Source: Candidatus Woesearchaeota archaeon
GTDB lineage: Archaea > Nanobdellota > Nanobdellia > Woesearchaeales > JAHWIC01
Length of the DNA: 64,000 nt
Assembly (NCBI GenBank): GCA_019322485.1
Contig: JAHWIK010000015.1
Location: forward strand, 23,216-87,215
Direction: 5' to 3'
Shown here: piece by piece, positions 1 through 64,000 of the stretch
Position numbering within the stretch: position 1 is the first letter of the stretch
Layout of the letters: every line of letters begins with the position of its first letter
The notes under the pieces: generated by a model
The model's database searches: none
What the model was told of the DNA's origin: nothing
Seen by the model: the letters and a program-made list of their open reading frames with translations, nothing else
Program-made: the position numbers and the translations under genes

Positions 1-169
1 TGGTGGTTCTATAAGGAGATGGAATCTTGGTTCTTCATTAAAGATGGGAGATGTTATGCATGCATTGATTGGACTTGTAACACCTTATATGACTGGAAAG
101 CTAGACGGCAGAGAAATAACAGATCCAGGTATCTTAAAGGTACATAGAAAGTATAAGCTTCCTGGTTAA

Positions 170-1408
170 CTACAGAACAGAATAATAATCTTCTAAAACA
201 ATCTTATCCATATTCTCCAGGTCTCTTACAACATATAATCTGCCATTTCCCAGTTCTGTAATCCTTTCTGCCAGGGCTTTTGCTTTTGGCTCTAGCTTTA
301 TTCCAATCAAAGAAATAGTTATTCCAGCATTTCTTGCTTCTGAGATTGCTCTTATTGTTGCGTTCTCAGGGTCACTACCAACAGTTGGCATTGCGTCTGT
401 TATAAGAATCAAATGCTTTGTTATGTTTTCATTCGGGAATAACTCAATTGCTTTCTCTATTGTCTTTACAATGTTTGTTTCTTTTGAGGCCCTTATCTTT
501 GTGATTTCTTTTAACAGCATTCCAAAGTCATTTGTTGGTTCAATAGCTGTTTTTACTTCTGAACCAAATACAATTAAGCCAACCTTGTCTTTTTCATTAA
601 GGGCTTTAAACGCTAATGCAACACCTGCTTTTTTGCAGACATCAATCTTTGCGCCTTTCATTGAGCCGGATGCATCTAGGGCATAGATGATTGATATGCG
701 GCCTTTTCTCTGCCTTTCAAATGTCCTTAGGTCCTCTTTGATTAACTCCTTATGAGACCTTCTTACTGCCAGCTTGATTGAATCCCTTATTGCCAAATCC
801 TTGTATCTATCTCCTTTCTTGTATAGCTTGACATCCATCTTGTCGCCGTAATGCGCAGCTTTTTTATGCACTTTCTCTCCTAGAATTCCTTTAGGCATTA
901 GATTGCTTAATTCTTCTGTGTAAAGAATTAATGATGCAAGCTCAACACCTTTTTCCAGAATATTCCCTCTGCTGTCAATTAATTTATTATCTTTTAATTT
1001 CTCAATGTTCTCTTCAATATTCTTTCTTATCTCTTTCTGGAACTCAGGGATATTTATGTTTTTCTGGATATAGCCTGGCTCGTAATTGCTTAATAACCTT
1101 AGAATTGTGGGGCCAAAGACCTTCTTAGCCATTGAATAGCTTTTAACAAGCTGCTCCATCATTAAATCAGGAGTAAAGCAGCTAAGGCCCTGGTTGATTG
1201 ATTCTCTTATAAGCTTGCCGTCCTTGACTGTTTTCTTGTCGTTCTCAAGAACAGAATGCATTAATTTATCTCCAACCTTGCCTCTTGATAGTTTACCAGA
1301 AAGTTCTGTTATATCAGCCAGCTTTTCTACTTTAGTTTGCCGGCTGTCAAAGGCCACCACCCTTCTTGACGGCCTCGCTCTTTGAGAAATCCTTAAACTC
1401 CTCAGCAA
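170..1408 (-). CDS. von Willebrand factor A (vWA) domain protein, ChlD-like partner of the upstream AAA+ ATPase. The true start may be the internal Met near 1261.
   Basis: MIDAS motif 'YALDASGSM' (DxSxS). It overlaps the 3' end of the AAA+ gene, suggesting coupling. Pairing of vWA with a ChlI/MoxR ATPase is typical. Confidence 0.7.
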   Translation of the reverse strand: MLRSLRISQRARPSRRVVAFDSRQTKVEKLADITELSGKLSRGKVGDKLMHSVLENDKKTVKDGKLIRESINQGLSCFTPDLMMEQLVKSYSMAKKVFGPTILRLLSNYEPGYIQKNINIPEFQKEIRKNIEENIEKLKDNKLIDSRGNILEKGVELASLILYTEELSNLMPKGILGEKVHKKAAHYGDKMDVKLYKKGDRYKDLAIRDSIKLAVRRSHKELIKEDLRTFERQRKGRISIIYALDASGSMKGAKIDVCKKAGVALAFKALNEKDKVGLIVFGSEVKTAIEPTNDFGMLLKEITKIRASKETNIVKTIEKAIELFPNENITKHLILITDAMPTVGSDPENATIRAISEARNAGITISLIGIKLEPKAKALAERITELGNGRLYVVRDLENMDKIVLEDYYSVL

Positions 1409-2369
1409 TGTATTCCGTCGGGCTTTTGAGGTATTTAGCAGAAGGCTTTAACTCAATGCGATGGCTCAAGACAGAGACAACAGCCTCGGCTATATCTTCA
1501 AAATCAATTTTTTGCCTGCCTTTTAATTTTGCATTAGCTTGTGCTCTTTCATACAAGCCAATAGAAGCTCTAACACTAGGCTTTTTGCTTAGTTTGCTGT
1601 CTTCCCTTAATAACCTTACAAAGTAGATTGCTAGGTTTAGTAAATTATCTGCAAATTCAACATCAATTTTCTTTCCTTTTTGTTTTACTATCCCTGTTTC
1701 AATCTCTATGCTTTCTGGGTAAGCCATATATAAAACATCAAACCTGTCAATGAAAACATCTGATATGCGTTCTGTTGATGTGTCCTCTGGATTCATTGTT
1801 GCTATTAGTATGAAATTAGCAGGGATATCAACGTCATAGCTGCTTATGGTTGCTTTTCCTTCCTGCAGAACTTGCAGCAAGGCATTCTGCAGTTTCTCAG
1901 GGCACCTGTTGACTTCATCAAAGAACAAGATGCCATTATTTGCTTTGAATATCTTTCCTGGTGTAAAGGCCTCCATGCTTAAAGGGCCGGATTTTAATGC
2001 CTTTACAGGGTCAATGTCTCCAAGTAAATCCTCAACAGTTAAATCAGGACTTCCCTGGATTCTTATGAATCTTTCAACTCCTTTTACTTTCTTTGATTTT
2101 AGCTGTTTATTTGATTTACAAGAAGGGCAAACAGGATTCTTTGGGTCACAGTGGAACTCACAGCCATCAACAACATCAATCTCTGGCAGTAGTTCTGCAA
2201 CATTCTTTGCTAAGGTAGTCTTTCCAATACCGGGCGGCCCAACAATAATGATATGCCTTCCCATCAATAGGGCTGATTTTAGGCCGTGTTTTACCTTATC
2301 CTGCCCAAGAATATCTATAAATGGGTCTTTTTCCTTCAGGAAAATTGCTTCTAATTGTTTTGAAATCAT
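1347..2369 (-). CDS. AAA+ ATPase of the Mg-chelatase ChlI/BchI (MoxR-related) family
   Basis: Walker A 'IVGPPGIGKTT' and Walker B 'ILFFDEVNRC'. It carries the ChlI-specific Cys insert 'CEFHCDPKNPVCPSCKS' and the sensor region 'ATMNPED'. Confidence 0.75.
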   Translation of the reverse strand: MISKQLEAIFLKEKDPFIDILGQDKVKHGLKSALLMGRHIIIVGPPGIGKTTLAKNVAELLPEIDVVDGCEFHCDPKNPVCPSCKSNKQLKSKKVKGVERFIRIQGSPDLTVEDLLGDIDPVKALKSGPLSMEAFTPGKIFKANNGILFFDEVNRCPEKLQNALLQVLQEGKATISSYDVDIPANFILIATMNPEDTSTERISDVFIDRFDVLYMAYPESIEIETGIVKQKGKKIDVEFADNLLNLAIYFVRLLREDSKLSKKPSVRASIGLYERAQANAKLKGRQKIDFEDIAEAVVSVLSHRIELKPSAKYLKSPTEYIAEEFKDFSKSEAVKKGGGL

Positions 2370-2407
2370 TCCAAAATAAGAAGGTAGAATTACTTATAAA
2401 GGTTTGG

Positions 2408-3421
2408 TTATCGTGACTTGTATGCCCCAGTAGCTTTTTCACCATTCATTCCGCTTCTCAACAGCAAATGGCCGTTGCAGCGGAAATCATAGTACCTATT
2501 AGCTACAGTCCTTAAGATTTCCATATCTATTAACAGGGCTTCAGCTTTTTTTCTTGCTGAATCTTCACCACCCAAGTGTTCACTCACATATTTTTCCATA
2601 AAATGGTCCATTGCAGAGAATGCTCCCTTTAAATAATCTGCTCTGATTCTGCCCCTTAAGGGAATTGCTCTGCTTAGGTTACTATCTACCTGAGCAATTG
2701 CTCCTCTAAATCCGCTAAATTCGTCTCGTTGTCCTTCGGGTTTTGCCCCCAGGACTTTATCCTTGTATATTGCATCTATGTGTCTGCTTACACTTTCTCT
2801 GTATATACCACTGATTATACCGCTAAAAACAGCCTCTACTTCAGCAGGTTCATTGCCATACTTACGCATTTCATAGACTCCTACTTTATCCCACAGCTTT
2901 CTTGTTACATTAGCAACCATCTGGATAGACCTATTTGCTTTTACAGTAGGATGGTCCATCTCCCCATCCATAATCAAACCAAAATCAGTGCCATAATTTT
3001 CATATGCATAGTTTGTTGTGAATATTCTCATAACTGTCCCTAAGACTACCTCAGCCAGTAACATCCTTCTTGCGGGATCTTTAACAGGCTCTTCTACAAC
3101 AGCTCTTTCACCAAGTGCATCTCTTTCAATTCTTATTGTCGGTTCTGGGTCTTCTTCAGGATGAATAGCTAAGTGGACTTTAGCTGCATATACTCTTAAT
3201 GTGTCTATATCAAGATCGTGTAAATAGAATTTTTCTTCACCTTCTTCATCTGTAAAACTACCTTCTGTTGCTTCTCTTACAGCTGCTTGGAACTTAGCTT
3301 CTAATTTAACAATATCACTAAGCTCCTTCCTACTGCTTTCTCTATTTGCTGGGCTTCCTTGCCCTGCTTTGTTTAGTTCTTGCGTCATTTTTCCATAACT
3401 GCGAGAAGTAATCTCGCGCAC
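2408..3421 (-). CDS. hypothetical protein (337 aa) with atypical composition (Ala/Arg/Glu/Gly-rich, locally higher GC) directly upstream of the ChlI/vWA pair
   Basis: Long ORF, same strand, 38-nt gap to the AAA+ gene. No motif I recognise. Confidence 0.5.
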   Translation of the reverse strand: MREITSRSYGKMTQELNKAGQGSPANRESSRKELSDIVKLEAKFQAAVREATEGSFTDEEGEEKFYLHDLDIDTLRVYAAKVHLAIHPEEDPEPTIRIERDALGERAVVEEPVKDPARRMLLAEVVLGTVMRIFTTNYAYENYGTDFGLIMDGEMDHPTVKANRSIQMVANVTRKLWDKVGVYEMRKYGNEPAEVEAVFSGIISGIYRESVSRHIDAIYKDKVLGAKPEGQRDEFSGFRGAIAQVDSNLSRAIPLRGRIRADYLKGAFSAMDHFMEKYVSEHLGGEDSARKKAEALLIDMEILRTVANRYYDFRCNGHLLLRSGMNGEKATGAYKSR

Positions 3422-3517
3422 AGTCTTTTCACTTATTGAGGTTTTTCATACATAATCTAGAAGATTATATAATTTATATAATACGGGAAAATTAGGTACT
3501 TTATAAACCTTTTGTTT

Positions 3518-4114
3518 CTATAGAGTAGAGATAATCCTTGTTAGTTTAATAACAACAGAAGCAACAATTGGCATTACTATGTTATCATCTACCCTGCGCA
3601 TTCCGAACTTTATTTCAATGCCTTCTGCAATCATGGCAAAGATAGCAGCAAAAAAGGCTTCTGCTGGCCTGACAAATATAACTGCAGCAAGAAAGCCGGT
3701 GATTATGCCCACTATTGCACCTTCAATGAACTTGGCGCTGTCCAACGGATGTTTTACCCTTCCAAAATGCACTCCAACAAACCTTGAAATTGGGTCAGCA
3801 ATTGCAAGGATTGCTATTGAAGCAAGAGCGATATCCTGCGGGAAAAGGAAGACTACAATAGTAATTCCAGTGATATAAAAGAATGCACCCTTTGCTGGAA
3901 ACTTTTTTATGTCTTTTTCACGGTCAAATTGCTGCAGAAACCAGTGCATAACAGGTATTCTATATCTTTTTGAAATTAATGACAGCGCTAAAAGAGCTAG
4001 GGTCAATGTTAACAACAGCCATTTTGTAAGAAATTCAAATTTTAGCAGTAATATGATTATTGTACCGCACGTAATGTGGAACAATCCCCTTCTAAATTCA
4101 AACTTGCTAGCCAT
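3518..4114 (-). CDS. polytopic membrane protein, possibly a CTP-dependent polyprenol/dolichol kinase-like (cytidylyltransferase family 1) enzyme
   Basis: About 6 predicted TM helices. Last gene of the coupled NTase-DUF368-PAP2 operon. The family assignment is tentative. Confidence 0.35.
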   Translation of the reverse strand: MASKFEFRRGLFHITCGTIIILLLKFEFLTKWLLLTLTLALLALSLISKRYRIPVMHWFLQQFDREKDIKKFPAKGAFFYITGITIVVFLFPQDIALASIAILAIADPISRFVGVHFGRVKHPLDSAKFIEGAIVGIITGFLAAVIFVRPAEAFFAAIFAMIAEGIEIKFGMRRVDDNIVMPIVASVVIKLTRIISTL

Positions 4115-4115
4115 T

Positions 4116-4694
4116 TTATCTTCTGAATATCTTTATTCTTTGAAAAATTTTATGCTTTTTTTCAATAAAGACAAAAAAGTGTGCAACTGCAAAACCAAGC
4201 AAAGCACCACCAATAACATCGCTTAAGTAGTGCACATTTAAATAGATTCTGCTAAAAGCGACTATAACTGCAAAAAGAACCCAGAACCATTTGAGCTTCG
4301 GAAATTCTAAATCAAGGATCGGTATTGCTGTGAAAGAGGCGCTTGCATGCAGGCTGGGGAATGAGTAAACTGTTGATATTATGAAATGCGCTGCTACCAG
4401 GTCTTCTGGCCTTGGCCTTGCGATAATGGATTTAAGGATAAGGCACAATATTGACGAAGCCAGGAAACTTACCCATAGGACAGGGATCCATTCACGCTTG
4501 CGTTCCTGCCATAAGAACAAGGAGGTCATTACTATCAAGACTATGAATACAGAGCCGAAATGGGTTACTGAGCCTAGGGCATAGTCTAGGATTGGATTTC
4601 TTACCATGCTTACCAATACTAATTTGTCTAAAAAGAAACTGATTATGAGAAGTATGATTCCTGCACTGTAGAAGATAATGTTTTTTGTTTTCAT
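4116..4694 (-). CDS. PAP2-family phosphatase (polyprenyl-diphosphate / lipid phosphate phosphatase-like)
   Basis: All three PAP2 motifs are present: 'KSIIARPRP' (KxxxxxxRP), 'SFPSLHA' (PSGH-like) and 'SRIYLNVHYLSD' (SRxxxxxHxxxD). Membrane protein. Confidence 0.7.
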   Translation of the reverse strand: MKTKNIIFYSAGIILLIISFFLDKLVLVSMVRNPILDYALGSVTHFGSVFIVLIVMTSLFLWQERKREWIPVLWVSFLASSILCLILKSIIARPRPEDLVAAHFIISTVYSFPSLHASASFTAIPILDLEFPKLKWFWVLFAVIVAFSRIYLNVHYLSDVIGGALLGFAVAHFFVFIEKKHKIFQRIKIFRR

Positions 4695-5566
4695 TTGGAT
4701 TTCTTAGTTACAATTGTCGTCGATAAAATCCCCAAAGCAAGGAAGAGAAGCATTACAACAATATTTGATATTGTCCACGAGGTTGTGTTCTGGCATACTT
4801 TCTTTATTGGAATGCTTAAACAACCAATTACCAACCCTAATAGGACATAGAGTGTTTTGCACTTGTCCTTTCTGAATAAAAATGATACAGCTCTTGAGAT
4901 GCTGAACGCCCCTAATATTGCCCCTATAGTGAACGCCATGAAATAATCAAGTTTTCCTAAGATATCATGCAGAACACTTAGCATAAACTCATAGATGCCC
5001 AATATAAGGAGTATGAATGCACCTGAGATTCCAGGCAGGAACATAGCGCTGATTGCAAGGAAACCTCCAATAAAAATATATGCTATATTTGGCGTTATTG
5101 TTGCTGGGATAAGTATTGAAAGTGATATGCCTACCAACAACCCGAGAAGACCGAACATGATATTTTTTGTATGGTGCCTTTCGATGTGGTCAAAGATTGC
5201 TTTTGATGACGCTAGAATCAGGCCAATAAAGAATGATATTGTGTATGCGTAATGATTCTCTAATAGGTAGGTTATAATCCTTGAGCCAATCAGTAATGCA
5301 GTAGCTATGCCTGCTCCTAATGTTATAAGGAAGATAAGGTCCAGCTTTTTTACATCCTGCTTTAATGCGCTTAAGCCCTGCTTGTCTCTCTTTATGCTGT
5401 ATCTGAACAAATCACCAACCAGCTTAGGAGAGAAGCTCTTTACAGCATTTATCAGTCTTGTATAAATCCCTGTGATAAAGGCAATTGTTCCTCCTGAGAT
5501 TCCAGGGATTATATCGCATATTCCCATCAAAACTCCTTTTAGAAATAATAAGGTAGTTTGCTTCAC
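4691..5566 (-). CDS. DUF368 family membrane protein (PopT-like polyprenyl-phosphate translocase family)
   Basis: Internally duplicated 'GISGGT...' / 'GISGAF...' glycine motifs in a polytopic membrane protein of about 290 aa. It has 4-nt overlaps with both neighbours. Confidence 0.55.
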   Translation of the reverse strand: MKQTTLLFLKGVLMGICDIIPGISGGTIAFITGIYTRLINAVKSFSPKLVGDLFRYSIKRDKQGLSALKQDVKKLDLIFLITLGAGIATALLIGSRIITYLLENHYAYTISFFIGLILASSKAIFDHIERHHTKNIMFGLLGLLVGISLSILIPATITPNIAYIFIGGFLAISAMFLPGISGAFILLILGIYEFMLSVLHDILGKLDYFMAFTIGAILGAFSISRAVSFLFRKDKCKTLYVLLGLVIGCLSIPIKKVCQNTTSWTISNIVVMLLFLALGILSTTIVTKKSK

Positions 5567-6555
5567 TTCTTGACAACTCCTTTTAGTTTTTTATTCTTTT
5601 TTTTGATATTTGGCCAGATTAAGGTTCCTGGCTGTATAATTACGTTTTTTGCAGTTACTTTATCACCGATAATTGCGCCAAGTTTAAGAACTTTTATTTT
5701 TTTATTTTTTATAATTGAGATTACATTTGATTTTGATTCTATCTTTCCTTTGAAATAAACACCTTCTCCAATTATTGAATCCTTTACTATTGAACCTTTT
5801 TCAATGATTGAATTGTCCATAATGATTGAATTGATTACTTTTCCTTTGATTTTGCAGTTCTTTCCTATTGAGTTTCCTTTTATCCTGAATAATTTCTTTA
5901 CATCAAACAGATTCCATGGATAGCCAACTGATATCCATTGTTTTGCTGCAACACATTTTACTTTTTCTTTTTTTGCCAATGCCCTTACAGAATCAGTTAG
6001 CTCGTATTCTCCTCTTGGAGACCTTTTTATTTTTTTGAGTTCATTGAAGATTTCTTTGTCTAGAACATAAAGTGCAGTATTTGCTAGGTTTGATACTGGC
6101 TTTTTCGGCTTTTCAACTAAATCTGTTACAAAGCCGTTCTTTACAGTATAAACACCAAACCTTGAAGGGTCTTTTACTTTCTTGGCTAGAACTGAATATT
6201 TGTGTTTTATGCATTTTTTTATATCATTTCTCGAGTATAAATCATCTGCCATCAATACTATGAATTTGTTTTTTATCTTGTTTTTTGCTACAGCCAGGGC
6301 ATGGCCTGTTCCTAATTGCGGTTTCTGCAGAACATAACTAATCTTTAATTTTTTGTATCTTTTCTTGAATTGTTTTTTAATTGAATTTGCTTTAAAGCCA
6401 ACTATAAGGATTACTTCTTTAACCAAGCCATTTAACTGGTCTAGATTATATTCTAATAATGTTTTATTTCCTATTTTTAACAACGGCTTTGGCTTGTTTA
6501 TAGTCAGAGGATAGGTTCTTGTTGATTTACCTGCTGCTAGAATTACTGCCTGCAT
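5563..6555 (-). CDS. sugar-1-phosphate nucleotidyltransferase with C-terminal left-handed beta-helix (GlmU/RmlA-like bifunctional type)
   Basis: N-terminal 'ILAAGKSTRTYPLT..KPLL' NTP-transferase signature. C-terminal hexapeptide repeats ('IIGEGVYFKGKIESKSNVISI'). Confidence 0.7.
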   Translation of the reverse strand: MQAVILAAGKSTRTYPLTINKPKPLLKIGNKTLLEYNLDQLNGLVKEVILIVGFKANSIKKQFKKRYKKLKISYVLQKPQLGTGHALAVAKNKIKNKFIVLMADDLYSRNDIKKCIKHKYSVLAKKVKDPSRFGVYTVKNGFVTDLVEKPKKPVSNLANTALYVLDKEIFNELKKIKRSPRGEYELTDSVRALAKKEKVKCVAAKQWISVGYPWNLFDVKKLFRIKGNSIGKNCKIKGKVINSIIMDNSIIEKGSIVKDSIIGEGVYFKGKIESKSNVISIIKNKKIKVLKLGAIIGDKVTAKNVIIQPGTLIWPNIKKKNKKLKGVVKK

Positions 6556-6556
6556 T

Positions 6557-7807
6557 TTATAGGAGTCTTATCTGCTTAACCTTTTCTTTTATGTATGGCT
6601 CTTTTATTAATTTTTTAACCAGGTCTTCTGGCTTTGTGAATTCTCTCTTCACCTTTGCAAAGACCTTTTTGCCTTTTGTGAATGTGTTCTTGTGCTTTGC
6701 TTTGAATCTTTTAACATGGAATTTCTGCTTTAATGCAGGCCCTTCGTGGAGCTTGATATTTGGCAGAGGTTTTTTATCGCAGATAAAGAAAATCGTTGCT
6801 TTTAATTCCTTATCCCAATGCCAGCCTTTTTCTAATATCTTGAAATCATTTCTTAGCAGTTTATCTGCCATATATTCAAAGGATTTTACGAGTTTTGCTC
6901 CTGCGATGTCTTCTTTTCTTCTTATTGTTTTGATGTCTAAGGCAATTAATTTCTTGTTTTTTGCTTTCTTTTTTAGGTCATCGGTTGTCAATACCTTTTC
7001 CTTGAAGAGCTCTTTTGACGGTTTTTTTAGGAAATTCTTGCAAGCCAATCTGAAATTATCGAATTTTTCCTTGCTAAGGGCTGCTGCAGCATTCCTGTCA
7101 TGCTGTACAGGGTCTATTAAGATTAATGGTGAATAGGCCTTTGATTTGTTTAGCTCCTGCAGCACATCCTTTCCTTTGTAGTATTTCTTTATGTCAATTA
7201 TTACCTTATCAGGCCATTTTGCTGCATTCCTTGCTAGTTTTAGGAACGAGCCGTAGTGGGTTGTTAGAACCTCGCAGATATAACCTGAGAATCCTCTTAT
7301 GTAGGATTCTGCACCATAGGCATTATTTGCTTTGCAGAATTGTTTTGTCAGCCTTATCTCATCTTTTAAGGCTTTATTTGTGTTGGCTGCAACCCATTTT
7401 GCATGCAATGGGCTTACATCAGTTATATTAACTGCCTGCTTGGCATCCTTTATATCGAGGATAGGGACTATCTCAAAGGTAAAGTTTCCTTTTTTTAGCT
7501 GAAAATAATCCCTGCTACCATGCAATTTTGTAATTCTTGGGAAAATTTTTTTTAATTTCTTCTCCAGGATACCGGATAACTGGTCGCTTTTGTCTTTATA
7601 CTTCGAATATTTGAAGCAGACAAATATATCTGCATCATTTGCACGCTTTAACCAGGTTCCTTTTGCACCAGAACCGCCCAGGATTACTTTAGCCTCTTTT
7701 ACCTTCTTCTTTAATGCTGAAAGAACAGAATAAATCTTTCCAGAAACCTCTGTTTTTAGCTCTTCATCTGGCTTTATTTCCTCTAAAACCTCTTTTAGTA
7801 AATTCAT
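6557..7807 (-). CDS. cca: tRNA CCA-adding enzyme, archaeal class I
   Basis: Pol-beta NTase motif 'GGSGAKGTWLKRANDADIFVCF'. About 416 aa, the length of archaeal CCA enzymes. Confidence 0.7.
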   Translation of the reverse strand: MNLLKEVLEEIKPDEELKTEVSGKIYSVLSALKKKVKEAKVILGGSGAKGTWLKRANDADIFVCFKYSKYKDKSDQLSGILEKKLKKIFPRITKLHGSRDYFQLKKGNFTFEIVPILDIKDAKQAVNITDVSPLHAKWVAANTNKALKDEIRLTKQFCKANNAYGAESYIRGFSGYICEVLTTHYGSFLKLARNAAKWPDKVIIDIKKYYKGKDVLQELNKSKAYSPLILIDPVQHDRNAAAALSKEKFDNFRLACKNFLKKPSKELFKEKVLTTDDLKKKAKNKKLIALDIKTIRRKEDIAGAKLVKSFEYMADKLLRNDFKILEKGWHWDKELKATIFFICDKKPLPNIKLHEGPALKQKFHVKRFKAKHKNTFTKGKKVFAKVKREFTKPEDLVKKLIKEPYIKEKVKQIRLL

Positions 7808-8663
7808 GGCGAGAATAAAAGATATTGAGTTTAAAAGGTTTATGTTTTTAAGGAAAAACTTAATAAACAGTAATTCTAATGCTTGCTGTATGATAAAAAT
7901 AGGTCCTGCCGGAACCTCAGGCTTGGGTTATCCTGATGGATTTATACACTGCAAGGAGATTGGCCTGGATGCTTTAGAGGTTGAGTTCACCCACAGCGTT
8001 CATATGAATAATGAAAAGGCAAAGCTTGCTGGACAGGCTGCCAGGAAGCTGAAGCTTGACCTTTCTGTTCATGCCCCTTATTTCATTAATTTAGCGTCTG
8101 AGGAAAAGCCGAAGATAACTGCTTCTAAGAAAAGGATTTTGATGAGCTGCGAAAGAGCGCATTATTTAGGTGCAAAATATGTTGTTTTTCATGCCGGCTT
8201 CTACGGCAAAAAAGACCATGAAGAGGTTTATTCTATTATTTCAAATGAGATAGCTGACATGCAAAAGACAATCAAAGCAAAGAAATGGAATGTTGTTTTA
8301 GCTCCTGAGACAACCGGCAAGCCGGTCCAGTTCTGCGGCTTGGATACTTTATTGAGGTTAAGGAAGGATGTTAAGTGTGAACTTTGCATTGATTTTGCAC
8401 ATATGAAAGCCAGAACCCAGGGCAAGATGTCATATGATGAGATGCTTGACAAGCTCAAAGGAATAAAGCACATACATTCACATTTTTCTGGAATAGAATG
8501 GACTCCTAAAGGAGAGAGAAGGCATTTACTGACGCAAGCTAAAGATATAAAAGAACTGCTTAGTTGCTTACTTAAACATAAGGTTGATGTTACTATAATA
8601 AATGAAAGTCCGGATCCAATTGGGGATGCTCTTAAGATGAAGAAGATTTTAGAAAAACTATGA
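7806..8663 (+). CDS. nfo: endonuclease IV (AP endonuclease family 2, TIM barrel)
   Basis: Conserved 'HAPYFINLAS' block and overall similarity to the Nfo/xylose-isomerase-like fold. Confidence 0.6.
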   Translation: MARIKDIEFKRFMFLRKNLINSNSNACCMIKIGPAGTSGLGYPDGFIHCKEIGLDALEVEFTHSVHMNNEKAKLAGQAARKLKLDLSVHAPYFINLASEEKPKITASKKRILMSCERAHYLGAKYVVFHAGFYGKKDHEEVYSIISNEIADMQKTIKAKKWNVVLAPETTGKPVQFCGLDTLLRLRKDVKCELCIDFAHMKARTQGKMSYDEMLDKLKGIKHIHSHFSGIEWTPKGERRHLLTQAKDIKELLSCLLKHKVDVTIINESPDPIGDALKMKKILEKL

Positions 8664-9043
8664 AGAAAATAATCATTGACACAAACTTTTTAATGGCAGT
8701 AAGCCAGTTTAAGGTAGATATTTTCTCGGAGATAAGAAGGATTTGTGATTTTAGTTATCAATTATTTATCATCGACAAAACAATCAATGAACTCAAGTCA
8801 ATAATAGAAACCCAGAAGGGGAAGAATAAGGCTGCGGCCAAATTAGCATTATCAATAATAAAACTCAAAAAAATTAAAAAAATAAAAACAAAGGAAGGAA
8901 CTGTTGATGAGCTGATTCTAAAACTTCCGAAGAAAGACACAATTGTTGCGACGCAGGATATGGAATTAAAGGGCAGGCTGAGGAAAAAAGGAATTCCTCT
9001 TATTGTTTTAAGGCAGAAGAAGTATTTGGTTATAGTTGAGTAG
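8660..9043 (+). CDS. PIN-domain protein (Fcf1/Nob1-like small nuclease)
   Basis: N-terminal 'IIDTNFL' PIN aspartate motif, about 127 aa. Start overlaps the nfo stop. Confidence 0.5.
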   Translation: MKKIIIDTNFLMAVSQFKVDIFSEIRRICDFSYQLFIIDKTINELKSIIETQKGKNKAAAKLALSIIKLKKIKKIKTKEGTVDELILKLPKKDTIVATQDMELKGRLRKKGIPLIVLRQKKYLVIVE

Positions 9044-9059
9044 AAATTTAAATTATATG

Positions 9060-9893
9060 CTAGTATTTGCTAATCTTAGGAAATTCCCTCAATAAAAATC
9101 TTGTTAAAGGTGTTTGCGGTTTTTCTTCAACCTCTCTCCTATAGACATGATACGAATGTAATATCTCTCTTTTGAAAGATTCTCTGAGATTTGCTCTTTT
9201 CTTGAATGCTTTTATCTGGGCAGTATAGGCTTGAAGGTCATGGTAGACCTCAAATAAATCTCCATTAAGATTCAGAACTCTTCTTTGGAATTCTCTAAGT
9301 ACATCTGATTCCATCTCAATCTTACCCCCAGCAAATATCTCAACATGCCTGTATTCATGATCAACTAGCATACTCAAGAATTCATCTTCTGACTGCAAAC
9401 CCTTGAATGAGCCTCTGTATATTGTTGTTCTTAGCTTTTGAGCAACTCCTCTATAATTACTTGGAGCTATAAATTTTGTTCTCATAATCATTGCGCCAGA
9501 CTCGACTAGCGGATTTGGGTGATAATCACTCTTGTTGTCATATACAACCAATAGATCTCTTATTGGAGGGGGATTCTTTTTCACGACCTGTTTAATGTAT
9601 GTTTCTCTGTATGCCTCATTTGCTTTTGCTTCCAGGAATGAGAGTTCTCTGTTTGGAACGCTCTCTGGTTTAGAGTTCATTTCATATTGAGGCCTACTAG
9701 CTCTAGATGCATAATAAGCGTAAATAGATGTTCCAGTTATTGCTAAAGCTGCAAGCCCGCTTAAGCCCCATACCCAGAGTTTGCTTCTTTTTTGAGGAGC
9801 TTTAGCTTCTTGCTGAGCAGGCTGTTTCTTTTTTGCTTGCTTTCTTAGCCTTTTCTGCCTTTTGGTTAAACCCTTGTTTTTTTTCCTTCCCAT
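9060..9893 (-). CDS. membrane-anchored putative zinc metalloprotein with an HExxH motif (277 aa); short paralogue of the downstream 864-aa gene
   Basis: Basic N-terminus 'KGLTKRQKRLRKQAKKK', one TM helix, then 'DHEYRHVEIFAGG' (HExxH). It shares the N-terminal architecture and the HE[YF]RH block with 9911..12505. Confidence 0.5.
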   Translation of the reverse strand: MGRKKNKGLTKRQKRLRKQAKKKQPAQQEAKAPQKRSKLWVWGLSGLAALAITGTSIYAYYASRASRPQYEMNSKPESVPNRELSFLEAKANEAYRETYIKQVVKKNPPPIRDLLVVYDNKSDYHPNPLVESGAMIMRTKFIAPSNYRGVAQKLRTTIYRGSFKGLQSEDEFLSMLVDHEYRHVEIFAGGKIEMESDVLREFQRRVLNLNGDLFEVYHDLQAYTAQIKAFKKRANLRESFKREILHSYHVYRREVEEKPQTPLTRFLLREFPKISKY

Positions 9894-9910
9894 TTTGCCT
9901 TAGTTAAGGT

Positions 9911-19767: not shown

Positions 19768-20229
19768 ATGAAATACACAATATTATTGTCTTTATTGTCA
19801 ATTATAATAATAAGCGGTTGTTATGCTGAAAAATTAAATGAGGGGGATATTTATATCGATAGGATTGAAATAGTGAATCAGAGGTCTTGCGAAGAAATTG
19901 AAGCAGCTATGGAAACATCGGAATTAGCGAGACTTGATGGTTATAAAACAATGGCTGAAGTTTATACTTATGTAAGCCCTATAGAAGAATCGAGTGGACA
20001 AGATTATGCTTGCATTATCTTAAGAGAGGATCAGTATGATATGTATAAAAAAACTGGCAAGTTAGGATATACTGGTTGGAAACCTGGACTAAATAAAGCT
20101 GAAAGTCTACTTGGATTAGAACTAGATAAAACCACTAAAGTGTATTTTTGTTGTTATATTGTTGATGAGAATGGAGAGAAGATTTCTAATGATTTATGCA
20201 GTGAAAAGACATTTGAAAAAGTTTGTTAG
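19768..20229 (+). CDS. putative lipoprotein / small secreted protein
   Basis: Signal peptide ending in the lipobox-like 'IISGC'. Four Cys residues. Confidence 0.45.
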   Translation: MKYTILLSLLSIIIISGCYAEKLNEGDIYIDRIEIVNQRSCEEIEAAMETSELARLDGYKTMAEVYTYVSPIEESSGQDYACIILREDQYDMYKKTGKLGYTGWKPGLNKAESLLGLELDKTTKVYFCCYIVDENGEKISNDLCSEKTFEKVC

Positions 20230-20388
20230 TAACAAAAGAGCGATTAAATTAGCAGCAGACTTTATAGTTAAATTAATTCTTGCTTTAGTCTTATTCTTTT
20301 TGGGAATAGTTTTTGTAATAAGATGGATAGGGTTATTTTAGTGGATGAGCCGCCTATATGTTCTTTCTGAATTGGATATAGTTGATAT

Positions 20389-20739
20389 TTACCTTATCTC
20401 AACTTCACAGGTCTTCTTCGGCTCAACAGAAGCCTTTAGGACTCTTATTGTAAGTCCAAGAGCGCTTCTCTCTGTTCCTGTTGTTATGGTCAGGGTTTCT
20501 TCATCAACCCTTATCCTGCAGAAGGTTTCCTGCGGGCTGACATCAACAAGGATAAGATTTCTGCCTTCATGCTCAGTGATAAATCCTTTTCTAAGCACTA
20601 CAACAGGTTCTGGCTCAGGCTCTTTCTCTACTGCTGCTTCTTCTTCAGCTGCAGCCTCTGGTTCAGGAGCTTCCTCCTCAACAGGCTTAGCGCAGCCAAT
20701 AAGCAAAAACAAGATAAGAACTGAAATTATCTTTTTCAT
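20389..20739 (-). CDS. small lipoprotein, paralogue A of a tandem pair (conserved ~70-aa C-terminal domain of unknown function)
   Basis: 'LLIGCAKP' lipobox, an acidic Pro/Glu linker, then the conserved domain 'VVVLRKGFITEHEGRNLILVDVSPQETFCRIRVD...TCEVEIR'. Confidence 0.5.
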   Translation of the reverse strand: MKKIISVLILFLLIGCAKPVEEEAPEPEAAAEEEAAVEKEPEPEPVVVLRKGFITEHEGRNLILVDVSPQETFCRIRVDEETLTITTGTERSALGLTIRVLKASVEPKKTCEVEIR

Positions 20740-20743
20740 ATTA

Positions 20744-21232
20744 TCACCTCAACATAACTCTGCATGTTTCATCAGGGCTAAGGGATGGTTCAAGCACTTC
20801 TATGGTAATGCCCTGGATGCTTCTTGACTTTCCTTTGGTTATCAATATGCTCTCGCCATCTACCCTGAACGAGCAGTATGTTTTTTTTGGGCTTACATGG
20901 CTTAGAATAACATCCTTGCCCCTGAATTGAGTAACAATCCCAATTTCAAGCACTGTGCCAGGTTTTGGCGGCTCAGGCTCTGCCTCAACCTCTTCTATTT
21001 CCTCAACAACAGGCTCAAATTTAGGCTCTTCTTTTTTTCTTTCTGGTATTAACTCCTTGATGTTGCTTCTTACATCTTCGATAGAAATAAACTGCGATAG
21101 GTCTGGTCCAGCTAGAAACAGAAAAGCGAGAAGAAGCACAACCACAATAGCTATGTTAATCATGCGCGCCTTTCTTTGCTTCTCTAATTCATCTATGTCC
21201 TGTATTAACTTGGTTTCTGTTGTTTTCTTCAT
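20744..21232 (-). CDS. membrane-anchored paralogue B of the tandem pair
   Basis: TM helix, acidic linker, and the same C-terminal domain 'GTVLEIGIVTQFRGKDVILSHVSPKKTYCSFRVD...TCRVMLR' with two conserved Cys. Confidence 0.5.
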   Translation of the reverse strand: MKKTTETKLIQDIDELEKQRKARMINIAIVVVLLLAFLFLAGPDLSQFISIEDVRSNIKELIPERKKEEPKFEPVVEEIEEVEAEPEPPKPGTVLEIGIVTQFRGKDVILSHVSPKKTYCSFRVDGESILITKGKSRSIQGITIEVLEPSLSPDETCRVMLR

Positions 21233-21537
21233 AGTCTCTTGTATTCCTTCTTAACTCGTACCTTAATCTTGTTTATAGGAGCAAAGACTGGCCTCCCAAG
21301 GTGGTTAAACTCAACTCTTTTCTTCTCTTCATCTATATGCCTTACCTCTCCTTCTATATGGGGCTTGTCAGCTAGCCTAACCACATCGTGCATGGTTATT
21401 TGGTGTATACTGCGGACTGATTTCCAGCGGCCTCCCTTGCTTTTTACTCTGACCTGATGTATTTTAGCACTACTATCAGCTACTGATGAGCCAAATTTTT
21501 CGTGATGAGGCCTTCTCCTGGAAAATATTATTGACAT
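21229..21537 (-). CDS. small basic KOW-like domain protein. Its C-terminus resembles the NusG/Spt5 KOW; a ribosomal protein such as L35Ae is possible.
   Basis: 'VRLADKPHIEGEVRHIDEEKKRVEFNHLGRPVFAPI' parallels the NusG KOW '[26 protein letters not shown]'. Basic N-terminus. Confidence 0.35.
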   Translation of the reverse strand: MSIIFSRRRPHHEKFGSSVADSSAKIHQVRVKSKGGRWKSVRSIHQITMHDVVRLADKPHIEGEVRHIDEEKKRVEFNHLGRPVFAPINKIKVRVKKEYKRL

Positions 21538-21585
21538 TTTTATTCCTTTTATGATATATGCAAAGCACTTATTTAAGTTTTACTG

Positions 21586-22830
21586 TTATTTCTTTTTGCT
21601 CTTTACCTTCTTTTTTCTTTTCAATTTTCTGCCGCATTTATAGCAGAATTTAGCGCCTGGCGCATTCCTGGCTTTGCATTTCCTGCATATGGTGAGCTTA
21701 GGCTTTGGCTGTTCTTTTAATTTTTTAGCTTTGATAATCCTGTAGATAATCCATCCAATTAAAATCAAAAAAGCCAGGCCTAAAGTTCCGAATGCAATTG
21801 TGTTCATAAAAGCCCTTAATTTCCATGCTTCCTGGGCCTCTTTTTTTATATCAGCTAATTCCTTTATGCGTTCTTCATCCTCTGTTCTTTTGCACTCACC
21901 GCAGTCAGCAGCACAGCCCCTACATGTTTCTCCAGGCTGGCAAACACCATCACCGCACCAGTCGCAATCCTCAGCACAAACACCCTGCTCTTCAACCTCA
22001 CAGATGCCATTTCCGCAGTATGTTTCACAAACACCTAAGGAGGTGCACCTTTCATAGGCGCCGCAGGCACAATCCTTTGCAGAATTCCTGCAGTTTTCGT
22101 TAACTCCAGCATCACAAAAGCCGTCATTTCTTATAAACGGCGAATGGCTGCATGCCTTATGCACGCAATAGCTCCCTTCGCACTCATCTGCTTCATTGCA
22201 GAATTGTCCATCACATTTGCCTACATCAACTGGGCAGTTGCTGCATGTCTCGTATTGTTTCTCTTTCACCTCATTGCCGCAGTAGGTTGCGCATTTACGC
22301 TCATCAACATCTCTTTTGGAATCGCCTTTATCATCTATACAGCTTTTATTTGGGTCACAGGAACAGTCATTTTCTGCGCTGATGCAGGATTCGTAGCTGT
22401 TCCTTGTAGTGCAGATGCCATCACCTTCATATCCAAAGTCAAAACTTATTGTCTTGGTCTCTGTCTTTGTTGGCGGTGATGTCGGCCATGGATAGCAGGT
22501 CCATGTCTGCTTGCCAACACAGTTTACAATCAGGGGGGTTGAAACATGCCCGAAAATACCCTTTGCTTCTACCCTAAACCCAAAATTCTTAGTCTGCCCC
22601 GCCACAAGGTCTTCGCCTATATCCCCATTATGGTCTTCAGTTTTCCAATTGCATGTAAGCTTGCAGATATTGCTAAGACCCATATTGATGTTAGAAGTAA
22701 GTTCTACAGTCTCCCCCTGGTAAGGAAGGGATGCAGGACTGGGAATAGAACCAATGGTATACTCATAGGCATATGCAGGCTGAAGACTTACTAATAAAAC
22801 AAACAAAATGCATAGCGGTGTTTTGAGCAT
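21586..22830 (-). CDS. secreted Cys-rich repeat protein with a C-terminal TM anchor and a cytoplasmic zinc ribbon
   Basis: Signal peptide. 'CGNGICEVEEQGVCAEDCDWCGDGVCQPGETCRGCAADCGEC' modules. TM helix 'AFGTLGLAFLILIGWIIY' followed by 'CRKCKARNAPGAKFCYKCG'. Confidence 0.55.
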   Translation of the reverse strand: MLKTPLCILFVLLVSLQPAYAYEYTIGSIPSPASLPYQGETVELTSNINMGLSNICKLTCNWKTEDHNGDIGEDLVAGQTKNFGFRVEAKGIFGHVSTPLIVNCVGKQTWTCYPWPTSPPTKTETKTISFDFGYEGDGICTTRNSYESCISAENDCSCDPNKSCIDDKGDSKRDVDERKCATYCGNEVKEKQYETCSNCPVDVGKCDGQFCNEADECEGSYCVHKACSHSPFIRNDGFCDAGVNENCRNSAKDCACGAYERCTSLGVCETYCGNGICEVEEQGVCAEDCDWCGDGVCQPGETCRGCAADCGECKRTEDEERIKELADIKKEAQEAWKLRAFMNTIAFGTLGLAFLILIGWIIYRIIKAKKLKEQPKPKLTICRKCKARNAPGAKFCYKCGRKLKRKKKVKSKKK

Positions 22831-22869
22831 TTTTACTATACCTTGTCCTTTTGTAATTTAAAGTTTTCC

Positions 22870-24288
22870 TTAACCTGCTATAAACTCTATGATTCTGTCA
22901 TATACTTCCGGGGTAGTTAGAGGATACAGCATATAAGTGTGCTTAAACCTTTCTCCAGTGTAAGCCAGGTTCTTAGCGCCTTGTAAAGGCACGCTTGTAG
23001 AGCAGACAACATCATCATGGTATAGTTCAGTCTTGCCGCAGGGATAATAAGGCACTACACCAGCAACATGAATCATTCCTTTTTTTGCTTTTCCGGTTAT
23101 AGTCAGGTATCTTGTTCTACCTGGGGTTTCATCACCTGAGTTCAGCCTTGTCAGGAATGGACTTCCCTCAACCATGTCATAGCACTCCAGCCCAGGATGG
23201 GAAAAACTGCAGCCCACTGCAGGAGCTATTATATTTTCCCCGCCAATAATTCCGTGGTTTGGTGTTCCGATTGTAACAAGAACCTCAACACTCCCGCTTC
23301 CATATTTTCTTATATATTCTCTTGACACTAATCCGCCCATGGAATGGGCTATGATTATGACCTTGTTCTTTCCAGTGTAGTGCTTTAAGGTATCTATTGT
23401 CTTCTTAATCCTGTCTGAGTAGGCTGAGATATCCTTTTCATCCTCAACGCCAATTATCGAGCCCCTGTCATCATATACACCTAGGTAATAGGTTGTTCTT
23501 ACACAGACTGGTTTGTTTAGCTTTCCCCACAGTCCTGCTCCAACAGATTCCTCTCTTGCGCTTGGCAGCAGGATACCTTTGTTGATATAAAGGCCGTCTT
23601 TCTCAAGTTTATTCTGGAACTCTAAAAAATGATTTATGTTAGAATAATCTACATCCTCATTTTCTTTTGCAGAATGCCCATGGATAAGGATAATTGGTAA
23701 ATCAGTGTTGGGGTCAACGCTTTCTTGGGGTATGTATTCCTCTTTGCAGTCTGCAGGGCAATTCATTGGATTTTCATTAGCATCGCATCTTCCATTGCCG
23801 CAGGTTATAATCTCGCATCTTCTTGTTTTTGTGTTGCATCTTCCGTTAACACCACATCTGCAGTCATTAGGCGCTGTAACACAGTTTTCCCCAAGTTCAG
23901 ATTCACAGAGGCCGTCCTGGCAGTCAACTAAACCGCAGTCCTTGTCGCAGCCAAGCCCACACTCCCCAGGATTGCAGATTAGGTCGCCGCAATAAGAGTC
24001 TGCCTCGCAGCTTCCGCAGTCTTTTGCGCATGCAGAACAGCTTTCTTCTGCCTGGCAGAAATAATCCCCGCACCAGTCGCAGTCTAAGGAACATATGCCT
24101 CCCTCGTCTTCCTGGCAGATTCCGTCACCGCACCAGTCGCAATCAGCAAAACACAGTTCAACCTCATTTTCCTGGCAGATTCCATCACCGCAATAAGGCT
24201 TATTTGCAATGAAGAATAAATAACCAGAACCGCTTACCAAAAGGACAATGATGAACACCACAACTATTTCATTTTCAGATATTTTCAT
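22870..24288 (-). CDS. secreted alpha/beta-hydrolase (lipase class 2-like) with N-terminal Cys-rich 'CGDGICQ' repeats
   Basis: N-terminal TM/signal. Three 'CGDG(I/F)CQ..E....C..DC' modules. Nucleophile elbow 'IIAHSMGGLV'. Confidence 0.65.
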   Translation of the reverse strand: MKISENEIVVVFIIVLLVSGSGYLFFIANKPYCGDGICQENEVELCFADCDWCGDGICQEDEGGICSLDCDWCGDYFCQAEESCSACAKDCGSCEADSYCGDLICNPGECGLGCDKDCGLVDCQDGLCESELGENCVTAPNDCRCGVNGRCNTKTRRCEIITCGNGRCDANENPMNCPADCKEEYIPQESVDPNTDLPIILIHGHSAKENEDVDYSNINHFLEFQNKLEKDGLYINKGILLPSAREESVGAGLWGKLNKPVCVRTTYYLGVYDDRGSIIGVEDEKDISAYSDRIKKTIDTLKHYTGKNKVIIIAHSMGGLVSREYIRKYGSGSVEVLVTIGTPNHGIIGGENIIAPAVGCSFSHPGLECYDMVEGSPFLTRLNSGDETPGRTRYLTITGKAKKGMIHVAGVVPYYPCGKTELYHDDVVCSTSVPLQGAKNLAYTGERFKHTYMLYPLTTPEVYDRIIEFIAG

Positions 24289-24484
24289 AGGTGTGAGTTG
24301 GGGATTATCCTATTTAAGTTTTTGCTAAATTTAAAAAAACTTATAAAGAGGTTTGGACTTCCGGCAGTTATATGGCTCCTCTAGAAGTATCGGAAATGGC
24401 CCTGAGAATTGGTGTTCCTGTGTTGATGGGTATTACAGCTAGTGTCTATATTTTTGACTATTTTCTTAGAAGAAGGCAGTATGA

Positions 24485-24838
24485 TTAGTCTTTTGTGATT
24501 AGCTCATCAGCCTCAATATAAGGCTTTGTTCCTGCAAAAGGAATCTCACCATAACGGATTGTCCCCCTTACAACATAATCAACCTCATACTCAAATGTTT
24601 GCTGCGCTACTGCTTTCTTTACATAAAGATAAGGGCCACCGCTTACCTTAGCCCATTCCCGCTTTGCTGTTCCATCTATGATGCCCCTTATCTCAACTTC
24701 CATGCCTTCATACTTTTCAGGATTATCATTTATTGCTTTAATCAATGCACCATCACTTGCTTTTCTTACAATAATCTCATAGCCACCAAACTGGCAGCCG
24801 CATAAAAAAATTAAAAATAAAACTAATAGTTTTTTCAT
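24485..24838 (-). CDS. small lipoprotein
   Basis: 'LVLFLIFLCGCQ' lipobox. 4-nt overlap with the upstream gene. Confidence 0.45.
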   Translation of the reverse strand: MKKLLVLFLIFLCGCQFGGYEIIVRKASDGALIKAINDNPEKYEGMEVEIRGIIDGTAKREWAKVSGGPYLYVKKAVAQQTFEYEVDYVVRGTIRYGEIPFAGTKPYIEADELITKD

Positions 24839-26016
24839 TTTTTCTTCCTCTTTTTAGGCTTTAGTTTCTTTATCATTATTATCAATGCTGCAGCTATAAT
24901 AGCTAAGGCAACTGCCACATACAACAATGGAGATACCTTTCTTTCTGCTTCGTGCAGCTCTATTGTAAACTCCCTTTCAAAGGTTTTATCTTTATAGTAA
25001 GCCTTTGCCTTTAGTTCATAAGATCCAAGCTCCAGCTCATGCGCTTCCCAATGAAGCCTTACAGAGCTGTTCCTGTTTGGTTCGATATCAATCCTGTTTG
25101 CTTCCATAGCTGCAATTACTGTGCCATTCCTGATAATATCTGCAGTCAGGTTAACATCCTCAAGCTCTTTATTCCAGTTTGACCCTAAGAACATATTTAT
25201 CCTGTTGATTTTATCAACAACAGCAGTTCTTGTTCCTAAGAAAATCAGCACCCCTTCTTCACCAATCCTAAAACTTCCAGTTTCTTCTACTGCTTTTCCG
25301 GAAAACTTAATGATTGATTCTGCATCATACTCACCAGGCTTGAACAGGAACTTCTTTATGGTTAATTGGTTTTCATGACTTTTTCCAGGCTCAATAGTAA
25401 ATGTTGCTTTTGGCAGGGATAGTATCTTCTTCTCTGTATTTCCCAGAATCTTATAACCAAGCACTACATCATGGAATCCATTTACAAGTGCAGCTTTGTA
25501 CAGGCTTGCAACTTTCTCTTTATTCTCATATATGTTAAGGTCATTCTCTATTCCTCCAATTGTTATTGCGCCTTTGTTTTCCATTACTGTTGTAAATTTC
25601 ATAAGATATTGGCTGTCATCAATAACCAAAAGCTCTGTTTTAAGGTATTCCTCAGGATACGGAACAAATAAATTAACCGTATGATGTACTGATGGCTTTG
25701 TTGTTACTGTTCCTGAACCTGCTGGTTCTTCATATACAACTATCTTAGCCTGATGCTCGCCAGGCCCGAAAGGCCCTGATAGGTTAAAGCTGAATTCTTT
25801 TGGGCCTATTACAACCCCTTCACGCGCAATCTCCACGTCAAGCTCACCTTCAACACCAATTGTAATCCTTGTTGGAAGGTTTGATGAAGGTATAACTGTA
25901 AAAACACCTGAATGCTCTTTATTCCCAAAGAAATCTGTCTTTGCGGGCATTGCCCCTAAAGCAAACACAGCGTCTATTGAAAGCACCAATATAATAAATA
26001 AAATCCATTTTTTCAT
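24835..26016 (-). CDS. surface protein with a signal peptide and a C-terminal TM anchor plus Lys-rich tail
   Basis: N-terminal signal peptide. C-terminal 'LLYVAVALAIIAAALIIMIKKLKPKKRKKK'. 4-nt overlap with the giant gene. Confidence 0.5.
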   Translation of the reverse strand: MKKWILFIILVLSIDAVFALGAMPAKTDFFGNKEHSGVFTVIPSSNLPTRITIGVEGELDVEIAREGVVIGPKEFSFNLSGPFGPGEHQAKIVVYEEPAGSGTVTTKPSVHHTVNLFVPYPEEYLKTELLVIDDSQYLMKFTTVMENKGAITIGGIENDLNIYENKEKVASLYKAALVNGFHDVVLGYKILGNTEKKILSLPKATFTIEPGKSHENQLTIKKFLFKPGEYDAESIIKFSGKAVEETGSFRIGEEGVLIFLGTRTAVVDKINRINMFLGSNWNKELEDVNLTADIIRNGTVIAAMEANRIDIEPNRNSSVRLHWEAHELELGSYELKAKAYYKDKTFEREFTIELHEAERKVSPLLYVAVALAIIAAALIIMIKKLKPKKRKKK

Positions 26017-29000
26017 GTTGTTCTCACCAATATAGTTGAATTCTTCTGCCCCGAGGGCTCAAGCAACGGCACAGTTGCGTTCAAATCAATCTCTGCTGTG
26101 TCTGAGGCATCTTCCCAGTTTAGATTATATATTGCCGGCGTGCTGTTTGAAGGCATTGGAGTTAATGTTGTCGTTGCTGAAGTGAATGAGCCGGATTCAT
26201 TCACGCCTATTGCGAATTGATATGACTCATTTGGATTAGGCACTGTCTCAAACAAGTCAGTTGCATTTATTGATATGTTGACAATTAAATTGCCTACATT
26301 TTCCAATAGGAGCGGCAGTGGGCTGTCATCTTCTGTGGATTCACTAAAGCCAGGTATTACCACCCCAAAGTCAACTACATCCCTTGTCAGGTTTATTGCT
26401 ATGTATGAGCTTAATGTAAAGTTCCATACATCGCTCCATTCTCCTGAGATAATGGAGTGATAAGCCCTTACTCTCCAGAAATATGTCTTGTCAAGCTCGA
26501 GGTCGCTTATTAGTGTGTGGCTGGTTTCATTATTGCTTCCTTCTGATAGATTTCCTCTTGAGTAATCTAATGATGTAAAGATTGGCGAATCATCTATCTC
26601 TATCTCGTATTTTGCAGTTGTTGAGCCATTGTAGGTTGCATTGTACCAAGTGAATGTTGGCCTTAGCTCTGTTGTGGTGTTTCCGCTTTCCGGGCTTTTG
26701 AGGATAACCTTTGACGGCCTGTTGGCTTCTTCTCTTTCACATGCGTCTTTGCATGTGTAGCCATTGTATGTCTGGGTATAATCACAGACCCATATGTTCT
26801 CTTTGCTGTTTCCATTGCTCCAAGGCAGTTCTCCTGATACTGTTCTTGTGTCATTGTCATCTCTTAACTCAACCTCAACAGTATAGTATCCTTCACTCAA
26901 GCCGCTTAAACTGACTGTGCCATTGCACATTCCTGTTGATGCAAGCGGAACACTTCCGAGAGATATCCTGCTGCCAGGGCTGTTCTTTTCTGCATAAACA
27001 ACACAGCCAGAGGCATTAGCAGTAAATCCATAAGTGCTTGTGAAATTAACTGCTACATTCAGTGTTTCTGTTGGCACGTAATAATCCTTTGTTGGGTATG
27101 AAGTACTGCAGTTTGTGTCTATGCAGAAGAATCCTGTTGTTTGTTTTGGCAAGGTTCTTACATCAATGGTCAGGCTTGTGTTTGGACCAATATTGCCGAC
27201 ACCATCAACTGCCCTTGCATAGATTGTATTTAAGCCGTCAGATAATGTGAGGGCATACCTGCAGTCATAAGCTGATGTTTCATTTACCCATCCAGTGCCG
27301 TCATTAAACTGGCAAAGTTCAACGCCGGAATTCCATGTGCCAGAGTCAGTTGCATTTACTCTTACATAAACAGTGTCTGAGGCGCTTAATCTGGTAACTG
27401 TATTGTCTGTTTTTATCATTCTTAGCCTGGAGGTTGTGTAATCATCATCTGCAGGAGTTGTTTTTACAAATACTGGTGCTTGCGGCGGCTCTGTTTCAAG
27501 GATGTACTGCGTAACATCTGCATTTTGCTCTACTCCGCCTATACTTGTTGAGACATAATACGAGAAACTCGAGTTTTGTACAATTGTGTCATTATCAGGG
27601 ACAGTTATCCAGAATGTTAGGTTTAAAATCTGGTTTGGATATGCTCCGCTGTATTCTATAAGGACAGCCTGGTAATGATATCCTGATTGAGCACTGTACT
27701 GCACATTGAAATTACCAGAGTCTGTTCCATAGATTCCAGAGTTTGATGCATTCATCTCATAATCTAATGGCACATAGGTTGCGCTTGCACTTCCAAGATA
27801 AATCTGGATTGTTTTTCCGTTTACATTTGTGGCTGAGTCTGTGAATGTGAATGTAAGGTTTTTTCCTCTCCAATGATATTCTGTGTATGTCAGGTCAGGT
27901 GTTCCGCCGCCCCAGTTTGTGTTTACTGAGTAATCTGGGGGCTCTCCGCCTATGTAGCTGACTGCTGCTGCATCAGAGCATTTTAGCGTGCATGCTGCTA
28001 AACTATTTGTATACGGGGCCAGGCATGAAGCACCTGATGAACAATCTGAGTCTTCGCAGTCAACTGAATTGTCAAAATCATTGTCATAGCTGTCTGTGCA
28101 TGCTGATTCTGTTGTTCTATACCCTGTTCCTGCACTAGCCGAGTTGCAGATTCCTTGGCTTGTAGACCACACACCAACGATTCCATCACAGTCTGAATCC
28201 CTGCAGTCATAAACACCATCATTAAGGCTGGCGTTTATCTCATTAGGGTCATAATTTGTCTTTGAGATGTATTCATCTTGGTATTCATACTCATTGTTTA
28301 AGCCATCCATGCACGAATCTAGCGTTACATTCTCTTCTGGAGGACAGACCCTGCATAATCCTTGATGATAACATCCTGTATCATAACAGTTTGCAAGATT
28401 ATCGCCATCATTATCCATTGAGTAAGCTGTTGTTCCGCTTGAATTATAATCACCGCAAAGAGTATCATCAAAAGGATCAAAGTACATCTCTTCAAATAAT
28501 GCACATAAAATATCTCCTGGGCCCAGCAGGCCATTGCAGTCAGGGTCGCCACAATCTGTTCCTGAAGCATCATTTGTCTCGTATTCTGTTCCATTCCATG
28601 TGTAGGCATCTAGGTCATTGTCTAATGTGTCATTGCAGGTCTGCTCTACTATTGATAATCCTGAGCCGTCATCTGTACAGACATACAGGCCAGATTCCTG
28701 CACAGCATAGCAGTTATAATCATCACAATCTTCACCTGTATTTGCACCGGCATGTGCGCTTCCTGACTCTCCAACATAATAGGTTCCTAGGTCTTGGTCA
28801 TTGTCAACTCCATCAGAACAGTTGTATTCCCATCTTATTGTGCATAAGCCGATATTTCCTGAGTCATTTATGTAAGTGTTATTGCAGTCAGAGTCATAAT
28901 TATTCCATGCACAGTCAATTCCTGCTCCAGCTGCAGTACTTAGATTAATACCATCTGACAAATAATTATCAAGGTCATTGTCAATGCTGTCAAGGCACCA

Positions 29001-32000
29001 GTTTTGTGTGCTGTTGCAGCCAGTTGGTGAGCATGTATAGTTTTCCCGGCCAGGGCAGGCAGAATTGTTATAACAGCTGTAATCATTGCAGTCACCATCT
29101 TGCAGGTAGGTGTTTGCTCCAAAGTGGTATTGATATGATGCATTTGTCCATCCAGGGTTCTGCATCTGGCTGATGTAATAATCCTGGTCATTATCAAAAA
29201 CATCTGTACAGTTTCTTTCAATAATTAATTCACAGTTTTGTCCTGACGGGCCGATAGCTGTATCATTGCAGTCTTGGTCATATCTATAGCTGTCATAAGC
29301 AATAGCATACGGCCAGAATTGGTTTGGAGTGAGACCATATGCATAATAGATGCAGTCTATTCCGCCTGATAGGTTTTCCACTCTGTTTGAATCTAATAAA
29401 TAATCAGTTATGTTGTAGACATACCTGTCTAGGTCATTGTCAACTCCATCAGTGCACAATGATGCTGTTTCTGTTGTAGGGCATGCAGAGTCATTTGCAC
29501 AGTCATAATCATCACAATCATAGCCGCCAGAGGCGCTTGTCCTATTCCCGCCAGGATTGTATGCATTATCTAAGTCATTGTCATAACCATCTGTACAGTT
29601 TATCTCGTGGCCTAGCTCACATTTTCCAGGACCCATATCAACACCATCACAGTCTGCATCAGGGTAGTGGTTTCCATCATAGTTATATCTGCAGTCCATT
29701 CCACCGCCATACTGGTTGTTTGTTGCACTATATTGTGTTCCTGTCCAGCCGGTTATTGTATAATAATCAAGGTCATTATCCTTGTTGTCAGAACAGTTTG
29801 CTCCATCATTTTCCCAATAGTTTGTTACATTGCATGTTGATTGGCAGTCATACTCTCCATGTGCAATGTTGCTTCCACCTGCACCATATTGATAATTTGG
29901 GTTTGTTGTTGAGGCTCCTGTTGAGGTCGTATTGCAGTCAAGTTCCCCATCCTGGTCATTATCAAATCCATCTGAGCAGCTTGTTTCAAAGATTAATTGG
30001 CATGTTCCTGCTGGCAATACAGAACTATTGCAGTCTATATCATACTCTACCATCCTGCAGTCAGCTCCTGCTCCTGGCAAGCCCGAGTAAAAGTCTAGGT
30101 CATTGTCCTTTCCGTCAATGCATGTTATTCCTGACTCATTTATGGGACAGTTTGAATCATTGAAACAATCATATTCTCCATGAGGATAAGTTCCTCCACC
30201 AGAATAGGTTGACCTGGGGTTAGTTGGATTGCTTAAGTACTGGATTACCCCGCCTGTAAAGAATGCTGTTGTGTTGCAGTCAAATGCTCTGTCACGGTCA
30301 TTATCAAACAAGTCATTACATATTGTTTCTACCCCTAATTCGCATGTGCCATTGATTCCTCCAACATTATAGCTGAGCCAGCTTGAGTTTAGGATGTATG
30401 TGTTGTTGCAGTCAGTGTCCCATGTACCTGCATTATAATGGCAGTCTGTATCACCATCATCGTCATTGTCAAAGCCGTCTGTGCAGGAGTTATTTGTTGC
30501 AGCATATTTGCTTTCATTCTGGTAAGCGCATAAAGGATAGGTTCCGTCAGGGTTTGCCGATGTTGAACCAATATAAGCGTCGCAATCAATGTCAATACAG
30601 TCTGTTGTATAATCCAAGTCATTGTCATATGAGTCTGCACAAGATATATCATGTTCATCTCTTACGCCGTCATCTGAAATATTTATGTTAAATTTAAAGT
30701 CATATGCTGAACCATTAAATATCCTGTTCAAGACTAAGCCATACATTCCATAGAAGTTGTTTGTTGTATTCATCATTGCTTTTAGGACATTATCTAATGT
30801 GCTTTGGGTGTAAGGTGTTGGGTCAGAAGGAGGATTTGGGCCAGACTGGGCAATTATTGAGTTAGCACTTGTTGTTTTTCCGCTTAGACCGGTTGTTGCG
30901 GAGTAGTTTAATATCCAGAAATCACCAGGGTTTTCCTGCCATAATGATGTATTGAACTGCCACACCTTGAAATAAGCTGTATAGCCTGTTATTTGCGAGG
31001 TTTGATACAGCCTCATACTAAACAATGCTTCTGGCTGTATCTTGTATGTGTAAGTGACTGCTGTGTTCGATGCTGTTCCAGTGCATAAGTTTGGTGCGCA
31101 TGAAGCATCACAGGTTCCACCGTCTATGCATTGAAGTGACCCATCTAAATCACCTGGGTCATATGGCGGGTCATCTCTCCAGCCAGCTGCTGTTTTGTTG
31201 CAAGTCCATGCAGGAGTGCCCTGCTTGTTTGTATTAGAGCCCCCTACAATATAATATTCTCCGTAGACAATTGAAGCGCAGTCTGAATCCTCACAATCTA
31301 TTTTACCATCTCCATCATCATCTGCATTATTAGCACAGTGCGTCTCCACAACGTCAGGGGTATTCTTTTTCTTTATTGAGAAGTCAACGTCTTTTGCACC
31401 ATAATAATATGATGAGTCTGCGGGATTATAGAAAACACTTGAACAGGTGTTGTTTTCAAGGAAGTAGTTTGAGTTATCTACGCCGGCTGCACAGTTTGCT
31501 GCCCTGGTCACATAACCTACATACCATGCATAGTTGAGGGCAGCTTTACCCTCGTAGAAAGCAAGTTGCACTGTTCCGTTTAATCTTCTGCCAGATGTTA
31601 CAGGTATTGTGCATGTCCTGTGGCATTCTTCACCAACAGGGCATGTTGAATCCTCAGAGTTATTGACATTAGTCACTGTATTGCTTTGGCTTATTGTATA
31701 GGATATAGAGTAATTATTTCCTGCTGTGTTGGTAACTGTTTCTGCTCCATCTGCATAGTTCGAGTCCATGCAGGAGAAATTAGCTTTTAGGTTTTCGATT
31801 ATTCCTTCTCCGATTACTGTCAGATTTATTACTGAACCATCTTCGTAGAACACCCTTCTCCTGTAATTATTTGAGGTATCTGCCACTCTCAACAGGAAGA
31901 ATCCTACTGTTCCTGATGAGCTAGCTCCTCCTGTTATTTCTGTAATAGATGATAACTCTTTTCCATCAGGGATTATGAAGAAGTTTAGTGAACTGACAAG

Positions 32001-32063
32001 TAAGAGGATAATACAAAGTACTAATTTAATAATTTCAGATATCTTTTTTGTTTTATCTTTCAT
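26013..32063 (-). CDS. giant (2016 aa) cell-surface adhesin/S-layer-like protein with at least a dozen MopE-like Cys/Asp repeats and dense N-glycosylation sequons
   Basis: N-terminal TM/signal. Repeats of 'C(T/S)DG(F/Y/V)DND(L/Q)D...DC' (e.g. CTDGFDNDDDGDTDC, CSDGFDNDQDGELDC, CTDSYDNDFDNSVDCEDSDC). Asn/Thr/Ser/Tyr-rich with many N-x-S/T sites. Confidence 0.7.
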   Translation of the reverse strand: MKDKTKKISEIIKLVLCIILLLVSSLNFFIIPDGKELSSITEITGGASSSGTVGFFLLRVADTSNNYRRRVFYEDGSVINLTVIGEGIIENLKANFSCMDSNYADGAETVTNTAGNNYSISYTISQSNTVTNVNNSEDSTCPVGEECHRTCTIPVTSGRRLNGTVQLAFYEGKAALNYAWYVGYVTRAANCAAGVDNSNYFLENNTCSSVFYNPADSSYYYGAKDVDFSIKKKNTPDVVETHCANNADDDGDGKIDCEDSDCASIVYGEYYIVGGSNTNKQGTPAWTCNKTAAGWRDDPPYDPGDLDGSLQCIDGGTCDASCAPNLCTGTASNTAVTYTYKIQPEALFSMRLYQTSQITGYTAYFKVWQFNTSLWQENPGDFWILNYSATTGLSGKTTSANSIIAQSGPNPPSDPTPYTQSTLDNVLKAMMNTTNNFYGMYGLVLNRIFNGSAYDFKFNINISDDGVRDEHDISCADSYDNDLDYTTDCIDIDCDAYIGSTSANPDGTYPLCAYQNESKYAATNNSCTDGFDNDDDGDTDCHYNAGTWDTDCNNTYILNSSWLSYNVGGINGTCELGVETICNDLFDNDRDRAFDCNTTAFFTGGVIQYLSNPTNPRSTYSGGGTYPHGEYDCFNDSNCPINESGITCIDGKDNDLDFYSGLPGAGADCRMVEYDIDCNSSVLPAGTCQLIFETSCSDGFDNDQDGELDCNTTSTGASTTNPNYQYGAGGSNIAHGEYDCQSTCNVTNYWENDGANCSDNKDNDLDYYTITGWTGTQYSATNNQYGGGMDCRYNYDGNHYPDADCDGVDMGPGKCELGHEINCTDGYDNDLDNAYNPGGNRTSASGGYDCDDYDCANDSACPTTETASLCTDGVDNDLDRYVYNITDYLLDSNRVENLSGGIDCIYYAYGLTPNQFWPYAIAYDSYRYDQDCNDTAIGPSGQNCELIIERNCTDVFDNDQDYYISQMQNPGWTNASYQYHFGANTYLQDGDCNDYSCYNNSACPGRENYTCSPTGCNSTQNWCLDSIDNDLDNYLSDGINLSTAAGAGIDCAWNNYDSDCNNTYINDSGNIGLCTIRWEYNCSDGVDNDQDLGTYYVGESGSAHAGANTGEDCDDYNCYAVQESGLYVCTDDGSGLSIVEQTCNDTLDNDLDAYTWNGTEYETNDASGTDCGDPDCNGLLGPGDILCALFEEMYFDPFDDTLCGDYNSSGTTAYSMDNDGDNLANCYDTGCYHQGLCRVCPPEENVTLDSCMDGLNNEYEYQDEYISKTNYDPNEINASLNDGVYDCRDSDCDGIVGVWSTSQGICNSASAGTGYRTTESACTDSYDNDFDNSVDCEDSDCSSGASCLAPYTNSLAACTLKCSDAAAVSYIGGEPPDYSVNTNWGGGTPDLTYTEYHWRGKNLTFTFTDSATNVNGKTIQIYLGSASATYVPLDYEMNASNSGIYGTDSGNFNVQYSAQSGYHYQAVLIEYSGAYPNQILNLTFWITVPDNDTIVQNSSFSYYVSTSIGGVEQNADVTQYILETEPPQAPVFVKTTPADDDYTTSRLRMIKTDNTVTRLSASDTVYVRVNATDSGTWNSGVELCQFNDGTGWVNETSAYDCRYALTLSDGLNTIYARAVDGVGNIGPNTSLTIDVRTLPKQTTGFFCIDTNCSTSYPTKDYYVPTETLNVAVNFTSTYGFTANASGCVVYAEKNSPGSRISLGSVPLASTGMCNGTVSLSGLSEGYYTVEVELRDDNDTRTVSGELPWSNGNSKENIWVCDYTQTYNGYTCKDACEREEANRPSKVILKSPESGNTTTELRPTFTWYNATYNGSTTAKYEIEIDDSPIFTSLDYSRGNLSEGSNNETSHTLISDLELDKTYFWRVRAYHSIISGEWSDVWNFTLSSYIAINLTRDVVDFGVVIPGFSESTEDDSPLPLLLENVGNLIVNISINATDLFETVPNPNESYQFAIGVNESGSFTSATTTLTPMPSNSTPAIYNLNWEDASDTAEIDLNATVPLLEPSGQKNSTILVRTT

Positions 32064-32212
32064 TATTCTATTAACACCACTTTTACTTTTTTGTTAGCCC
32101 AGTGTTTAGGAACGTAGATTTGAGCACCGTTGCCGCTGTGTTTTGCGGTCTTCTCAATAACCTCATAACCTTCCATTTCCATTTGAATCGGCTTTCTCTT
32201 TAGGCGTTTCAT
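32063..32212 (-). CDS. 49-aa swapped-hairpin (AbrB/SpoVT/DUF2080-like) small protein, copy 1. Absent from the ORF track because it is under 60 aa.
   Basis: Translation 'MKRLKRKPIQMEMEGYEVIEKTAKHSGNGAQIYVPKHWANKKVKVVLIE'. Its stop overlaps the giant gene start codon by 1 nt. Confidence 0.4.
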   Translation of the reverse strand: MKRLKRKPIQMEMEGYEVIEKTAKHSGNGAQIYVPKHWANKKVKVVLIE

Positions 32213-32352
32213 TATTCTATTAACACCACCTTGACTTTTTTGTTAGCCCAGTGTTTAGGAACGTAGATTTGAGCACCGTTGCCGCTGTGTTTTGCAGTCT
32301 TCTCAACTACCTCATGCCCTTCTATTTTCATCTGAATTGGCTTACTTTTCAT
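32064..32352. repeat. tandem direct repeat, 2 x ~145 bp (near-identical over ~100 bp including the 'cattattctattaacaccac' junction), corresponding to the two mini-genes
   Basis: Alignment by eye of 32064-32212 against 32213-32352 shows only a few mismatches in the first ~100 nt. Confidence 0.8.
32212..32352 (-). CDS. 46-aa swapped-hairpin small protein, copy 2
   Basis: Translation 'MKSKPIQMKIEGHEVVEKTAKHSGNGAQIYVPKHWANKKVKVVLIE'. Its stop overlaps the copy-1 start by 1 nt. Confidence 0.4.
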   Translation of the reverse strand: MKSKPIQMKIEGHEVVEKTAKHSGNGAQIYVPKHWANKKVKVVLIE

Positions 32353-32385
32353 GTAGCTACAATGTAGCTACATCACTTTATAAAG
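32351..32385. promoter_or_regulatory. two overlapping copies of the 12-bp perfect palindrome ATGTAGCTACAT (32351-32373) directly upstream of mini-gene copy 2, plus the palindromic TATA-like 'ctttataaag' (32376-32385). Putative promoter/operator.
   Basis: 'atgtagctacaatgtagctacat'. The TATA-like element is about 27 nt upstream of the ATG (leaderless-type spacing). Confidence 0.35.
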
Positions 32386-32436
32386 ATTTCGGTATTTTAG
32401 AAGATATTTTGAGAAAGAACGTCAGAAAGAAACTAT

Positions 32437-32715
32437 TTACTGAATATCCTCAATCCTAATTATATGATATCCAAACTGAGTCTTTACGGGGCCGACAATG
32501 TCTCCTTTCTTTGCATTGAAGCAGGCATTCTCAAACTCTTTTGCCATTTGACCTCTTTTAAACCATCCAAGATTTCCTCCCTTTTTTCTTGAAGGGCACA
32601 TTGATTTCTCTTTAGCAACCTCTGCAAAGTCCTTTCCATGAGTCACATCATAAGAAACAACAAGAGCTTCCTGCTCTGTTTTAACTAAGATATGCGATGC
32701 ATTGACTTTTTTCAT
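32437..32715 (-). CDS. parvulin-type peptidyl-prolyl cis-trans isomerase
   Basis: 'ASHILVKTEQEA...GGNLGWFKRGQMAKEFENA...GYHIIRIED' parvulin signature. 92 aa. Confidence 0.75.
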   Translation of the reverse strand: MKKVNASHILVKTEQEALVVSYDVTHGKDFAEVAKEKSMCPSRKKGGNLGWFKRGQMAKEFENACFNAKKGDIVGPVKTQFGYHIIRIEDIQ

Positions 32716-32729
32716 AAAACACCCCTGAT

Positions 32730-33452
32730 TTATTCAACATAAACCTTTTCCTTTCCTAGATTCTTAAATGGAATCTCACCAAATCTGCAATTTCTGCAGG
32801 TTGCATCCAAATCAACCCAGTGGTCCATTGATTTATAGCTTTTCAGGGCATCTGGAAGATAAGCCTGGACATAAACATGCCTTGGAATGAAAACTAACCT
32901 TGTGTTTACACCAATTGCTTCTAAGAGAGTTGCTAATAGAACAGCAGCATCATCGCAGTCACCACCCTGAACAGAAAGAGATTCTTTGGCTGTCTTAACA
33001 TACTCAAACTCATTTGGGTCAGAGACATAATTGAAATTATCACGAATAAAATAATAGAGGGCTTTTGCATGGCATACGCGATTAGTAGGGCAGCCCATAA
33101 CTGAAACCCTGTCAGCAGTCTGCTTGATTAAAGGGTCTGTTGGGTCTATTAACTCCAAGAAATCGTATTTGTTGGTCACATTATGTTTTGTAAGGTTTAA
33201 TGAGAATTCTGGAACAACCTCGCTGATTGTTGGAATATAATTAGGTGCAGGATCAATCTTTATAGAATAAGAAGGAACCAGCCATAGCACAACTAATAAT
33301 AACAGAAATATTGCCATAATCCATTTTATAGGGCCTCTCCACCATGGCTCTTGCTCAATATCCTCATGAACTTCGTGTTCTTCTTCCATATTGATTGTTT
33401 TTTCTTCTATGTTTATATTGTTTTTGTTTGAGGAAAGCTTTATAAATCGCAT
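32730..33452 (-). CDS. membrane-anchored transglutaminase-like (papain-fold) domain protein
   Basis: TM helix. 'GGDCDDAAVLLATLLEAIGVNTRLVFIPRHVYVQ...WVDLD' gives a Cys-His-Asp core. Confidence 0.5.
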   Translation of the reverse strand: MRFIKLSSNKNNINIEEKTINMEEEHEVHEDIEQEPWWRGPIKWIMAIFLLLLVVLWLVPSYSIKIDPAPNYIPTISEVVPEFSLNLTKHNVTNKYDFLELIDPTDPLIKQTADRVSVMGCPTNRVCHAKALYYFIRDNFNYVSDPNEFEYVKTAKESLSVQGGDCDDAAVLLATLLEAIGVNTRLVFIPRHVYVQAYLPDALKSYKSMDHWVDLDATCRNCRFGEIPFKNLGKEKVYVE

Positions 33453-33472
33453 AAAAATCCTGCGCTGGAAAA

Positions 33473-33925
33473 ATGGACTATGCTGAATCAGATAGGGAAC
33501 ATTTGGAGAGCACCTTAGCAGCTGCTACTTCGCCAGTATTAGCTTATTATAGAACTGGCTCAACAGTGAATGGCCAAGCTTTGCCTCACTCTGATATAGA
33601 TTATATTATAATAAATGACATGGATACACATACTCCTTATGGGCATGTTGCCCGTGTCTGGGACCCAAATGCTGCAAAGTTTGTTGATTTTGTTCATTTT
33701 ACAAGAAAGGACCTGGAGTCTCCATCAACAATACCAGATGAGCAGGGCAGAGATGGCAAAATTAAGTATTTGATGAGAGAATTAGTGCGTGAGAGGATAC
33801 TTCTTCATGGTGGAGATGCTTTTCTTGCTTTATTAAATGAAGGAGACCTAAAAAGAGTAGCAGAACAATTAGGGATAGATTCTAGTTCAATGGCAAGGCT
33901 GAAAAATGCAGTATCCTGGGAATAG
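33473..33925 (+). CDS. minimal nucleotidyltransferase (Pol-beta superfamily) domain protein
   Basis: 'GSTVNGQALPHSDIDYIII' is the GS...D.D NTase motif. Confidence 0.5.
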   Translation: MDYAESDREHLESTLAAATSPVLAYYRTGSTVNGQALPHSDIDYIIINDMDTHTPYGHVARVWDPNAAKFVDFVHFTRKDLESPSTIPDEQGRDGKIKYLMRELVRERILLHGGDAFLALLNEGDLKRVAEQLGIDSSSMARLKNAVSWE

Positions 33926-33996
33926 GTTTTTCTTTTTATCCCGAAATTAAAACAACCTTTATAAACAATAATTCTTAACTTTTTCTGGGGGAAATA

Positions 33997-35889
33997 ATGG
34001 TTAAAGAGGAGTTAGATAGAAGTCACTTTCTTGATTTAGTCAGTAGTCCGAAGGATTTGAGGCTGTTGAATAAGCAGCAGTTAGATATGCTTGCTGAGGA
34101 ATTAAGAAGGCTAATAATTGAAACTGTAAGCAAGACAGGCGGCCACTTAGCGTCCAGCCTTGGTGTTATTGAATTAACTATTGCTTTGCATTATGTTTTT
34201 GACTCACCAAATGACAAGATAGTATGGGATGTTGGACATCAGGCTTATGCACATAAGCTGTTAACAGGAAGAAAAAATAAGTTCCATACCTTAAGGCAGC
34301 ACAAGGGCATAGCTGGTTTTCCAAAATCAAAGGAGAGCCCTCACGATGCCTTTGATACTGGACACAGCTCAACAGCAATATCAGCAGCTTTAGGAATAGC
34401 AGCTGCTCGCGATTTAAAGCATGAAAAAAACAAGGTGATAGCTGTTATTGGAGACGGAGCTTTAACTGGCGGAATGTCTTTTGAAGCCTTAAATCATGCT
34501 GGCTCATTAAAGAAAGACCTCATAGTAATCCTTAATGATAATGAGATGTCAATAAGCAAGAATGTAGGTGCTTTATCCTCTTATCTTTCAAAGCTGGTAT
34601 CAAAGCCTGGTTATGTCGACAGAAGAAAGAAAGTAGAAAGGATTTTAAGGGGGATACCTGGCCTGAGAAGGCAGGCTGCTAAGGTTTTTGGAATCGAGGA
34701 TACAATAAGGGCTTTAGCAGCTACAACTCCTGGCCTGATATTCAGGGAGCTTGGTTTTAGGTATTTTGGACCTGTTGATGGCCATAATATCGAGCAGATG
34801 ATAAAAACATTAGAGAACATAGAACAGCTTAAAGGTCCTATATTGCTTCATGTCATAACAAAAAAAGGGAAAGGCTATAGCTATGCAGAAGCTGACAGGA
34901 CAAGGTTTCATGGCATTGCGCCATTCAACATAGAGAATGGTGAAAAGAAGCACAAGAGCAGCGTTACATACACAACAGCATTCTCAAGATGTTTGACAAA
35001 GCTTGCAAAGCAGGACAAAAGGGTAGTTGCAATAACAGCAGCAATGAAGCCTGGAACAGGATTAGACCAGTTTGCAGGAATGTTTCCAGACAGGTTATTT
35101 GACGTCGGCATAGCAGAGCAGCATGCAGTTACATTTGCAGCTGGCTTGGCTAAGAACGGCTATAAGCCGGTATGCGCGATTTATTCTACTTTCCTGCAAA
35201 GGGCTTATGACCAGATTGTGCACGATGTTTGTTTGCAGAACCTGCCTGTTGTCTTTGCAATTGATAGAGCTGGCTTGGTCGGAGAGGACGGACCAACACA
35301 TCATGGAAGTTTTGATTTATCTTATCTGAGGCATATACCAAACATGACTGTAATGGCTCCAAAGGACGAGAATGAACTGGGGCATATGCTAAAAACAGCT
35401 TTAGAGATTGACGGGCCGGTTGCAGTAAGATACCCAAGAGGTACGGGCTTGGGGGTTGCAATACAGAACCCATACCACCCAATAGAATTAGGAAAAGCAG
35501 AAGTAATGCAGAAAGGAAAAGATTTGGCAATATTAGCAGTTGGTTCTTGCGTTGATATGGCGAATAAGGCTGCTGAGAAACTGGGGAAGAATAAAATAAA
35601 TGCAACCGTTGTTAATGTAAGGTTTGTAAAGCCTCTGGACGAGAAACTAATACTGAACCTAGCAAAGAAACACAGGAAACTGATTACTATAGAGGAGAAT
35701 GCATTAGATGGCGGTTTTGGTTCTGGTGTGCTGGAATTGTTGGAGCAGTATAACACCAAGGCAACGGTAAAAAGAATTGGAATACCTGATAAATTTGTAG
35801 AGCACGGTTCAATGTCAATCTTAAGAGAAAAAATTGGATTAACTGAGGATAATATAGTGAAGGAAGCGAAGTCGTTGATGGCAAAATGA
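33997..35889 (+). CDS. dxs: 1-deoxy-D-xylulose-5-phosphate synthase
   Basis: 'GGHLASSLGVIELTIALHYVFDSPNDKIVWDVGHQAYAHKLLTGR' (TPP-binding) and full-length similarity to Dxs. Confidence 0.9.
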   Translation: MVKEELDRSHFLDLVSSPKDLRLLNKQQLDMLAEELRRLIIETVSKTGGHLASSLGVIELTIALHYVFDSPNDKIVWDVGHQAYAHKLLTGRKNKFHTLRQHKGIAGFPKSKESPHDAFDTGHSSTAISAALGIAAARDLKHEKNKVIAVIGDGALTGGMSFEALNHAGSLKKDLIVILNDNEMSISKNVGALSSYLSKLVSKPGYVDRRKKVERILRGIPGLRRQAAKVFGIEDTIRALAATTPGLIFRELGFRYFGPVDGHNIEQMIKTLENIEQLKGPILLHVITKKGKGYSYAEADRTRFHGIAPFNIENGEKKHKSSVTYTTAFSRCLTKLAKQDKRVVAITAAMKPGTGLDQFAGMFPDRLFDVGIAEQHAVTFAAGLAKNGYKPVCAIYSTFLQRAYDQIVHDVCLQNLPVVFAIDRAGLVGEDGPTHHGSFDLSYLRHIPNMTVMAPKDENELGHMLKTALEIDGPVAVRYPRGTGLGVAIQNPYHPIELGKAEVMQKGKDLAILAVGSCVDMANKAAEKLGKNKINATVVNVRFVKPLDEKLILNLAKKHRKLITIEENALDGGFGSGVLELLEQYNTKATVKRIGIPDKFVEHGSMSILREKIGLTEDNIVKEAKSLMAK

Positions 35890-36923
35890 GAAGCAAAACA
35901 AAAGAAATCAGGATTGGAAAACTGAAGATTGGCGGAGATAATCCTATTGCAATACAGTCAATGACTAATACTGATACAAAAGACGAGGAAGCAACAATAA
36001 AACAGATTCATGAGCTAGAGGAGAATGGCTGCGAGATAGTTAGGGTTTCTGTTCCTGACAAGGAATCGTTGCTTTCATTAAGAGCAATAAAAGAAAACAT
36101 AAGCATTCCATTGGTTGCTGATATTCATTTTGACCATAAATTAGCTGTAGAAGCTGCAAGGATTGCAGACAAGATAAGGATTAACCCAGGAAATATTGGG
36201 AAAGAGAACCTGAAAGAGGTTGTTGATGCTGTTATGGATTCAAATATTCCGATGAGGGTGGGGATTAACCTAGGTTCTTTGGAAAAAGACATTGAGAAGA
36301 AGTTTGGCCTTACTGCATTAGGTATGGTTGAGAGCGCAATGAGGTCTGTGAAAGAGATAGAAAGGCTTGGCTTCTACAATATGGTTATTTCATTAAAGGC
36401 TTCTGATGTGTTAAAGACAATAGAAGCTTACAGATTGTTTTCACAGAGGTCACAATACCCTTTACACGTCGGTATAACCGAGTCTGGGAGCAGTTTTACA
36501 GGAACTGTTAATTCATCAGTTGGAATTGGAGCTTTATTATTGCAGGGAATTGGAGATACAATCCGCGTTTCATTATCAGCTGAGCCTGTTGAAGAGGTTA
36601 AAGTTGGCTGGCAGATTCTGAAAGCACTTAGGCTTAGGAAGAGGGGGATTGACATAACAAGCTGCCCAACGTGCGCAAGAAAAGGCATAGATGTTATCAA
36701 TATTGTCAAGGAGCTTGAGCAAAGAACCTCAAAAATGAACAAGCCTTTGCATATTGCAGTTATGGGCTGCGGTGTTAATGGTCCAGGAGAAGCTAAAGAA
36801 GCTGATATTGGTGTTGTCGGCGGAAAAGGAAATGTTTTGCTTTACAAGAATGGAATGATGGTCGGCAATATTGAGGGAGATGTTCTTGAAAGGTTGATGA
36901 AGGAGATAGAGAATTCAAAATGA
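35886..36923 (+). CDS. ispG: 4-hydroxy-3-methylbut-2-enyl diphosphate synthase (IspG/GcpE)
   Basis: 'IRIGKLKIGGDNPIAIQSMTNTDTKD' at the N-terminus and the C-terminal Cys cluster 'CPTCARK...GCGVNG'. ATGA overlap with dxs. Confidence 0.85.
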   Translation: MRSKTKEIRIGKLKIGGDNPIAIQSMTNTDTKDEEATIKQIHELEENGCEIVRVSVPDKESLLSLRAIKENISIPLVADIHFDHKLAVEAARIADKIRINPGNIGKENLKEVVDAVMDSNIPMRVGINLGSLEKDIEKKFGLTALGMVESAMRSVKEIERLGFYNMVISLKASDVLKTIEAYRLFSQRSQYPLHVGITESGSSFTGTVNSSVGIGALLLQGIGDTIRVSLSAEPVEEVKVGWQILKALRLRKRGIDITSCPTCARKGIDVINIVKELEQRTSKMNKPLHIAVMGCGVNGPGEAKEADIGVVGGKGNVLLYKNGMMVGNIEGDVLERLMKEIENSK

Positions 36924-38305
36924 GCTGGAAATTAATCACATTAAAACAGTATCCGATGTTCTCGAGATGGTGGATACATGAAGCGTTTCTCCACGATATG
37001 AAAGATACTTTAGGTATGAATTTTAAAATGTACAAATCGCTCTATAGCGGGACTTATGCTGATAGTGATGAGGTTGAAAAGTTAAGGTCTATGTTAATAT
37101 CTAAACTTGAAAAAGATATTGATTCAATTAGGAAATTATGTGAGAATTGGAAACATGATTGTGATGAGCTTATTAGATTTACAAAAGAATTAGAAAAATC
37201 GGACTTCTCAAAAAACTCTGATGAGGAATTAGTTAATTTATCAGAGAATTGCATTAAAAAATTAAGAAGAAGCGCTTCATATATTTATCTGTCAGTTGTT
37301 TTGGATGAATATTTTCAGAATTGGCTGAATAAAATACTTGAAGCTAAGGTTCAGGACCAGAATGAGAGGACAAAATACTTCCAAATTCTTACATCTCCAA
37401 CAAAAAATACTAAATTAATTGACGCTAAGAAGGTATTAATTGAGATTTCTAAAGTTGTTAAAGAGAAAGGTCTTGAGGGAGCAGAGGACTTAATCAAAGA
37501 TTATGTATCTAAATTTAAATGGCTTGGATATGATACTGGAATTGGAAGTGATTTAACTATAGAACAAACAAAGGATAAGATTTCTAATATTCTTGAGCAA
37601 AAACAGCACGACTCTGATGTTAAAAATAGGGATGAGGTCTTGTCTGAGTTGGATCTCAATGAAAAAGATAAAGAATTACTTGACTTGATGGACGAACTTA
37701 TTTTCCTAAGGACTTATAGGGCTGAAAGCAATATGGTTGCAGGAGCTGATATAAGGCCTATTCTTGAAGAACTTGCAAAAAGAGCCAATACAAATTATGA
37801 TAATCTAGTTCAATTAACCATTGATGAAATAAAAGACTCAATAAAGTCAAAAAAAGTAGACTTGAAGAAGATTGAGGAGAGAAAGAATAAGTATGGCTTG
37901 TTAATGGTCGATGGAAAGAATACAATCTACAGTGGAGATGAAGTGGATAAAGTAGAGGAAAAGGTTGAAGTTCCTGAAGGATTGACAGAGTTAAAAGGAT
38001 TAGTAGCACACCATGGAAATAAGAGGGGCCATGTTAAGATTGTTTTGAGGCATAAAGACTTTGATAAGATTGAATTTGGAGATATTTTGGTAACAAAGAT
38101 GACTAATCCTGATTTTATAGTTGTTTTAGAACAGTGTTCTGGAATAATTACAGACATTGGAGGGATAACCTCTCATGCAGCGATTGTTGCACGAGAACTA
38201 AACAAGCCATGCATTACAGGAACTCAATATGCTACAAAAGTCTTGAAAGATGGTGACTTAGTTGAGCTTGATACAGATAAAGGCATTGTAAAGATAATAA
38301 AATGA
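36920..38305 (+). CDS. protein of unknown function (461 aa): a novel ~340-aa N-terminal region plus a C-terminal PEP-utilising-enzyme mobile (phosphohistidine swivel) domain. It is embedded in the MEP operon at the position where dxr would be expected.
   Basis: C-terminal 'GLVAHHGNKRGHVKIV...GGITSHAAIVARELNKPCITG' is the PEP-utilisers domain with the catalytic His. ATGA overlaps with both ispG and ispDF. Confidence 0.6.
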   Translation: MSWKLITLKQYPMFSRWWIHEAFLHDMKDTLGMNFKMYKSLYSGTYADSDEVEKLRSMLISKLEKDIDSIRKLCENWKHDCDELIRFTKELEKSDFSKNSDEELVNLSENCIKKLRRSASYIYLSVVLDEYFQNWLNKILEAKVQDQNERTKYFQILTSPTKNTKLIDAKKVLIEISKVVKEKGLEGAEDLIKDYVSKFKWLGYDTGIGSDLTIEQTKDKISNILEQKQHDSDVKNRDEVLSELDLNEKDKELLDLMDELIFLRTYRAESNMVAGADIRPILEELAKRANTNYDNLVQLTIDEIKDSIKSKKVDLKKIEERKNKYGLLMVDGKNTIYSGDEVDKVEEKVEVPEGLTELKGLVAHHGNKRGHVKIVLRHKDFDKIEFGDILVTKMTNPDFIVVLEQCSGIITDIGGITSHAAIVARELNKPCITGTQYATKVLKDGDLVELDTDKGIVKIIK

Positions 38306-39453
38306 ACATAGCAATCATAACAGCAGCTGGAAAAGGAACAAGGATGAATGAAAAAGTCAATAAAATATTGTTATCTTTAGTCGATAAATCAATAATTGAA
38401 GAAACAATCGAGGTTTTTGAGGCGTGTAAAGATATTGATGAGATAATTATTGTTGGAAACAGCGATGATATTGAATCATTAAACAAAATCAATGAAAAAA
38501 ATAATTATAAAAAAATTAAAAAAATCATTGAAGGCGGAGAACAACGGCAGGATTCAGTGTTTAATGGAATAAAATCCATTGAAAATGCGAGTAATGATGA
38601 TATTTTATTGATTCATAATGGTGCAAACCCCCTTGTAGACGAGAAAACGATTCTTGAATGTATTAAAGAAGCAAAGGAGCATGGGGCAGCTGTTGCTGCA
38701 ATGCCTGCAAAAGATACAATAAAACAGGTTGAGAATGGTTTTGTTGCTAAAACATTGGATAGAAAGCAGCTCTGGCAGATGCAGACACCGCAAACAATCC
38801 AGTTTGGGCTTGCGAAAGAGGCTTTTGAAAAGGCATTTGCTGATAATTTCTATGGAACTGATGATGTTGGGCTTGTAGAAAGGCTTGGAAAAAAGGTTAA
38901 GATTGTTGAGTGCAATACTGAGAACGTAAAAATCACAACAAAGAATGATTTAGAACAAGCAAGACTCTTGCTTAATGCTTCTGTTGTTGGAATCGGACAG
39001 GATTCCCACAAATTTACCGACGAGAAAAAGGATTTAGTTTTGGGTGGTGTAGTAATTCCAAATGAGCAGGGCTTAGAAGCAAACTCTGATGGTGATGTCA
39101 TCCTGCATGCCTTGTTTAATGCTTTAAGCCAGGCAGCTGGAGAAAAATCATTGGGAAATTATGCAGATTCAATGTGTGAGAATGGAATAAAAGACAGCAG
39201 AGAGTATCTAAGAGTGATTTTAGACATAATCAACAAGAAAAATTACAAGATAAATAATGTTGGCTTTATGATAGAAGCAAAAAAGCCAAGGCTAGGGGCT
39301 AATGAAGACAGAATAAAAGAGAATATTGCAAATTTATTGGGAATAACTAAAGATAAAGTTGGAATAACAGCAACCTCAGGAGAGGAATTAACTCCATTTG
39401 GCCAGGGCAAGGCAATACAGGTATTTTCAGTTGCAAGCTTAACAAGAAAATAA
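38302..39453 (+). CDS. ispDF: bifunctional MEP cytidylyltransferase / MEcPP synthase (IspDF)
   Basis: N-terminal 'IAIITAAGKGTRM' (IspD). C-terminal 'IGQDSHKF...GLEANSDGDVILHAL' (IspF). Confidence 0.85.
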   Translation: MNIAIITAAGKGTRMNEKVNKILLSLVDKSIIEETIEVFEACKDIDEIIIVGNSDDIESLNKINEKNNYKKIKKIIEGGEQRQDSVFNGIKSIENASNDDILLIHNGANPLVDEKTILECIKEAKEHGAAVAAMPAKDTIKQVENGFVAKTLDRKQLWQMQTPQTIQFGLAKEAFEKAFADNFYGTDDVGLVERLGKKVKIVECNTENVKITTKNDLEQARLLLNASVVGIGQDSHKFTDEKKDLVLGGVVIPNEQGLEANSDGDVILHALFNALSQAAGEKSLGNYADSMCENGIKDSREYLRVILDIINKKNYKINNVGFMIEAKKPRLGANEDRIKENIANLLGITKDKVGITATSGEELTPFGQGKAIQVFSVASLTRK

Positions 39454-39474
39454 TGAAAATCAAAGATTTTCAGT

Positions 39475-40344
39475 ATGTCAAAAACCAAGGTTTTTAACAT
39501 GATCCAGCTAAAAGCACACGCAAAGATAAACCTGACCTTAGATGTACTTGCAAGGCTGGATGACGGCTATCATCGGATAGAATCTATAAAACAGCAGGTT
39601 GGTTTGCACGATAAAATCTCATTAGGGCCATTGGATGATATAAAGGTAATCTGCAGCCATCCTAACATAACCACAAAAGAAAATCTTGTCTTTAAAACAG
39701 CATTGTTGCTAAAAAATGAATTTAATGTAGCAGAGGGAGCGAAGATAACAATAGAAAAAAATATTCCATTAGCTGCTGGCTTGGCTGGAGGCTCATCAGA
39801 CGCAGCAGCAACCCTGGTAGGATTAAACAAGCTTTGGAAACTTGAGCTTGATGAGCAGGAACTGACAAAATTAGCTGCAGAGATTGGAATGGATGTTCCT
39901 TTTTCTGTTGTTGGCGGTTCTTGTTTTGCAGAGGGCAAAGGCACTAAACTAAGCAGGATAGAGCTGCCTGAGATGCATGTGCTGTTAATCAACCCTGGTT
40001 TTGAAGTCTCTACAAGAACAGCTTACCAAAGCCTTGACTTGTCAAGAACAGGAAAGGCAATGGCAACAAAGAAACTATTGGAAGTAAGGAACATGGGTGT
40101 GAGAGAAATATCAAAGGTCATGCATAATGACTTTGAAGCTGTGGTGCTGGGGAAGCATTCTATTCTGAAAGAGATAAAGGGCAAATTAATGGAGAATAAT
40201 GCCTTGAATGCAATAGTATCTGGCTCAGGGCCAACTGTTTTTGGCTTGTTTGAGGATGAATCAACTATAAGCAAGGCTTACGAATCTCTTAAAGAAACTT
40301 ATCCATTTGTATTCATGACAAAAACAGTAGCGAGGAAAGAATGA
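39475..40344 (+). CDS. ispE: 4-diphosphocytidyl-2-C-methyl-D-erythritol kinase
   Basis: 'KINLTLDVLARLDDGYHRIESI' and GHMP-kinase motif 'PLAAGLAGGSSDAAA'. Confidence 0.8.
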   Translation: MSKTKVFNMIQLKAHAKINLTLDVLARLDDGYHRIESIKQQVGLHDKISLGPLDDIKVICSHPNITTKENLVFKTALLLKNEFNVAEGAKITIEKNIPLAAGLAGGSSDAAATLVGLNKLWKLELDEQELTKLAAEIGMDVPFSVVGGSCFAEGKGTKLSRIELPEMHVLLINPGFEVSTRTAYQSLDLSRTGKAMATKKLLEVRNMGVREISKVMHNDFEAVVLGKHSILKEIKGKLMENNALNAIVSGSGPTVFGLFEDESTISKAYESLKETYPFVFMTKTVARKE

Positions 40345-41153
40345 GAATTAAAAAAGCAAAGCACTCTGGATTTTGTTTTGGTGTTAAGAGGGCAGTAGAG
40401 TCAGCGCTGGGCACAGAGGGGGAAGTAAAGACATTAGGCCCATTAATACATAATCCTCAGTTTATAGCAGAGCTTGAGAAAAAGGGAATAAAATCTGTTG
40501 ATTCTGTCGATGAGGTTGAAAAAGGCTCTTTGATAATAAGGGCGCATGGTGTCCCGGATTCTGTTATAGAAAAGGCCAGGGGAAAAGGGCTTAATGTAAC
40601 TGATTTAACATGTCCTTTTGTCAGGAAGGTGCATGATTATGCTAAGGAATTCTACAAACAAGGCTATAGTGTGGTTGTGGTTGGAGAGAAAAACCATCCT
40701 GAGGTTGTAGGAATAATTGGCAACATTGATGGTATTGTTGTGGGCAATGCAGATGATGCAAGGAAACTTGGCAGGTTCGAAAAGATTGGAGTGGTTGCAC
40801 AAACAACACAATCACTTGAGAACTTTAACAATGTTGTTGATGAGCTGAAAAAGCATACAGATGAGTTAAAGGTACATAATACCATATGCTCTGAAACAGA
40901 TTCAAGGCAGAAACACGCTATTGAGCTGGCAAAAGAGGTTGACTTGATGATAGTTATTGGGGGGAGAAACTCTGGAAATACCAGAAGGCTTGCCCAGCTT
41001 TGCTCTAAATTAACTGAAACAAAGCATATTGAGTCTGAGGATGAGTTAAAGGAGGGGTGGTTTGCAGGCAAGGGTTGTGTTGGGATAACAGCTGGCGCTT
41101 CAACACCGGACAGCACAATCAAGAAGATTGAGGATAGAATCAGGGAGATATGA
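40341..41153 (+). CDS. ispH: 4-hydroxy-3-methylbut-2-enyl diphosphate reductase (IspH/LytB), short form
   Basis: 'HSGFCFGVKRAVESAL' N-terminal Cys motif, and further conserved Cys/His residues. ATGA overlap with ispE. Confidence 0.75.
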   Translation: MRIKKAKHSGFCFGVKRAVESALGTEGEVKTLGPLIHNPQFIAELEKKGIKSVDSVDEVEKGSLIIRAHGVPDSVIEKARGKGLNVTDLTCPFVRKVHDYAKEFYKQGYSVVVVGEKNHPEVVGIIGNIDGIVVGNADDARKLGRFEKIGVVAQTTQSLENFNNVVDELKKHTDELKVHNTICSETDSRQKHAIELAKEVDLMIVIGGRNSGNTRRLAQLCSKLTETKHIESEDELKEGWFAGKGCVGITAGASTPDSTIKKIEDRIREI

Positions 41154-42246
41154 GATTATGGAATTCATACAAGCAGTAGGGCAATACAAGGGAATAGTCA
41201 ATAAGACTTTAAGCACGTTCTTTGATAATCATATCAATAAAACACAGGATGGCTTTCTAAAATTTAATTATTCTACACTTAGGGATTATGTTTTGCGGGA
41301 CGGCAAGAGATTAAGGCCAATCACACTGATAATGGCTTACAAGTCAATAACTGATAATGATGAGCAGAAGATTTACATGCCTTCTTTGAGTATGGAACTG
41401 TTCCATGCTTCCTCATTAATACATGATGATATAATGGATGAGGATGATTTAAGGAGGGGAAAAGAGAGCATGCATACCCTGTTTAACCAGTGGTTTGTTG
41501 ATAATCACGGCCAGGCAGGCTATAATGGGCCTATATTTAACCAGTTATCTACTAAGTTTGGGGTTTCTATGGCAATACTGCAGGGAAATATACTGATTGC
41601 TTTAGGTGAGTCCTGCTTGTCAGGCTCCTCATTTGCCCCGGAACAGATAAAGGCTGCTTTAATGGTGTGCAATAACACAAACAAGGTAGTTAATGAAGGC
41701 CAGATACAGGACATTGTTCTGGAGACAAAGAGGGAGTTTACTGAAAATGATTATTTGAGTATGATTGCTAAGAAAACAGGCAAATTATTCAGCACATCTC
41801 TTGAGATAGGTGCAGTATTTGCAGGTGCAACAGATTCTCAGAGAAAAGCGCTTGATAATTATGCATTATCTGCAGCAACAACATTCCAGATACAGGACGA
41901 TATAATGGACATAAGCCCTGATATGAAAAAGGGGCATGAGGTTGGCTCTGATATAAAGCAGGGAAAAAGAACCTTGCTTGTTATGAAGGCCCTGGAAAAA
42001 GGGGATGAAGGCCAAAAAAAGGTTTTGTTTGATGCTCTTGGCAATGAGAAAGCAACACCAGAAGAAATAGAGATTGCTATCGATGTTATGCACGCTACAG
42101 GGGCAGTTGATTATGCAAAGAATCTTGCAGCTGATATGATTAAGAAAGGAAAGGATGCGCTTAAGGAAGCAGACCCTGCTTTATCTTCTGATGGATTGAA
42201 GTTCTTTAATGATTTAGCAGATTATATGGTAAATAGAAATGTCTAG
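41128..42246 (+). CDS. polyprenyl diphosphate synthase (GGPP synthase-like)
   Basis: First and second Asp-rich motifs 'LIHDDIMDEDD' and 'FQIQDDIMD'. Confidence 0.8.
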   Translation: MRIESGRYEIMEFIQAVGQYKGIVNKTLSTFFDNHINKTQDGFLKFNYSTLRDYVLRDGKRLRPITLIMAYKSITDNDEQKIYMPSLSMELFHASSLIHDDIMDEDDLRRGKESMHTLFNQWFVDNHGQAGYNGPIFNQLSTKFGVSMAILQGNILIALGESCLSGSSFAPEQIKAALMVCNNTNKVVNEGQIQDIVLETKREFTENDYLSMIAKKTGKLFSTSLEIGAVFAGATDSQRKALDNYALSAATTFQIQDDIMDISPDMKKGHEVGSDIKQGKRTLLVMKALEKGDEGQKKVLFDALGNEKATPEEIEIAIDVMHATGAVDYAKNLAADMIKKGKDALKEADPALSSDGLKFFNDLADYMVNRNV

Positions 42247-42764
42247 GATTTGATTAGTTTCTCTAGCTTGTCCCAATTGTCTGCTGAGTTTTCTTCGCAG
42301 TTATAGGTTGCCAGCTTGACTCCTTGAGGTATGACCTTGACTTTGTATGCATGAGCTCCTTTAGAGTTTACTTTCTCATTTCTTATGCTTTTTTTAATCT
42401 CTTCAGAGCAGGCAAAGCCAATAACTCCTCTTGGCTTGTGTTTCTTTATAATCCTCTTCATGAAGTTAAGAGAAGGAACAACAAAGAATTTAGAGCCAAG
42501 GCCTTCGCTTAATTTTCTTATGTCCCCTATCTTACACAGTCCGCAGCTGATGCACTTAACCCCTTCTAATGAATCAAGCCTTGCAGGACATTTAGGATTT
42601 CTTAAGCAGTGAGGCAGAAAAACGGCTCTTTCATTCTTAGGTATTTTCCTGAAGTCTTCCTCATAATATTTGTTGATAGCATCTAGGATATCATGTTTTA
42701 TTCCTAATAGCTTTCTAAGTGGATATAACGATACTGTCAGGAAGAATTTCACTTTTTTATTCAT
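42243..42764 (-). CDS. Cys-rich archaeal protein (DUF116-like)
   Basis: Conserved Cys pattern 'HCLRNPKCP...CISCGLCKIGD...GFACSEE'. 173 aa. Confidence 0.4.
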   Translation of the reverse strand: MNKKVKFFLTVSLYPLRKLLGIKHDILDAINKYYEEDFRKIPKNERAVFLPHCLRNPKCPARLDSLEGVKCISCGLCKIGDIRKLSEGLGSKFFVVPSLNFMKRIIKKHKPRGVIGFACSEEIKKSIRNEKVNSKGAHAYKVKVIPQGVKLATYNCEENSADNWDKLEKLIKS

Positions 42765-42788
42765 TTTTTTGAATAAAAATAAAAAAAT

Positions 42789-43244
42789 TTATTCTAACAA
42801 CATTCTTGCTCTTGATGGATCATATTTCCACTCAGAGGATAATTTTCCAGTTCTCTTGTAGTACTTTACAAGCCTGTTTATCTTTGACGAGGTTAACAAC
42901 AAGCCTCTTTTTGCAGTTGAGTCTCTTGTGTTTGCCTCAAGATGCTTGTGTATCTTAACTGCCCTCCTTATGAGGCTTTGCAGGTCCTCAGGCATAGCTG
43001 GCAGAATTTTCTTTTCTTTTAGAATCTGCGTAATGTCCTTTTTTGTTAACAGCTTAACATTAGGAACACCGTAAGTATCTCTTAGTGAAATGCCTATCTG
43101 GGAAGGTGTTTTGCCTTCTTTTGCCAGCCTTACAATCAATAATTCTATTTCCTTTCCTTTGTACCTTGTCCATGTGGGTGTTGTTGTCTGTAATGGTTTT
43201 TTGCTTTTAGCTTTACCTTTCCTTCTTGAATACATTCTTGCCAT
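42789..43244 (-). CDS. rps15: 30S ribosomal protein S15 (uS15 / S13e)
   Basis: 'MARMYSRRKGKAKSKKP' N-terminus plus the S15 helical C-domain 'HLEANTRDSTAKRGLLLTSSKINRLVKYY'. Confidence 0.75.
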   Translation of the reverse strand: MARMYSRRKGKAKSKKPLQTTTPTWTRYKGKEIELLIVRLAKEGKTPSQIGISLRDTYGVPNVKLLTKKDITQILKEKKILPAMPEDLQSLIRRAVKIHKHLEANTRDSTAKRGLLLTSSKINRLVKYYKRTGKLSSEWKYDPSRARMLLE

Positions 43245-43382
43245 AGTATCACCTTTAGTCTATTTTATTTGGAAACAAATGAGAATTCATTTTGTCTCCA
43301 GTATAAGCGAGCCATTATTGACCTGCTTATCTCTCGATATAATATAGGAATGATAATTGGTTTAAAAACCTTACTATATGAA

Positions 43383-43554
43383 GAAATAATCAATAGCCCC
43401 GGGCAGATTCGAACTGCCGTCCCCGGCTGTTTTCGATGGAAATCGCAAAACTGTTGGAAATCTTTGATTTCCACCACCAAAAGCAGGGATGATTTGTCGG
43501 AAATCGGAGATTTCTGAGCAAATTGAAAATCTCCGATTTTCAATTGACCACTAC
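43383..43554 (-). tRNA. intron-containing tRNA candidate (172 nt, about 97 nt of intronic sequence; anticodon not resolved)
   Basis: Perfect 7-bp acceptor stem (AGCCCCG/CGGGGCT), 5' 'TAGTGTAGTGGTCA' D-region and canonical T-arm 'GGCAGTTCGAATCTGCC'. The interior contains stable hairpins (e.g. ATTGAAAATC/GATTTTCAAT). Confidence 0.45.
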
Positions 43555-43644
43555 ACTACGGGGCTCTAAAGCTAAGAAACTCCTCGCGAATATATAAAAG
43601 TTGTGATAAACTAAATCAAAAATTATTTATACCAGTGTTTTAGA

Positions 43645-44247
43645 TTGTTAGTCATGGCACTATTGACCAGTATGTTGGAGGCCTTGAATCAGATAGGGGC
43701 TTCTTTTACTCAGGATTATAGTTTGTGGTGGTATCTTGCACCTGTTTTTTTGCTGTGGACCCTATTGGAGCTTTATTTTGGCAAATATAAGAGGGAAAAG
43801 CTTGGTTGGAACACCTCTCTCGGTAATGGGATTACTTTAACCTGGATTAGTGTTGAGTCAATGCGTTTCCTGTTTGAAAAGCAGCCCTCAAATTTTTGGT
43901 TTAAATTTGGAATTATAATGGCAATATTGCTTTATGCAATGTTGATAGTTTATTTTGCATTCTCACATAAATTATCTGCTAAGGTCACTTATACCCTGGC
44001 AAGCCCTAGTCCGGTGTATTTTCTGAGCGCTGTTACGATTTTATGGGGCCATGGAGTTTTGATTGTGACCTGGTGGGTTCTGCTTGACCTGGTCATTATA
44101 TATATCCTCTTGGCGATTATTTTTTTAATTATCAAAAAGATTATGCCAGAGTCAACAAGGGATATGGAAGGAGAACAGCCTCCAGGGTTAGGGGGCATGG
44201 GTAAAGAGGATTTAGGTTTGAAAGATCTCAAAGATTTAAAGATCTAA
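43645..44247 (+). CDS. polytopic membrane protein of unknown function
   Basis: Several predicted TM helices and a C-terminal charged tail. Confidence 0.45.
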   Translation: MLVMALLTSMLEALNQIGASFTQDYSLWWYLAPVFLLWTLLELYFGKYKREKLGWNTSLGNGITLTWISVESMRFLFEKQPSNFWFKFGIIMAILLYAMLIVYFAFSHKLSAKVTYTLASPSPVYFLSAVTILWGHGVLIVTWWVLLDLVIIYILLAIIFLIIKKIMPESTRDMEGEQPPGLGGMGKEDLGLKDLKDLKI

Positions 44248-44255
44248 TTTTCAAC

Positions 44256-44558
44256 ATGAAAAAAATTATTTTATTTTGTTTGGTGCTTCTAGTAGTGCTA
44301 GCTGGCTGCAGGCCAAAGGAAAAGATAGTTATTGCAGACAAAACAGGAGCTATGACTAAATCTATGGGAGGGCCTTCCTTGAACTGCCAGGACAGTGACG
44401 GAGGAAATACTCCAGAAGTAAAGGGAACTGTTACAGTGACTGGAGCTGAGGAAACTGACTCCTGCCTTGGAGATTTCCTGGTAGAGTATTACTGCGAGAA
44501 TGGAAGGAAAACACATACGAATATAAGATGCGATTGTGAAGACGGCGCTTGTTCTTAG
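44256..44558 (+). CDS. small Cys-containing lipoprotein / secreted protein
   Basis: 'VVLAGCRPK' lipobox. Six Cys residues in 100 aa. Confidence 0.4.
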   Translation: MKKIILFCLVLLVVLAGCRPKEKIVIADKTGAMTKSMGGPSLNCQDSDGGNTPEVKGTVTVTGAEETDSCLGDFLVEYYCENGRKTHTNIRCDCEDGACS

Positions 44559-45286
44559 CTGTAAAGCTTAAGTGATTCTTCTTCCATGAAATGCAGATTT
44601 CCCGGTATGATTAAACACTGAGGATATTTTTCAATCTTTAGATTCTTAATGTCTCTCAATTTAGCTGATTTGATAAAGGGAGCATCAGAGCCGAGCTGTG
44701 CGCAGGCAACAGCTAGTTTGTCACTCTCAACACCTTCTTTTATCAGATATTTAGCTGCATCACCTATAGTTAGGAACTTGTTGTTTTTGGGGTCTAAGTC
44801 TAATAGAAACAAAGTATGGAACCCAATTGACTGGTTGCTTTTCAATACACTAACTGGTGATTTAATATCTTTATTATTGAATGGAATGGAGGTTGTTTTT
44901 CCGAATTTATACAGCTCTAAACCAGTTATGCCAACAGCAGTCAGTATAGAGGCATTATGGATTATTTTTGTCTTAACTCCAGCTTTCTTTGCTCTCATAA
45001 GAATGTCAATATGTGTTGTCGCTCCAAACACATCGCCAATTATCAATAAAGCAGTTTCCTTGGTTTTTGCATCTTTGAGTATGGTTTCTTCAGCTTTTTT
45101 CTCTACTAGGTCTCTATCAGCCACTATAATCTTCTTTCCGTAGACTTTCTCTAGAGCTCCTACAGAACAATTAAGCTTAGATGTGTAGCTTTCCAAGTAA
45201 ACTGATTCACATTTCCTTACAGCTTCCAAGCCTTTAACACTGATATCTTTCTCATCATTAAGGCCGATTCCTATTAGGTATAACAT
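44555..45286 (-). CDS. dph5: diphthine synthase (Dph5)
   Basis: 'MLYLIGIGLNDEKDISVKGLEAVRKCESVYLESYTS' N-terminus and tetrapyrrole-methylase fold. Confidence 0.8.
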   Translation of the reverse strand: MLYLIGIGLNDEKDISVKGLEAVRKCESVYLESYTSKLNCSVGALEKVYGKKIIVADRDLVEKKAEETILKDAKTKETALLIIGDVFGATTHIDILMRAKKAGVKTKIIHNASILTAVGITGLELYKFGKTTSIPFNNKDIKSPVSVLKSNQSIGFHTLFLLDLDPKNNKFLTIGDAAKYLIKEGVESDKLAVACAQLGSDAPFIKSAKLRDIKNLKIEKYPQCLIIPGNLHFMEEESLKLYS

Positions 45287-45448
45287 GGGAAAGGAAAATT
45301 AAGGCTGTTTTATAAACATTATTAAAAATAAAAAAAGAAAAAAAATCCCCGCTATGCGCAGGGGATTCAAGGCCTTCATCCTAAAACGCGTTGGGGGGTG
45401 GTTTAAAAGATGAAGGCAGAATTTCACCGAACTGGTGAATATGATGCC

Positions 45449-46522
45449 TTACCTCACTACGTCTATTCCAAGCTCTTCGCTTATCTGCATAGCTTGAGGG
45501 CTTGCTTTTGTGTAGTCAATCTTGCCTAGGATCCATGGAGACTTTACTCCAGTTATTATAGTCATAACTGTTAACTTGCCTTTTAGTGTGTCATCAACTC
45601 TTGCTCCCCAGATAACATTTGCATCAGGGTCAAGGCTTTCAGTTACTTGTTCTCCAACCTTGTTGATTTCATCCAAGGTCATATCTGGACCACCAGCTAT
45701 ATGTATTAATGCGCCTGTTGCTCCTTTGTAGCTTATGTCAAGCAAAGGATTGCTTAATGCTCCCTTTACTGCTTCATCTACTCTGTTGTTTGTGTCAGAA
45801 GCACCAACTCCGATAGCTGCTACTCCGCCGTTTGTCATTATTGTTTTAACATCTGCATAATCAAGGTTAACCAAGCTAGGTATTGCTATTGTCTCAACAA
45901 TTCCTTTTATCATTGTAGCTATTAGTTCGTTAGCTACGGCAAACGCTTGTTTTATAGGCAGGTTACCTGCTATATTTACCAGCCTGTTGTTATCAATGAC
46001 TATAACTGTGTCTGCAACTTGTCTTAATTGCTGCAAGCCAAATTCAGCTTTGTCTACTCTCGCGCGCTCAATCTTAAATGGCATTGTCACTGTTCCTATT
46101 ACTATGGAACCAGTGTCTTTTGCTACTTGTGCTATTATTGGGGCTCCGCCTGTACCTGTGCCGCCACCCATGCCTGCGCAGACAAATACCATGTCTGAGC
46201 TTTTTAGCACTTCTTTTATCTCCTGTATGCTTTCCTGTGCTGCTTCAGCACCTTTCTCTGGATAGCCTCCACAGCCTAGGCCACGAGTTACTTCTTTCCC
46301 AACCAGGAACTTGCGGTCAGAATCAGTTATATCTAAGTGCTGTCTGTCAGTGTTGGCTGCGATTATTTCAGCACCTTTTATACCCTTTTGGTATAGCCAG
46401 CCAACCATGTTATTGCCAGCTCCGCCAATACCAATTACCTTTATATTTGCTTGACCTATGTCAAGTTCTTTTGTTCCCTGTTCTTCTGCGTGTTTTAACG
46501 CACTATCTATTATAAAGTCCAT
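45449..46522 (-). CDS. ftsZ: cell division GTPase FtsZ
   Basis: Tubulin signature 'GGGTGTGGAPIIAQVAKD' and 'VIGIGGAGNN' GTP-binding loop. Confidence 0.85.
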   Translation of the reverse strand: MDFIIDSALKHAEEQGTKELDIGQANIKVIGIGGAGNNMVGWLYQKGIKGAEIIAANTDRQHLDITDSDRKFLVGKEVTRGLGCGGYPEKGAEAAQESIQEIKEVLKSSDMVFVCAGMGGGTGTGGAPIIAQVAKDTGSIVIGTVTMPFKIERARVDKAEFGLQQLRQVADTVIVIDNNRLVNIAGNLPIKQAFAVANELIATMIKGIVETIAIPSLVNLDYADVKTIMTNGGVAAIGVGASDTNNRVDEAVKGALSNPLLDISYKGATGALIHIAGGPDMTLDEINKVGEQVTESLDPDANVIWGARVDDTLKGKLTVMTIITGVKSPWILGKIDYTKASPQAMQISEELGIDVVR

Positions 46523-46839
46523 TTTTTCTCCCCCATTTTTGTTTTTGTGGTTTTCATAATATATTTTTCGATATATACATCGAATTATCGAAATATTTAA
46601 ATAGGAGCTTATACTATATACTCCTTAGAACGGGTTTAACACTTGCGCCAACAGGTGTTTAAGCTTGTGCACGGCGGTTTGACTATCTTTCGCCAAAAGG
46701 ATTCCAAAAACCGCTTTTTTCAACCAACAAACGTTTTTAATTGAGTTTTTCGCCAAAAAAACCCAATAGACACGATTTCTATTTTATTATACACATATGT
46801 ATACTAGTATTTAAATTTTTCTATTATAGATTATATAAA

Positions 46840-47499
46840 TCAACGTTTGAGCTTTTCCTTAACTTTCTCAGAAATCTTTTCATGCAGTTTCTTTAGGCTT
46901 TTTACTCCTTCTTTTAGGTATATCTCTGTTCTCTTGGACCACCAGCCCCAGGATGAAGGAGGTATATGCTTTCTTGATCCCCATCTGTTCACAAAGAATA
47001 TTGCAAAGGCCCTGTTCTTTGGTGGCGGCTCTGGTTCTTCAGCAGCATAACCCACTGTAATAATAGCCTGAGGTATCACTTCCTCTGGCAGGCCTAAAGC
47101 CCTGCGCATCATGTCTTCATCAAAGGCACTAACCCAGCAGGCACCTAAGCCAAGTGCATGGGCTGCTATTAACATGTTTTCTGCAGCAGCAGCACAATTC
47201 TGTATTGCGTATAAACGCTCGCCTCTGACACCATAGAATCTTTTTACTTTCTCAGGCACTGCTATGATAGCAAAGTGTACTGGCGCTTGAACCATCCATG
47301 TTTGTTGCAAGGCGGCTTCAGCTACCTGTTTCCTTACTGCCTCTTCCCTGATGATTATAAATTTCCAGCTTTGTATATTTCCTGAAGAAGGAGCCAGCCT
47401 TCCGGAATCTAGGATAGTTGCTATCATATCCCAAGGCACTGCCTTATCCTTGTACTTCCTTACAGACCTTCTTGTAATAATACATTCAATTGCATCCAT
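46840..47499 (-). CDS. nitroreductase-family flavoprotein
   Basis: 'IITRRSVRKYKDKAVPWDMIATILDSGRLAPSSGNIQSWKFII'. Confidence 0.7.
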   Translation of the reverse strand: MDAIECIITRRSVRKYKDKAVPWDMIATILDSGRLAPSSGNIQSWKFIIIREEAVRKQVAEAALQQTWMVQAPVHFAIIAVPEKVKRFYGVRGERLYAIQNCAAAAENMLIAAHALGLGACWVSAFDEDMMRRALGLPEEVIPQAIITVGYAAEEPEPPPKNRAFAIFFVNRWGSRKHIPPSSWGWWSKRTEIYLKEGVKSLKKLHEKISEKVKEKLKR

Positions 47500-47541
47500 C
47501 TAACAAGTTTTTTATACTTACTTATATTTATATCTAACGGT

Positions 47542-49299
47542 ATGAAGTATCAAAATCTGGTTAATGTTTATCAAAAACTTGAAGCAACAACAAAGCGCTT
47601 AGAGAAGACCCATATTATCTCTGAGTTTTTGAAAACAATTGAAGCAGAGGATTTACCTAAGGTTATTCTGCTGCTGCAGGGAAAGCTATTTCCAAATTGG
47701 GATCCAAGCAAGATTGGTGTTGCTTCCAGGCTGATTTTGAAGGCTATTGCAATTTCTACTGGAATTGATACGAGCAAGGTTGAGAATAGCTGGAAGCGAA
47801 GCGGTGACCTGGGAAAAACTGCTGAAGAGCTTGTTGTGCTCAAGAAACAGGCAACACTCTTTTCAAAAGAGTTGGATGTAAAGAAGGTCTTTGATAACCT
47901 GAGAAAACTTGCAACCTTGGAAGGAGCAGGCACTGTTGAAAGAAAGATTCAATTAATTGCTGAGTTGCTGACAAGTGCAGAGCCGTTAGAAGCAAGATAT
48001 ATAGTACGGACTGTTTTAGGTGAGCTAAGGGTTGGTGTTGGAGAAGGAAGCTTGCGTGATGCAGTTGTTTGGGCATTCTTTACAGATGAGATAGGCTTTA
48101 CATATAATACTAAAGAAAATAATATTGAGATTGAGAACAGGGATGATTATAACAAGTATGCAAATGCTGTTCAGCAGGCTTACGATTTGACAAATGATTT
48201 TTCTTCTGTTGCTAAGGTTGCTAAGACTGCTGGCATTGATGGCTTGTTGAATATGGAGCTTGAGGTTAACAGGCCTGTTAAGGTTATGCTTGCCATAAAG
48301 GTAAAGGATATTGGTGATGGCTTTGAAAGGGTTGGAAAGCCAGCTGCTGTTGAGTTTAAGTATGACGGCTTTAGGATGCAGATACATAAAGCGCATGATA
48401 AGATAACTATATTTACCCGGCGTTTAGAGGATGTCACAAGACAGTTTCCTGAGGTTGTTAAGTATGTTAAGGATAATGTTAAGGGCAAGGAATTTATTAT
48501 TGATTCTGAGGCTGTTGGTTACGACCCTAAAACAGATAAGTATCTGCCTTTCCAGAGTGTTTCCCAGAGAATAAAAAGAAAGTATGATATTGAGAAGATG
48601 GCTAAGGATTTCCCTGTTGAGCTTAATGTTTTTGATATAATCTATTTTGAGGGAAAGAATCTGATAAAAGAAGGATTTGGCAGAAGACGAGAGGTTCTCT
48701 GGAAGATTGTAAACCAGGTTCCTAAGAGGATAGTTCTTGCAAAGAATCTGATAACCTCTAGTGAGGATGAGGTTAGGGCTTTTTATAATGAATCTTTAGA
48801 GGCTGGCAATGAGGGGATTATGTTTAAGACTCTTGATGCTCCCTACAAGCCTGGTGCTCGTGTTGGCCATATGGTAAAGTTAAAGCCTACAATGGAAACA
48901 CTTGATTTAGTCATAGTTGGTGCTGACTGGGGCGAGGGTAAAAGAGCTTCATGGCTTTCAAGCTTTACAATTGCATGCATTGATGATAATGGAAATTTTC
49001 TTGAGGTTGGAAAGGTTGGCACTGGTATAAAGGAAAAAGAAACTGAAGAAGGGGTAACGTTTAAGCAGCTTACTGAATTGCTTAAGCCTTTGATAATTGC
49101 AGAGAAAGGCAAAGAGGTTAAGATACAGCCGAAGATTGTTATTGAGATAACCTATGAAGAGATACAGAAAAGTCCTACTTATGCTTCTGGTTATGCTTTA
49201 AGGTTTCCTAGGCTGCTTAATATTCGTGAAGACCGTTCTGCTGAGGATATAAGCACTTTAGAGATGGTTGAGGAGTTTTATCTTGGACAGAAGAAATAA
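47542..49299 (+). CDS. lig: ATP-dependent DNA ligase (archaeal/eukaryotic type)
   Basis: Adenylation motif I 'EFKYDGFRMQIHK' (KxDGxR) and OB-fold C-terminus. 585 aa. Confidence 0.85.
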   Translation: MKYQNLVNVYQKLEATTKRLEKTHIISEFLKTIEAEDLPKVILLLQGKLFPNWDPSKIGVASRLILKAIAISTGIDTSKVENSWKRSGDLGKTAEELVVLKKQATLFSKELDVKKVFDNLRKLATLEGAGTVERKIQLIAELLTSAEPLEARYIVRTVLGELRVGVGEGSLRDAVVWAFFTDEIGFTYNTKENNIEIENRDDYNKYANAVQQAYDLTNDFSSVAKVAKTAGIDGLLNMELEVNRPVKVMLAIKVKDIGDGFERVGKPAAVEFKYDGFRMQIHKAHDKITIFTRRLEDVTRQFPEVVKYVKDNVKGKEFIIDSEAVGYDPKTDKYLPFQSVSQRIKRKYDIEKMAKDFPVELNVFDIIYFEGKNLIKEGFGRRREVLWKIVNQVPKRIVLAKNLITSSEDEVRAFYNESLEAGNEGIMFKTLDAPYKPGARVGHMVKLKPTMETLDLVIVGADWGEGKRASWLSSFTIACIDDNGNFLEVGKVGTGIKEKETEEGVTFKQLTELLKPLIIAEKGKEVKIQPKIVIEITYEEIQKSPTYASGYALRFPRLLNIREDRSAEDISTLEMVEEFYLGQKK

Positions 49300-50502
49300 T
49301 TATTTATTCGGAACAAAATACATTATTCCTAATCCTATAACAAAGAATCCCATCAACAGCCATAAAGCTGGCTGGTAGCCTGCTCTGACAACAATAAAAC
49401 CAAACAGTACAGGTCCAATCAAGCCAGAGAATTTCTCTGTTAAACCTTGGAAGCCGAAGAATTGCGCCAACTTGTTCTTTGGGCTTAGGTGTACTAACAT
49501 TGGCCTGTTTAAGGTCCAGATTGCACCTAAGGCTGCTCCGCCAAGGCAGCCAGCTATTATGAATGTAACTACATTGTTAACCTTCATTAATAAGTATATG
49601 ATTCCAATCCAAAGAAACAAAGCAGTAACTATAGATCTCTTTGAGCCGATCTTGTCTCCAAGTTTTCCGAATATTAAAGCACCTAAAGCAGAGGTTAAAG
49701 CCATTCCTGCATAAGCATAAAAGAAATTAACCATACTGATTCCTATTTGCTCGCGGCCGTAAAGATAAAGGAATACAATTGCAGTATTCATTCCGTCTGT
49801 ATATAACAAACAAGCTATTAAGAAAATGAATAAGCTCTTGTGTTTTCTTGCCTCCCTGAAGGTTGATTTAATTGCTGAATAGGCTTTTTTAATCCCTTCT
49901 TTTAGGCTTACTGTTGCTTTTCTTACTTTGTCTTTGACAAGGATGAAGGTGATTATTGAAAAACCTAGGAAGAAAATTGCTGTTGCTGGAAAGATTGATT
50001 TTACTGCTGCTTCTGTTTCCCAGCCAAGCATACTCATTAATATGTATGCCATGACCAGGCTTAGGATTGTTCCAACATAACCCATTGCAACACCATAGCC
50101 AGAGATCTTTGACATATTCTTTTTTGTCGAGATATCTGTTAGTATTGCATCATAGACATCCAGGCATGCATGGAAGGTAAGTGTTGCAAATACTCCAAGA
50201 ATTAAGGCACCATACAATCCAATATAAGGTGTTAATGCTGTTGCAGTAACGCAAAGCAGGGTAAAGAAAATAACATAAGGCATCTTCCTTCCAGTTGAGT
50301 CAGATAAAGCACCAATAAAAGGAACAAATACGCCAGCAAGGAATATTCCAAGGCTTGTTACTAAGCCCACATGGAATTCATTCCCGCCCAAGAAAACCTT
50401 GATTAAAACAGGAAAGAAGAATGTTACATATAAAGCAGAGAAAGCAGTATTTGCTAAGTCATATATTGTCCAGCCAAAGATTTTTTTTGTTAGTTTCTTC
50501 AC
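49300..50502 (-). CDS. major facilitator superfamily transporter
   Basis: About 12 TM helices and the MFS-like loop 'GALSDSTGRK'. Confidence 0.6.
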   Translation of the reverse strand: MKKLTKKIFGWTIYDLANTAFSALYVTFFFPVLIKVFLGGNEFHVGLVTSLGIFLAGVFVPFIGALSDSTGRKMPYVIFFTLLCVTATALTPYIGLYGALILGVFATLTFHACLDVYDAILTDISTKKNMSKISGYGVAMGYVGTILSLVMAYILMSMLGWETEAAVKSIFPATAIFFLGFSIITFILVKDKVRKATVSLKEGIKKAYSAIKSTFREARKHKSLFIFLIACLLYTDGMNTAIVFLYLYGREQIGISMVNFFYAYAGMALTSALGALIFGKLGDKIGSKRSIVTALFLWIGIIYLLMKVNNVVTFIIAGCLGGAALGAIWTLNRPMLVHLSPKNKLAQFFGFQGLTEKFSGLIGPVLFGFIVVRAGYQPALWLLMGFFVIGLGIMYFVPNK

Positions 50503-50619
50503 AAGCTTCTTTCTGATATAATAGTATAAAATCTTTTTGGTTTACTATCTCTATTGTTTACTATTTTGTAGTGGTAAAATTGAAAAGCTTTATATATAAA
50601 AAACCATTTTGGTCCTATT

Positions 50620-52584
50620 ATGGTACCAGATAATGGAGAAAAGGATACTGGTAACTCTACAGAAGGACCTCCAGAGGACACCCAAGGAGAACCTACAGAG
50701 AGCCCTACAGAAGCCTCTACAGAAGAACCTGAAGAAGAAAAGCTTCTAGTAATAAGACCTTTTGATGAGGTTAAGGCGGATTTGATAAGGCTATCTGAAT
50801 CAACGGATGATGCTGAGAAGGAAGTGATTCGTGGTAGGTTACATGAGGACTTCGATTCTGTCTATCCTATGTTAAAGGGACTGCCTCGCGGGGAAGATGC
50901 TACACTTCTTTCCTACCCTGGGCAAGAGAATATGGTTTCTGCTGTGGATATGGTTGCTAAAAAACCCAAAAAGAAATATGTAGATATGGCAAGCCAACAA
51001 CTAGGCAGGCTTTATGAATCGTATCAGGCAGAGGTTCTTCAAGCGAAATGGAATACTGAAGCTGAGAAACTGCAGTCAGCAGTAGCAAACCCACAAGAGA
51101 CAATAACCCATCTAAGAACTTCCCTTTCTTCTCATCTGTCAGGGCTTCATAGAGATGTTCGTGCTTGTACCATCGACCTATTAATAAAATATAGGGACTT
51201 TAAAATAGGGGAAGATCCTGCTCGGGATGAGGAGAGGATCACTGATAGTTTGCTTGACCCTGAAGATGGGTATTACATCTTAGGTTATACCATAAGGATT
51301 TTTGAGGATGTAAGCGCTAGATATAATGATGTCCGGCTTAAGCAACTTGCACTGAATCCAAGTATTGCTGATACAGCCCGTACCTTATTGCAGATAGTTA
51401 ATGAGGCTCGAAAGATAACTGGGGAGGCTGGCCTTAGTTTAGAAATCTCGTGCAGGGAAGAACTTGAAGCTATGCTGGAGAAAGGAGAGCCTTCTCCTGC
51501 TGATTCAGAGAGGATACTTGCCACTAATAACGAAATACTAATACAACTTGGTAATTTCTTGCTTGATGCTGTTCAAGGCACAAGTTTAGAAGGTAAGTTG
51601 GATTATAAGAAACAAGACTTGCCTGAGAGAGAGCAGGCAGATAAACCAAAAGCGCCACGCAGGGAATATAAAAGGTCTGCTCCGAGCAGGGTATTTTCAA
51701 ATGAATCTCACTCTGAACTTGCAGGTCTTATTTGCACGCTTTCTGCTTCAGAGAATAACGAGGAGTGGGCAGAGATGAGGGGGTGTATAAAAGGAATGCT
51801 GAGTGAGGCGTATAGAGCAATAGGGATAACAGAGGCACATGTGAACGAAATACGTTTGACCTATCCTAAAGAGGAGGAGTTATGTTCTTTGGCTGATAAA
51901 ATTCCTGAACAAAAGGAGACAACTTATGAATTAACTGCTAAGGTGAGAGCTCTTTATGAAGCTGGCACTGCTTACACTGCCCTGGCTTTTTGGAAGAGAT
52001 GGGTGGCTTCATTAAAGGAAGAGTTGGCAACTGAATCTATGGTATATGATACCTGGAAAGGTGCTTTATCAACTTATATGAAGCATTGCGCACCTGAATC
52101 TAGGGACGAAGTTAATAAACGTTTGATAGCGCGTAGAAGGTCAGTCATGGGAGAAGAAGAAAGCCAGAAGTATAGTGATGAGGAAATACTTTTAGCAGTA
52201 AATTCCGAGCTGGATGACAGAGGTAGGCCTGATTTAATGTTAGATCATTCTGCAATATTTTTTGAGGTTGCTATAGAAGATTACGCTCGTTTAGCAAATG
52301 ATGTATGTAAGAAATGGAGGGGCACAACTGAGTTTATTGGTGCTATGCTTAGGTTTTGTGGCGGTGTTTCTCCTTTGGCAGGCTCGTTAGGTATAACTGC
52401 AGATGATTCAGACAGCACCAAACTTAAGGAGTCGTATGAAAAAGGGCTGGGCTATGTTATGGAAGATGAGCATGACCCAAAAGATGTTGCTAATACTTTA
52501 GGTACTTCAAAGAATGTATTGAAGCAGTACGGGGAAATTTATATTAAAATTCTTGAGAAGGTTGCTGAAGAGAAACAGAAATAA
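50620..52584 (+). CDS. large acidic cytoplasmic protein of unknown function (654 aa), compositionally atypical, ending 1 nt before a tRNA gene
   Basis: No TM helix. N-terminal Pro/Glu/Thr acidic stretch. Higher GC than neighbours. Confidence 0.5.
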   Translation: MVPDNGEKDTGNSTEGPPEDTQGEPTESPTEASTEEPEEEKLLVIRPFDEVKADLIRLSESTDDAEKEVIRGRLHEDFDSVYPMLKGLPRGEDATLLSYPGQENMVSAVDMVAKKPKKKYVDMASQQLGRLYESYQAEVLQAKWNTEAEKLQSAVANPQETITHLRTSLSSHLSGLHRDVRACTIDLLIKYRDFKIGEDPARDEERITDSLLDPEDGYYILGYTIRIFEDVSARYNDVRLKQLALNPSIADTARTLLQIVNEARKITGEAGLSLEISCREELEAMLEKGEPSPADSERILATNNEILIQLGNFLLDAVQGTSLEGKLDYKKQDLPEREQADKPKAPRREYKRSAPSRVFSNESHSELAGLICTLSASENNEEWAEMRGCIKGMLSEAYRAIGITEAHVNEIRLTYPKEEELCSLADKIPEQKETTYELTAKVRALYEAGTAYTALAFWKRWVASLKEELATESMVYDTWKGALSTYMKHCAPESRDEVNKRLIARRRSVMGEEESQKYSDEEILLAVNSELDDRGRPDLMLDHSAIFFEVAIEDYARLANDVCKKWRGTTEFIGAMLRFCGGVSPLAGSLGITADDSDSTKLKESYEKGLGYVMEDEHDPKDVANTLGTSKNVLKQYGEIYIKILEKVAEEKQK

Positions 52585-52700
52585 TGCCCCTGCCGAGAAT
52601 CGAACTCGGGTCTTCAGGTTTTTGCAAAATTGCCGCAACCTAATATTCTTTTTGGCTATGCCGAACCTTGTTCAGCAAGTATCCACTATACTACAGGGGC
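52585..52700 (-). tRNA. intron-containing tRNA candidate (116 nt; anticodon not resolved)
   Basis: 7-bp acceptor (GCCCCTG/CAGGGGC), discriminator A, 5' 'TAGTATAGTGGATAC' D-region and T-arm 'CCGAGTTCGATTCTCGG'. About 40 extra nucleotides internally, including an AGGTT/AACCT helix. Confidence 0.45.
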
Positions 52701-52712
52701 AATAATTTGTTT

Positions 52713-53264
52713 TTAATCTGACTCTTTTAATAAACCTTTCTTAACTTTGAGGAAGAAATCCTGGTTTTCTTTTAGTTTGTAATCAGCAAAGGTATGGTTA
52801 AATTCAATAATCTCATCACCATTAAATCCCAGAACTTTATGCAAGAATATTCCATCTCCAATCTCTGTTTTAAACGGCCTGTGCTTTAAGCTTGCCATGA
52901 AAACTCCTTCTTCAGAAATATATCCAGGATCAATGTTAACTGTTCTTTTGTTATCAATTCTAAATTTGTCTTCAATCTTTCCGGTTTGGATTCTTATTTT
53001 TGCTAATTCTTCATCATTAATTATTTTTTTAAAAGAAATAAACCTCTTTTTTAGATTCTTTCCAGATTCTTTTTCGTAATAATCGGTAAAAGTAAAATCA
53101 TACTCTCCACTTTCATCATCAATTTCTCCAAATTGATTTTTCAATTCAATAACTGCTTTATCAAGAGCTTCTTTTTCTGAGTACATTACAGCCATTAATA
53201 GTTTCATCTTAACCATTATTTCAATCTTAATAAAAATAAATCTGAAAATTCCTTTCACAATCAC
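52713..53264 (-). CDS. hypothetical protein (probable start at the internal Met 'MKLLMAV')
   Basis: ORF only; no recognisable motif. Confidence 0.4.
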   Translation of the reverse strand: MIVKGIFRFIFIKIEIMVKMKLLMAVMYSEKEALDKAVIELKNQFGEIDDESGEYDFTFTDYYEKESGKNLKKRFISFKKIINDEELAKIRIQTGKIEDKFRIDNKRTVNIDPGYISEEGVFMASLKHRPFKTEIGDGIFLHKVLGFNGDEIIEFNHTFADYKLKENQDFFLKVKKGLLKESD

Positions 53265-53375
53265 TATAAAGGAATTTTCATCTGCTTAATTTACTTCATG
53301 ACATATGATGAGTTTTGCTTTAAAGGATGGAAGAAGGCAAAACTCAGATTTATTTCTTTTTATTGATTATTTTTC

Positions 53376-54944
53376 TCATTGATTCCAATCTTTAAGACTA
53401 ATCTGTCCTTTTCTCTTGCGTTCAGGAACTTTTGATTTATCTATGTCCTCGCCAACCTGCTTCTTGACGTCAATCGCAACCTTTTTCCCAAGTATTTGGA
53501 CTAGTTTTGTGATGTCAGCTTTCTTCACACCTGAAACATCCTTAATCTTGTTTCTGAATAAAGCTCTTGCACGCACTCTTCCAACATTCTTTATCCTAAG
53601 CAGAGGCAGCAGCTCTTCCTTAACACCATACTTAAGCCTTAACCTAAGCTTTATTATCTCGCTTATCAAAGATTTCAGCTTAAGAATCCTGCACAGCTCT
53701 TCTGCTGCATAAAGAAGCCAGTCCGCATTATCCACTTTAACCCGCAATTCACCAGGCCTTACATTAAACTCTTCAAGAATAAATTCCTCATCCTTTTCAT
53801 CTATCCAGTTCTGCATGAATAAGGCAGTCTTAACTGAGCTGAGAAAATCCTCATATTCTGGGTCATACATAGATGGAATCTCTTCCAGTATAGAGTCATG
53901 GTATGTCACCAAAGCTTCTTCTATTTTCTCGTATTCCTTTACCCTTACCTTGAGCAGGGGCCTTATTTCTAGTGTGTGCGATACCATCTGCAGGAATGAA
54001 AATGCTTCTGTCCTGTTATGGGCCTTTTTTAGACATTCAATAAAGAAATGCGCTGTCAGAGGGTCAATATAAAGCTCAGCAACCCTTTTTCCTAGGATTG
54101 TTGCCTTGTACTTTTCATTTCCAAATTCATCAGCTGTTTGGAAGTCAGCACTTTTGCTTGTGGATGTTAAGAATCCCCAGTCCTCAAGCAGGGTCAGCAT
54201 CCTCATGATAATCTCTTCAAGCTTTTCCATATCCTTGAACTGATAAGCCCAGAATGTTTTTTCAAAAAAATCAAGAATGCTTTTCTTGTCATTGATAAAG
54301 TTAGCAGCAATCAATGACAGCAGATAAGTCCTGAGAACAGGCTCGACTGCAAGCTTTGAATAGATGTCTTCCGGCTCTCCCAGGATATATTTCTCATGAA
54401 TCTTTTTTTTCTCAGGCTTTGTTGCAGCTATTGCTATTGCCTGGCCTTCCTTGTCATAATTAGGACGGCCGGCACGGCCAGCCATCTGCAGATATTCTAG
54501 GACAGGGATAAACTGCATTCCACGATGACCGTAACGCCTTAAATCCTTGAGGATAGCCCTGAATGCAGGCAAATCAACTCCTAAGGCGAGTGTTGGTGTG
54601 GCACAGATAATCTTTATTGTTCTGTCCCTGAAAGAATTCTCAATTAATTCTTTTTGCTTATGGGTTAAGCCTGCGTGATGGAATGCAATGCCTTTCTTGA
54701 CGCATGAAGCCAGCCTTTCACACTGCCTTGTTGGCCTTGAAAGAACTTTTAGTACAGCTTCAGAAAGTTCTTGAAGTTTTTTATCACTTATTTTGGCTTT
54801 TTTAGAAATCTCTTCTGCAGTTTTTTCAGCAGAGCGCTTTGTATTCACGAATACAATCGCCTGTTTATTTTTATTTATAGTATCTAATGCAAGGTTTATT
54901 GTTGCATCATCAGCATTCCCGCTAATCTTTACTGTTTTATCCAT
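53376..54944 (-). CDS. Hel308/Ski2-like helicase, C-terminal portion only (RecA2, winged-helix, ratchet and HhH domains); the N-terminal RecA1 ATPase domain is missing.
   Basis: 'IVFVNTKRSAEKTA', 'FHHAGLTHKQKELIENSFRDRTIKIICATPTLALGVDLPA' and 'QMAGRAGRPNYD' are helicase motifs IV-VI. There are no Walker A or DEAH motifs. Only 33 nt separate it from the upstream gene. Confidence 0.6.
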   Translation of the reverse strand: MDKTVKISGNADDATINLALDTINKNKQAIVFVNTKRSAEKTAEEISKKAKISDKKLQELSEAVLKVLSRPTRQCERLASCVKKGIAFHHAGLTHKQKELIENSFRDRTIKIICATPTLALGVDLPAFRAILKDLRRYGHRGMQFIPVLEYLQMAGRAGRPNYDKEGQAIAIAATKPEKKKIHEKYILGEPEDIYSKLAVEPVLRTYLLSLIAANFINDKKSILDFFEKTFWAYQFKDMEKLEEIIMRMLTLLEDWGFLTSTSKSADFQTADEFGNEKYKATILGKRVAELYIDPLTAHFFIECLKKAHNRTEAFSFLQMVSHTLEIRPLLKVRVKEYEKIEEALVTYHDSILEEIPSMYDPEYEDFLSSVKTALFMQNWIDEKDEEFILEEFNVRPGELRVKVDNADWLLYAAEELCRILKLKSLISEIIKLRLRLKYGVKEELLPLLRIKNVGRVRARALFRNKIKDVSGVKKADITKLVQILGKKVAIDVKKQVGEDIDKSKVPERKRKGQISLKDWNQ

Positions 54945-54976
54945 GAAAAAACAAGAAGAAATACGAATATAAATAG

Positions 54977-57130
54977 TTATACCTTTTCTGTTACAACGTA
55001 CGTCTTGTAAGTATACTGCCTTGGTGGTATTGGTTGAGGTGCGGGTTGAGGTGTTGGTTCTGGTGCAGGCTGTGGTGCTGGTGCAGGCGCTGGTGTTGGC
55101 TCAGGAGTAGGCTCCGGAGCTGGTTCTGGTGCAGGCTGTGGTGCTGGTGCAGGTGTTATTGGTGTTGGTTGCGGTGCGCTTGTAACAACCATTTGAGGAA
55201 GGGTTTGCCGTTCTATTACACTAACAATCCATCTGACACTTACAGCAGCTTTGCCATCAGAGATAATAACTCTCACCTCTTTTTTTCCAGGAGAAGTAAA
55301 CCAACGTCTATGCAGCGGGCCCCCTTTGTAGCGCGCAAGTGGACCAAATATCCATTCATAGCTTAGTGCATCACCATCAGGGTCCTGGGCAGATGCTTGG
55401 AACAAAACAGAGCTGTTGACATAAACACCAAATTGACCCACCATTGGGCTGACATTCCATACAACAGGCTCCCTGTTTGTGTTGTGCACAAGGACTACTG
55501 CATCTTCGCTTGAATTTAAGTCACCATCTGAAGCTGTAAAGGTGACTGTATATTGTTTTGCTTCCAGCCTTCTTGTCTCATCATGGCTGGGGGTCCAGCT
55601 AAACCCGTCTGCATCAAAACTTGAGCCGGCAGGCACATCTTCTGCAGATGTGACAATCCTGTCATTATCTGGGTCATAGGAATTAACATTAAAGTGTAAA
55701 ACTGCTCCTTCATCTACATCCTGCTGAGGTATTTCCTCAAGAACAGGCGGCCTGTTAACATTATTTACAACAACTGTTACGTTCTTCTCAACAGAGGTTT
55801 TGCTGTCAGATAATTTAATAAATACTGTGTAGGTGCCTGCATCATCATAACCAGTCCCTTTCACAGCTTTGTTCATCCAGCCGCTATATCTATAAGATAC
55901 CTTATCACCATCAAGGTCATATCCATTAGGCTCTAATACAAGGGTTTCCCCTTCATTCATGACTATTGTTCCCATATCTTCAAGCACAGGGGCCCTATTC
56001 TCTTCCATGACCCTAATCTTTATGGTTTTGGTTGTGCTAAATTCATTGCTTTCAGCCAGGAATGTTATAGTTTGAGTTCTGCTGAGTAAGTGGAAATTGT
56101 CAAGGAAATATGTAAAGAGGTTTGTTTTTTTAACAAAATCCTTGCTTGGTGTCCATTTAAAGACATTGCCATCAAATCCTGAATTTTCCGGCGCTTCAAG
56201 AACTGTGATTATTATATCATCGCCATCTGGGTCGCTGGCATTTACTACTAAGTTTACTTCCTCACCTTCTCTTACAGTTATATCATGGAGTGGTTCAATT
56301 ATCGGTTCGCGGTCTACATCATAAACTACAAGGTCTACCTTTTTTGAATATTCAAAATCCCTGTCCCTTATTGTTATTGTTACCATGTATTCACCATCAT
56401 CCTCATAGGTGGTTTGCCAGAAATTTTCATTGCCTATTGGCTCTGATATCTCATATTCAAGATGGTAGGCTCCTAAATCAGGAAGCTCGATACTTACTAT
56501 GTCTGTTTCATCTACTTCAATATAGCTTATGTTATCCAGGAGTTGTGCCCTGTCAACATCCTCAATATCCATAGTCCATTCCTGGGATGTTTTAAGCGTG
56601 CTGTCAGATACAACTACTTTTATGGTATGCGTTCCCTGGTCAAAATAGTCTGCGTAATACTCAATCTCTTGCTCCCTGCCTAAGAATTCATCATCAATGA
56701 ACCATTTGTAGGTTAGTTCATCTTCGTTTATGTCAGAGGCCTCAGCCCTGAAGTAGAGGCTTTCACCCTCTTCAATTGACAAAGAGGTATCTTCTGGGTA
56801 GAAATCATATATTTCAGGCTGTTCTTCTTTTTTGTTAACAACGATTATGACCTCTTCTTCTGTGATAAGGTCGCCGTCAGAAGCAGTGACTGAGGCAATA
56901 TAATTTCCAGCATCTCCATAGGTAGTTTGCCATTCTCCCTCGCTGTTTAAGGGGTATGTGTAGGAATATTCTAATGTATCACCGTCAGGATCATCAAAAG
57001 AAGGTTTTATGGAGACAAGGTCAGTCTCATTAACTATCATATTAGTTAGAGAATAAGTTATTGGCAATACAATAATTAGAACTAATACTAAAATTAACCA
57101 TTTCTTATCCATTAACCCAACCCCCAACAT
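54977..57130 (-). CDS. surface protein with multiple Ig-like (PKD/cadherin-like 'DPDGD') repeats and a C-terminal Pro/Thr/Ala-rich linker
   Basis: Signal/TM N-terminus. Repeated '...DPDGD.L.Y.Y...W.TTY.D.G.Y....SDG' modules. '(PAPEPT)n' tail. Confidence 0.6.
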   Translation of the reverse strand: MLGVGLMDKKWLILVLVLIIVLPITYSLTNMIVNETDLVSIKPSFDDPDGDTLEYSYTYPLNSEGEWQTTYGDAGNYIASVTASDGDLITEEEVIIVVNKKEEQPEIYDFYPEDTSLSIEEGESLYFRAEASDINEDELTYKWFIDDEFLGREQEIEYYADYFDQGTHTIKVVVSDSTLKTSQEWTMDIEDVDRAQLLDNISYIEVDETDIVSIELPDLGAYHLEYEISEPIGNENFWQTTYEDDGEYMVTITIRDRDFEYSKKVDLVVYDVDREPIIEPLHDITVREGEEVNLVVNASDPDGDDIIITVLEAPENSGFDGNVFKWTPSKDFVKKTNLFTYFLDNFHLLSRTQTITFLAESNEFSTTKTIKIRVMEENRAPVLEDMGTIVMNEGETLVLEPNGYDLDGDKVSYRYSGWMNKAVKGTGYDDAGTYTVFIKLSDSKTSVEKNVTVVVNNVNRPPVLEEIPQQDVDEGAVLHFNVNSYDPDNDRIVTSAEDVPAGSSFDADGFSWTPSHDETRRLEAKQYTVTFTASDGDLNSSEDAVVLVHNTNREPVVWNVSPMVGQFGVYVNSSVLFQASAQDPDGDALSYEWIFGPLARYKGGPLHRRWFTSPGKKEVRVIISDGKAAVSVRWIVSVIERQTLPQMVVTSAPQPTPITPAPAPQPAPEPAPEPTPEPTPAPAPAPQPAPEPTPQPAPQPIPPRQYTYKTYVVTEKV

Positions 57131-57156
57131 TAAAAATTAAAAAAATAAAAAAGAAA

Positions 57157-58272
57157 TTATCTTTGTTCTATTCCTAGGAATACAGGTGCCCTGTTAACGT
57201 TTTCAACAGCCACGTTTATCTGCTGGCTTACTGAAAGGTCACCGTCGCTTACTGTTATTGTTACATCATAGCTGCCTGAATCATCATAGGTTGTATCCCA
57301 CGCAAAGACATTCCCTTCCTGCTCAAATTTGTCGCTATCTGCTGCAAAGGATAGGCCGTCTCCATCTAGGTCAGAGGCTTCTACAACAATTATTACAGGC
57401 TCATTTTCATTAACTATGATGTTGTCTAGTTCTTCCATTTCAGGCGGCCTGTTAACATTTTCAACTGTAATAGCCCATATCTGTGATGTCTCAAGTGTGC
57501 CGTCGGTTATTGATAACTTAATAGTGTGTGAACCAGCACTGTCATAGCCTAGGTCAAATGCGAATGAGGTGTCGGTTGATACTTCCTCGCCATCAATCTT
57601 CCATTCATAATCCAGGTAATCACCATTAAGGTCTGATGCTGATACGCTGAATTCTATGATGTTATCCTCTGCTATGATTAATTCTGTATCTGCTGGATTA
57701 GCAAACTCAATTATTGGGGCCTCTTCTTTTCTGTTTACAATTATTAATACATCCTGTGAAGCAGAAAGGTCTCCATCAGATGCGGTTATTGTTACTGTGT
57801 ATTCACCCTCATCTCCATAAGTAGTTTGCCAATCACCTATGCCATCAAGAGGTGATGTGAATGCGTAAGTTAAAGGGTCTCCATCAGGGTCAGTTGCGTC
57901 AGGTTCTAAGCTGACAAGCTCTGTTTCTTCTACTATGATAACAACTGCTTGCTGGTCAACAACGTCTACATCTTCTAATACTACTTCCTCCTCTTCCTCA
58001 ATAATCTCAATGACCTCTTCAATGTCTTCCTCGACCTCTTCTTCCTCTTCCTCATCTCTTCTGAAGATGTCAAGAGGGCTTGTTCTTTCTTCCTCCTCTT
58101 CCACTTCTTCTTCCTCTTCTGCAACCTCCTCATCTTCTTCACCCTCAACAACAATATCATCCATGCTTATTGTAGAAACATCAGATTTGCCATATATATC
58201 TTCATAGATTTGACATCCACTCAATAAGAACAAGACTATCACACCAATTACAAGTAAATATTTCTTAAACAT
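57157..58272 (-). CDS. lipoprotein with a poly-Glu acidic region and the same Ig-like repeat type
   Basis: 'LFLLSGCQ' lipobox. 'EEEEEVEEEEE' runs. 'DPDGDPLTYAFTSPL...WQTTYGDEGEYTVTITASDGD' repeats. Confidence 0.55.
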   Translation of the reverse strand: MFKKYLLVIGVIVLFLLSGCQIYEDIYGKSDVSTISMDDIVVEGEEDEEVAEEEEEVEEEEERTSPLDIFRRDEEEEEEVEEDIEEVIEIIEEEEEVVLEDVDVVDQQAVVIIVEETELVSLEPDATDPDGDPLTYAFTSPLDGIGDWQTTYGDEGEYTVTITASDGDLSASQDVLIIVNRKEEAPIIEFANPADTELIIAEDNIIEFSVSASDLNGDYLDYEWKIDGEEVSTDTSFAFDLGYDSAGSHTIKLSITDGTLETSQIWAITVENVNRPPEMEELDNIIVNENEPVIIVVEASDLDGDGLSFAADSDKFEQEGNVFAWDTTYDDSGSYDVTITVSDGDLSVSQQINVAVENVNRAPVFLGIEQR

Positions 58273-58452
58273 ATACCAACACCTCCAGGTTTTTGTGTTT
58301 TTATTATTTTTATCATTATAAAATGGGAACTTCTATATAAACTTTATGGTAGTCAAAGCTATAAAACCATTTTTTTTTTACCACTGTTTCCGACGACAAA
58401 CTTAGACTTTTTTCGTAACTGGGTTTGGACGAATCGGAAAAATTTGCTGAAA

Positions 58453-58596
58453 AATCTGAAAAAAATGGGCCCGCTGTGACCTAAGGGTTTCACCCGATAG
58501 ACCCCTGTAGGGAACATAAAGTTCCCTGCCGCAATTTGCTGTATAGTTAAGATTGCGGATTGTTAAGTTTTTGAAAAAAATGGGCCCGCCGTGACT
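58453..58596. repeat. direct repeat of a tRNA 3' end plus trailer ('tgaaaaaaatgggcccgc(t/c)gtgac') at 58455-58481 and 58571-58596. The first copy is an orphan 3' tRNA fragment.
   Basis: Two near-identical 26-nt copies about 116 bp apart. The second copy is the genuine 3' end of tRNA-Ile. Confidence 0.5.
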
Positions 58597-58712
58597 TTCT
58601 AGCCACAAGTTTTAGAACTTGATGACATTTGAACACGGGACCACTCGATGTCTGTATTTCGCTTGCGCGAAATGTATCAGTCGAGCGCGCCACCAGACTA
58701 TGCCACGGGCCC
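58581..58712 (-). tRNA. tRNA-Ile (anticodon GAT) with two introns: about 25 nt in the anticodon loop (37/38) and about 33 nt in the T-loop/T-stem junction
   Basis: Manual fold: acceptor GGGCCCG/CGGGCCC+A; anticodon stem CTCGA/TCGAG with loop CTGATA|A; variable TGGTC; T-arm CCGTG-TTCAA(AT)...CACGG. The introns form hairpins (TTTCGC/GCGAAA). Confidence 0.6.
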
Positions 58713-58728
58713 ACTATCATAACAAAAA

Positions 58729-58856
58729 CGCCTCTGGGCAGATTTTCCCGCCATAAATCTTTCGGATTTAATGCGTCTCGAACTGCCGACCTTGTGATTT
58801 CTTCACCAAAGAATTGGTGTAACAGTCACACGCTCTACCTGCTAAGCTACAGAGGC
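58729..58856 (-). tRNA. tRNA-Asn (anticodon GTT) with two introns: about 21 nt in the anticodon loop and about 34 nt in the T-loop
   Basis: Manual fold: acceptor GCCTCTG/CAGAGGC+G; D-arm GCTT-AGCAGGTA-GAGC; anticodon stem TGTGA/TCACA with loop CTGTTA|A; variable AGGTC; T-arm GGCAG-TTCGA[34 nt]AT-CTGCC. Confidence 0.65.
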
Positions 58857-58900
58857 ATTAAGTTCAAGAATTGATACTATATTTATATAATTTTCTATGG

Positions 58901-59395
58901 CTATGATTTCTTTTTCTTGAGTATAATATATACTATTATTGCAGCTAGAATTGCTGAAGCAAGAATAATGGGGATTGTTATAGTTAACCTTTTTTCCCTT
59001 AAATCAGCTGTCAACACATTTTCTTCTTTTTCATTGTATATGTTTATCTGCTTTGCATCTGGCAGCGAGGGCAGGATTAATGCAAAATCTGTATTATCTA
59101 CCCTAACAAGGCCCCCCTGGGTTTTGCCGTCCATATGAATATCTGTGTAATGTTCTAATGGAACCTCAAATCTGAATGAATATATGACATCATCATCTAC
59201 GGAAATTATTTCTGCCTTATAGCCTGCATCAGGCTGTATCTTTCTGTCGGGATAGTATCCATATGTTTCTATCTCGTCAATAATAGAGACTTTGCCATTA
59301 TCGTAATTGAGATTTAAGATTAATATTTTTTCAGCGCATGCTGCCTGCGCAAATAATAACAGCATTATCATTAAGATAAGTTTTTTAGTTTTCAT
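58901..59395 (-). CDS. small secreted protein with a C-terminal TM anchor and Lys tail
   Basis: Signal peptide. C-terminal 'IIPIILASAILAAIIVYIILKKKKS'. 4-nt overlap with the upstream gene. Confidence 0.45.
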   Translation of the reverse strand: MKTKKLILMIMLLLFAQAACAEKILILNLNYDNGKVSIIDEIETYGYYPDRKIQPDAGYKAEIISVDDDVIYSFRFEVPLEHYTDIHMDGKTQGGLVRVDNTDFALILPSLPDAKQINIYNEKEENVLTADLREKRLTITIPIILASAILAAIIVYIILKKKKS

Positions 59396-60546
59396 CTTTC
59401 GTACACGCTTAATTTTTCTATTATTGCTTCTTCATTAATTGGGCCGTAATATTCTGCGTAGAGGCTCCTCATCAATGAGTTTTCTGTTCCACGGTAATAT
59501 CCATCTGTTGAGCAGCCCTTTAAGCAGTCAGTTCCTTCTGTACCAGCCCATTTTGAGCATTGGCTGTTGTCACAATTCGGATACTCCTCTCCATCAAATT
59601 TTATTTGCAGGTAATAATCATCAACATATTCATCAGCCAGGTCACCAAAGCTGTGGCCAAACTCATGCATTAGTACAGATGGGTTGTCAGCTGTGTTGAT
59701 GTTTGCTATGTTTGCTATAGCGCTTGACCTGATTGGTATTACAAGATCCTTAATCTTGTTCCTTTCTATTAAAATAAAAATAAATTCATGAGGACATCTT
59801 GATGCAATCCTCTTCACCTTAAAATTATTGCACAAGACATAATTATTGAATGTACAGCTTAGGTCCTGGAAGTCATCCACCATATAGAAATTGAATTTGT
59901 CTCTGTTTGCGTGGAATGGCTCAAGCTTGAAGAAAACATTGTTTATATAATTATAAACCTCATCTTTGAATTCTTCTGTTGTCTTATATGCCTGGCCTAA
60001 AAAGACAATATCAATTCCATCATCTGGTTCTGAGGTATAGAAAACAGAGACACATTCTTCTCTTTCATCCTCTTCTGAAAAACCATCGATAGTTGAGGTT
60101 CCGAGCTTGCTTGTTAGTTTTAATCTAACCTTGCCATTAACTGCTTTGATGCATAGGGGGCTTCTGTCAATCTCAAAGTTTTCAAGTTTTTCTGCTCTGA
60201 GTTCTTCTGAAGGTAAAACAAAGAAATTTGAGTCTGGATAATTATCAATATTCATTGTAAGCTCGTTATTGGCAAAATCATCGAATTCTTTTGAGCGGTC
60301 AACAAAGCAAATAGAGGTTATATCCTTTGGTACAGCCATGGTCCTGTCTACATAGCTTCCATAGCCTTGCTTGCTTTGGACGCCTATAGCACTTTTGACA
60401 CTCTCAATAAATATTGCAACCTCTCTTTTCTGCGCAGATTCTTCAAGCTCCCTGATATAAACAAAACCAAATGATAGAACAAGTACTGCTAAAATAGCTG
60501 TTACAGCGAAGATAAATGGTTTTGCCGCTACCTGAGCTTTTGTCAT
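59392..60546 (-). CDS. membrane-anchored putative zinc metalloprotease (HExxH)
   Basis: N-terminal TM helix. 'VLMHEFGHSFGDLADEY'. Several Cys residues. Confidence 0.55.
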   Translation of the reverse strand: MTKAQVAAKPFIFAVTAILAVLVLSFGFVYIRELEESAQKREVAIFIESVKSAIGVQSKQGYGSYVDRTMAVPKDITSICFVDRSKEFDDFANNELTMNIDNYPDSNFFVLPSEELRAEKLENFEIDRSPLCIKAVNGKVRLKLTSKLGTSTIDGFSEEDEREECVSVFYTSEPDDGIDIVFLGQAYKTTEEFKDEVYNYINNVFFKLEPFHANRDKFNFYMVDDFQDLSCTFNNYVLCNNFKVKRIASRCPHEFIFILIERNKIKDLVIPIRSSAIANIANINTADNPSVLMHEFGHSFGDLADEYVDDYYLQIKFDGEEYPNCDNSQCSKWAGTEGTDCLKGCSTDGYYRGTENSLMRSLYAEYYGPINEEAIIEKLSVYER

Positions 60547-60578
60547 AATCTATTTTCTTGAGGAATTTATATATAAAC

Positions 60579-62030
60579 TTATTGCTTGACTCTAGCGATA
60601 ATGCTTCTCAACATATGCCCGATAACTTCAATATCATAGAATTTGTTTAATTCAAGCCTTTCTTTGACCCCTATGATTAAAGGATAGGTGCCAATCTGCC
60701 TTCCAAAGGTTGTTTTGCCGTCATAAATTTCCATTCTTACATCCTTGATAACAGTTCCTTCTGGAACAAGTTTCTTTAGCATAGGTGAATCAATCTCCTG
60801 CCTTATCTGGTTGCGCCATTTCCAGTAATATTTCTTGTTCTTTTTTATGAACTTGTTTCCAACAGTATTATATAGCTGGGTTCCTTCAAAAATATCAACC
60901 TGCCTGACATTGATTCTTCTTAGTAATAAGCCCTCACCCATAAAGCGCTTTAGCCATTGGATGTTATGCTCATTTGTGGATTTGCTCTCTCCAATCAGCC
61001 CAAACAGCAAGTTGATTCCAGGCAGGAATTTAGGCATGCCATTCTTGCCTCTTTCCTGGCCATATTTATTCAGTATTCTTCCAGCCTCGTAAGTAACCTC
61101 AGGGTCAGCGTTAAGGTTGTTTTGCTTTACAACCTCTGGGTCAAAGCTTTCAACGCCAAATGCAGCTGTATTGCCTGCTGTACCATACTTAACAATAGCT
61201 TTTGTTATCTCAATTCCTTTTTTTGACACAACATTTACAGGATTTACATTATCAATATGCAAAACCTTTGGCTCGCATTCTTTTCTAATGCCTTCAATAA
61301 TACCAATGGCTTCTGGGTGAGAATAGTAGTCAGACTGTTTTCCTAGTCTAAAATATTTTACACCAAGCTTGTCGAATGCTTTTGCTTCTTTTAGGATATC
61401 TTTTTTTGGTCTGAATGAGATGCTGTTTTTTATTGGCTCTGTGCAAAAGCTGCAATGTGTTTTTCTTGAGCAGCCTTTTGAGGTCTCTAGCTCAATTATT
61501 CTTAAGCTCGGGATTTGTTTTATCAATTCTGTTCCTTTGACTGCAAAATCTTCTACCTCTTCATAGCTGAAATTGAAATCTTTTATCTCGTTGAAATTTG
61601 AAAGGTCTGCCTTTTCAAAGAATCTTCCTCCCTCTGTTGATGTTCCGTAAACAGCAGGTCCAGTTAATATTTTTCTGCAGTTTAGGTCTTTTGTCAGCTG
61701 TATAATCTCCTTTAAAGTACCAGGAACAGCACTTAGGTATTTTCCAGGAGTATGAACACCAGCGATTATAATTAGTTCAGAAGTGGAGTTTAAGATTCCC
61801 TTTATTTCATCACTAGTTCTTGTGGTGTTATATTTTTTAATATTTGTTTTTTGAATTGATTTCTTTTCATTGATACTTTTTAGTAATCTTAAATCGTCTA
61901 TTGTAATATAGTTTGGAATCTTTTCTAAAGAACCGGCAATATATCTAGGATAAGTGCCCAAGTAAGGCGGAACACCTAGACCAGCTGGTTCATCTGTGTA
62001 GCAGTCTAATATTGTGAATACCATAGGCAT
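60579..62030 (-). CDS. radical SAM superfamily protein (483 aa) with a non-canonical Cys motif
   Basis: 'SKGCSRKTHCSFCTE' (CX5CX2C) within a TIM-barrel-like core. Adjacent to phospholipid-synthesis genes. Confidence 0.55.
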   Translation of the reverse strand: MPMVFTILDCYTDEPAGLGVPPYLGTYPRYIAGSLEKIPNYITIDDLRLLKSINEKKSIQKTNIKKYNTTRTSDEIKGILNSTSELIIIAGVHTPGKYLSAVPGTLKEIIQLTKDLNCRKILTGPAVYGTSTEGGRFFEKADLSNFNEIKDFNFSYEEVEDFAVKGTELIKQIPSLRIIELETSKGCSRKTHCSFCTEPIKNSISFRPKKDILKEAKAFDKLGVKYFRLGKQSDYYSHPEAIGIIEGIRKECEPKVLHIDNVNPVNVVSKKGIEITKAIVKYGTAGNTAAFGVESFDPEVVKQNNLNADPEVTYEAGRILNKYGQERGKNGMPKFLPGINLLFGLIGESKSTNEHNIQWLKRFMGEGLLLRRINVRQVDIFEGTQLYNTVGNKFIKKNKKYYWKWRNQIRQEIDSPMLKKLVPEGTVIKDVRMEIYDGKTTFGRQIGTYPLIIGVKERLELNKFYDIEVIGHMLRSIIARVKQ

Positions 62031-62057
62031 AGAATATTATTTCTTGTTATTAAAGCT

Positions 62058-62585
62058 TTACTTAGAACTCTTAATCATTTTAACGCCAATCATAAAATAT
62101 TGGATTGTAGTTAGAAGGCTGAGGATTATTGTTGCAGCTAACAGAAAATCCTTAAACTGATAATTAATGATAAATGATGCTATTACAACCACCTGTAAAA
62201 AGGTTGTTACTTTTCCCAGCTTACTTGCCTTCCAGACTGCTTTTCGTTTTATATGTGCAAGGAGTGAACCGCATAGTGAGATAATATCCCTGGAAAAAAT
62301 CAACAGCCCGTATAAAGGAAAATTGAATCCAATAATAAGTGCTATGACAGCTAGAGTAACCATAAACTTATCAGCCATGGGGTCAAGGAATTCACCAAAC
62401 TTTGTTCTTTGTTTTATGCGCCTGGCTACAAACCCGTCAACCCAATCAGTTAATGCAACAATAAGGAAAACAGTCAGCCCCAGAATGATTTTTGATTTTA
62501 GAAGTAGAATGAAAAATATTGGTGATGCAAGTATGCGAAGTATTGTCAGAACATTTGGGATTAACAGGATTTTTTTTAGTTTCAT
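62058..62585 (-). CDS. CDP-alcohol phosphatidyltransferase. Start taken at the internal Met 'MKLKK'; the longer ORF to 62657 would overlap the PHP gene.
   Basis: 'DWVDGFVARRIKQRTKFGEFLDPMADK' is the D-G-x2-A-R-x8-G-x3-D-x3-D signature. Polytopic membrane protein. Confidence 0.75.
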   Translation of the reverse strand: MKLKKILLIPNVLTILRILASPIFFILLLKSKIILGLTVFLIVALTDWVDGFVARRIKQRTKFGEFLDPMADKFMVTLAVIALIIGFNFPLYGLLIFSRDIISLCGSLLAHIKRKAVWKASKLGKVTTFLQVVVIASFIINYQFKDFLLAATIILSLLTTIQYFMIGVKMIKSSK

Positions 62586-62586
62586 T

Positions 62587-63534
62587 TTAGAATAGATGCT
62601 TAAAATGCATATGATGTTTGGATTCTTTTTTAAGTTCTTTATGGTGGGCATGCACATGGAAATGGAATTCTTCTTTTTTCATCTTATTTTTAAGATGCTC
62701 CATTTCATTTTGATAGTGTGTTTTCAACCATAACAGCCCCTCATGCTTTTTTATGGCGCGCTTAAAATAAAATTTTTCCTTTACTATCTGGTGTATTGCG
62801 TCTGTAAAGAAGCATTCCTCTTTTCCTATGGCAATAGAATTGCCCCTGATTAGAGATTTGAGGAACGATTCAATGTCATTTCCATGAGCTAATGAAATAT
62901 CCAGGCCTAACTCAGCAGTTGTATGGCCGTCTGTTCCAGCAGTCATGCCTTTCTTTAGTTTGTTAGCCCAGTTTATAGCTTTTATGTTCATTCCTCTCAG
63001 GCAAACACCGTTAATACCTTCAATTAAATCTATCTTTTTTATTGTTTTTGGAGGGACATTTATTTTATTGATGCCTGTTACTCCAGGACCAAATGGATGC
63101 GACGCACAAATGACGCAGTTATATTTACTTGCAGCTTCAATTAAGTCTGCTATTTTTGTAGGGATAAAGAAAGGGTTTATTTTTTTCTGAAACAGGATTT
63201 CTTTTTTATAGAACTCCTTGCATTCTGATAATGAATAAAAATAAAGAAGCAGATGCGCGCCTTCATGACAGCTGACTTCTACTCCAGGTATAATGAATTC
63301 TTTTTTCTTAAGCTTAAAGGCTTTTATAACACCGCCAATCTCATTATGGTCTGTTATTGCAACACCAGTGTTAAGTTTCCTGCATCGCTTTAGAACGTTA
63401 TTTATTTTTGATATCCCATCCATGCTGAATTCTGTATGAAAGTGCATGTCAGCTGATGTATAGCCCTCTTTTTCCAGCAGTGATAATACTGGCCCGTAAA
63501 CACCAGCTGGGTTTTCAAGTACGATATCAGTCAT
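62587..63534 (-). CDS. PHP-domain metal-dependent phosphoesterase with a His-rich C-terminal tail
   Basis: 'ADMHFHTEFSMDG' PHP motif I and further His/Asp motifs. Tail 'HFHVHAHHKELKKESKHHMHFKHLF'. Confidence 0.6.
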   Translation of the reverse strand: MTDIVLENPAGVYGPVLSLLEKEGYTSADMHFHTEFSMDGISKINNVLKRCRKLNTGVAITDHNEIGGVIKAFKLKKKEFIIPGVEVSCHEGAHLLLYFYSLSECKEFYKKEILFQKKINPFFIPTKIADLIEAASKYNCVICASHPFGPGVTGINKINVPPKTIKKIDLIEGINGVCLRGMNIKAINWANKLKKGMTAGTDGHTTAELGLDISLAHGNDIESFLKSLIRGNSIAIGKEECFFTDAIHQIVKEKFYFKRAIKKHEGLLWLKTHYQNEMEHLKNKMKKEEFHFHVHAHHKELKKESKHHMHFKHLF

Positions 63535-63631
63535 AAGTATAATCTTGTTAGATTAATATTTAAATCTACCGATATAAAACAAAATTTTTTAAATAGAACC
63601 ATTTCGTGATTATTAAAAGAGGGAATATAGA

Positions 63632-64000: not shown

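What the first reader, a model, noticed from the sequence alone, without database searches (positions are those of the whole stretch)
33997..42246. Complete bacterial-type MEP isoprenoid operon, lacking dxr, in an apparently archaeal genome
Seven genes are tightly coupled by ATGA-type overlaps at 35886, 36920, 38302, 40341 and 41128. They are dxs, ispG, an unknown PEP-utiliser-domain gene, ispDF, ispE, ispH and a GGPP synthase. Every MEP step is present except DXP reductoisomerase (Dxr/IspC). The surrounding genes are archaeal-type (S24e, S27ae, P0/P1, RpoE'/Spt4, class-I CCA, diphthine synthase, BHB-intron tRNAs). Archaea are known to make IPP by mevalonate routes, so a full MEP operon here implies either inter-domain transfer of a whole pathway or an unusual lineage. 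In either case the dxr step is unaccounted for inside the operon.
Basis: partly seen in the sequence, partly recalled or inferred. Interest (0 to 1): 0.8.

Follow-up and report, generated by a model that had tools for sequence, protein, structure and literature searches.

The report
Published Woesearchaeota MEP operon; dxr elsewhere
This is a real bacterial-type isoprenoid (MEP) gene cluster in a DPANN archaeon, but it comes from a genome (Woesearchaeota MAG YT1_182) in which this pathway was published in 2021, and the "missing" dxr gene lies on another contig of the same genome.

Summary
Window 33997-42246 (+) encodes dxs, ispG, a 461-aa PEP-utiliser-domain protein, fused ispDF, ispE, ispH and a polyprenyl-diphosphate synthase. 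Four ATGA overlaps are real. The flanks are archaeal and the 64-kb window contains no dxr.

The window's IspG and IspDF are identical to YT1_182_00537 and _00539, and its Dxs matches the part of _00536 I could read. YT1_182 is a Woesearchaeota MAG whose MEP pathway, fused ispDF and bacterial origin were described by Huang et al. 2021 (PMC8421398); see also Castelle 2021 and Hoshino & Gaucher 2018.

That MAG has a canonical Dxr, YT1_182_00091 (= MBW2979868.1). It lies on a 187-kb contig next to bacterial-type gpsA and an archaeal-type ribosomal protein S2 gene. The pathway is therefore complete.

Synteny in independent assemblies argues against a chimera.

One point appears new. In more distant relatives the order is dxs-ispG-dxr-ispDF at the same chromosomal locus. 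In YT1_182 the ispG|ispDF slot instead holds the PEP-utiliser gene. That gene encodes the substrate-binding plus swivel-histidine half of a rifampin-phosphotransferase-like, two-component small-molecule dikinase. It cannot replace Dxr. No ATP-grasp partner was found in the window, and its substrate is unknown.

Interest is low.

The parts
33958..33965 (+). TTTATAAA, a candidate archaeal TATA box about 32 nt upstream of the dxs ATG. A GGGGG run follows just before the start codon (inference only).
   Evidence: Read directly from the sequence. No promoter tool for archaea was available.
33997..35889 (+). [quoted passage not shown]
   Evidence: TIGR00204 881.6 bits against a cut-off of 466. PF13292, PF02779 and PF02780 all hit. 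The 411 residues of the published YT1_182_00536 sequence visible in the supplement are identical.
35886..36923 (+). ispG (gcpE), HMBPP synthase (345 aa), = YT1_182_00537. ATGA overlap with dxs.
   Evidence: NF001540 461.8 bits against 345. PF04551 E 2.9e-141. Exact match to the published sequence. Overlap shown.
36920..38305 (+). HpeH/PpsA-type half of a rifampin-phosphotransferase-like small-molecule dikinase (461 aa): helical substrate-binding domain plus phospho-histidine swivel domain (TxxGGxxxH, H419). It has no ATP-grasp domain and no PEP-binding TIM barrel. = YT1_182_00538 / MBW2980312.1 (KY360_02750). It sits in the slot that holds dxr in relatives. ATGA overlaps on both sides.
   Evidence: Only PF00391 hits, at residues 386-455. 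A profile of the family aligns over positions 90-479 to residues 440-866 of PDB entries 5hv2 and 5fbs; entries in this group are titled rifampin phosphotransferase from Listeria. The AF2 model has pLDDT 92.8. Foldseek top hits are 5fbu, 5fbt and 5hv1, E 3e-15, TMq 0.63. T411, G414, G415 and H419 are invariant in 60 homologues.
38302..39453 (+). Fused ispD-ispF (383 aa), = YT1_182_00539
   Evidence: TIGR00453 216.5 against 181 and TIGR00151 151.8 against 116. PF01128 and PF02542 hit. Exact match to the published sequence.
39475..40344 (+). ispE, CDP-ME kinase (289 aa; the published gene call appears to start at an internal Met), = YT1_182_00540
   Evidence: TIGR00154 241.1 against 139. The published sequence fragment is shown.
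40341..41153 (+). ispH (lytB), HMBPP reductase (270 aa), = YT1_182_00541. ATGA overlap with ispE.
   Evidence: TIGR00216 280.6 against 188. PF02401 E 1.5e-91.
41128..42246 (+). trans-Polyprenyl diphosphate synthase, probably short-chain (FPP/GGPP type; chain length not established). The start is either TTG 41128 or ATG 41158.
   Evidence: PF00348 187 bits. IdsA (207 bits) and GGPP_syn (197 bits) are the best NCBIfam matches but both are below cut-off. Only 42% identical to the Yap2000.bin4.8 counterpart.

Best explanation
The window is part of Candidatus Woesearchaeota MAG YT1_182 (NCBI locus-tag prefix KY360).

It carries the bacterial-type MEP pathway that a clade of Woesearchaeota acquired from bacteria. 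The genes are now embedded in an archaeal chromosomal neighbourhood near the P0/L1 ribosomal genes. They are probably transcribed as one unit from an archaeal-type promoter, and most genes are translationally coupled.

Six of the seven MEP activities are encoded here: Dxs, IspG, IspD, IspF, IspE and IspH. A polyprenyl-diphosphate synthase follows and would use the IPP/DMAPP produced.

The seventh enzyme is a canonical class-I Dxr. It is encoded on another contig of the same MAG, between a bacterial-type gpsA/DUF212 pair and an archaeal-type rps2. The pathway is therefore complete and conventional (shown at the level of gene content; activity is inferred).

In more distant relatives dxr lies between ispG and ispDF. 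In the YT1_182 lineage dxr has been relocated. The slot now holds a gene for the substrate-binding plus swivel-histidine component of a two-component, rifampin-phosphotransferase-like small-molecule dikinase. By analogy with HpeHI, PpsAB and RPH, its H419 would receive a phosphoryl group from ATP through a separate ATP-grasp subunit and pass it to a hydroxyl group of an unknown small molecule (inferred). It is not a reductoisomerase. It is most likely a lineage-specific insertion rather than a pathway enzyme.
For: Source of the window:
- The window's IspG and IspDF are identical to YT1_182_00537 and _00539. Its Dxs matches the 411 residues of _00536 visible in the supplement of PMC8421398.
- The PEP-utiliser protein equals MBW2980312.1 (KY360_02750), 'Candidatus Woesearchaeota archaeon', on a 92.6-kb contig.

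Dxr in the same MAG:
- YT1_182_00091 has PF02670, PF08436 and PF13288, and TIGR00243 at E 3.7e-149 in the paper's table.
- It is identical to P0123 = MBW2979868.1, on a 187-kb contig.
- Its neighbours are gpsA (NF000942, 320 bits) and archaeal/eukaryotic-type uS2 (TIGR01012, 245 bits against a cut-off of 211.5).
- The same PlsC-like / gpsA / DUF212 / dxr / rps2 arrangement occurs in a relative whose Dxr is 81% identical.

Vertical coherence:
- Against the orthologous locus L095, identities are P0 66%, L1 55%, Dxs 59%, IspG 66%, Dxr 67% and IspDF 63%.
- The order dxs-ispG-dxr-ispDF is seen in L014, L015 and L095.

Not a chimera:
- L007 (Yap2000.bin4.8) shows ispDF-ispE-ispH-polyprenyl synthase-DUF116-S15-dph5-ftsZ-ligase in the same order, at 76-95% identity for most genes.

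Prior publication.

The dikinase half:
- The closest homologues sit beside ATP-grasp (PF01326) genes, with overlapping start and stop codons.
- A two-component precedent, HpeHI/CreHI/PpsAB, is described in PMC12167813. The RPH mechanism is described in PMC4844700.
Against: - I could not read the full NCBI assembly. That the 187-kb dxr contig and the 92.6-kb operon contig belong to one organism rests on the authors' binning, contiguous accession numbers and congruent divergence. It does not rest on coverage or a closed genome.
- No ATP-grasp partner for the dikinase half was found in the window or identified in the MAG, so its activity in this organism is unproven.
- The ATGA coupling of this gene to ispG and ispDF on both sides could mean a functional link to the pathway that I cannot exclude.
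- No expression or enzymatic data exist. Huang et al. also note that GGGP and DGGGP synthases are missing, so the use made of the isoprenoids is unclear.
Confidence: 0.9

Rival explanations
1. The cluster is an assembly or binning artefact: a bacterial fragment joined to an archaeal contig.
For: The MEP genes are bacterial in type. The source is a metagenome-assembled genome.
Against: The same junctions recur in independent assemblies from other samples:
- Polyprenyl synthase-DUF116-archaeal S15-dph5-FtsZ-ligase in Yap2000.bin4.8.
- P0-L1 ... transglutaminase-like gene-dxs in L095.
- Transglutaminase-like gene-dxs in L016, which also carries a family B DNA polymerase gene.

The GC and GC3 of the operon genes (0.33-0.41 and 0.29-0.38) fall within the range of the flanking genes.
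Confidence: 0.02
2. The organism lacks Dxr. It makes MEP by another route: a DRL/DXR-II enzyme, or the PEP-utiliser-domain protein that sits in the dxr slot.
For: There is no dxr in 64 kb. An unknown gene occupies exactly the position that dxr has in relatives.
Against: - A canonical Dxr is present in the same MAG.
- The slot gene has no Rossmann or oxidoreductase domain. With a high-confidence model, it folds like the RIF-binding plus swivel domains of a phosphotransferase.
- No oxidoreductase candidate is present in the window.
Confidence: 0.02
3. The dikinase half is a working accessory of the MEP operon, for example:
- a salvage kinase that phosphorylates a scavenged alcohol (1-deoxy-D-xylulose, 2-C-methyl-D-erythritol or an isoprenol); or
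- a resistance kinase that inactivates an inhibitor of the pathway.
For: - ATGA overlaps with both neighbours imply co-translation with ispG and ispDF.
- The catalytic His motif is intact.
- RPH-family enzymes phosphorylate small-molecule hydroxyls, including antibiotics.
- An HpeH-type subunit alone can catalyse phosphotransfer between a phosphorylated donor and an acceptor.
- DPANN archaea are thought to scavenge metabolites.
Against: - None of the homologue neighbourhoods examined contains MEP genes. The neighbours are ATP-grasp genes, paralogues, HD-domain genes or unrelated genes.
- No homologue above 67% identity exists in a database of 5.8 billion proteins, so the association is seen in one genome only.
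- The ispG-ispDF interval also holds unrelated inserts in other relatives, and L095 has EamA between dxs and ispG (Fic and YgjP-like genes in L016, small ORFs).
- No ATP-grasp partner was found nearby.
Confidence: 0.08

Closest known systems
MEP pathway of Woesearchaeota subgroup J (Huang et al. 2021, Nat Commun, PMC8421398), and the 52-genome Woesearchaeota clade of Castelle et al. 2021 (PMC8204110)
   Same: It is the same object. The window's IspG and IspDF are identical to YT1_182_00537 and _00539, and its Dxs matches the readable part of _00536. The fused ispDF, the co-located genes, the bacterial affinities and the unlinked dxr (YT1_182_00091) all appear in that paper's text or tables.
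   Different: Nothing differs for the pathway itself. In the parts of the papers and supplements I could search, I found no mention of gene _00538 or of the relocation of dxr out of the ispG|ispDF slot.
Canonical bacterial MEP/DOXP pathway (Dxs, Dxr, IspD, IspE, IspF, IspG, IspH)
   Same: All seven enzyme families are present in the MAG and score above equivalog cut-offs. IspD and IspF are fused, which matches a bifunctional model in NCBIfam (NF006899).
   Different: The host is an archaeon. The genes lie among archaeal ribosomal and information-processing genes, apparently behind an archaeal-type TATA box. dxr is unlinked, beside gpsA and archaeal rps2.
Two-component small-molecule dikinases HpeHI, CreHI and PpsAB (phenylphosphate synthase), and single-chain rifampin phosphotransferase RPH (PMC12167813, PMC4844700; PDB 5fbu, 5hv1)
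   Same: ORF 36920-38305 has the RIF-binding-like helical domain followed by the swivel domain with T/SxxGGxxxH. It lacks the ATP-grasp domain, as HpeH does. Its closest homologues are followed by a separate ATP-grasp gene.
   Different: Sequence identity to RPH is about 15-17%. The substrate is unknown. No partner gene is adjacent in this genome. The known members act on phenolics or rifamycins in free-living bacteria, not in a DPANN archaeon's isoprenoid operon.
PEP synthase and pyruvate phosphate dikinase
   Same: They share the phospho-histidine swivel domain (PF00391).
   Different: There is no PEP/pyruvate-binding TIM barrel (PF02896) and no ATP-grasp (PF01326) in this ORF. All PEP-synthase NCBIfam scores are far below cut-off, e.g. 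108 against 598.

Membership tests
Bacterial-type MEP pathway gene set | Dxs, IspD, IspE, IspF, IspG and IspH orthologues present | tested here: met
   All score above NCBIfam equivalog cut-offs, with full-length Pfam matches.
Bacterial-type MEP pathway gene set | Dxr (IspC) present in the cluster or window | tested here: not met
   tblastn with E. coli Dxr against the window gives a best E-value of 0.74. No Dxr domains appear in the scanned ORFs.
Bacterial-type MEP pathway gene set | Dxr present in the same genome | tested here: met
   YT1_182_00091 equals P0123 / MBW2979868.1 and has PF02670, PF08436 and PF13288. Its accession is 444 away from the operon protein MBW2980312.1, and its neighbour is an archaeal uS2 gene. 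The assignment to the same organism rests on MAG binning, not on a closed genome.
Woesearchaeota MAG YT1_182 (Huang et al. 2021) | Protein sequences identical to the published gene products | tested here: met
   String identity for IspG, IspDF and Dxr. For Dxs, the first 411 aa are identical (using sequences read).
Archaeal (DPANN) chromosomal context | Archaea-specific information-processing genes on the same contig, with synteny conserved in independent assemblies | tested here: met
   rpoE 226 bits, archaeal CCA-adding enzyme 310 bits, dph5 265 bits and archaeal S15 201 bits. S24e, S27ae, P0, P1 and L1 hit. Synteny is shown.
Two-component RPH-like small-molecule dikinase, H/A-type subunit (for ORF 36920-38305) | Swivel domain with a conserved T/SxxGGxxxH phospho-histidine motif | tested here: met
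   T411, G414, G415 and H419 are invariant in 60 homologues. PF00391 E 4.8e-26.
Two-component RPH-like small-molecule dikinase, H/A-type subunit (for ORF 36920-38305) | Substrate-binding domain homologous to the RIF-binding domain of RPH | tested here: met
   The profile aligns over positions 90-479 to residues 440-866 of 5hv2 and 5fbs, E about 2e-37. Foldseek gives 5fbu at E 3.1e-15 and TMq 0.63, on a model with pLDDT 92.8.
Two-component RPH-like small-molecule dikinase, H/A-type subunit (for ORF 36920-38305) | A separate ATP-grasp (PF01326) partner subunit | tested here: inconclusive
   Absent from the window. Present immediately downstream of the closest homologues P0003 and P0006. A database search with a partner sequence returned hits whose named members are Patescibacteria-like, and none was assignable to YT1_182. 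The rest of the MAG could not be read.
Two-component RPH-like small-molecule dikinase, H/A-type subunit (for ORF 36920-38305) | ATP-dependent phosphorylation of a small-molecule hydroxyl (ATP gives AMP + Pi + phospho-substrate) | not testable with these tools
   This needs biochemistry. The substrate is unknown.
PEP synthase / PPDK | ATP-grasp N-domain and PEP/pyruvate-binding TIM barrel in the same protein | tested here: not met
   Only PF00391 is found. PEP_synth TIGR01418 scores 101 bits against a cut-off of 740.
DXR-like (DRL / DXR-II) alternative reductoisomerase | A DRL-type oxidoreductase substituting for Dxr | not tested
   No DRL query sequence was used. No oxidoreductase-like ORF was seen in the window, and the question is moot once class-I Dxr is present.

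The most novel reading that the evidence does not exclude
The RPH-like dikinase half that has taken the dxr position, translationally coupled to ispG and ispDF, could be a true accessory of the archaeal MEP pathway. One possibility is a kinase that feeds scavenged 1-deoxy-xylulose, methylerythritol or isoprenols into the pathway of a host-dependent DPANN cell. Another is a kinase that inactivates a natural MEP-pathway inhibitor. Either would be a new physiological role for the two-component small-molecule dikinase family.
Probability: 0.07. Interest if true: 0.55.

Novelty: already known. Interest (0 to 1): 0.15.

Why it matters
A bacterial isoprenoid pathway in archaea bears on the 'lipid divide' and on how DPANN archaea build hybrid bacterial/archaeal metabolisms. 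That point has been in the literature since 2018-2021, and it was made with this same genome.

This re-examination adds three things:
- It removes a false lead. The pathway is not missing Dxr.
- It shows that the cluster has been rearranged within Woesearchaeota. dxr moved next to gpsA and PlsC-like genes, i.e. bacterial-type glycerolipid genes.
- It identifies the unannotated operon gene as half of an RPH-like dikinase.

These are useful annotation details, not a discovery.

Tried and rejected
- Exact look-ups of the window's own proteins in the contig index failed. I therefore could not extend beyond the window or read the rest of the 92.6-kb contig.
- The single genome-contig scan with IspDF returned only one relative, Yap2000.bin4.8. 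Its contig breaks inside ispDF, so the gene that follows ispG in that MAG is unknown.
- Castelle 2021's Supplementary Table 4 (genes neighbouring the MEP genes) is not held as text.
- The search for an ATP-grasp partner in YT1_182, using the partner of a close homologue, returned hits whose named members are Patescibacteria-like. That was a dead end. It suggests the family is shared between CPR bacteria and DPANN archaea.
- Default ARAGORN and two Rfam searches found no RNA genes. Only ARAGORN's intron mode recovered tRNA candidates.
- I considered and rejected three ideas: that the slot gene replaces Dxr (wrong fold and chemistry); that the contig is chimeric (conserved synteny); and that the gene is a PEP synthase or PPDK (both flanking domains are missing).

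Full report
**1. What is in the sequence**

The interval 33997-42246 carries seven same-strand ORFs. Pfam and NCBIfam identify them as follows:
- dxs: TIGR00204, 881.6 bits against a cut-off of 466.
- ispG: NF001540, 461.8 against 345.
- A 461-aa protein whose only Pfam domain is the PEP-utilizers mobile domain (PF00391, residues 386-455).
- A fused ispD-ispF: TIGR00453 216.5 against 181, and TIGR00151 151.8 against 116.
- ispE: TIGR00154, 241.1 against 139.
- ispH: TIGR00216, 280.6 against 188.
- A trans-polyprenyl-diphosphate synthase: PF00348, 187 bits. The IdsA and GGPP-synthase models are the best matches but fall below their cut-offs.

ATGA start/stop overlaps are present at 35886, 36920, 38302 and 40341. 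The junction at 41128 is TTGA, and an alternative ATG lies at 41158, 4 nt after the ispH stop. ispDF and ispE are 21 nt apart.

A TTTATAAA box lies about 32 nt upstream of the dxs ATG. I read it as an archaeal TATA box, but that is inference only.

**2. Context**

The flanks are archaeal. Archaeal rpoE, the archaeal CCA-adding enzyme, diphthine synthase and archaeal-type S15 all pass curated cut-offs. ATP-dependent DNA ligase, FtsZ and archaeal helicase domain 4 are.

The remaining large ORFs are surface proteins (PKD and Ig-like domains, cysteine-rich), a lipase-like protein, a PHP-domain protein and similar.

No Dxr, no comparable oxidoreductase and no mevalonate-pathway gene is present. tblastn with E. 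coli Dxr gives nothing better than E = 0.74.

**3. Where the window comes from**

The PEP-utiliser protein is 100% identical to NCBI MBW2980312.1, 'hypothetical protein KY360_02750 [Candidatus Woesearchaeota archaeon]', on a 92,607-bp contig.

The supplement of Huang et al. 2021 (Nat Commun 12:5281, PMC8421398) prints alignments that include MAG YT1_182. The window's IspG and IspDF are letter-for-letter identical to YT1_182_00537 and _00539. The window's Dxs matches the 411 residues of _00536 that I could read. The same table lists ispE as _00540 and ispH as _00541. Gene _00538, the PEP-utiliser gene, is not listed in their isoprenoid table.

**4. Prior knowledge**

- Huang et al. state that the bacterial MEP pathway occurs in Woesearchaeota subgroups F and J, including YT1_182. 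They also state that most subgroup-J members have a fused ispD/F. By their phylogenies the genes, dxr among them, are closest to various bacteria.
- Castelle et al. 2021 (PMC8204110) report the pathway, with co-located genes, in a monophyletic clade of 52 Woesearchaeota genomes. They cite Castelle & Banfield 2018 for the first report.
- Hoshino & Gaucher 2018 (PMC6107057) attribute the MEP enzymes of DPANN archaea to horizontal transfer from bacteria.

A bacterial MEP operon in an archaeal genome is thus established, and it was established with this genome.

**5. The 'missing' dxr**

Huang's table lists dxr for YT1_182 as gene _00091, carrying PF02670, PF13288 and PF08436 and scoring TIGR00243 E 3.7e-149. 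For the sister MAG Yap2000.bin4.8 it lists _00748. Both are far from the dxs-ispG genes, which are _00536/_00537 and _01252/_01253 respectively.

I searched the protein database with the Yap2000 Dxr. One of the hits, P0123, is identical to YT1_182_00091. It is NCBI MBW2979868.1, 'Candidatus Woesearchaeota archaeon', on a 187,486-bp contig. Its accession is 444 below that of the operon protein, and the gene numbers differ by 447. That is what one expects from a single MAG submission.

An independent assembly of the same gene (L009) shows its neighbours:
- a bacterial-type NAD(P)H glycerol-3-phosphate dehydrogenase (NF000942, 320 bits);
- a DUF212 gene;
- an archaeal/eukaryotic-type ribosomal protein S2 (TIGR01012, 245 bits against a cut-off of 211.5).

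A relative whose Dxr is 81% identical has the same arrangement, preceded by two PlsC-like acyltransferase genes.

The pathway is therefore complete in this MAG and uses the ordinary class-I enzyme. The remaining caveat is that 'same genome' rests on binning.

**6. Not a chimera**

- The contig of Yap2000.bin4.8 (L007) has ispDF-ispE-ispH-polyprenyl synthase-DUF116-S15-...-dph5-ftsZ-nitroreductase-ligase in the same order as the window. Most genes are 76-95% identical.
- L095, a 78-kb JGI contig, has P0-L1-...-transglutaminase-like gene-dxs-EamA-ispG-dxr-...-ispDF. Identities to the window are P0 66%, L1 55%, transglutaminase-like 56%, Dxs 59%, IspG 66% and IspDF 63%.
- L016 has a family B DNA polymerase gene and the transglutaminase-like gene upstream of dxs-ispG.
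- Operon GC and GC3 fall within the range of the neighbouring genes.

**7. Rearrangement of the cluster (not found in the papers I could search)**

In L014, L015 and L095, dxr lies directly between ispG and ispDF. In L014 the junctions overlap. In L016, dxr lies 4.5 kb downstream of ispG, after Fic and YgjP-like genes.

YT1_182 Dxr is 62-68% identical to these in-operon Dxr proteins. IspG (62-66%) and Dxs (59-69%) show the same level of divergence. This fits vertical descent followed by relocation rather than a second acquisition.

In YT1_182 the ispG|ispDF slot holds the PEP-utiliser gene instead.

**8. What the slot gene is**

- *Homology.* A profile of 60 homologues aligns over positions 90-479 to residues 440-866 of PDB entries 5hv2 and 5fbs, deposited as 'phosphoenolpyruvate synthase'. 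titles entries in this group rifampin phosphotransferase from Listeria. The aligned residues correspond to the RIF-binding and swivel domains. [quoted passage not shown]
- *Structure.* The AlphaFold model is confident: pLDDT 92.8, pTM 0.90. Its best Foldseek matches are 5fbu, 5fbt and 5hv1, with E about 3e-15 and TMq 0.63 over the whole query.
- *Catalytic motif.* T411, G414, G415 and H419 (TxxGGxxxH) are invariant.
- *What it lacks.* The protein has neither the ATP-grasp domain (PF01326) nor the PEP-binding TIM barrel (PF02896).
- *Known architecture.* This is the architecture of HpeH, CreH and PpsA, the substrate-binding plus swivel subunits of two-component small-molecule dikinases. Their ATP-grasp domain is a separate polypeptide (PMC12167813; RPH mechanism in PMC4844700).
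- *Neighbourhoods of homologues.* The closest homologues are followed by an overlapping PF01326 gene: P0003 at 67% identity and P0006 at 59%, which also has a paralogue upstream. Others are next to a paralogue and an HD-domain gene, or next to a divergently oriented PF01326 gene in a Saccharimonadales genome. None of the neighbourhoods examined contains MEP genes.
- *In this genome.* No PF01326 gene is in the window. A database search with a partner sequence did not reveal one from this MAG.
- *Distribution.* No homologue above 67% identity exists in the 5.8-billion-protein collection. The operon copy is so far unique to this lineage.
- *Composition.* Its GC content (0.33) is at the low end of the window range.

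**9. Mechanism**

*Shown at the level of gene content:* Dxs makes DXP. The unlinked Dxr makes MEP. IspD/F, IspE, IspG and IspH then give IPP/DMAPP, and the terminal polyprenyl synthase elongates them.

*Inferred:* co-transcription from an archaeal promoter and translational coupling.

The slot protein most likely accepts a phosphoryl group on H419 and transfers it to a small-molecule hydroxyl. It cannot perform the NADPH-dependent rearrangement and reduction that Dxr catalyses. I regard it as a lineage-specific insertion. The ispG-ispDF interval also holds unrelated inserts in other relatives, and L095 has EamA between dxs and ispG. A functional tie to the pathway (salvage or inhibitor resistance) is not excluded, and I put it at below 10%.

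**10. Verdict**

The phenomenon is already known from this exact genome, and the dxr gap is explained. Interest is low. The only new points are the relocation of dxr and the identity of the gene that replaced it in the operon.

Noticed in passing
window 43394-43565 (- strand); L007 4267-4466: An archaeal tRNA gene interrupted by inserts. The acceptor, D-arm and T-arm exons are identical between YT1_182 and Yap2000.bin4.8, but the inserted segments differ in number and length. YT1_182 has about 30 nt and about 50 nt extra. Default ARAGORN and Rfam miss it; ARAGORN -i calls it tRNA-Lys(ttt) with an 83-nt intron. A second candidate, tRNA-Pro(agg) with a 28-nt intron, is at c[52584..52701].
   Followed up: partly
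window 43245-43390 (- strand), between the tRNA and the S15 gene: About 90 nt of intergenic sequence (…CTATATCGAGAG…CTGGAGACAAA.TGAATTCTCATTTGTTTCCA…) is almost identical between YT1_182 and Yap2000.bin4.8. The protein genes around it are only 70-85% identical. It may be a conserved leader, promoter or small RNA upstream of rps15.
   Followed up: no
L009 171-3374; L094 7269-11755 (dxr locus of YT1_182 and a relative): dxr sits with bacterial-type glycerolipid genes: two PlsC-like acyltransferases, gpsA and DUF212. Upstream are thiolase, SDR, acyl-CoA dehydrogenase and ETF genes. The whole group is directly beside archaeal rps2. This suggests a block of bacterial-type lipid metabolism in these Woesearchaeota; Castelle 2021 mention gpsA near MEP genes.
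   Followed up: partly
window 41128-42764 compared with L007 2284-3770: The polyprenyl synthase and the convergent DUF116 gene are only about 42-43% identical between YT1_182 and Yap2000.bin4.8. Every flanking gene is 76-95% identical. This two-gene segment looks as if it was replaced or is evolving much faster.
   Followed up: no
L014 6247-7869: In a metagenomic relative, ispE and ispH are in one frame with no stop between them: a 540-aa ORF that may be an IspE-IspH fusion.
   Followed up: no
window 15432-17414 (- strand): Ribosomal stalk protein P0 is 660 aa, well above the 407 aa of the L095 homologue. It has a long Lys/Glu/Pro-rich repetitive C-terminal extension. L1 and S24e also carry KE-rich tails.
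   Followed up: no
window 26013-32063 (- strand) and 21586-24288, 54977-58272: A 2016-aa cysteine- and Asp/Asn-rich secreted protein, plus several Cys-rich, PKD-domain or Ig-like surface proteins and a lipase-like protein. This large predicted cell-surface repertoire might fit an episymbiotic lifestyle, but that is speculation.
   Followed up: no
L010 496-4306; Stand-alone ATP-grasp (PF01326, about 311 aa) proteins are very highly conserved (70-79% identity) and widespread. The named hits are Patescibacteria. In L010 one is clustered with two paralogous swivel-domain proteins. This may be a widespread, uncharacterised two- or three-component dikinase system in CPR bacteria and DPANN archaea.
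   Followed up: partly

What the first reader, a model, noticed from the sequence alone, without database searches (positions are those of the whole stretch)
53376..54944. Hel308-type helicase ORF lacking its entire RecA1 ATPase domain
The ORF starts exactly at the RecA2 domain (motifs IV-VI, 'QMAGRAGRP') and continues through the winged-helix, ratchet and HhH domains. No Walker A or DEAH-box segment exists, and only 33 nt separate it from the next gene, so there is no room for a frameshifted N-terminal half. It is either a split gene whose RecA1 half is encoded elsewhere (as with the split genes of Nanoarchaeota) or a decaying pseudogene.
Basis: partly seen in the sequence, partly recalled or inferred. 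Interest (0 to 1): 0.55.

Follow-up and report, generated by a model that had tools for sequence, protein, structure and literature searches.

The report
Two-gene (split) Hel308 helicase, C-terminal subunit
This intact, strongly conserved gene encodes only the back two-thirds of the DNA-repair helicase Hel308, because in Woesearchaeota-type archaea the enzyme is made from two unlinked genes, so this is a lineage-wide split gene and not a dying pseudogene.

Summary
Window 53376-54944 (-) encodes 522 aa that align end to end with Hel308/Hjm residues ~217-711: RecA2 motifs IV, IVa, V and VI, then winged helix, ratchet and HhH. It has no Walker A or DExH, and an unrelated PKD surface-protein gene ends 32 nt upstream.

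It is not a pseudogene:
- All 120 closest database relatives (61-88% identity) are also 510-548 aa with the same architecture.
- dN/dS against an 85%-identical relative is 0.06.
- The motif VI arginines and motif IVa are invariant.
- The gene has its own TATA-like box at -29.

A matching family of stand-alone ~220-aa DEAD/DEAH proteins exists in the same lineage. These carry RecA1 with motifs Q and I-III intact. They end exactly where the C-halves begin (positions 223-227 versus 225-227 of a full-length relative). In seven assemblies both halves are present on different contigs. Genomes labelled Pacearchaeota keep a fused 724-727-aa gene.

The best reading is a heterodimeric Hel308 whose ATPase cleft forms between two polypeptides. 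No intein signature is present.

The N-half of this particular genome could not be located, because the MAG is not in the searchable collections. I found no published description.

The parts
53376..54944 (-). Gene for the C-terminal subunit of a two-gene Hel308 (522 aa; identical to NCBI MBW2980328.1, KY360_02840)
   Evidence: ORF. Hjm/Hel308 alignment. Pfam. Exact database match.
54966..54973 (-). TATA-like box TTTATATT, at -29 to -22 from the ATG. It suggests an own promoter and a leaderless or very short-leader mRNA.
   Evidence: Sequence. The same element sits at -31 to -28 in 16 of 25 C-half loci, against 7.7% at random positions.
54945..54976 (-). 32-nt spacer between the stop codon of the upstream PKD/Big_9 gene and the helicase ATG. 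It leaves no room for an N-terminal extension.
54384..54944 (-). RecA2 lobe (aa 1-187), lacking its first beta-hairpin. Contains motif IV (54834-54863), IVa FHHAGL (54666-54683), V (54567-54599) and VI QMAGRAGR (54465-54488).
   Evidence: Alignment to Hjm 217-399. Invariant columns F88 H89 H90 G92 L93 T116 L119 G122 P126 Q153 G156 R157 G159 R160.
54063..54377 (-). Winged-helix domain (aa ~190-294, corresponding to Hjm domain 3)
   Evidence: alignment. Domain limits from PMC2636818. Weak HTH_61 hit.
53625..54062 (-). Ratchet domain (domain 4; aa ~295-440)
   Evidence: PF21280 Helicase_dom4_arc, aa 316-440, E 3.7e-33.
53445..53624 (-). Helix-hairpin-helix domain 5 (aa ~441-500)
   Evidence: HHH_5 at 20.7 bits, below the cut-off. 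Aligned to the Hjm C-terminus up to residue 711.

Best explanation
The ORF is the functional gene for the large (C-terminal) subunit of a Hel308 DNA helicase that is encoded by two unlinked genes in Woesearchaeota-type DPANN archaea.

Origin (inferred): one ancestral fission cut hel308 about 19 residues into RecA2.

The two genes (shown):
- The N-gene (~220 aa) makes RecA1 with motifs Q, I, Ia, Ib, II (DEIH) and III (SAT), then RPVKL and a beta-hairpin tail.
- The C-gene (this ORF) makes the rest of RecA2 (motifs IV, IVa, V, VI) plus the winged-helix, ratchet and HhH domains.
- Each gene has its own TATA-box promoter, start codon and stop codon.

Assembly and action (inferred):
- The two polypeptides associate non-covalently. 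The N-half tail hairpin probably completes the RecA2 sheet next to the first strand of the C-half. The WH and ratchet domains probably clamp RecA1, as in the ring seen in single-chain Hel308.
- ATP would then bind between subunits, with Walker A/B from N and the motif VI arginines from C.
- The complex would translocate 3'->5' on ssDNA like ordinary Hel308.
For: Conservation of the truncated form:
- All 120 best homologues (61-88% identity) are 510-548 aa with Helicase_C plus domain 4 and no DEAD domain.
- dN/dS against the 85%-identical L008 gene is 0.064, with dS 1.47.
- Motifs IVa, V and VI are invariant across 60 C-halves down to 38% identity.

The partner family:
- A profile of full-length N-termini retrieves about 110 stand-alone proteins of 216-244 aa among the 120 listed hits. 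The named ones are labelled Woesearchaeota 'DEAD/DEAH box helicase'.
- DE[IV]H and SAT are present in 111 of 111. The Walker A residues are invariant in a 45-sequence subset (A3).
- Their best PDB hit is Hjm residues 8-216, E 9e-66.

Tiling:
- N-halves end at positions 223-227 of full-length P0145. C-halves begin at 225-227.

Same genome, unlinked:
- GCA_030651135.1: N on a 731-kb contig, C on a 272-kb contig.
- GCA_016180285.1.
- JAHWIR01, JAHWIT01, JAAOYC01, JAZGHU01 and JAHWIB01.
- Apart from the fused gene in L047, no locus has the other half within +/-10 kb.

Own promoters:
- A TATA-like heptamer lies near -30 in 16 of 25 C-half loci and 11 of 18 N-half loci, against 7.7% background.

Structure models:
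- The N-half model has pLDDT 90 with a tail beta-hairpin at 211-220.
- The C-half model has pLDDT 89.5, with its first 13 aa unstructured when alone.

Fused relatives exist:
- L047 encodes a 724-aa protein.
- The 90% cluster of P0147 includes a 727-aa member labelled Pacearchaeota.

Precedent:
- Naturally split reverse gyrases form active heterodimers (PMC4117796).
Against: - The N-half of this very genome was not found. It is not in the 64-kb window, and the MAG is absent from the searchable contig collections.
- Physical association of the halves and ATPase or helicase activity are inferred only.
- The beta-strand-complementation interface rests on secondary-structure predictions of the separate halves and on alignment to Hjm, not on a model of the complex.
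- The NJ tree is star-like. A single origin of the split is therefore likely but not proven. A few short forms scatter among full-length sequences, and at least one of them (P0147) is a truncated gene call.
Confidence: 0.82

Rival explanations
1. Decaying pseudogene: a 5'-truncated remnant of hel308 that no longer functions.
For: It lacks about 215 N-terminal residues relative to every solved Hel308. NCBI calls it 'hypothetical protein'.
Against: - The ORF is full length with no stops.
- The same truncation point occurs in all 120 nearest homologues from independent assemblies.
- dN/dS is 0.064.
- The motif VI arginines and motif IVa are invariant.
- A conserved TATA box sits about 30 nt upstream.
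- Some relatives maintain inteins inside the gene.
Confidence: 0.02
2. Assembly, frameshift or gene-calling artefact: the gene is really full length and the 5' part was lost through a sequencing or assembly error.
For: The sequence comes from a MAG. Truncated calls do occur in this family. For example, P0147 (517 aa) sits in a 90% cluster with a 727-aa protein.
Against: - The upstream 2.1 kb is an intact, unrelated PKD/Big_9 gene ending 32 nt before the ATG.
- No RecA1-like coding potential appears in any frame of the window.
- The same gene structure and a similar upstream promoter sequence occur in the closest relatives (L008, L009), and the truncated structure holds in dozens of other assemblies made with different technologies.
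Confidence: 0.01
3. Neofunctionalised stand-alone protein: the C-half acts without any RecA1 partner, for example as an ATP-independent DNA-binding or strand-annealing factor. The ~220-aa DEAD proteins would then serve something else.
For: - The halves are unlinked and show no conserved gene neighbourhood.
- The C-half folds confidently on its own in silico.
- Hel308 and HELQ have an ATP-independent annealing activity tied to motif IVa. This comes from the abstracts of PMC10484726 and PMC13623763 as listed.
Against: - Motif V and the motif VI residues Q153, G156, R157, G159 and R160 matter only for an ATPase cleft formed with RecA1. They are invariant.
- The N-halves keep every ATPase motif, are Hel308-specific, and end exactly where the C-halves start.
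- Both halves were present in all seven assemblies where both could be looked for.
Confidence: 0.08
4. The halves are rejoined covalently, either by protein trans-splicing through a split intein or by RNA-level trans-splicing.
For: - Inteins do occur in this gene family, in motifs V and VI of some C-halves.
- tRNA halves are trans-spliced in Nanoarchaeum (PMC3491384).
Against: - The N-halves stop within 0-4 residues of the homology boundary, so there is no ~100-aa IntN.
- The C-halves begin with Met plus native sequence, so there is no ~35-aa IntC.
- The residues after the Met are variable.
- Both genes have their own start and stop codons and their own promoter-like elements.
Confidence: 0.02

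Closest known systems
Archaeal Hel308/Hjm (Ski2-like SF2 DNA helicase; PDB 2ZJ2, 2P6R, 2VA8)
   Same: Domains 2-5 are the same in order and sequence (about 35% identity by Foldseek, E 6e-91). Motifs IV, IVa, V and VI, the RecA2 beta-hairpin region, the ratchet domain and the HhH are all present. The partner N-half matches Hjm 8-216.
   Different: All characterised Hel308 and HELQ enzymes are single polypeptides. Here the motor is divided between two unlinked genes, cut about 19 residues into RecA2, so the ATPase site must form between subunits.
Split protein genes of Nanoarchaeota (N. equitans/Nst1: reverse gyrase NEQ318/434, Lhr 'large helicase-related protein' NEQ003/409, RNA polymerase B and others)
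   Same: Both are DPANN archaea in which an informational protein is encoded by two unlinked ORFs that tile a protein contiguous elsewhere. The state is derived rather than ancestral (PMC3655853; PMC6349945).
   Different: Hel308 is not on the published split-gene lists. This split is shared by a very broad mesophilic clade, with hundreds of 90%-identity clusters labelled Woesearchaeota, Nanoarchaeota or Nanoarchaeia. It is not confined to one or two hyper-reduced thermophiles.
Naturally split reverse gyrases (N. equitans, M. kandleri)
   Same: These are two-subunit versions of a normally single-chain SF2-containing enzyme. The subunits associate into an active heterodimer (PMC4117796).
   Different: Those splits fall between the helicase and topoisomerase modules, or inside the topoisomerase. 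They do not fall between the two RecA lobes of the motor itself.
Split Dph1/2 in Woesearchaeota and Pacearchaeota (Narrowe et al. 2018, as cited in PMC6349945)
   Same: It is a precedent for a lineage-wide gene fission in the same archaeal group.
   Different: It is an unrelated enzyme. The Hel308 split appears absent from Pacearchaeota-labelled genomes.
Intein-interrupted Hel308 and Lhr genes
   Same: The same family hosts inteins in motifs V and VI (P0121, L048, L049, L052-L054). aLhr2 inteins are described in PMC8301817.
   Different: Inteins are excised to give one chain. At the N/C junction described here there is no intein sequence at all.

Membership tests
Hel308/Hjm (COG1204-type Ski2-like DNA helicase) | RecA2 lobe with motifs IV, IVa (F/YHHAGL), V and VI (QxxGRAGR) | tested here: met
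   Present at aa 28-37, 88-93, 116-126 and 153-160. These columns are invariant across the family.
Hel308/Hjm (COG1204-type Ski2-like DNA helicase) | Winged-helix, ratchet (domain 4) and HhH (domain 5) following RecA2 | tested here: met
   PF21280 E 3.7e-33. Alignment to Hjm reaches residue 711. Foldseek top hits are Hjm and Hel308. HhH and WH are sub-threshold in Pfam.
Hel308/Hjm (COG1204-type Ski2-like DNA helicase) | RecA1 lobe (motifs Q, I, Ia, Ib, II, III) in the same polypeptide | tested here: not met
   There is no DEAD/ResIII hit and no Walker A or DExH in the ORF or in any of 120 relatives. There is no upstream coding room. In relatives it is supplied in trans by a separate ~220-aa protein.
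Hel308/Hjm (COG1204-type Ski2-like DNA helicase) | DNA-stimulated ATPase and 3'->5' helicase activity | not testable with these tools
   Needs biochemistry with both subunits.
Nanoarchaeota-type split protein gene | Two ORFs that together tile, without overlap or gap, a protein that is contiguous in other organisms | tested here: met
   N-halves end at P0145 positions 223-227 and C-halves start at 225-227. N aligns to Hjm 8-216 and C to Hjm ~217-711.
Nanoarchaeota-type split protein gene | Both halves present in the same genome at unlinked loci | tested here: met
   Seven assemblies carry N and C on different contigs. Apart from the fused gene in L047, no adjacency was found in about 55 loci with +/-10 kb flanks. 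This was not testable for the window's own MAG.
Nanoarchaeota-type split protein gene | Both halves intact and under purifying selection | tested here: met
   dN/dS is 0.064 for the C-half. Catalytic motifs are invariant in both halves.
Nanoarchaeota-type split protein gene | Subunits associate to restore activity | not testable with these tools
   Inferred by analogy with split reverse gyrase (PMC4117796).
Split-intein (protein trans-splicing) gene pair | IntN (~100 aa) at the end of the N-half, IntC (~35 aa) plus a conserved Cys/Ser/Thr +1 at the start of the C-half | tested here: not met
   Both halves end or begin at the homology boundary with variable residues and no extra sequence.
Pseudogene | Disrupted reading frame, relaxed selection, sporadic occurrence | tested here: not met
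   The ORF is intact, dN/dS is 0.064, and the architecture is universal among its relatives.

The most novel reading that the evidence does not exclude
The fission may be more than neutral genome erosion. It could have turned Hel308 into a regulated two-component machine. In this reading the C subunit alone (RecA2-WH-ratchet-HhH, with an invariant motif IVa) would bind or anneal DNA without ATP. ATP-driven translocation would switch on only when the separately transcribed RecA1 subunit docks. Subunit stoichiometry or association would then replace the intramolecular 'catalytic switch' described for single-chain Hel308.
Probability: 0.1. Interest if true: 0.75.

Novelty: new variant of a known kind. 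Interest (0 to 1): 0.5.

Why it matters
- **Motor mechanism.** Hel308/HELQ is a core genome-stability helicase and is always described as a single chain. A natural version with RecA1 and RecA2 on separate polypeptides, conserved across a very large archaeal clade, shows that the SF2 motor tolerates loss of the covalent inter-lobe link. It also offers a ready-made system for asking how inter-lobe coupling, ring closure by the WH and ratchet domains, and the annealing/translocation switch work.
- **Annotation.** The halves are currently labelled 'hypothetical' or 'helicase-related protein' and 'DEAD/DEAH box helicase'. A published Ski2-like survey removed partial sequences (PMC10946056), so Hel308 may be scored as absent or partial in these genomes.
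- **Evolution.** The fission looks like a shared derived character. It is split in genomes labelled Woesearchaeota and fused in those labelled Pacearchaeota. It could therefore serve as a rare genomic change marker within Nanoarchaeota/Nanobdellota.

Tried and rejected
- **RecA1 half in the window.** One lies in a 340-aa ORF that Pfam identifies as a MoxR/AAA ATPase, and the other in an 864-aa ORF with no Pfam match.
- **N-half next to the C-half in relatives.** None was found in L001, L002, L006 or L007, nor in the 48 genome loci, except the genuinely fused L047.
- **Retrieving the window's own contig or MAG.** The exact protein is not in the contig index. The genome is not among the GTDB representatives; the best C-half hit there is 85% identical, in JAHWIC01. 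The N-half of this genome could therefore not be checked.
- **First combined MAFFT alignment.** The alignment of N-halves, C-halves and full-length sequences misplaced the C-halves. It was redone with L-INS-i.
- **NJ tree of 138 representatives.** It is star-like. It shows one main split clade of 36, two small pure-split groups of 5 and 3 that branch separately (the group of 5 lies beyond the full-length P0145/L047/P0170), and six scattered singletons. It is too weak to prove a single origin.
- **Literature searches for a described split Hel308.** None was found.
- **RNA searches.** Rfam and tRNA scans of the window found nothing.
- **Split-intein idea.** Rejected from the junction sequences.

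Full report
**Observation**

The ORF at 53376-54944 on the minus strand is intact and encodes 522 aa. Pfam finds Helicase_C and the archaeal helicase domain 4. It also finds sub-threshold HhH and HTH matches and no DEAD/ResIII domain.

Against solved structures the best match is P. furiosus Hjm (E 6e-91). ORF residues 17-512 align to Hjm 228-711, and S. solfataricus and A. fulgidus Hel308 come next. Motifs IV, IVa (FHHAGL), V (TPTLALGVDLP) and VI (QMAGRAGR) are all present.

The gene immediately upstream (54977-57130, same strand) is a 717-aa PKD/Big_9 surface protein. Only 32 nt lie between its stop codon and the helicase ATG. A RecA1 probe finds nothing credible in any frame of the 64-kb window.

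Hjm domain 2 begins at residue 198 (PMC2636818). The ORF therefore begins about 19 residues inside RecA2, not exactly at its edge.

**Not a pseudogene and not an artefact**

The protein is identical to NCBI MBW2980328.1 (KY360_02840, Candidatus Woesearchaeota). All 120 best database hits, at 61-88% identity and from many independent assemblies, are 510-548 aa. They share the same two Pfam domains and have no DEAD domain. None has a Walker A or a DExH box.

- Against the closest relative with DNA in hand (L008, 85% aa identity), dN/dS is 0.064 at dS 1.47.
- In a 60-sequence alignment reaching down to 38% identity, F88, H89, H90, G92, L93 (IVa), T116, L119, G122, P126 (V) and Q153, G156, R157, G159, R160 (VI) are invariant.
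- Some relatives carry inteins in motif V or VI of this gene. That fits a protein that has to work.
- An AF2 model of the ORF is confident (pLDDT 89.5) and its best structural matches are Hjm and Hel308.

**The missing half exists as a separate gene family**

A search of 50%-identity representatives showed three kinds of relative: short forms like this one, full-length proteins of ~715-750 aa, and intein-bearing versions of both. I built a profile from the N-termini of the three closest full-length proteins. It retrieved about 110 stand-alone proteins of 216-244 aa. Where a source names them, they are 'DEAD/DEAH box helicase [Candidatus Woesearchaeota archaeon]'.

- DE[IV]H and SAT are present in 111 of 111.
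- Walker A, motif Ia and RPV.L are present in more than 90%.
- Q30, the P-loop residues (P49, T50, S52, G53, K54, T55), D147, E148, H150 and S181, A182, T183 are invariant in a 45-sequence subset.
- Their best PDB match is Hjm residues 8-216, E 9e-66.

**The two families tile exactly**

Aligned to the full-length relative P0145, the N-halves end at positions 223-227 and the C-halves begin at 225-227. There is no overlap, no missing segment and no extra sequence. This excludes a split intein. It also argues for one shared break point.

**Same genome, unlinked**

| Assembly | N-half | C-half |
|---|---|---|
| GCA_030651135.1 | JAUSCS010000006.1 (731 kb) | JAUSCS010000013.1 (272 kb) |
| GCA_016180285.1 | JACPBO010000047.1 | JACPBO010000042.1 |
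| JAHWIR01 | L015 | L024 |
| JAHWIT01 | L017 | L026 |
| JAAOYC01 | L022 | L027 |
| JAZGHU01 | L021 | L029 |
| JAHWIB01 | L051 | L049 |

The last five came from one scan of species-representative genomes with a fused N-consensus plus C-half query. That scan used only six exact peptide patterns, so a genome appearing with only one half is not evidence that the other half is absent.

Across about 55 loci with up to 10 kb on each side, the other half is never nearby. The single exception is L047, which carries an ordinary fused 724-aa gene. That sequence groups with P0147. The 90% cluster of P0147 contains a 727-aa protein labelled Candidatus Pacearchaeota.

In a rough NJ tree, 36 of the 50 short forms make one pure clade. 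Two small pure-split groups (5 and 3 sequences) branch separately. The group of 5 lies beyond the full-length P0145, L047 and P0170. Six singletons scatter among full-length sequences, and at least one of them is a truncated gene call. A single ancient fission in the Woesearchaeota-type lineage is the simplest reading, but it is not proven.

**Independent expression**

The window gene has TTTATATT at -29 to -22 from its ATG. A TATA-like heptamer starts at -31 to -28 in 16 of 25 C-half loci. It starts within -40 to -24 in 11 of 18 N-half loci, most of them near -30. The background rate at random positions is 7.7%. That spacing is what one expects for archaeal leaderless or short-leader mRNAs; this expectation is my own knowledge, not a tool result. 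Each half also has its own start and stop codon.

**How it most likely works (inferred)**

- The N-half model shows a well-folded RecA1 (pLDDT 90.2). After RPVEL, the tail forms a beta-hairpin at residues 211-214 and 217-220.
- In Hjm these residues belong to domain 2.
- The first 13 residues of the C-half correspond to the next strand in Hjm, and they are unstructured in the model of the isolated C-half.
- I therefore propose that the N-tail hairpin inserts beside the first strand of the C-half to complete the RecA2 sheet.
- I also propose that the WH and ratchet domains hold RecA1. In single-chain Hel308, domains 1, 3 and 4 form the DNA tunnel (PMC2636818).
- ATP would be bound by the N subunit and sensed by the motif VI arginines of the C subunit.
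- The only moderate global TM-score of the isolated C-half model to Hel308 (~0.6, pTM 0.68) fits a ring that is not closed without RecA1.
- Active heterodimers of naturally split reverse gyrases are the precedent (PMC4117796).

**What is known**

Published split-gene lists for Nanoarchaeota include reverse gyrase, Lhr and others, but not Hel308 (PMC3655853). A DPANN review mentions split reverse gyrase, tRNA synthetases and Dph1/2. A 2024 phylogenomic survey of archaeal Ski2-like helicases removed 53 'partial' sequences (PMC10946056). A 2026 Hel308/HELQ review does not mention DPANN or a two-polypeptide form. I found no description of a two-gene Hel308. My searches cover open-access text only.

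**Limits**

- The N-half of this particular genome was not seen. It is not in the window, and the MAG is not in the collections I could query.
- Association and activity are inferred.
- No model of the complex could be made with the tools allowed.

**Verdict**

This is a real feature and a lineage-wide gene fission of Hel308. The gene is functional by every sequence criterion available. It is a new architectural variant of a well-known helicase and another case of the known DPANN split-gene phenomenon. Interest is moderate.

Noticed in passing
P0121; L048 3365-5398; L049 4358-7417; L052 8108-11263; L053 3804-6863; L054 5973-9080: Some C-half genes carry large insertions, about 400-520 aa by HSP spacing. 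They sit at two sites: inside motif V (TPTL | SAGIDMP in P0121, near query aa ~120-124) and at motif VI (aa ~158, L048). From the P0121 sequence these look like inteins. Full-length relatives of ~1100-1250 aa exist too.
   Followed up: partly
L016 4815-4888; L002 ~9960-10000; L006 ~5090-5132: A tRNA-Asn gene lies directly upstream of the C-half in L016. A tRNA-like 3' end (GGAGTTCAAATCTCCGCGGGGCCA) abuts the C-half ATG in L002 and L006, although ARAGORN calls no tRNA there. In N. equitans, small RNA genes flank split genes (PMC3491384).
   Followed up: partly
window 33997-35889 (+), 38302-39453 (+); L003 1-7731: Bacterial-type MEP/DOXP isoprenoid pathway genes occur in this archaeal window: DXP synthase and an IspD/IspF fusion. 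They also occur next to the N-half in L003 (DXS, DXR, GcpE, IspDF, LytB).
   Followed up: no
window 15432-17414 (-): The ribosomal protein L10/P0 ORF is 660 aa, but Pfam domains cover only aa 6-180. That leaves an unusually long C-terminal extension.
   Followed up: no
window 26013-32063 (-), 9911-12505 (-), 50620-52584 (+): Large ORFs of 2016, 864 and 654 aa have no Pfam match at all.
   Followed up: no
window 54977-57130 (-), 57157-58272 (-); L001 6675-9631: Two tandem PKD/Big_9/cadherin-like surface-protein genes lie upstream of the helicase gene. The 717-aa protein has a Pro/Ala/Glu/Thr-rich repeat near its C-terminus. The same kind of gene pair precedes the C-half in the 65%-identical L001, so there is some local synteny.
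   Followed up: partly
window 47542-49299 (+): An ATP-dependent DNA ligase gene lies about 4 kb from the helicase gene. This neighbourhood is not conserved in relatives, where Topo VI or PRPP synthetase genes are nearby instead.
   Followed up: partly
L009, L010, L020, L025, L028, L032, L035, L037, L041, L045, L052, L054 (record titles): Many TPA_asm contigs that carry Woesearchaeota-type split halves are titled 'uncultured Methanosarcinales archaeon'. These are probably taxonomic mislabels in the source records.
   Followed up: no
L031 1055-2311: A second, distantly related SF2 helicase gene (32-35% identity to both halves, contiguous) lies about 4 kb upstream of the C-half in one Woesearchaeota MAG. 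It is a different paralogue, not the missing half.
   Followed up: no

What the first reader, a model, noticed from the sequence alone, without database searches (positions are those of the whole stretch)
58581..58856. Two adjacent tRNA genes (Ile-GAT, Asn-GTT), each carrying both an anticodon-loop intron and a T-loop intron
Hand folding gives canonical cloverleaves only after removing two insertions per gene. These are about 25 and 33 nt in tRNA-Ile, and about 21 and 34 nt in tRNA-Asn. Each insertion forms its own hairpin, which is compatible with a bulge-helix-bulge motif. Multiple or non-canonical introns, especially in the T-loop, are restricted to a few archaeal lineages and are a useful taxonomic and mechanistic marker. 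The ORF-track ORFs overlapping them are spurious.
Basis: seen in the sequence. Interest (0 to 1): 0.6.

Follow-up and report, generated by a model that had tools for sequence, protein, structure and literature searches.

The report
Two archaeal tRNA genes, two introns each
Two neighbouring tRNA genes (Asn and Ile) of an uncultured Woesearchaeota archaeon are each interrupted twice, once in the anticodon loop and once in the T-loop; this kind of gene is already known from other archaea, but standard tRNA finders miss these two completely.

Summary
Confirmed. On the minus strand, 58856..58729 encodes tRNA-Asn(GUU) and 58712..58581 encodes tRNA-Ile(GAU). ARAGORN and Rfam find no tRNA in the 64-kb window until the insertions are removed.

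The decisive evidence is comparative. Related Woesearchaeota contigs carry the same Asn-Ile pair with no intron, one intron or both. One relative (L033) has Ile exons 100% identical to the window's, with an uninterrupted T arm. All eight exon differences from an intron-less Asn orthologue are compensatory pairs.

All four introns sit in relaxed bulge-helix-bulge motifs. The central helix has 3 of 4 pairs; in the T-loop it uses the universal U54-U55-C56.

The Asn and Ile T-loop introns resemble each other (z up to 6.2). The Ile copy is older, so it was probably copied into the neighbouring gene.

The kind is known: multi-intron archaeal tRNAs, position 59/60, and DPANN tRNA disruption are all published. 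These are new members, not a new mechanism. Splicing itself is inferred, not shown.

Side finds: two more doubly interrupted tRNA genes in the window, and a 115-bp insert flanked by a repeat of the tRNA-Ile 3' end.

The parts
58881..58890 (-). Archaeal TATA-like box (TTATATAAAT) 25-34 nt upstream of tRNA-Asn nt 1
   Evidence: Read from the sequence. The same (T)ATATAAATA box sits at the same distance in L004, L012, L027, L030, L032 and L033. Promoter function is inferred, not shown.
58820..58856 (-). tRNA-Asn(GUU) exon 1, nt 1-37
   Evidence: The first 25 nt are identical in 21 metagenome loci.
58799..58819 (-). tRNA-Asn anticodon-loop intron, 37/38, 21 nt (CACCAATTCTTTGGTGAAGAA)
   Evidence: Bulge-helix-bulge score: central helix (H) 3/4, exon helix (h) 5/5, intron helix (h') 5/5. 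Absent in intron-less orthologues, 19-44 nt in others.
58777..58798 (-). tRNA-Asn exon 2, nt 38-59
   Evidence: Differences in the anticodon stem and T stem from orthologues are all compensatory.
58743..58776 (-). tRNA-Asn T-loop intron, 59/60, 34 nt (ACGCATTAAATCCGAAAGATTTATGGCGGGAAAA)
   Evidence: Central helix 3/4 (U54-A, U55-A, C56-G), exon helix = T stem 5/5. This is the only junction giving the TTCGAGT loop of intron-less orthologues. Homologous introns occur in L012, L027, L004/L028 and L030. Covariance model R1 scores it 67.2 bits, but this sequence is one of those R1 was built from.
58729..58742 (-). tRNA-Asn exon 3, nt 60-73 (no encoded CCA), followed by T5 at 58724-58728
58675..58712 (-). 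tRNA-Ile(GAU) exon 1 (standard nt 1-37, 9-nt D loop, A12.C23 mismatch)
   Evidence: Identical exon in L004, L012, L030, L032 and L033.
58650..58674 (-). tRNA-Ile anticodon-loop intron, 37/38, 25 nt (CATTTCGCGCAAGCGAAATACAGAC)
   Evidence: Central helix 3/4, exon helix 5/5, intron helix 6/6 with a GCAA loop. Replaced by unrelated 14-51-nt introns in relatives, absent in L016.
58628..58649 (-). tRNA-Ile exon 2 (standard nt 38-59)
58595..58627 (-). tRNA-Ile T-loop intron, 59/60, 33 nt (TGTCATCAAGTTCTAAAACTTGTGGCTAGAAAG)
   Evidence: Central helix 3/4, exon helix 5/5. Absent in L033, whose exons are identical. Present in L004/L028, L030 and L032, there with the central helix 4/4. Model R1 scores it 60.3 bits, but this sequence is one of those R1 was built from.
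58581..58594 (-). tRNA-Ile exon 3 (nt 60-73, TCACGGCGGGCCCA), followed by T7 at 58574-58580
58466..58580 (-). 115-bp insert downstream of tRNA-Ile. It ends in a second, degenerate copy of the Ile 3' exon plus T-run. The 24-nt direct repeats lie at 58572-58595 and 58457-58480, with 1 mismatch.
   Evidence: The repeat occurs twice against 0.01 expected by chance. The insert is absent in L004/L028, L030 and L033 and present in L032 at 84.7% identity. Its nature is unresolved; it belongs to the neighbourhood, not to the tRNA genes.

Best explanation
These are two functional tRNA genes of a Candidatus Woesearchaeota (DPANN) archaeon, tRNA-Asn(GUU) and tRNA-Ile(GAU).

Proposed pathway:
- They are transcribed from a TATA-box promoter upstream of Asn. 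With only 16 nt between the genes, they are probably co-transcribed.
- Each precursor carries two protein-spliced (EndA-type) introns, one at the canonical 37/38 position and one at 59/60 in the T-loop.
- Each intron folds with its flanking exons into a relaxed helix-bulge-helix-bulge-helix motif.
- In the T-loop the outer helix is the T stem. The 4-bp central helix pairs the universal U54-U55-C56 (plus R57) with a GAA(N) tract near the 3' end of the intron.
- The two splice sites lie in 3-nt bulges on either side of the central helix.
- The archaeal splicing endonuclease cuts both bulges, an RtcB-type ligase joins the exons, and the CCA-adding enzyme (one is encoded at 6557-7807) adds CCA, which neither gene encodes.

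Shown here: the gene structure, the junctions, the conservation and covariation of the motif, and presence/absence of the introns among relatives.

Inferred: transcription, cleavage, ligation, and the type of endonuclease.

Evolution: the T-loop intron is one sequence family. It is older in Ile and was probably copied into the adjacent Asn gene. It has since been lost precisely in at least one lineage.
For: - Cloverleaves are restored only after both removals.
- Junctions recovered independently from intron-less orthologues match.
- The 8 exon differences between the window Asn and intron-less L006 fall in 4 stem pairs (29-41, 31-39, 49-65, 50-64), each changed on both sides.
- L033 Ile has identical exons and no T-loop intron. 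It passes Rfam tRNA at 48.3 bits against a gathering score of 29.
- Bulge-helix-bulge geometry fits all four introns and all orthologues.
- On 9 T-arm+intron modules, 95.8% of cells pair, against 29-48% when partners are slid. Eight pairs change on both sides. U54-A and C56-G are invariant; the partner of U55 is A in 7 of 9 modules and G in 2.
- The intron cores of Asn and Ile are significantly alike: z up to 6.2, 0 of 2000 shuffles as good. Anticodon-loop introns used as controls give z between -0.6 and 1.5.
- Distribution on the tree from the neighbouring M64 peptidase: the Ile T intron is in every member with a readable Ile gene except L033; the Asn T intron is only in window/L027/L028/L030.
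- The organism is a Woesearchaeote. DPANN archaea are reported to have endonucleases with an extra L3 loop, associated with more disrupted tRNA genes (PMC5829648).
- 59/60 is a recognised intron position (PMC4090602).
- A CCA-adding enzyme is encoded in the window.
Against: - No RNA data: splicing and the mature ends are not observed.
- No splicing endonuclease or RtcB gene lies in the window (Pfam), so the enzyme type in this genome is unknown.
- All four central helices have one mismatch. A strict-specificity alpha4 or alpha'2 endonuclease might not cut them.
- tRNA-Ile has an A12.C23 mismatch in the D stem, although it is conserved in five relatives.
- A T5 run lies between the two genes and could terminate transcription before Ile.
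- I could not check whether the genome holds other, uninterrupted Asn or Ile genes.
Confidence: 0.9

Rival explanations
1. The two loci are tRNA pseudogenes inactivated by insertions. Functional copies lie elsewhere in the genome.
For: Standard detectors reject them. The neighbourhood shows insertion and duplication activity: the 115-bp insert with a repeat of the tRNA 3' end, and L012's Ile gene interrupted by foreign GC-rich DNA.
Against: Exons are identical or changed only by compensatory pairs across relatives whose neighbouring protein is only 63-87% identical. The insertions keep a splice motif with covariation. All four tRNA genes seen in this 64-kb window are interrupted, which fits a genome-wide habit rather than decay.
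Confidence: 0.04
2. The T-loop insertions are not spliced. They stay in the mature tRNA as an expanded T arm, or are removed by a route other than the bulge-helix-bulge endonuclease.
For: No RNA evidence is available. The central helices are imperfect at 3 of 4 pairs. No endonuclease gene is in the window.
Against: The insert pairs with U54-U55-C56, which must be free to form the T-loop and the elbow with the D-loop (established tRNA structure). The motif geometry is conserved and places the cuts exactly where intron-less orthologues are continuous. The same position is a known endonuclease-type intron site.
Confidence: 0.04
3. The cloverleaves are a hand-folding artefact. With two freely chosen deletions, many sequences can be made to look like a tRNA.
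For: The brute-force control shows the danger: two arbitrary deletions from another locus let ARAGORN call about 90 anticodons.
Against: Orthologues with 0, 1 or 2 introns and the same exons exist. The best-deletion mapping is unique. Rfam hits the less interrupted orthologues at 48-71 bits.
Confidence: 0.01

Closest known systems
Multiple-intron tRNA genes of Thermoproteales and other Crenarchaeota (Sugahara 2007/2008; reviewed in PMC4033280 and PMC4090602)
   Same: Several endonuclease-type introns per tRNA gene. One is at 37/38 and others are at non-canonical positions, including 59/60, 53/54, 20/21 and 22/23. The bulge-helix-bulge motifs are relaxed. Ordinary tRNA finders miss them.
   Different: The host is a mesophile-like, AT-rich (39% G+C) DPANN Woesearchaeote, not a hyperthermophilic crenarchaeote. 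The endonuclease is probably different: an alpha4 type with the L3 loop according to PMC5829648, rather than (alpha-beta)2 with the crenarchaeal loop. That was not tested here.
tRNA intron transposition in Thermoproteales (Fujishima 2010, as summarised in PMC4033280 and PMC4090602)
   Same: Similar intron sequences occur in tRNA genes of different specificity. Here the Asn and Ile T-loop introns are alike (z up to 6.2), and a structurally similar 59/60 intron sits in tRNA-Glu of L034.
   Different: Here the two copies occupy the same position (59/60) in two adjacent genes. Local duplication or gene conversion is therefore as likely as transposition. The scale seen is small: one family in two or three genes.
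DPANN tRNA gene disruption linked to L3-loop endonucleases (Kaneta et al. 2018, PMC5829648)
   Same: Same superphylum, and one Woesearchaeota genome was included. That paper reports non-canonical and multiple introns and incomplete tRNA sets that call for manual curation.
   Different: As far as I could read it, that paper gives counts per genome. It does not describe this locus, the 59/60 family or its presence/absence among relatives. Its supplements were not available.
tRNA-fragment direct repeats at borders of integrated elements (SSV and pNOB8 types; the Caldiarchaeum tRNA-Thr case, Sugahara 2012, PMC3293823)
   Same: [quoted passage not shown] The insert is present or absent among relatives.
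   Different: No integrase or recombinase is present, and only about 90 bp of unique DNA lies between the repeats. In L032 the repeat extends into the T-loop intron. No match was found in viral contigs.

Membership tests
Archaeal endonuclease-spliced (bulge-helix-bulge) tRNA introns | Removing the insert restores a canonical cloverleaf with the correct conserved nucleotides | tested here: met
   ARAGORN calls Asn(gtt) and Ile(gat) after removal. The spliced sequences equal contiguous orthologous sequence.
Archaeal endonuclease-spliced (bulge-helix-bulge) tRNA introns | Two 3-nt bulges separated by a 4-bp helix at the exon-intron junctions, or a recognised relaxed form (definition as in PMC5829648) | tested here: met
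   Met only in the relaxed form. The central helix has 3 of 4 pairs in all four window introns, the exon helix 5/5, and the intron helix is present. Ile orthologues have 4 of 4. Covariation count.
Archaeal endonuclease-spliced (bulge-helix-bulge) tRNA introns | The host encodes a splicing endonuclease able to cut relaxed or non-canonical motifs, plus an RtcB-type ligase | not testable with these tools
   Neither gene is in the 64-kb window (Pfam), and the rest of the genome is not available. The literature reports L3-loop endonucleases in DPANN.
Archaeal endonuclease-spliced (bulge-helix-bulge) tRNA introns | Excision observed in RNA | not testable with these tools
   No transcriptome data.
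Rfam RF00005 (tRNA) | Score at or above the gathering threshold of 29 bits | tested here: not met
   The unspliced window genes fail: Asn reaches 20.4 bits as a partial hit and Ile gets no hit. The cause is the T-loop intron. Orthologues without it pass: L033 Ile with identical exons 48.3 bits, L032/L033 Asn 59.3, L006 Asn 70.9. The tool cannot score a spliced sequence.
Transposed or duplicated tRNA intron family (Thermoproteales type) | Significantly similar intron sequences in tRNA genes of different specificity | tested here: met
   Asn against Ile T-loop intron cores, with the strand that pairs with the T-loop excluded: z up to 6.2, 0 of 2000 shuffles as good. Anticodon-loop introns as controls: z -0.6 to 1.5.
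Split or permuted tRNA gene (considered for the 58466-58580 element) | A tRNA half with a leader or trailer that pairs with the partner half to form a splice motif | tested here: not met
   The element holds only a copy of nt 60-73, with a T-stem change (CACAG). It has no 5' T-stem strand. Its upstream 4 nt do not pair with U54-C56 of Ile (hand check).
Integrated mobile element at a tRNA gene | Direct repeat of the tRNA end flanking an insert that relatives lack | tested here: met
   A 24-nt repeat with 1 mismatch, 115 bp apart. The insert is absent in L004/L028, L030 and L033.
Integrated mobile element at a tRNA gene | Integrase or recombinase gene, or recognisable element genes, between the repeats | tested here: not met
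   Only about 90 bp lie between the repeats and there is no credible ORF. No match in viral contigs or elsewhere in the window or loci.

The most novel reading that the evidence does not exclude
The 59/60 insert may be a portable intron family. Its 3' GAA tract pairs with the universal T-loop sequence U54-U55-C56, and any T stem can supply the outer helix. It could therefore function in any tRNA without adaptation. That would explain its presence in Ile, Asn and (by structure) Glu genes of related Woesearchaeota. Close relatives here capture a copy event (Ile to the adjacent Asn) and a precise loss (L033). This would be intron gain and loss caught in action outside Thermoproteales, in a lineage with a different endonuclease. 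It would also be linked spatially to a recombination hot spot at the tRNA-Ile 3' end: the 115-bp insert, whose flanking repeat in L032 starts inside the intron.
Probability: 0.4. Interest if true: 0.55.

Novelty: new member of a known kind. Interest (0 to 1): 0.4.

Why it matters
Practical: in this lineage ordinary tools see none of the four tRNA genes in 64 kb. tRNA counts, 'missing tRNA' claims and completeness estimates for Woesearchaeota genomes assembled from metagenomes will therefore be too low unless intron-aware searches are used. Kaneta 2018 called for exactly this kind of manual curation.

Evolutionary: the set of close relatives carrying 0, 1 or 2 introns in the same two genes is a compact natural series. 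It includes a T-loop intron shared between neighbouring genes. Such a series is useful for asking how endonuclease-type introns are gained, copied and precisely lost.

Biochemical: the motif predicts that the endonuclease of this lineage accepts a central helix built on the T-loop with a mismatch at position 57. That can be tested in vitro.

Tried and rejected
- ARAGORN default, ARAGORN -i and Rfam on the raw window: no call at the locus.
- Exact-protein look-ups of three window ORFs: not on record.
- Synteny through the DNA ligase: it breaks before the tRNA locus. The M64 peptidase neighbour worked instead.
- Brute-force two-deletion search with ARAGORN on the 52584-52701 candidate: far too permissive and uninformative. 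I kept it as a control.
- Sigma-70 promoter and intrinsic-terminator scan: not applicable to archaea, nothing useful.
- Viral-contig scans for the repeat and for the core of the insert: no hits.
- BLAST of the insert against the window and all loci fetched up to that point: only itself.
- Reading the 115-bp element as an alternative 3' exon or a split-tRNA half: rejected. There is no pairing with U54-C56, and CACAG would mismatch the T stem.
- Reading its conservation as evidence of function: not supported. Its identity to the L032 copy (84.7%) is about that of the adjacent intergenic DNA (81.9%).
- A strict bulge-helix-bulge motif for the D-arm insert of tRNA-Gln: not found.
- Supplements of Kaneta 2018: not held. 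Sugahara 2007: not held.

Full report
**What is there**

Read on the minus strand, 58856..58729 is GCCTCTG...CAGAGGCG and 58712..58581 is GGGCCCG...CGGGCCCA. Neither ARAGORN nor Rfam at gathering score reports any tRNA in the whole 64-kb window. In permissive mode Rfam gives only a 20.4-bit tRNA hit over part of the first gene.

I removed CACCAATTCTTTGGTGAAGAA (21 nt) and a 34-nt T-loop insert from the first gene. From the second I removed CATTTCGCGCAAGCGAAATACAGAC (25 nt) and a 33-nt T-loop insert. ARAGORN then draws clean cloverleaves for tRNA-Asn(gtt) and tRNA-Ile(gat). With only the T-loop insert removed, ARAGORN's intron mode also finds both genes. With only the anticodon-loop insert removed, it finds nothing.

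**Is it more than a hand-folding artefact?**

Taken alone, 'a cloverleaf appears after two deletions' is weak. I deleted two arbitrary segments from another candidate gene (52584-52701), and ARAGORN called about 90 different anticodons. The claim therefore rests on comparative data.

The organism is a Candidatus Woesearchaeota archaeon. Its DNA ligase is 100% identical to an NCBI Woesearchaeota protein on a 92.6-kb contig.

- A scan of species-representative genomes with Ile exon 1 found two relatives.
- A metagenome scan with Asn exon 1 found 21 loci.
- The conserved neighbour gene, an M64 peptidase, gave five more syntenic loci.

Across these loci, tRNA-Asn occurs in three forms:

- With no intron (seven loci). 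The anticodon loop is CTGTTAA and the T-loop is TTCGAGT.
- With a 37/38 intron only.
- With both introns (window, L012, L027, L004=L010=L028=L029, L030).

tRNA-Ile occurs in four forms:

- With a 37/38 intron only.
- With a D-loop intron, alone or with the 37/38 intron.
- With 37/38 and T-loop introns (window, L004/L028, L030, L032).
- In L033, with exons 100% identical to the window's, a 14-nt 37/38 intron and an uninterrupted T arm (CCGTG TTCAAAT CACGG).

Rfam scores that L033 gene at 48.3 bits, against a gathering score of 29. It scores the less interrupted Asn orthologues at 59-71 bits.

An unbiased search for the pair of deletions that best matches the intron-less orthologue returns these junctions:

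- Asn: 36-37 (21 nt) and 59 (34 nt).
- Ile: standard 37 (25 nt) and 59-60 (33 nt).

The eight remaining Asn differences fall in four stem pairs (29-41, 31-39, 49-65, 50-64), each changed on both sides. The short ORFs that overlap them are spurious.

**The splice motifs**

I scored each junction for the canonical geometry. This is a 3-nt bulge holding each splice site, a 4-bp central helix (H) between the bulges, an exon-exon helix (h) outside and an intron helix (h') inside. The motif is defined this way in PMC5829648. The position of the cut within each bulge is taken from my own knowledge of the endonuclease-RNA structures.

| Intron in the window | Central helix H | Exon helix h | Intron helix h' |
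|---|---|---|---|
| Asn 37/38 | 3/4 (G34.A mismatch) | 5/5 | 5/5 |
| Ile 37/38 | 3/4 | 5/5 | 6/6, closed by a GCAA loop |
| Asn 59/60 | 3/4 | T stem, 5/5 | present |
| Ile 59/60 | 3/4 | T stem, 5/5 | present |

In both T-loop introns H is U54-A, U55-A and C56-G, with a purine-purine mismatch at position 57. A long, bulged intron hairpin follows. The precursors fold more stably than shuffled sequences, with z = -4.4 and -4.2. For Asn the minimum-energy fold shows these helices; for Ile it keeps the acceptor stem, the anticodon stem and both intron hairpins but replaces the T stem with an alternative pairing.

In orthologues the same geometry holds. Ile introns in L004, L030 and L032 have H 4/4.

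I aligned nine T-arm-plus-intron modules, five from Asn and four from Ile. On this alignment 95.8% of cells form standard pairs, against 29-48% when the 3' partners are slid by 1-3 columns. Eight pairs change on both sides. The U54-A and C56-G pairs never vary, and U55 pairs with A in 7 modules and G in 2. The motifs are thus relaxed versions of the canonical one, and they are conserved.

**Mechanism**

Shown here:

- the gene structure;
- the junctions;
- the conserved motif;
- an upstream TATA-like box (58881-58890) conserved in six relatives;
- T-runs after each gene;
- no encoded CCA;
- a CCA-adding enzyme gene at 6557-7807.

Inferred:

- transcription, probably of both genes together, since only 16 nt separate them;
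- cleavage in the four bulges by the splicing endonuclease;
- exon joining by an RtcB-type ligase;
- CCA addition.

The window contains no endonuclease or ligase gene, so the enzyme type is unknown here. Kaneta et al. 2018 report that DPANN lineages carry endonucleases with an extra 'L3' loop. They analysed one Woesearchaeota genome among these. The L3 loop is associated with more disrupted tRNA genes, and tRNA sets in these lineages remain incomplete pending manual curation.

**Evolution of the T-loop intron**

I compared the cores of the Asn and Ile T-loop introns, leaving out the tract that pairs with the T-loop. They are significantly alike, with z up to 6.2 and 0 of 2000 shuffles as good. 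For example, L030 Asn against L030 Ile has 20 of 28 aligned positions identical. Anticodon-loop introns used as controls give z between -0.6 and 1.5.

Pairwise identity of the neighbouring M64 peptidase groups the loci as ((window, L027), L028, L030, (L032, L033)), with L034 outside.

- The Ile T-loop intron is present in every member of that clade whose Ile gene could be read, except L033. The simplest reading is that it was lost precisely there. The contig of L027 ends before its Ile gene.
- The Asn T-loop intron is present only in window, L027, L028 and L030 (plus L012).

The simplest history is that the intron is older in Ile and was copied into the adjacent Asn gene at the same position.

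A covariance model built from the nine modules finds only these two copies in the window. It also picks up a tRNA-Glu(UUC) with a 33-nt 59/60 intron in the more distant L034. In L034 a tRNA-Gly(GCC) also carries a 53/54 intron.

The central helix uses the universal U54-U55-C56, and any T stem can supply the outer helix. Such an intron should therefore be transferable between tRNAs without adaptation. That is my inference, not a demonstrated fact.

**Comparison with what is known**

- Multiple endonuclease-type introns per tRNA gene are established for Thermoproteales and other Crenarchaeota. Non-canonical positions, explicitly including 59/60, 53/54, 20/21 and 22/23, are listed in reviews (PMC4090602; PMC4033280).
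- Similar introns in different tRNA species have been described there as intron transposition.
- Disruption in DPANN is reported by Kaneta 2018.

In the searchable literature I found no description of this locus or of a 59/60 family in Woesearchaeota. That search covers open-access papers only. I therefore class this as new members of a known kind.

**Surroundings**

*The 115-bp insert.* It lies directly downstream of tRNA-Ile (58466-58580). It ends in a second copy of the Ile 3' exon plus the T-run. The 24-nt direct repeats are at 58572-58595 and 58457-58480, with one mismatch; they occur twice against 0.01 expected.

- L004/L028, L030 and L033 lack the insert. Their post-Ile sequence continues with the sequence that follows the second repeat in the window.
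- L032 has the insert, and there the repeat extends about 10 nt into the T-loop intron.
- Its identity to the L032 copy (84.7%) is about that of the flanking intergenic DNA (81.9%). Conservation therefore does not argue for a function of its own.
- The architecture resembles integration borders at archaeal tRNA genes (PMC3293823). However, there is no integrase, no viral match and no other copy. I leave it unresolved.

*Two more interrupted tRNA genes in the window.*

- tRNA-Gln(UUG) at 43565..43394 has a 48-nt 37/38 intron with a strict motif (H 4/4) and a D-arm insert of about 52 nt. Its orthologue in L001 has only a 22-nt D-arm insert.
- A probable tRNA at 52700..52584 is best read as Arg(GCG), with a 13-nt 37/38 intron and a second insert of about 34 nt. 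The assignment is not secure.

**Verdict**

It is a real and neatly documented example of a known phenomenon in a lineage where it is poorly described. It also carries a modest evolutionary story: a shared T-loop intron family with gain and loss among close relatives. Interest is 0.4.

Noticed in passing
window 58466-58580 (-); direct repeats at 58572-58595 and 58457-58480: A 115-bp insert after tRNA-Ile is bounded by a 24-nt repeat of the Ile 3' exon plus T-run. It contains two conserved inverted repeats (CCGCAAT..ATTGCGG and AGGGAAC..GTTCCCT) and a GGGTCT/GGGCCC stem. It is present in L032 (about 5941-6063) and absent in L004/L028, L030 and L033. In L032 the repeat reaches into the T-loop intron. 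It could be an integration scar, a mini-element or a small RNA; this is unresolved.
   Followed up: partly
window 43394-43565 (-): tRNA-Gln(UUG) is interrupted twice: by a 48-nt 37/38 intron with a strict bulge-helix-bulge motif (43429-43476) and by a D-arm insert of about 52 nt near 22/23, for which I found no canonical motif. The L001 orthologue (4371-4464, -) has only a 22-nt D-arm insert.
   Followed up: partly
window 52584-52700 (-): Another interrupted tRNA gene (acceptor GCCCCTG/CAGGGGC, T arm CCGAG TTCGATT CTCGG). The best reading is Arg(GCG), with a 13-nt 37/38 intron (central helix 4/4) and an insert of about 34 nt at the junction of the D arm and anticodon stem. The identity is not secure and no orthologue was fetched.
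   Followed up: partly
L034 2877-3181: A tRNA cluster in a more distant Woesearchaeote: tRNA-Glu(UUC) with a 33-nt 59/60 T-loop intron, an intron-less tRNA-Val(UAC), and tRNA-Gly(GCC) with a 12-nt anticodon-loop intron plus a 27-nt intron at 53/54.
   Followed up: partly
L006 2148-2292, L008, L011, L021, L016 (tRNA-Ile genes): In other relatives tRNA-Ile(GAU) carries an intron of about 29-35 nt in the D-loop (around 20/21), with or without the 37/38 intron. The same gene is therefore interrupted at three different positions across the lineage.
   Followed up: no
L012 (reverse strand) about 470-1361: In the closest metagenomic relative, the tRNA-Ile gene runs normally to the TTC of the T-loop. 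It then continues into unrelated GC-rich DNA: a fragment resembling, by my own reading, the C-terminus of an aldehyde:ferredoxin oxidoreductase, and a helix-turn-helix ORF start. This is either a real insertion at the T-loop or a chimeric assembly.
   Followed up: partly
L027 3845-3885, L030 4455-4495, L032 5778-5815 (Asn-Ile spacer): A conserved hairpin with compensatory changes (GTCAAAACTC GAAA GAGTTTTGAC and variants) lies between the two tRNA genes in three relatives. It is missing in the window, L012, L004 and L033.
   Followed up: no
window 58273-58465: The intergenic DNA between the tRNA locus and the PKD-domain gene is about 82% identical to L032, although the neighbouring M64 protein is only 63% identical. 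The conserved blocks are AGTTACGAAAAA...TTGTCGTCGGAA..AGTGGT, followed by a TATA box and leader. This may be a strong promoter and 5' UTR, or another small RNA.
   Followed up: partly
window 33997-42246 (+): An apparently complete bacterial-type MEP isoprenoid pathway cluster in an archaeon: DXS, IspG (GcpE), a protein with a PEP-utiliser domain, fused IspD/IspF, a GHMP kinase (IspE-like), IspH (LytB) and a polyprenyl synthase. It is syntenic in L001 and L002.
   Followed up: no
window 15432-17414 (-): The ribosomal protein L10/P0 ORF is 660 aa, and the two Pfam domains end by residue 180. By my recollection archaeal P0 is roughly half that length, so it would carry a long C-terminal extension. 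The region has strong negative AT and GC skew.
   Followed up: no
window 26013-32063 (-) and 9911-12505 (-): There is a 2016-aa ORF that I did not search, and an 864-aa ORF with no Pfam match. The tRNA locus is flanked by several PKD/Big_9/cadherin-like surface proteins (54977-58272).
   Followed up: no
L001 10249-11298, L002, L003: Relatives carry an extra 349-352-aa ORF with a faint LAGLIDADG_3 hit between the DNA ligase and the MFS transporter. The window lacks it (ligase 47542-49299 abuts MFS 49300-50502).
   Followed up: no
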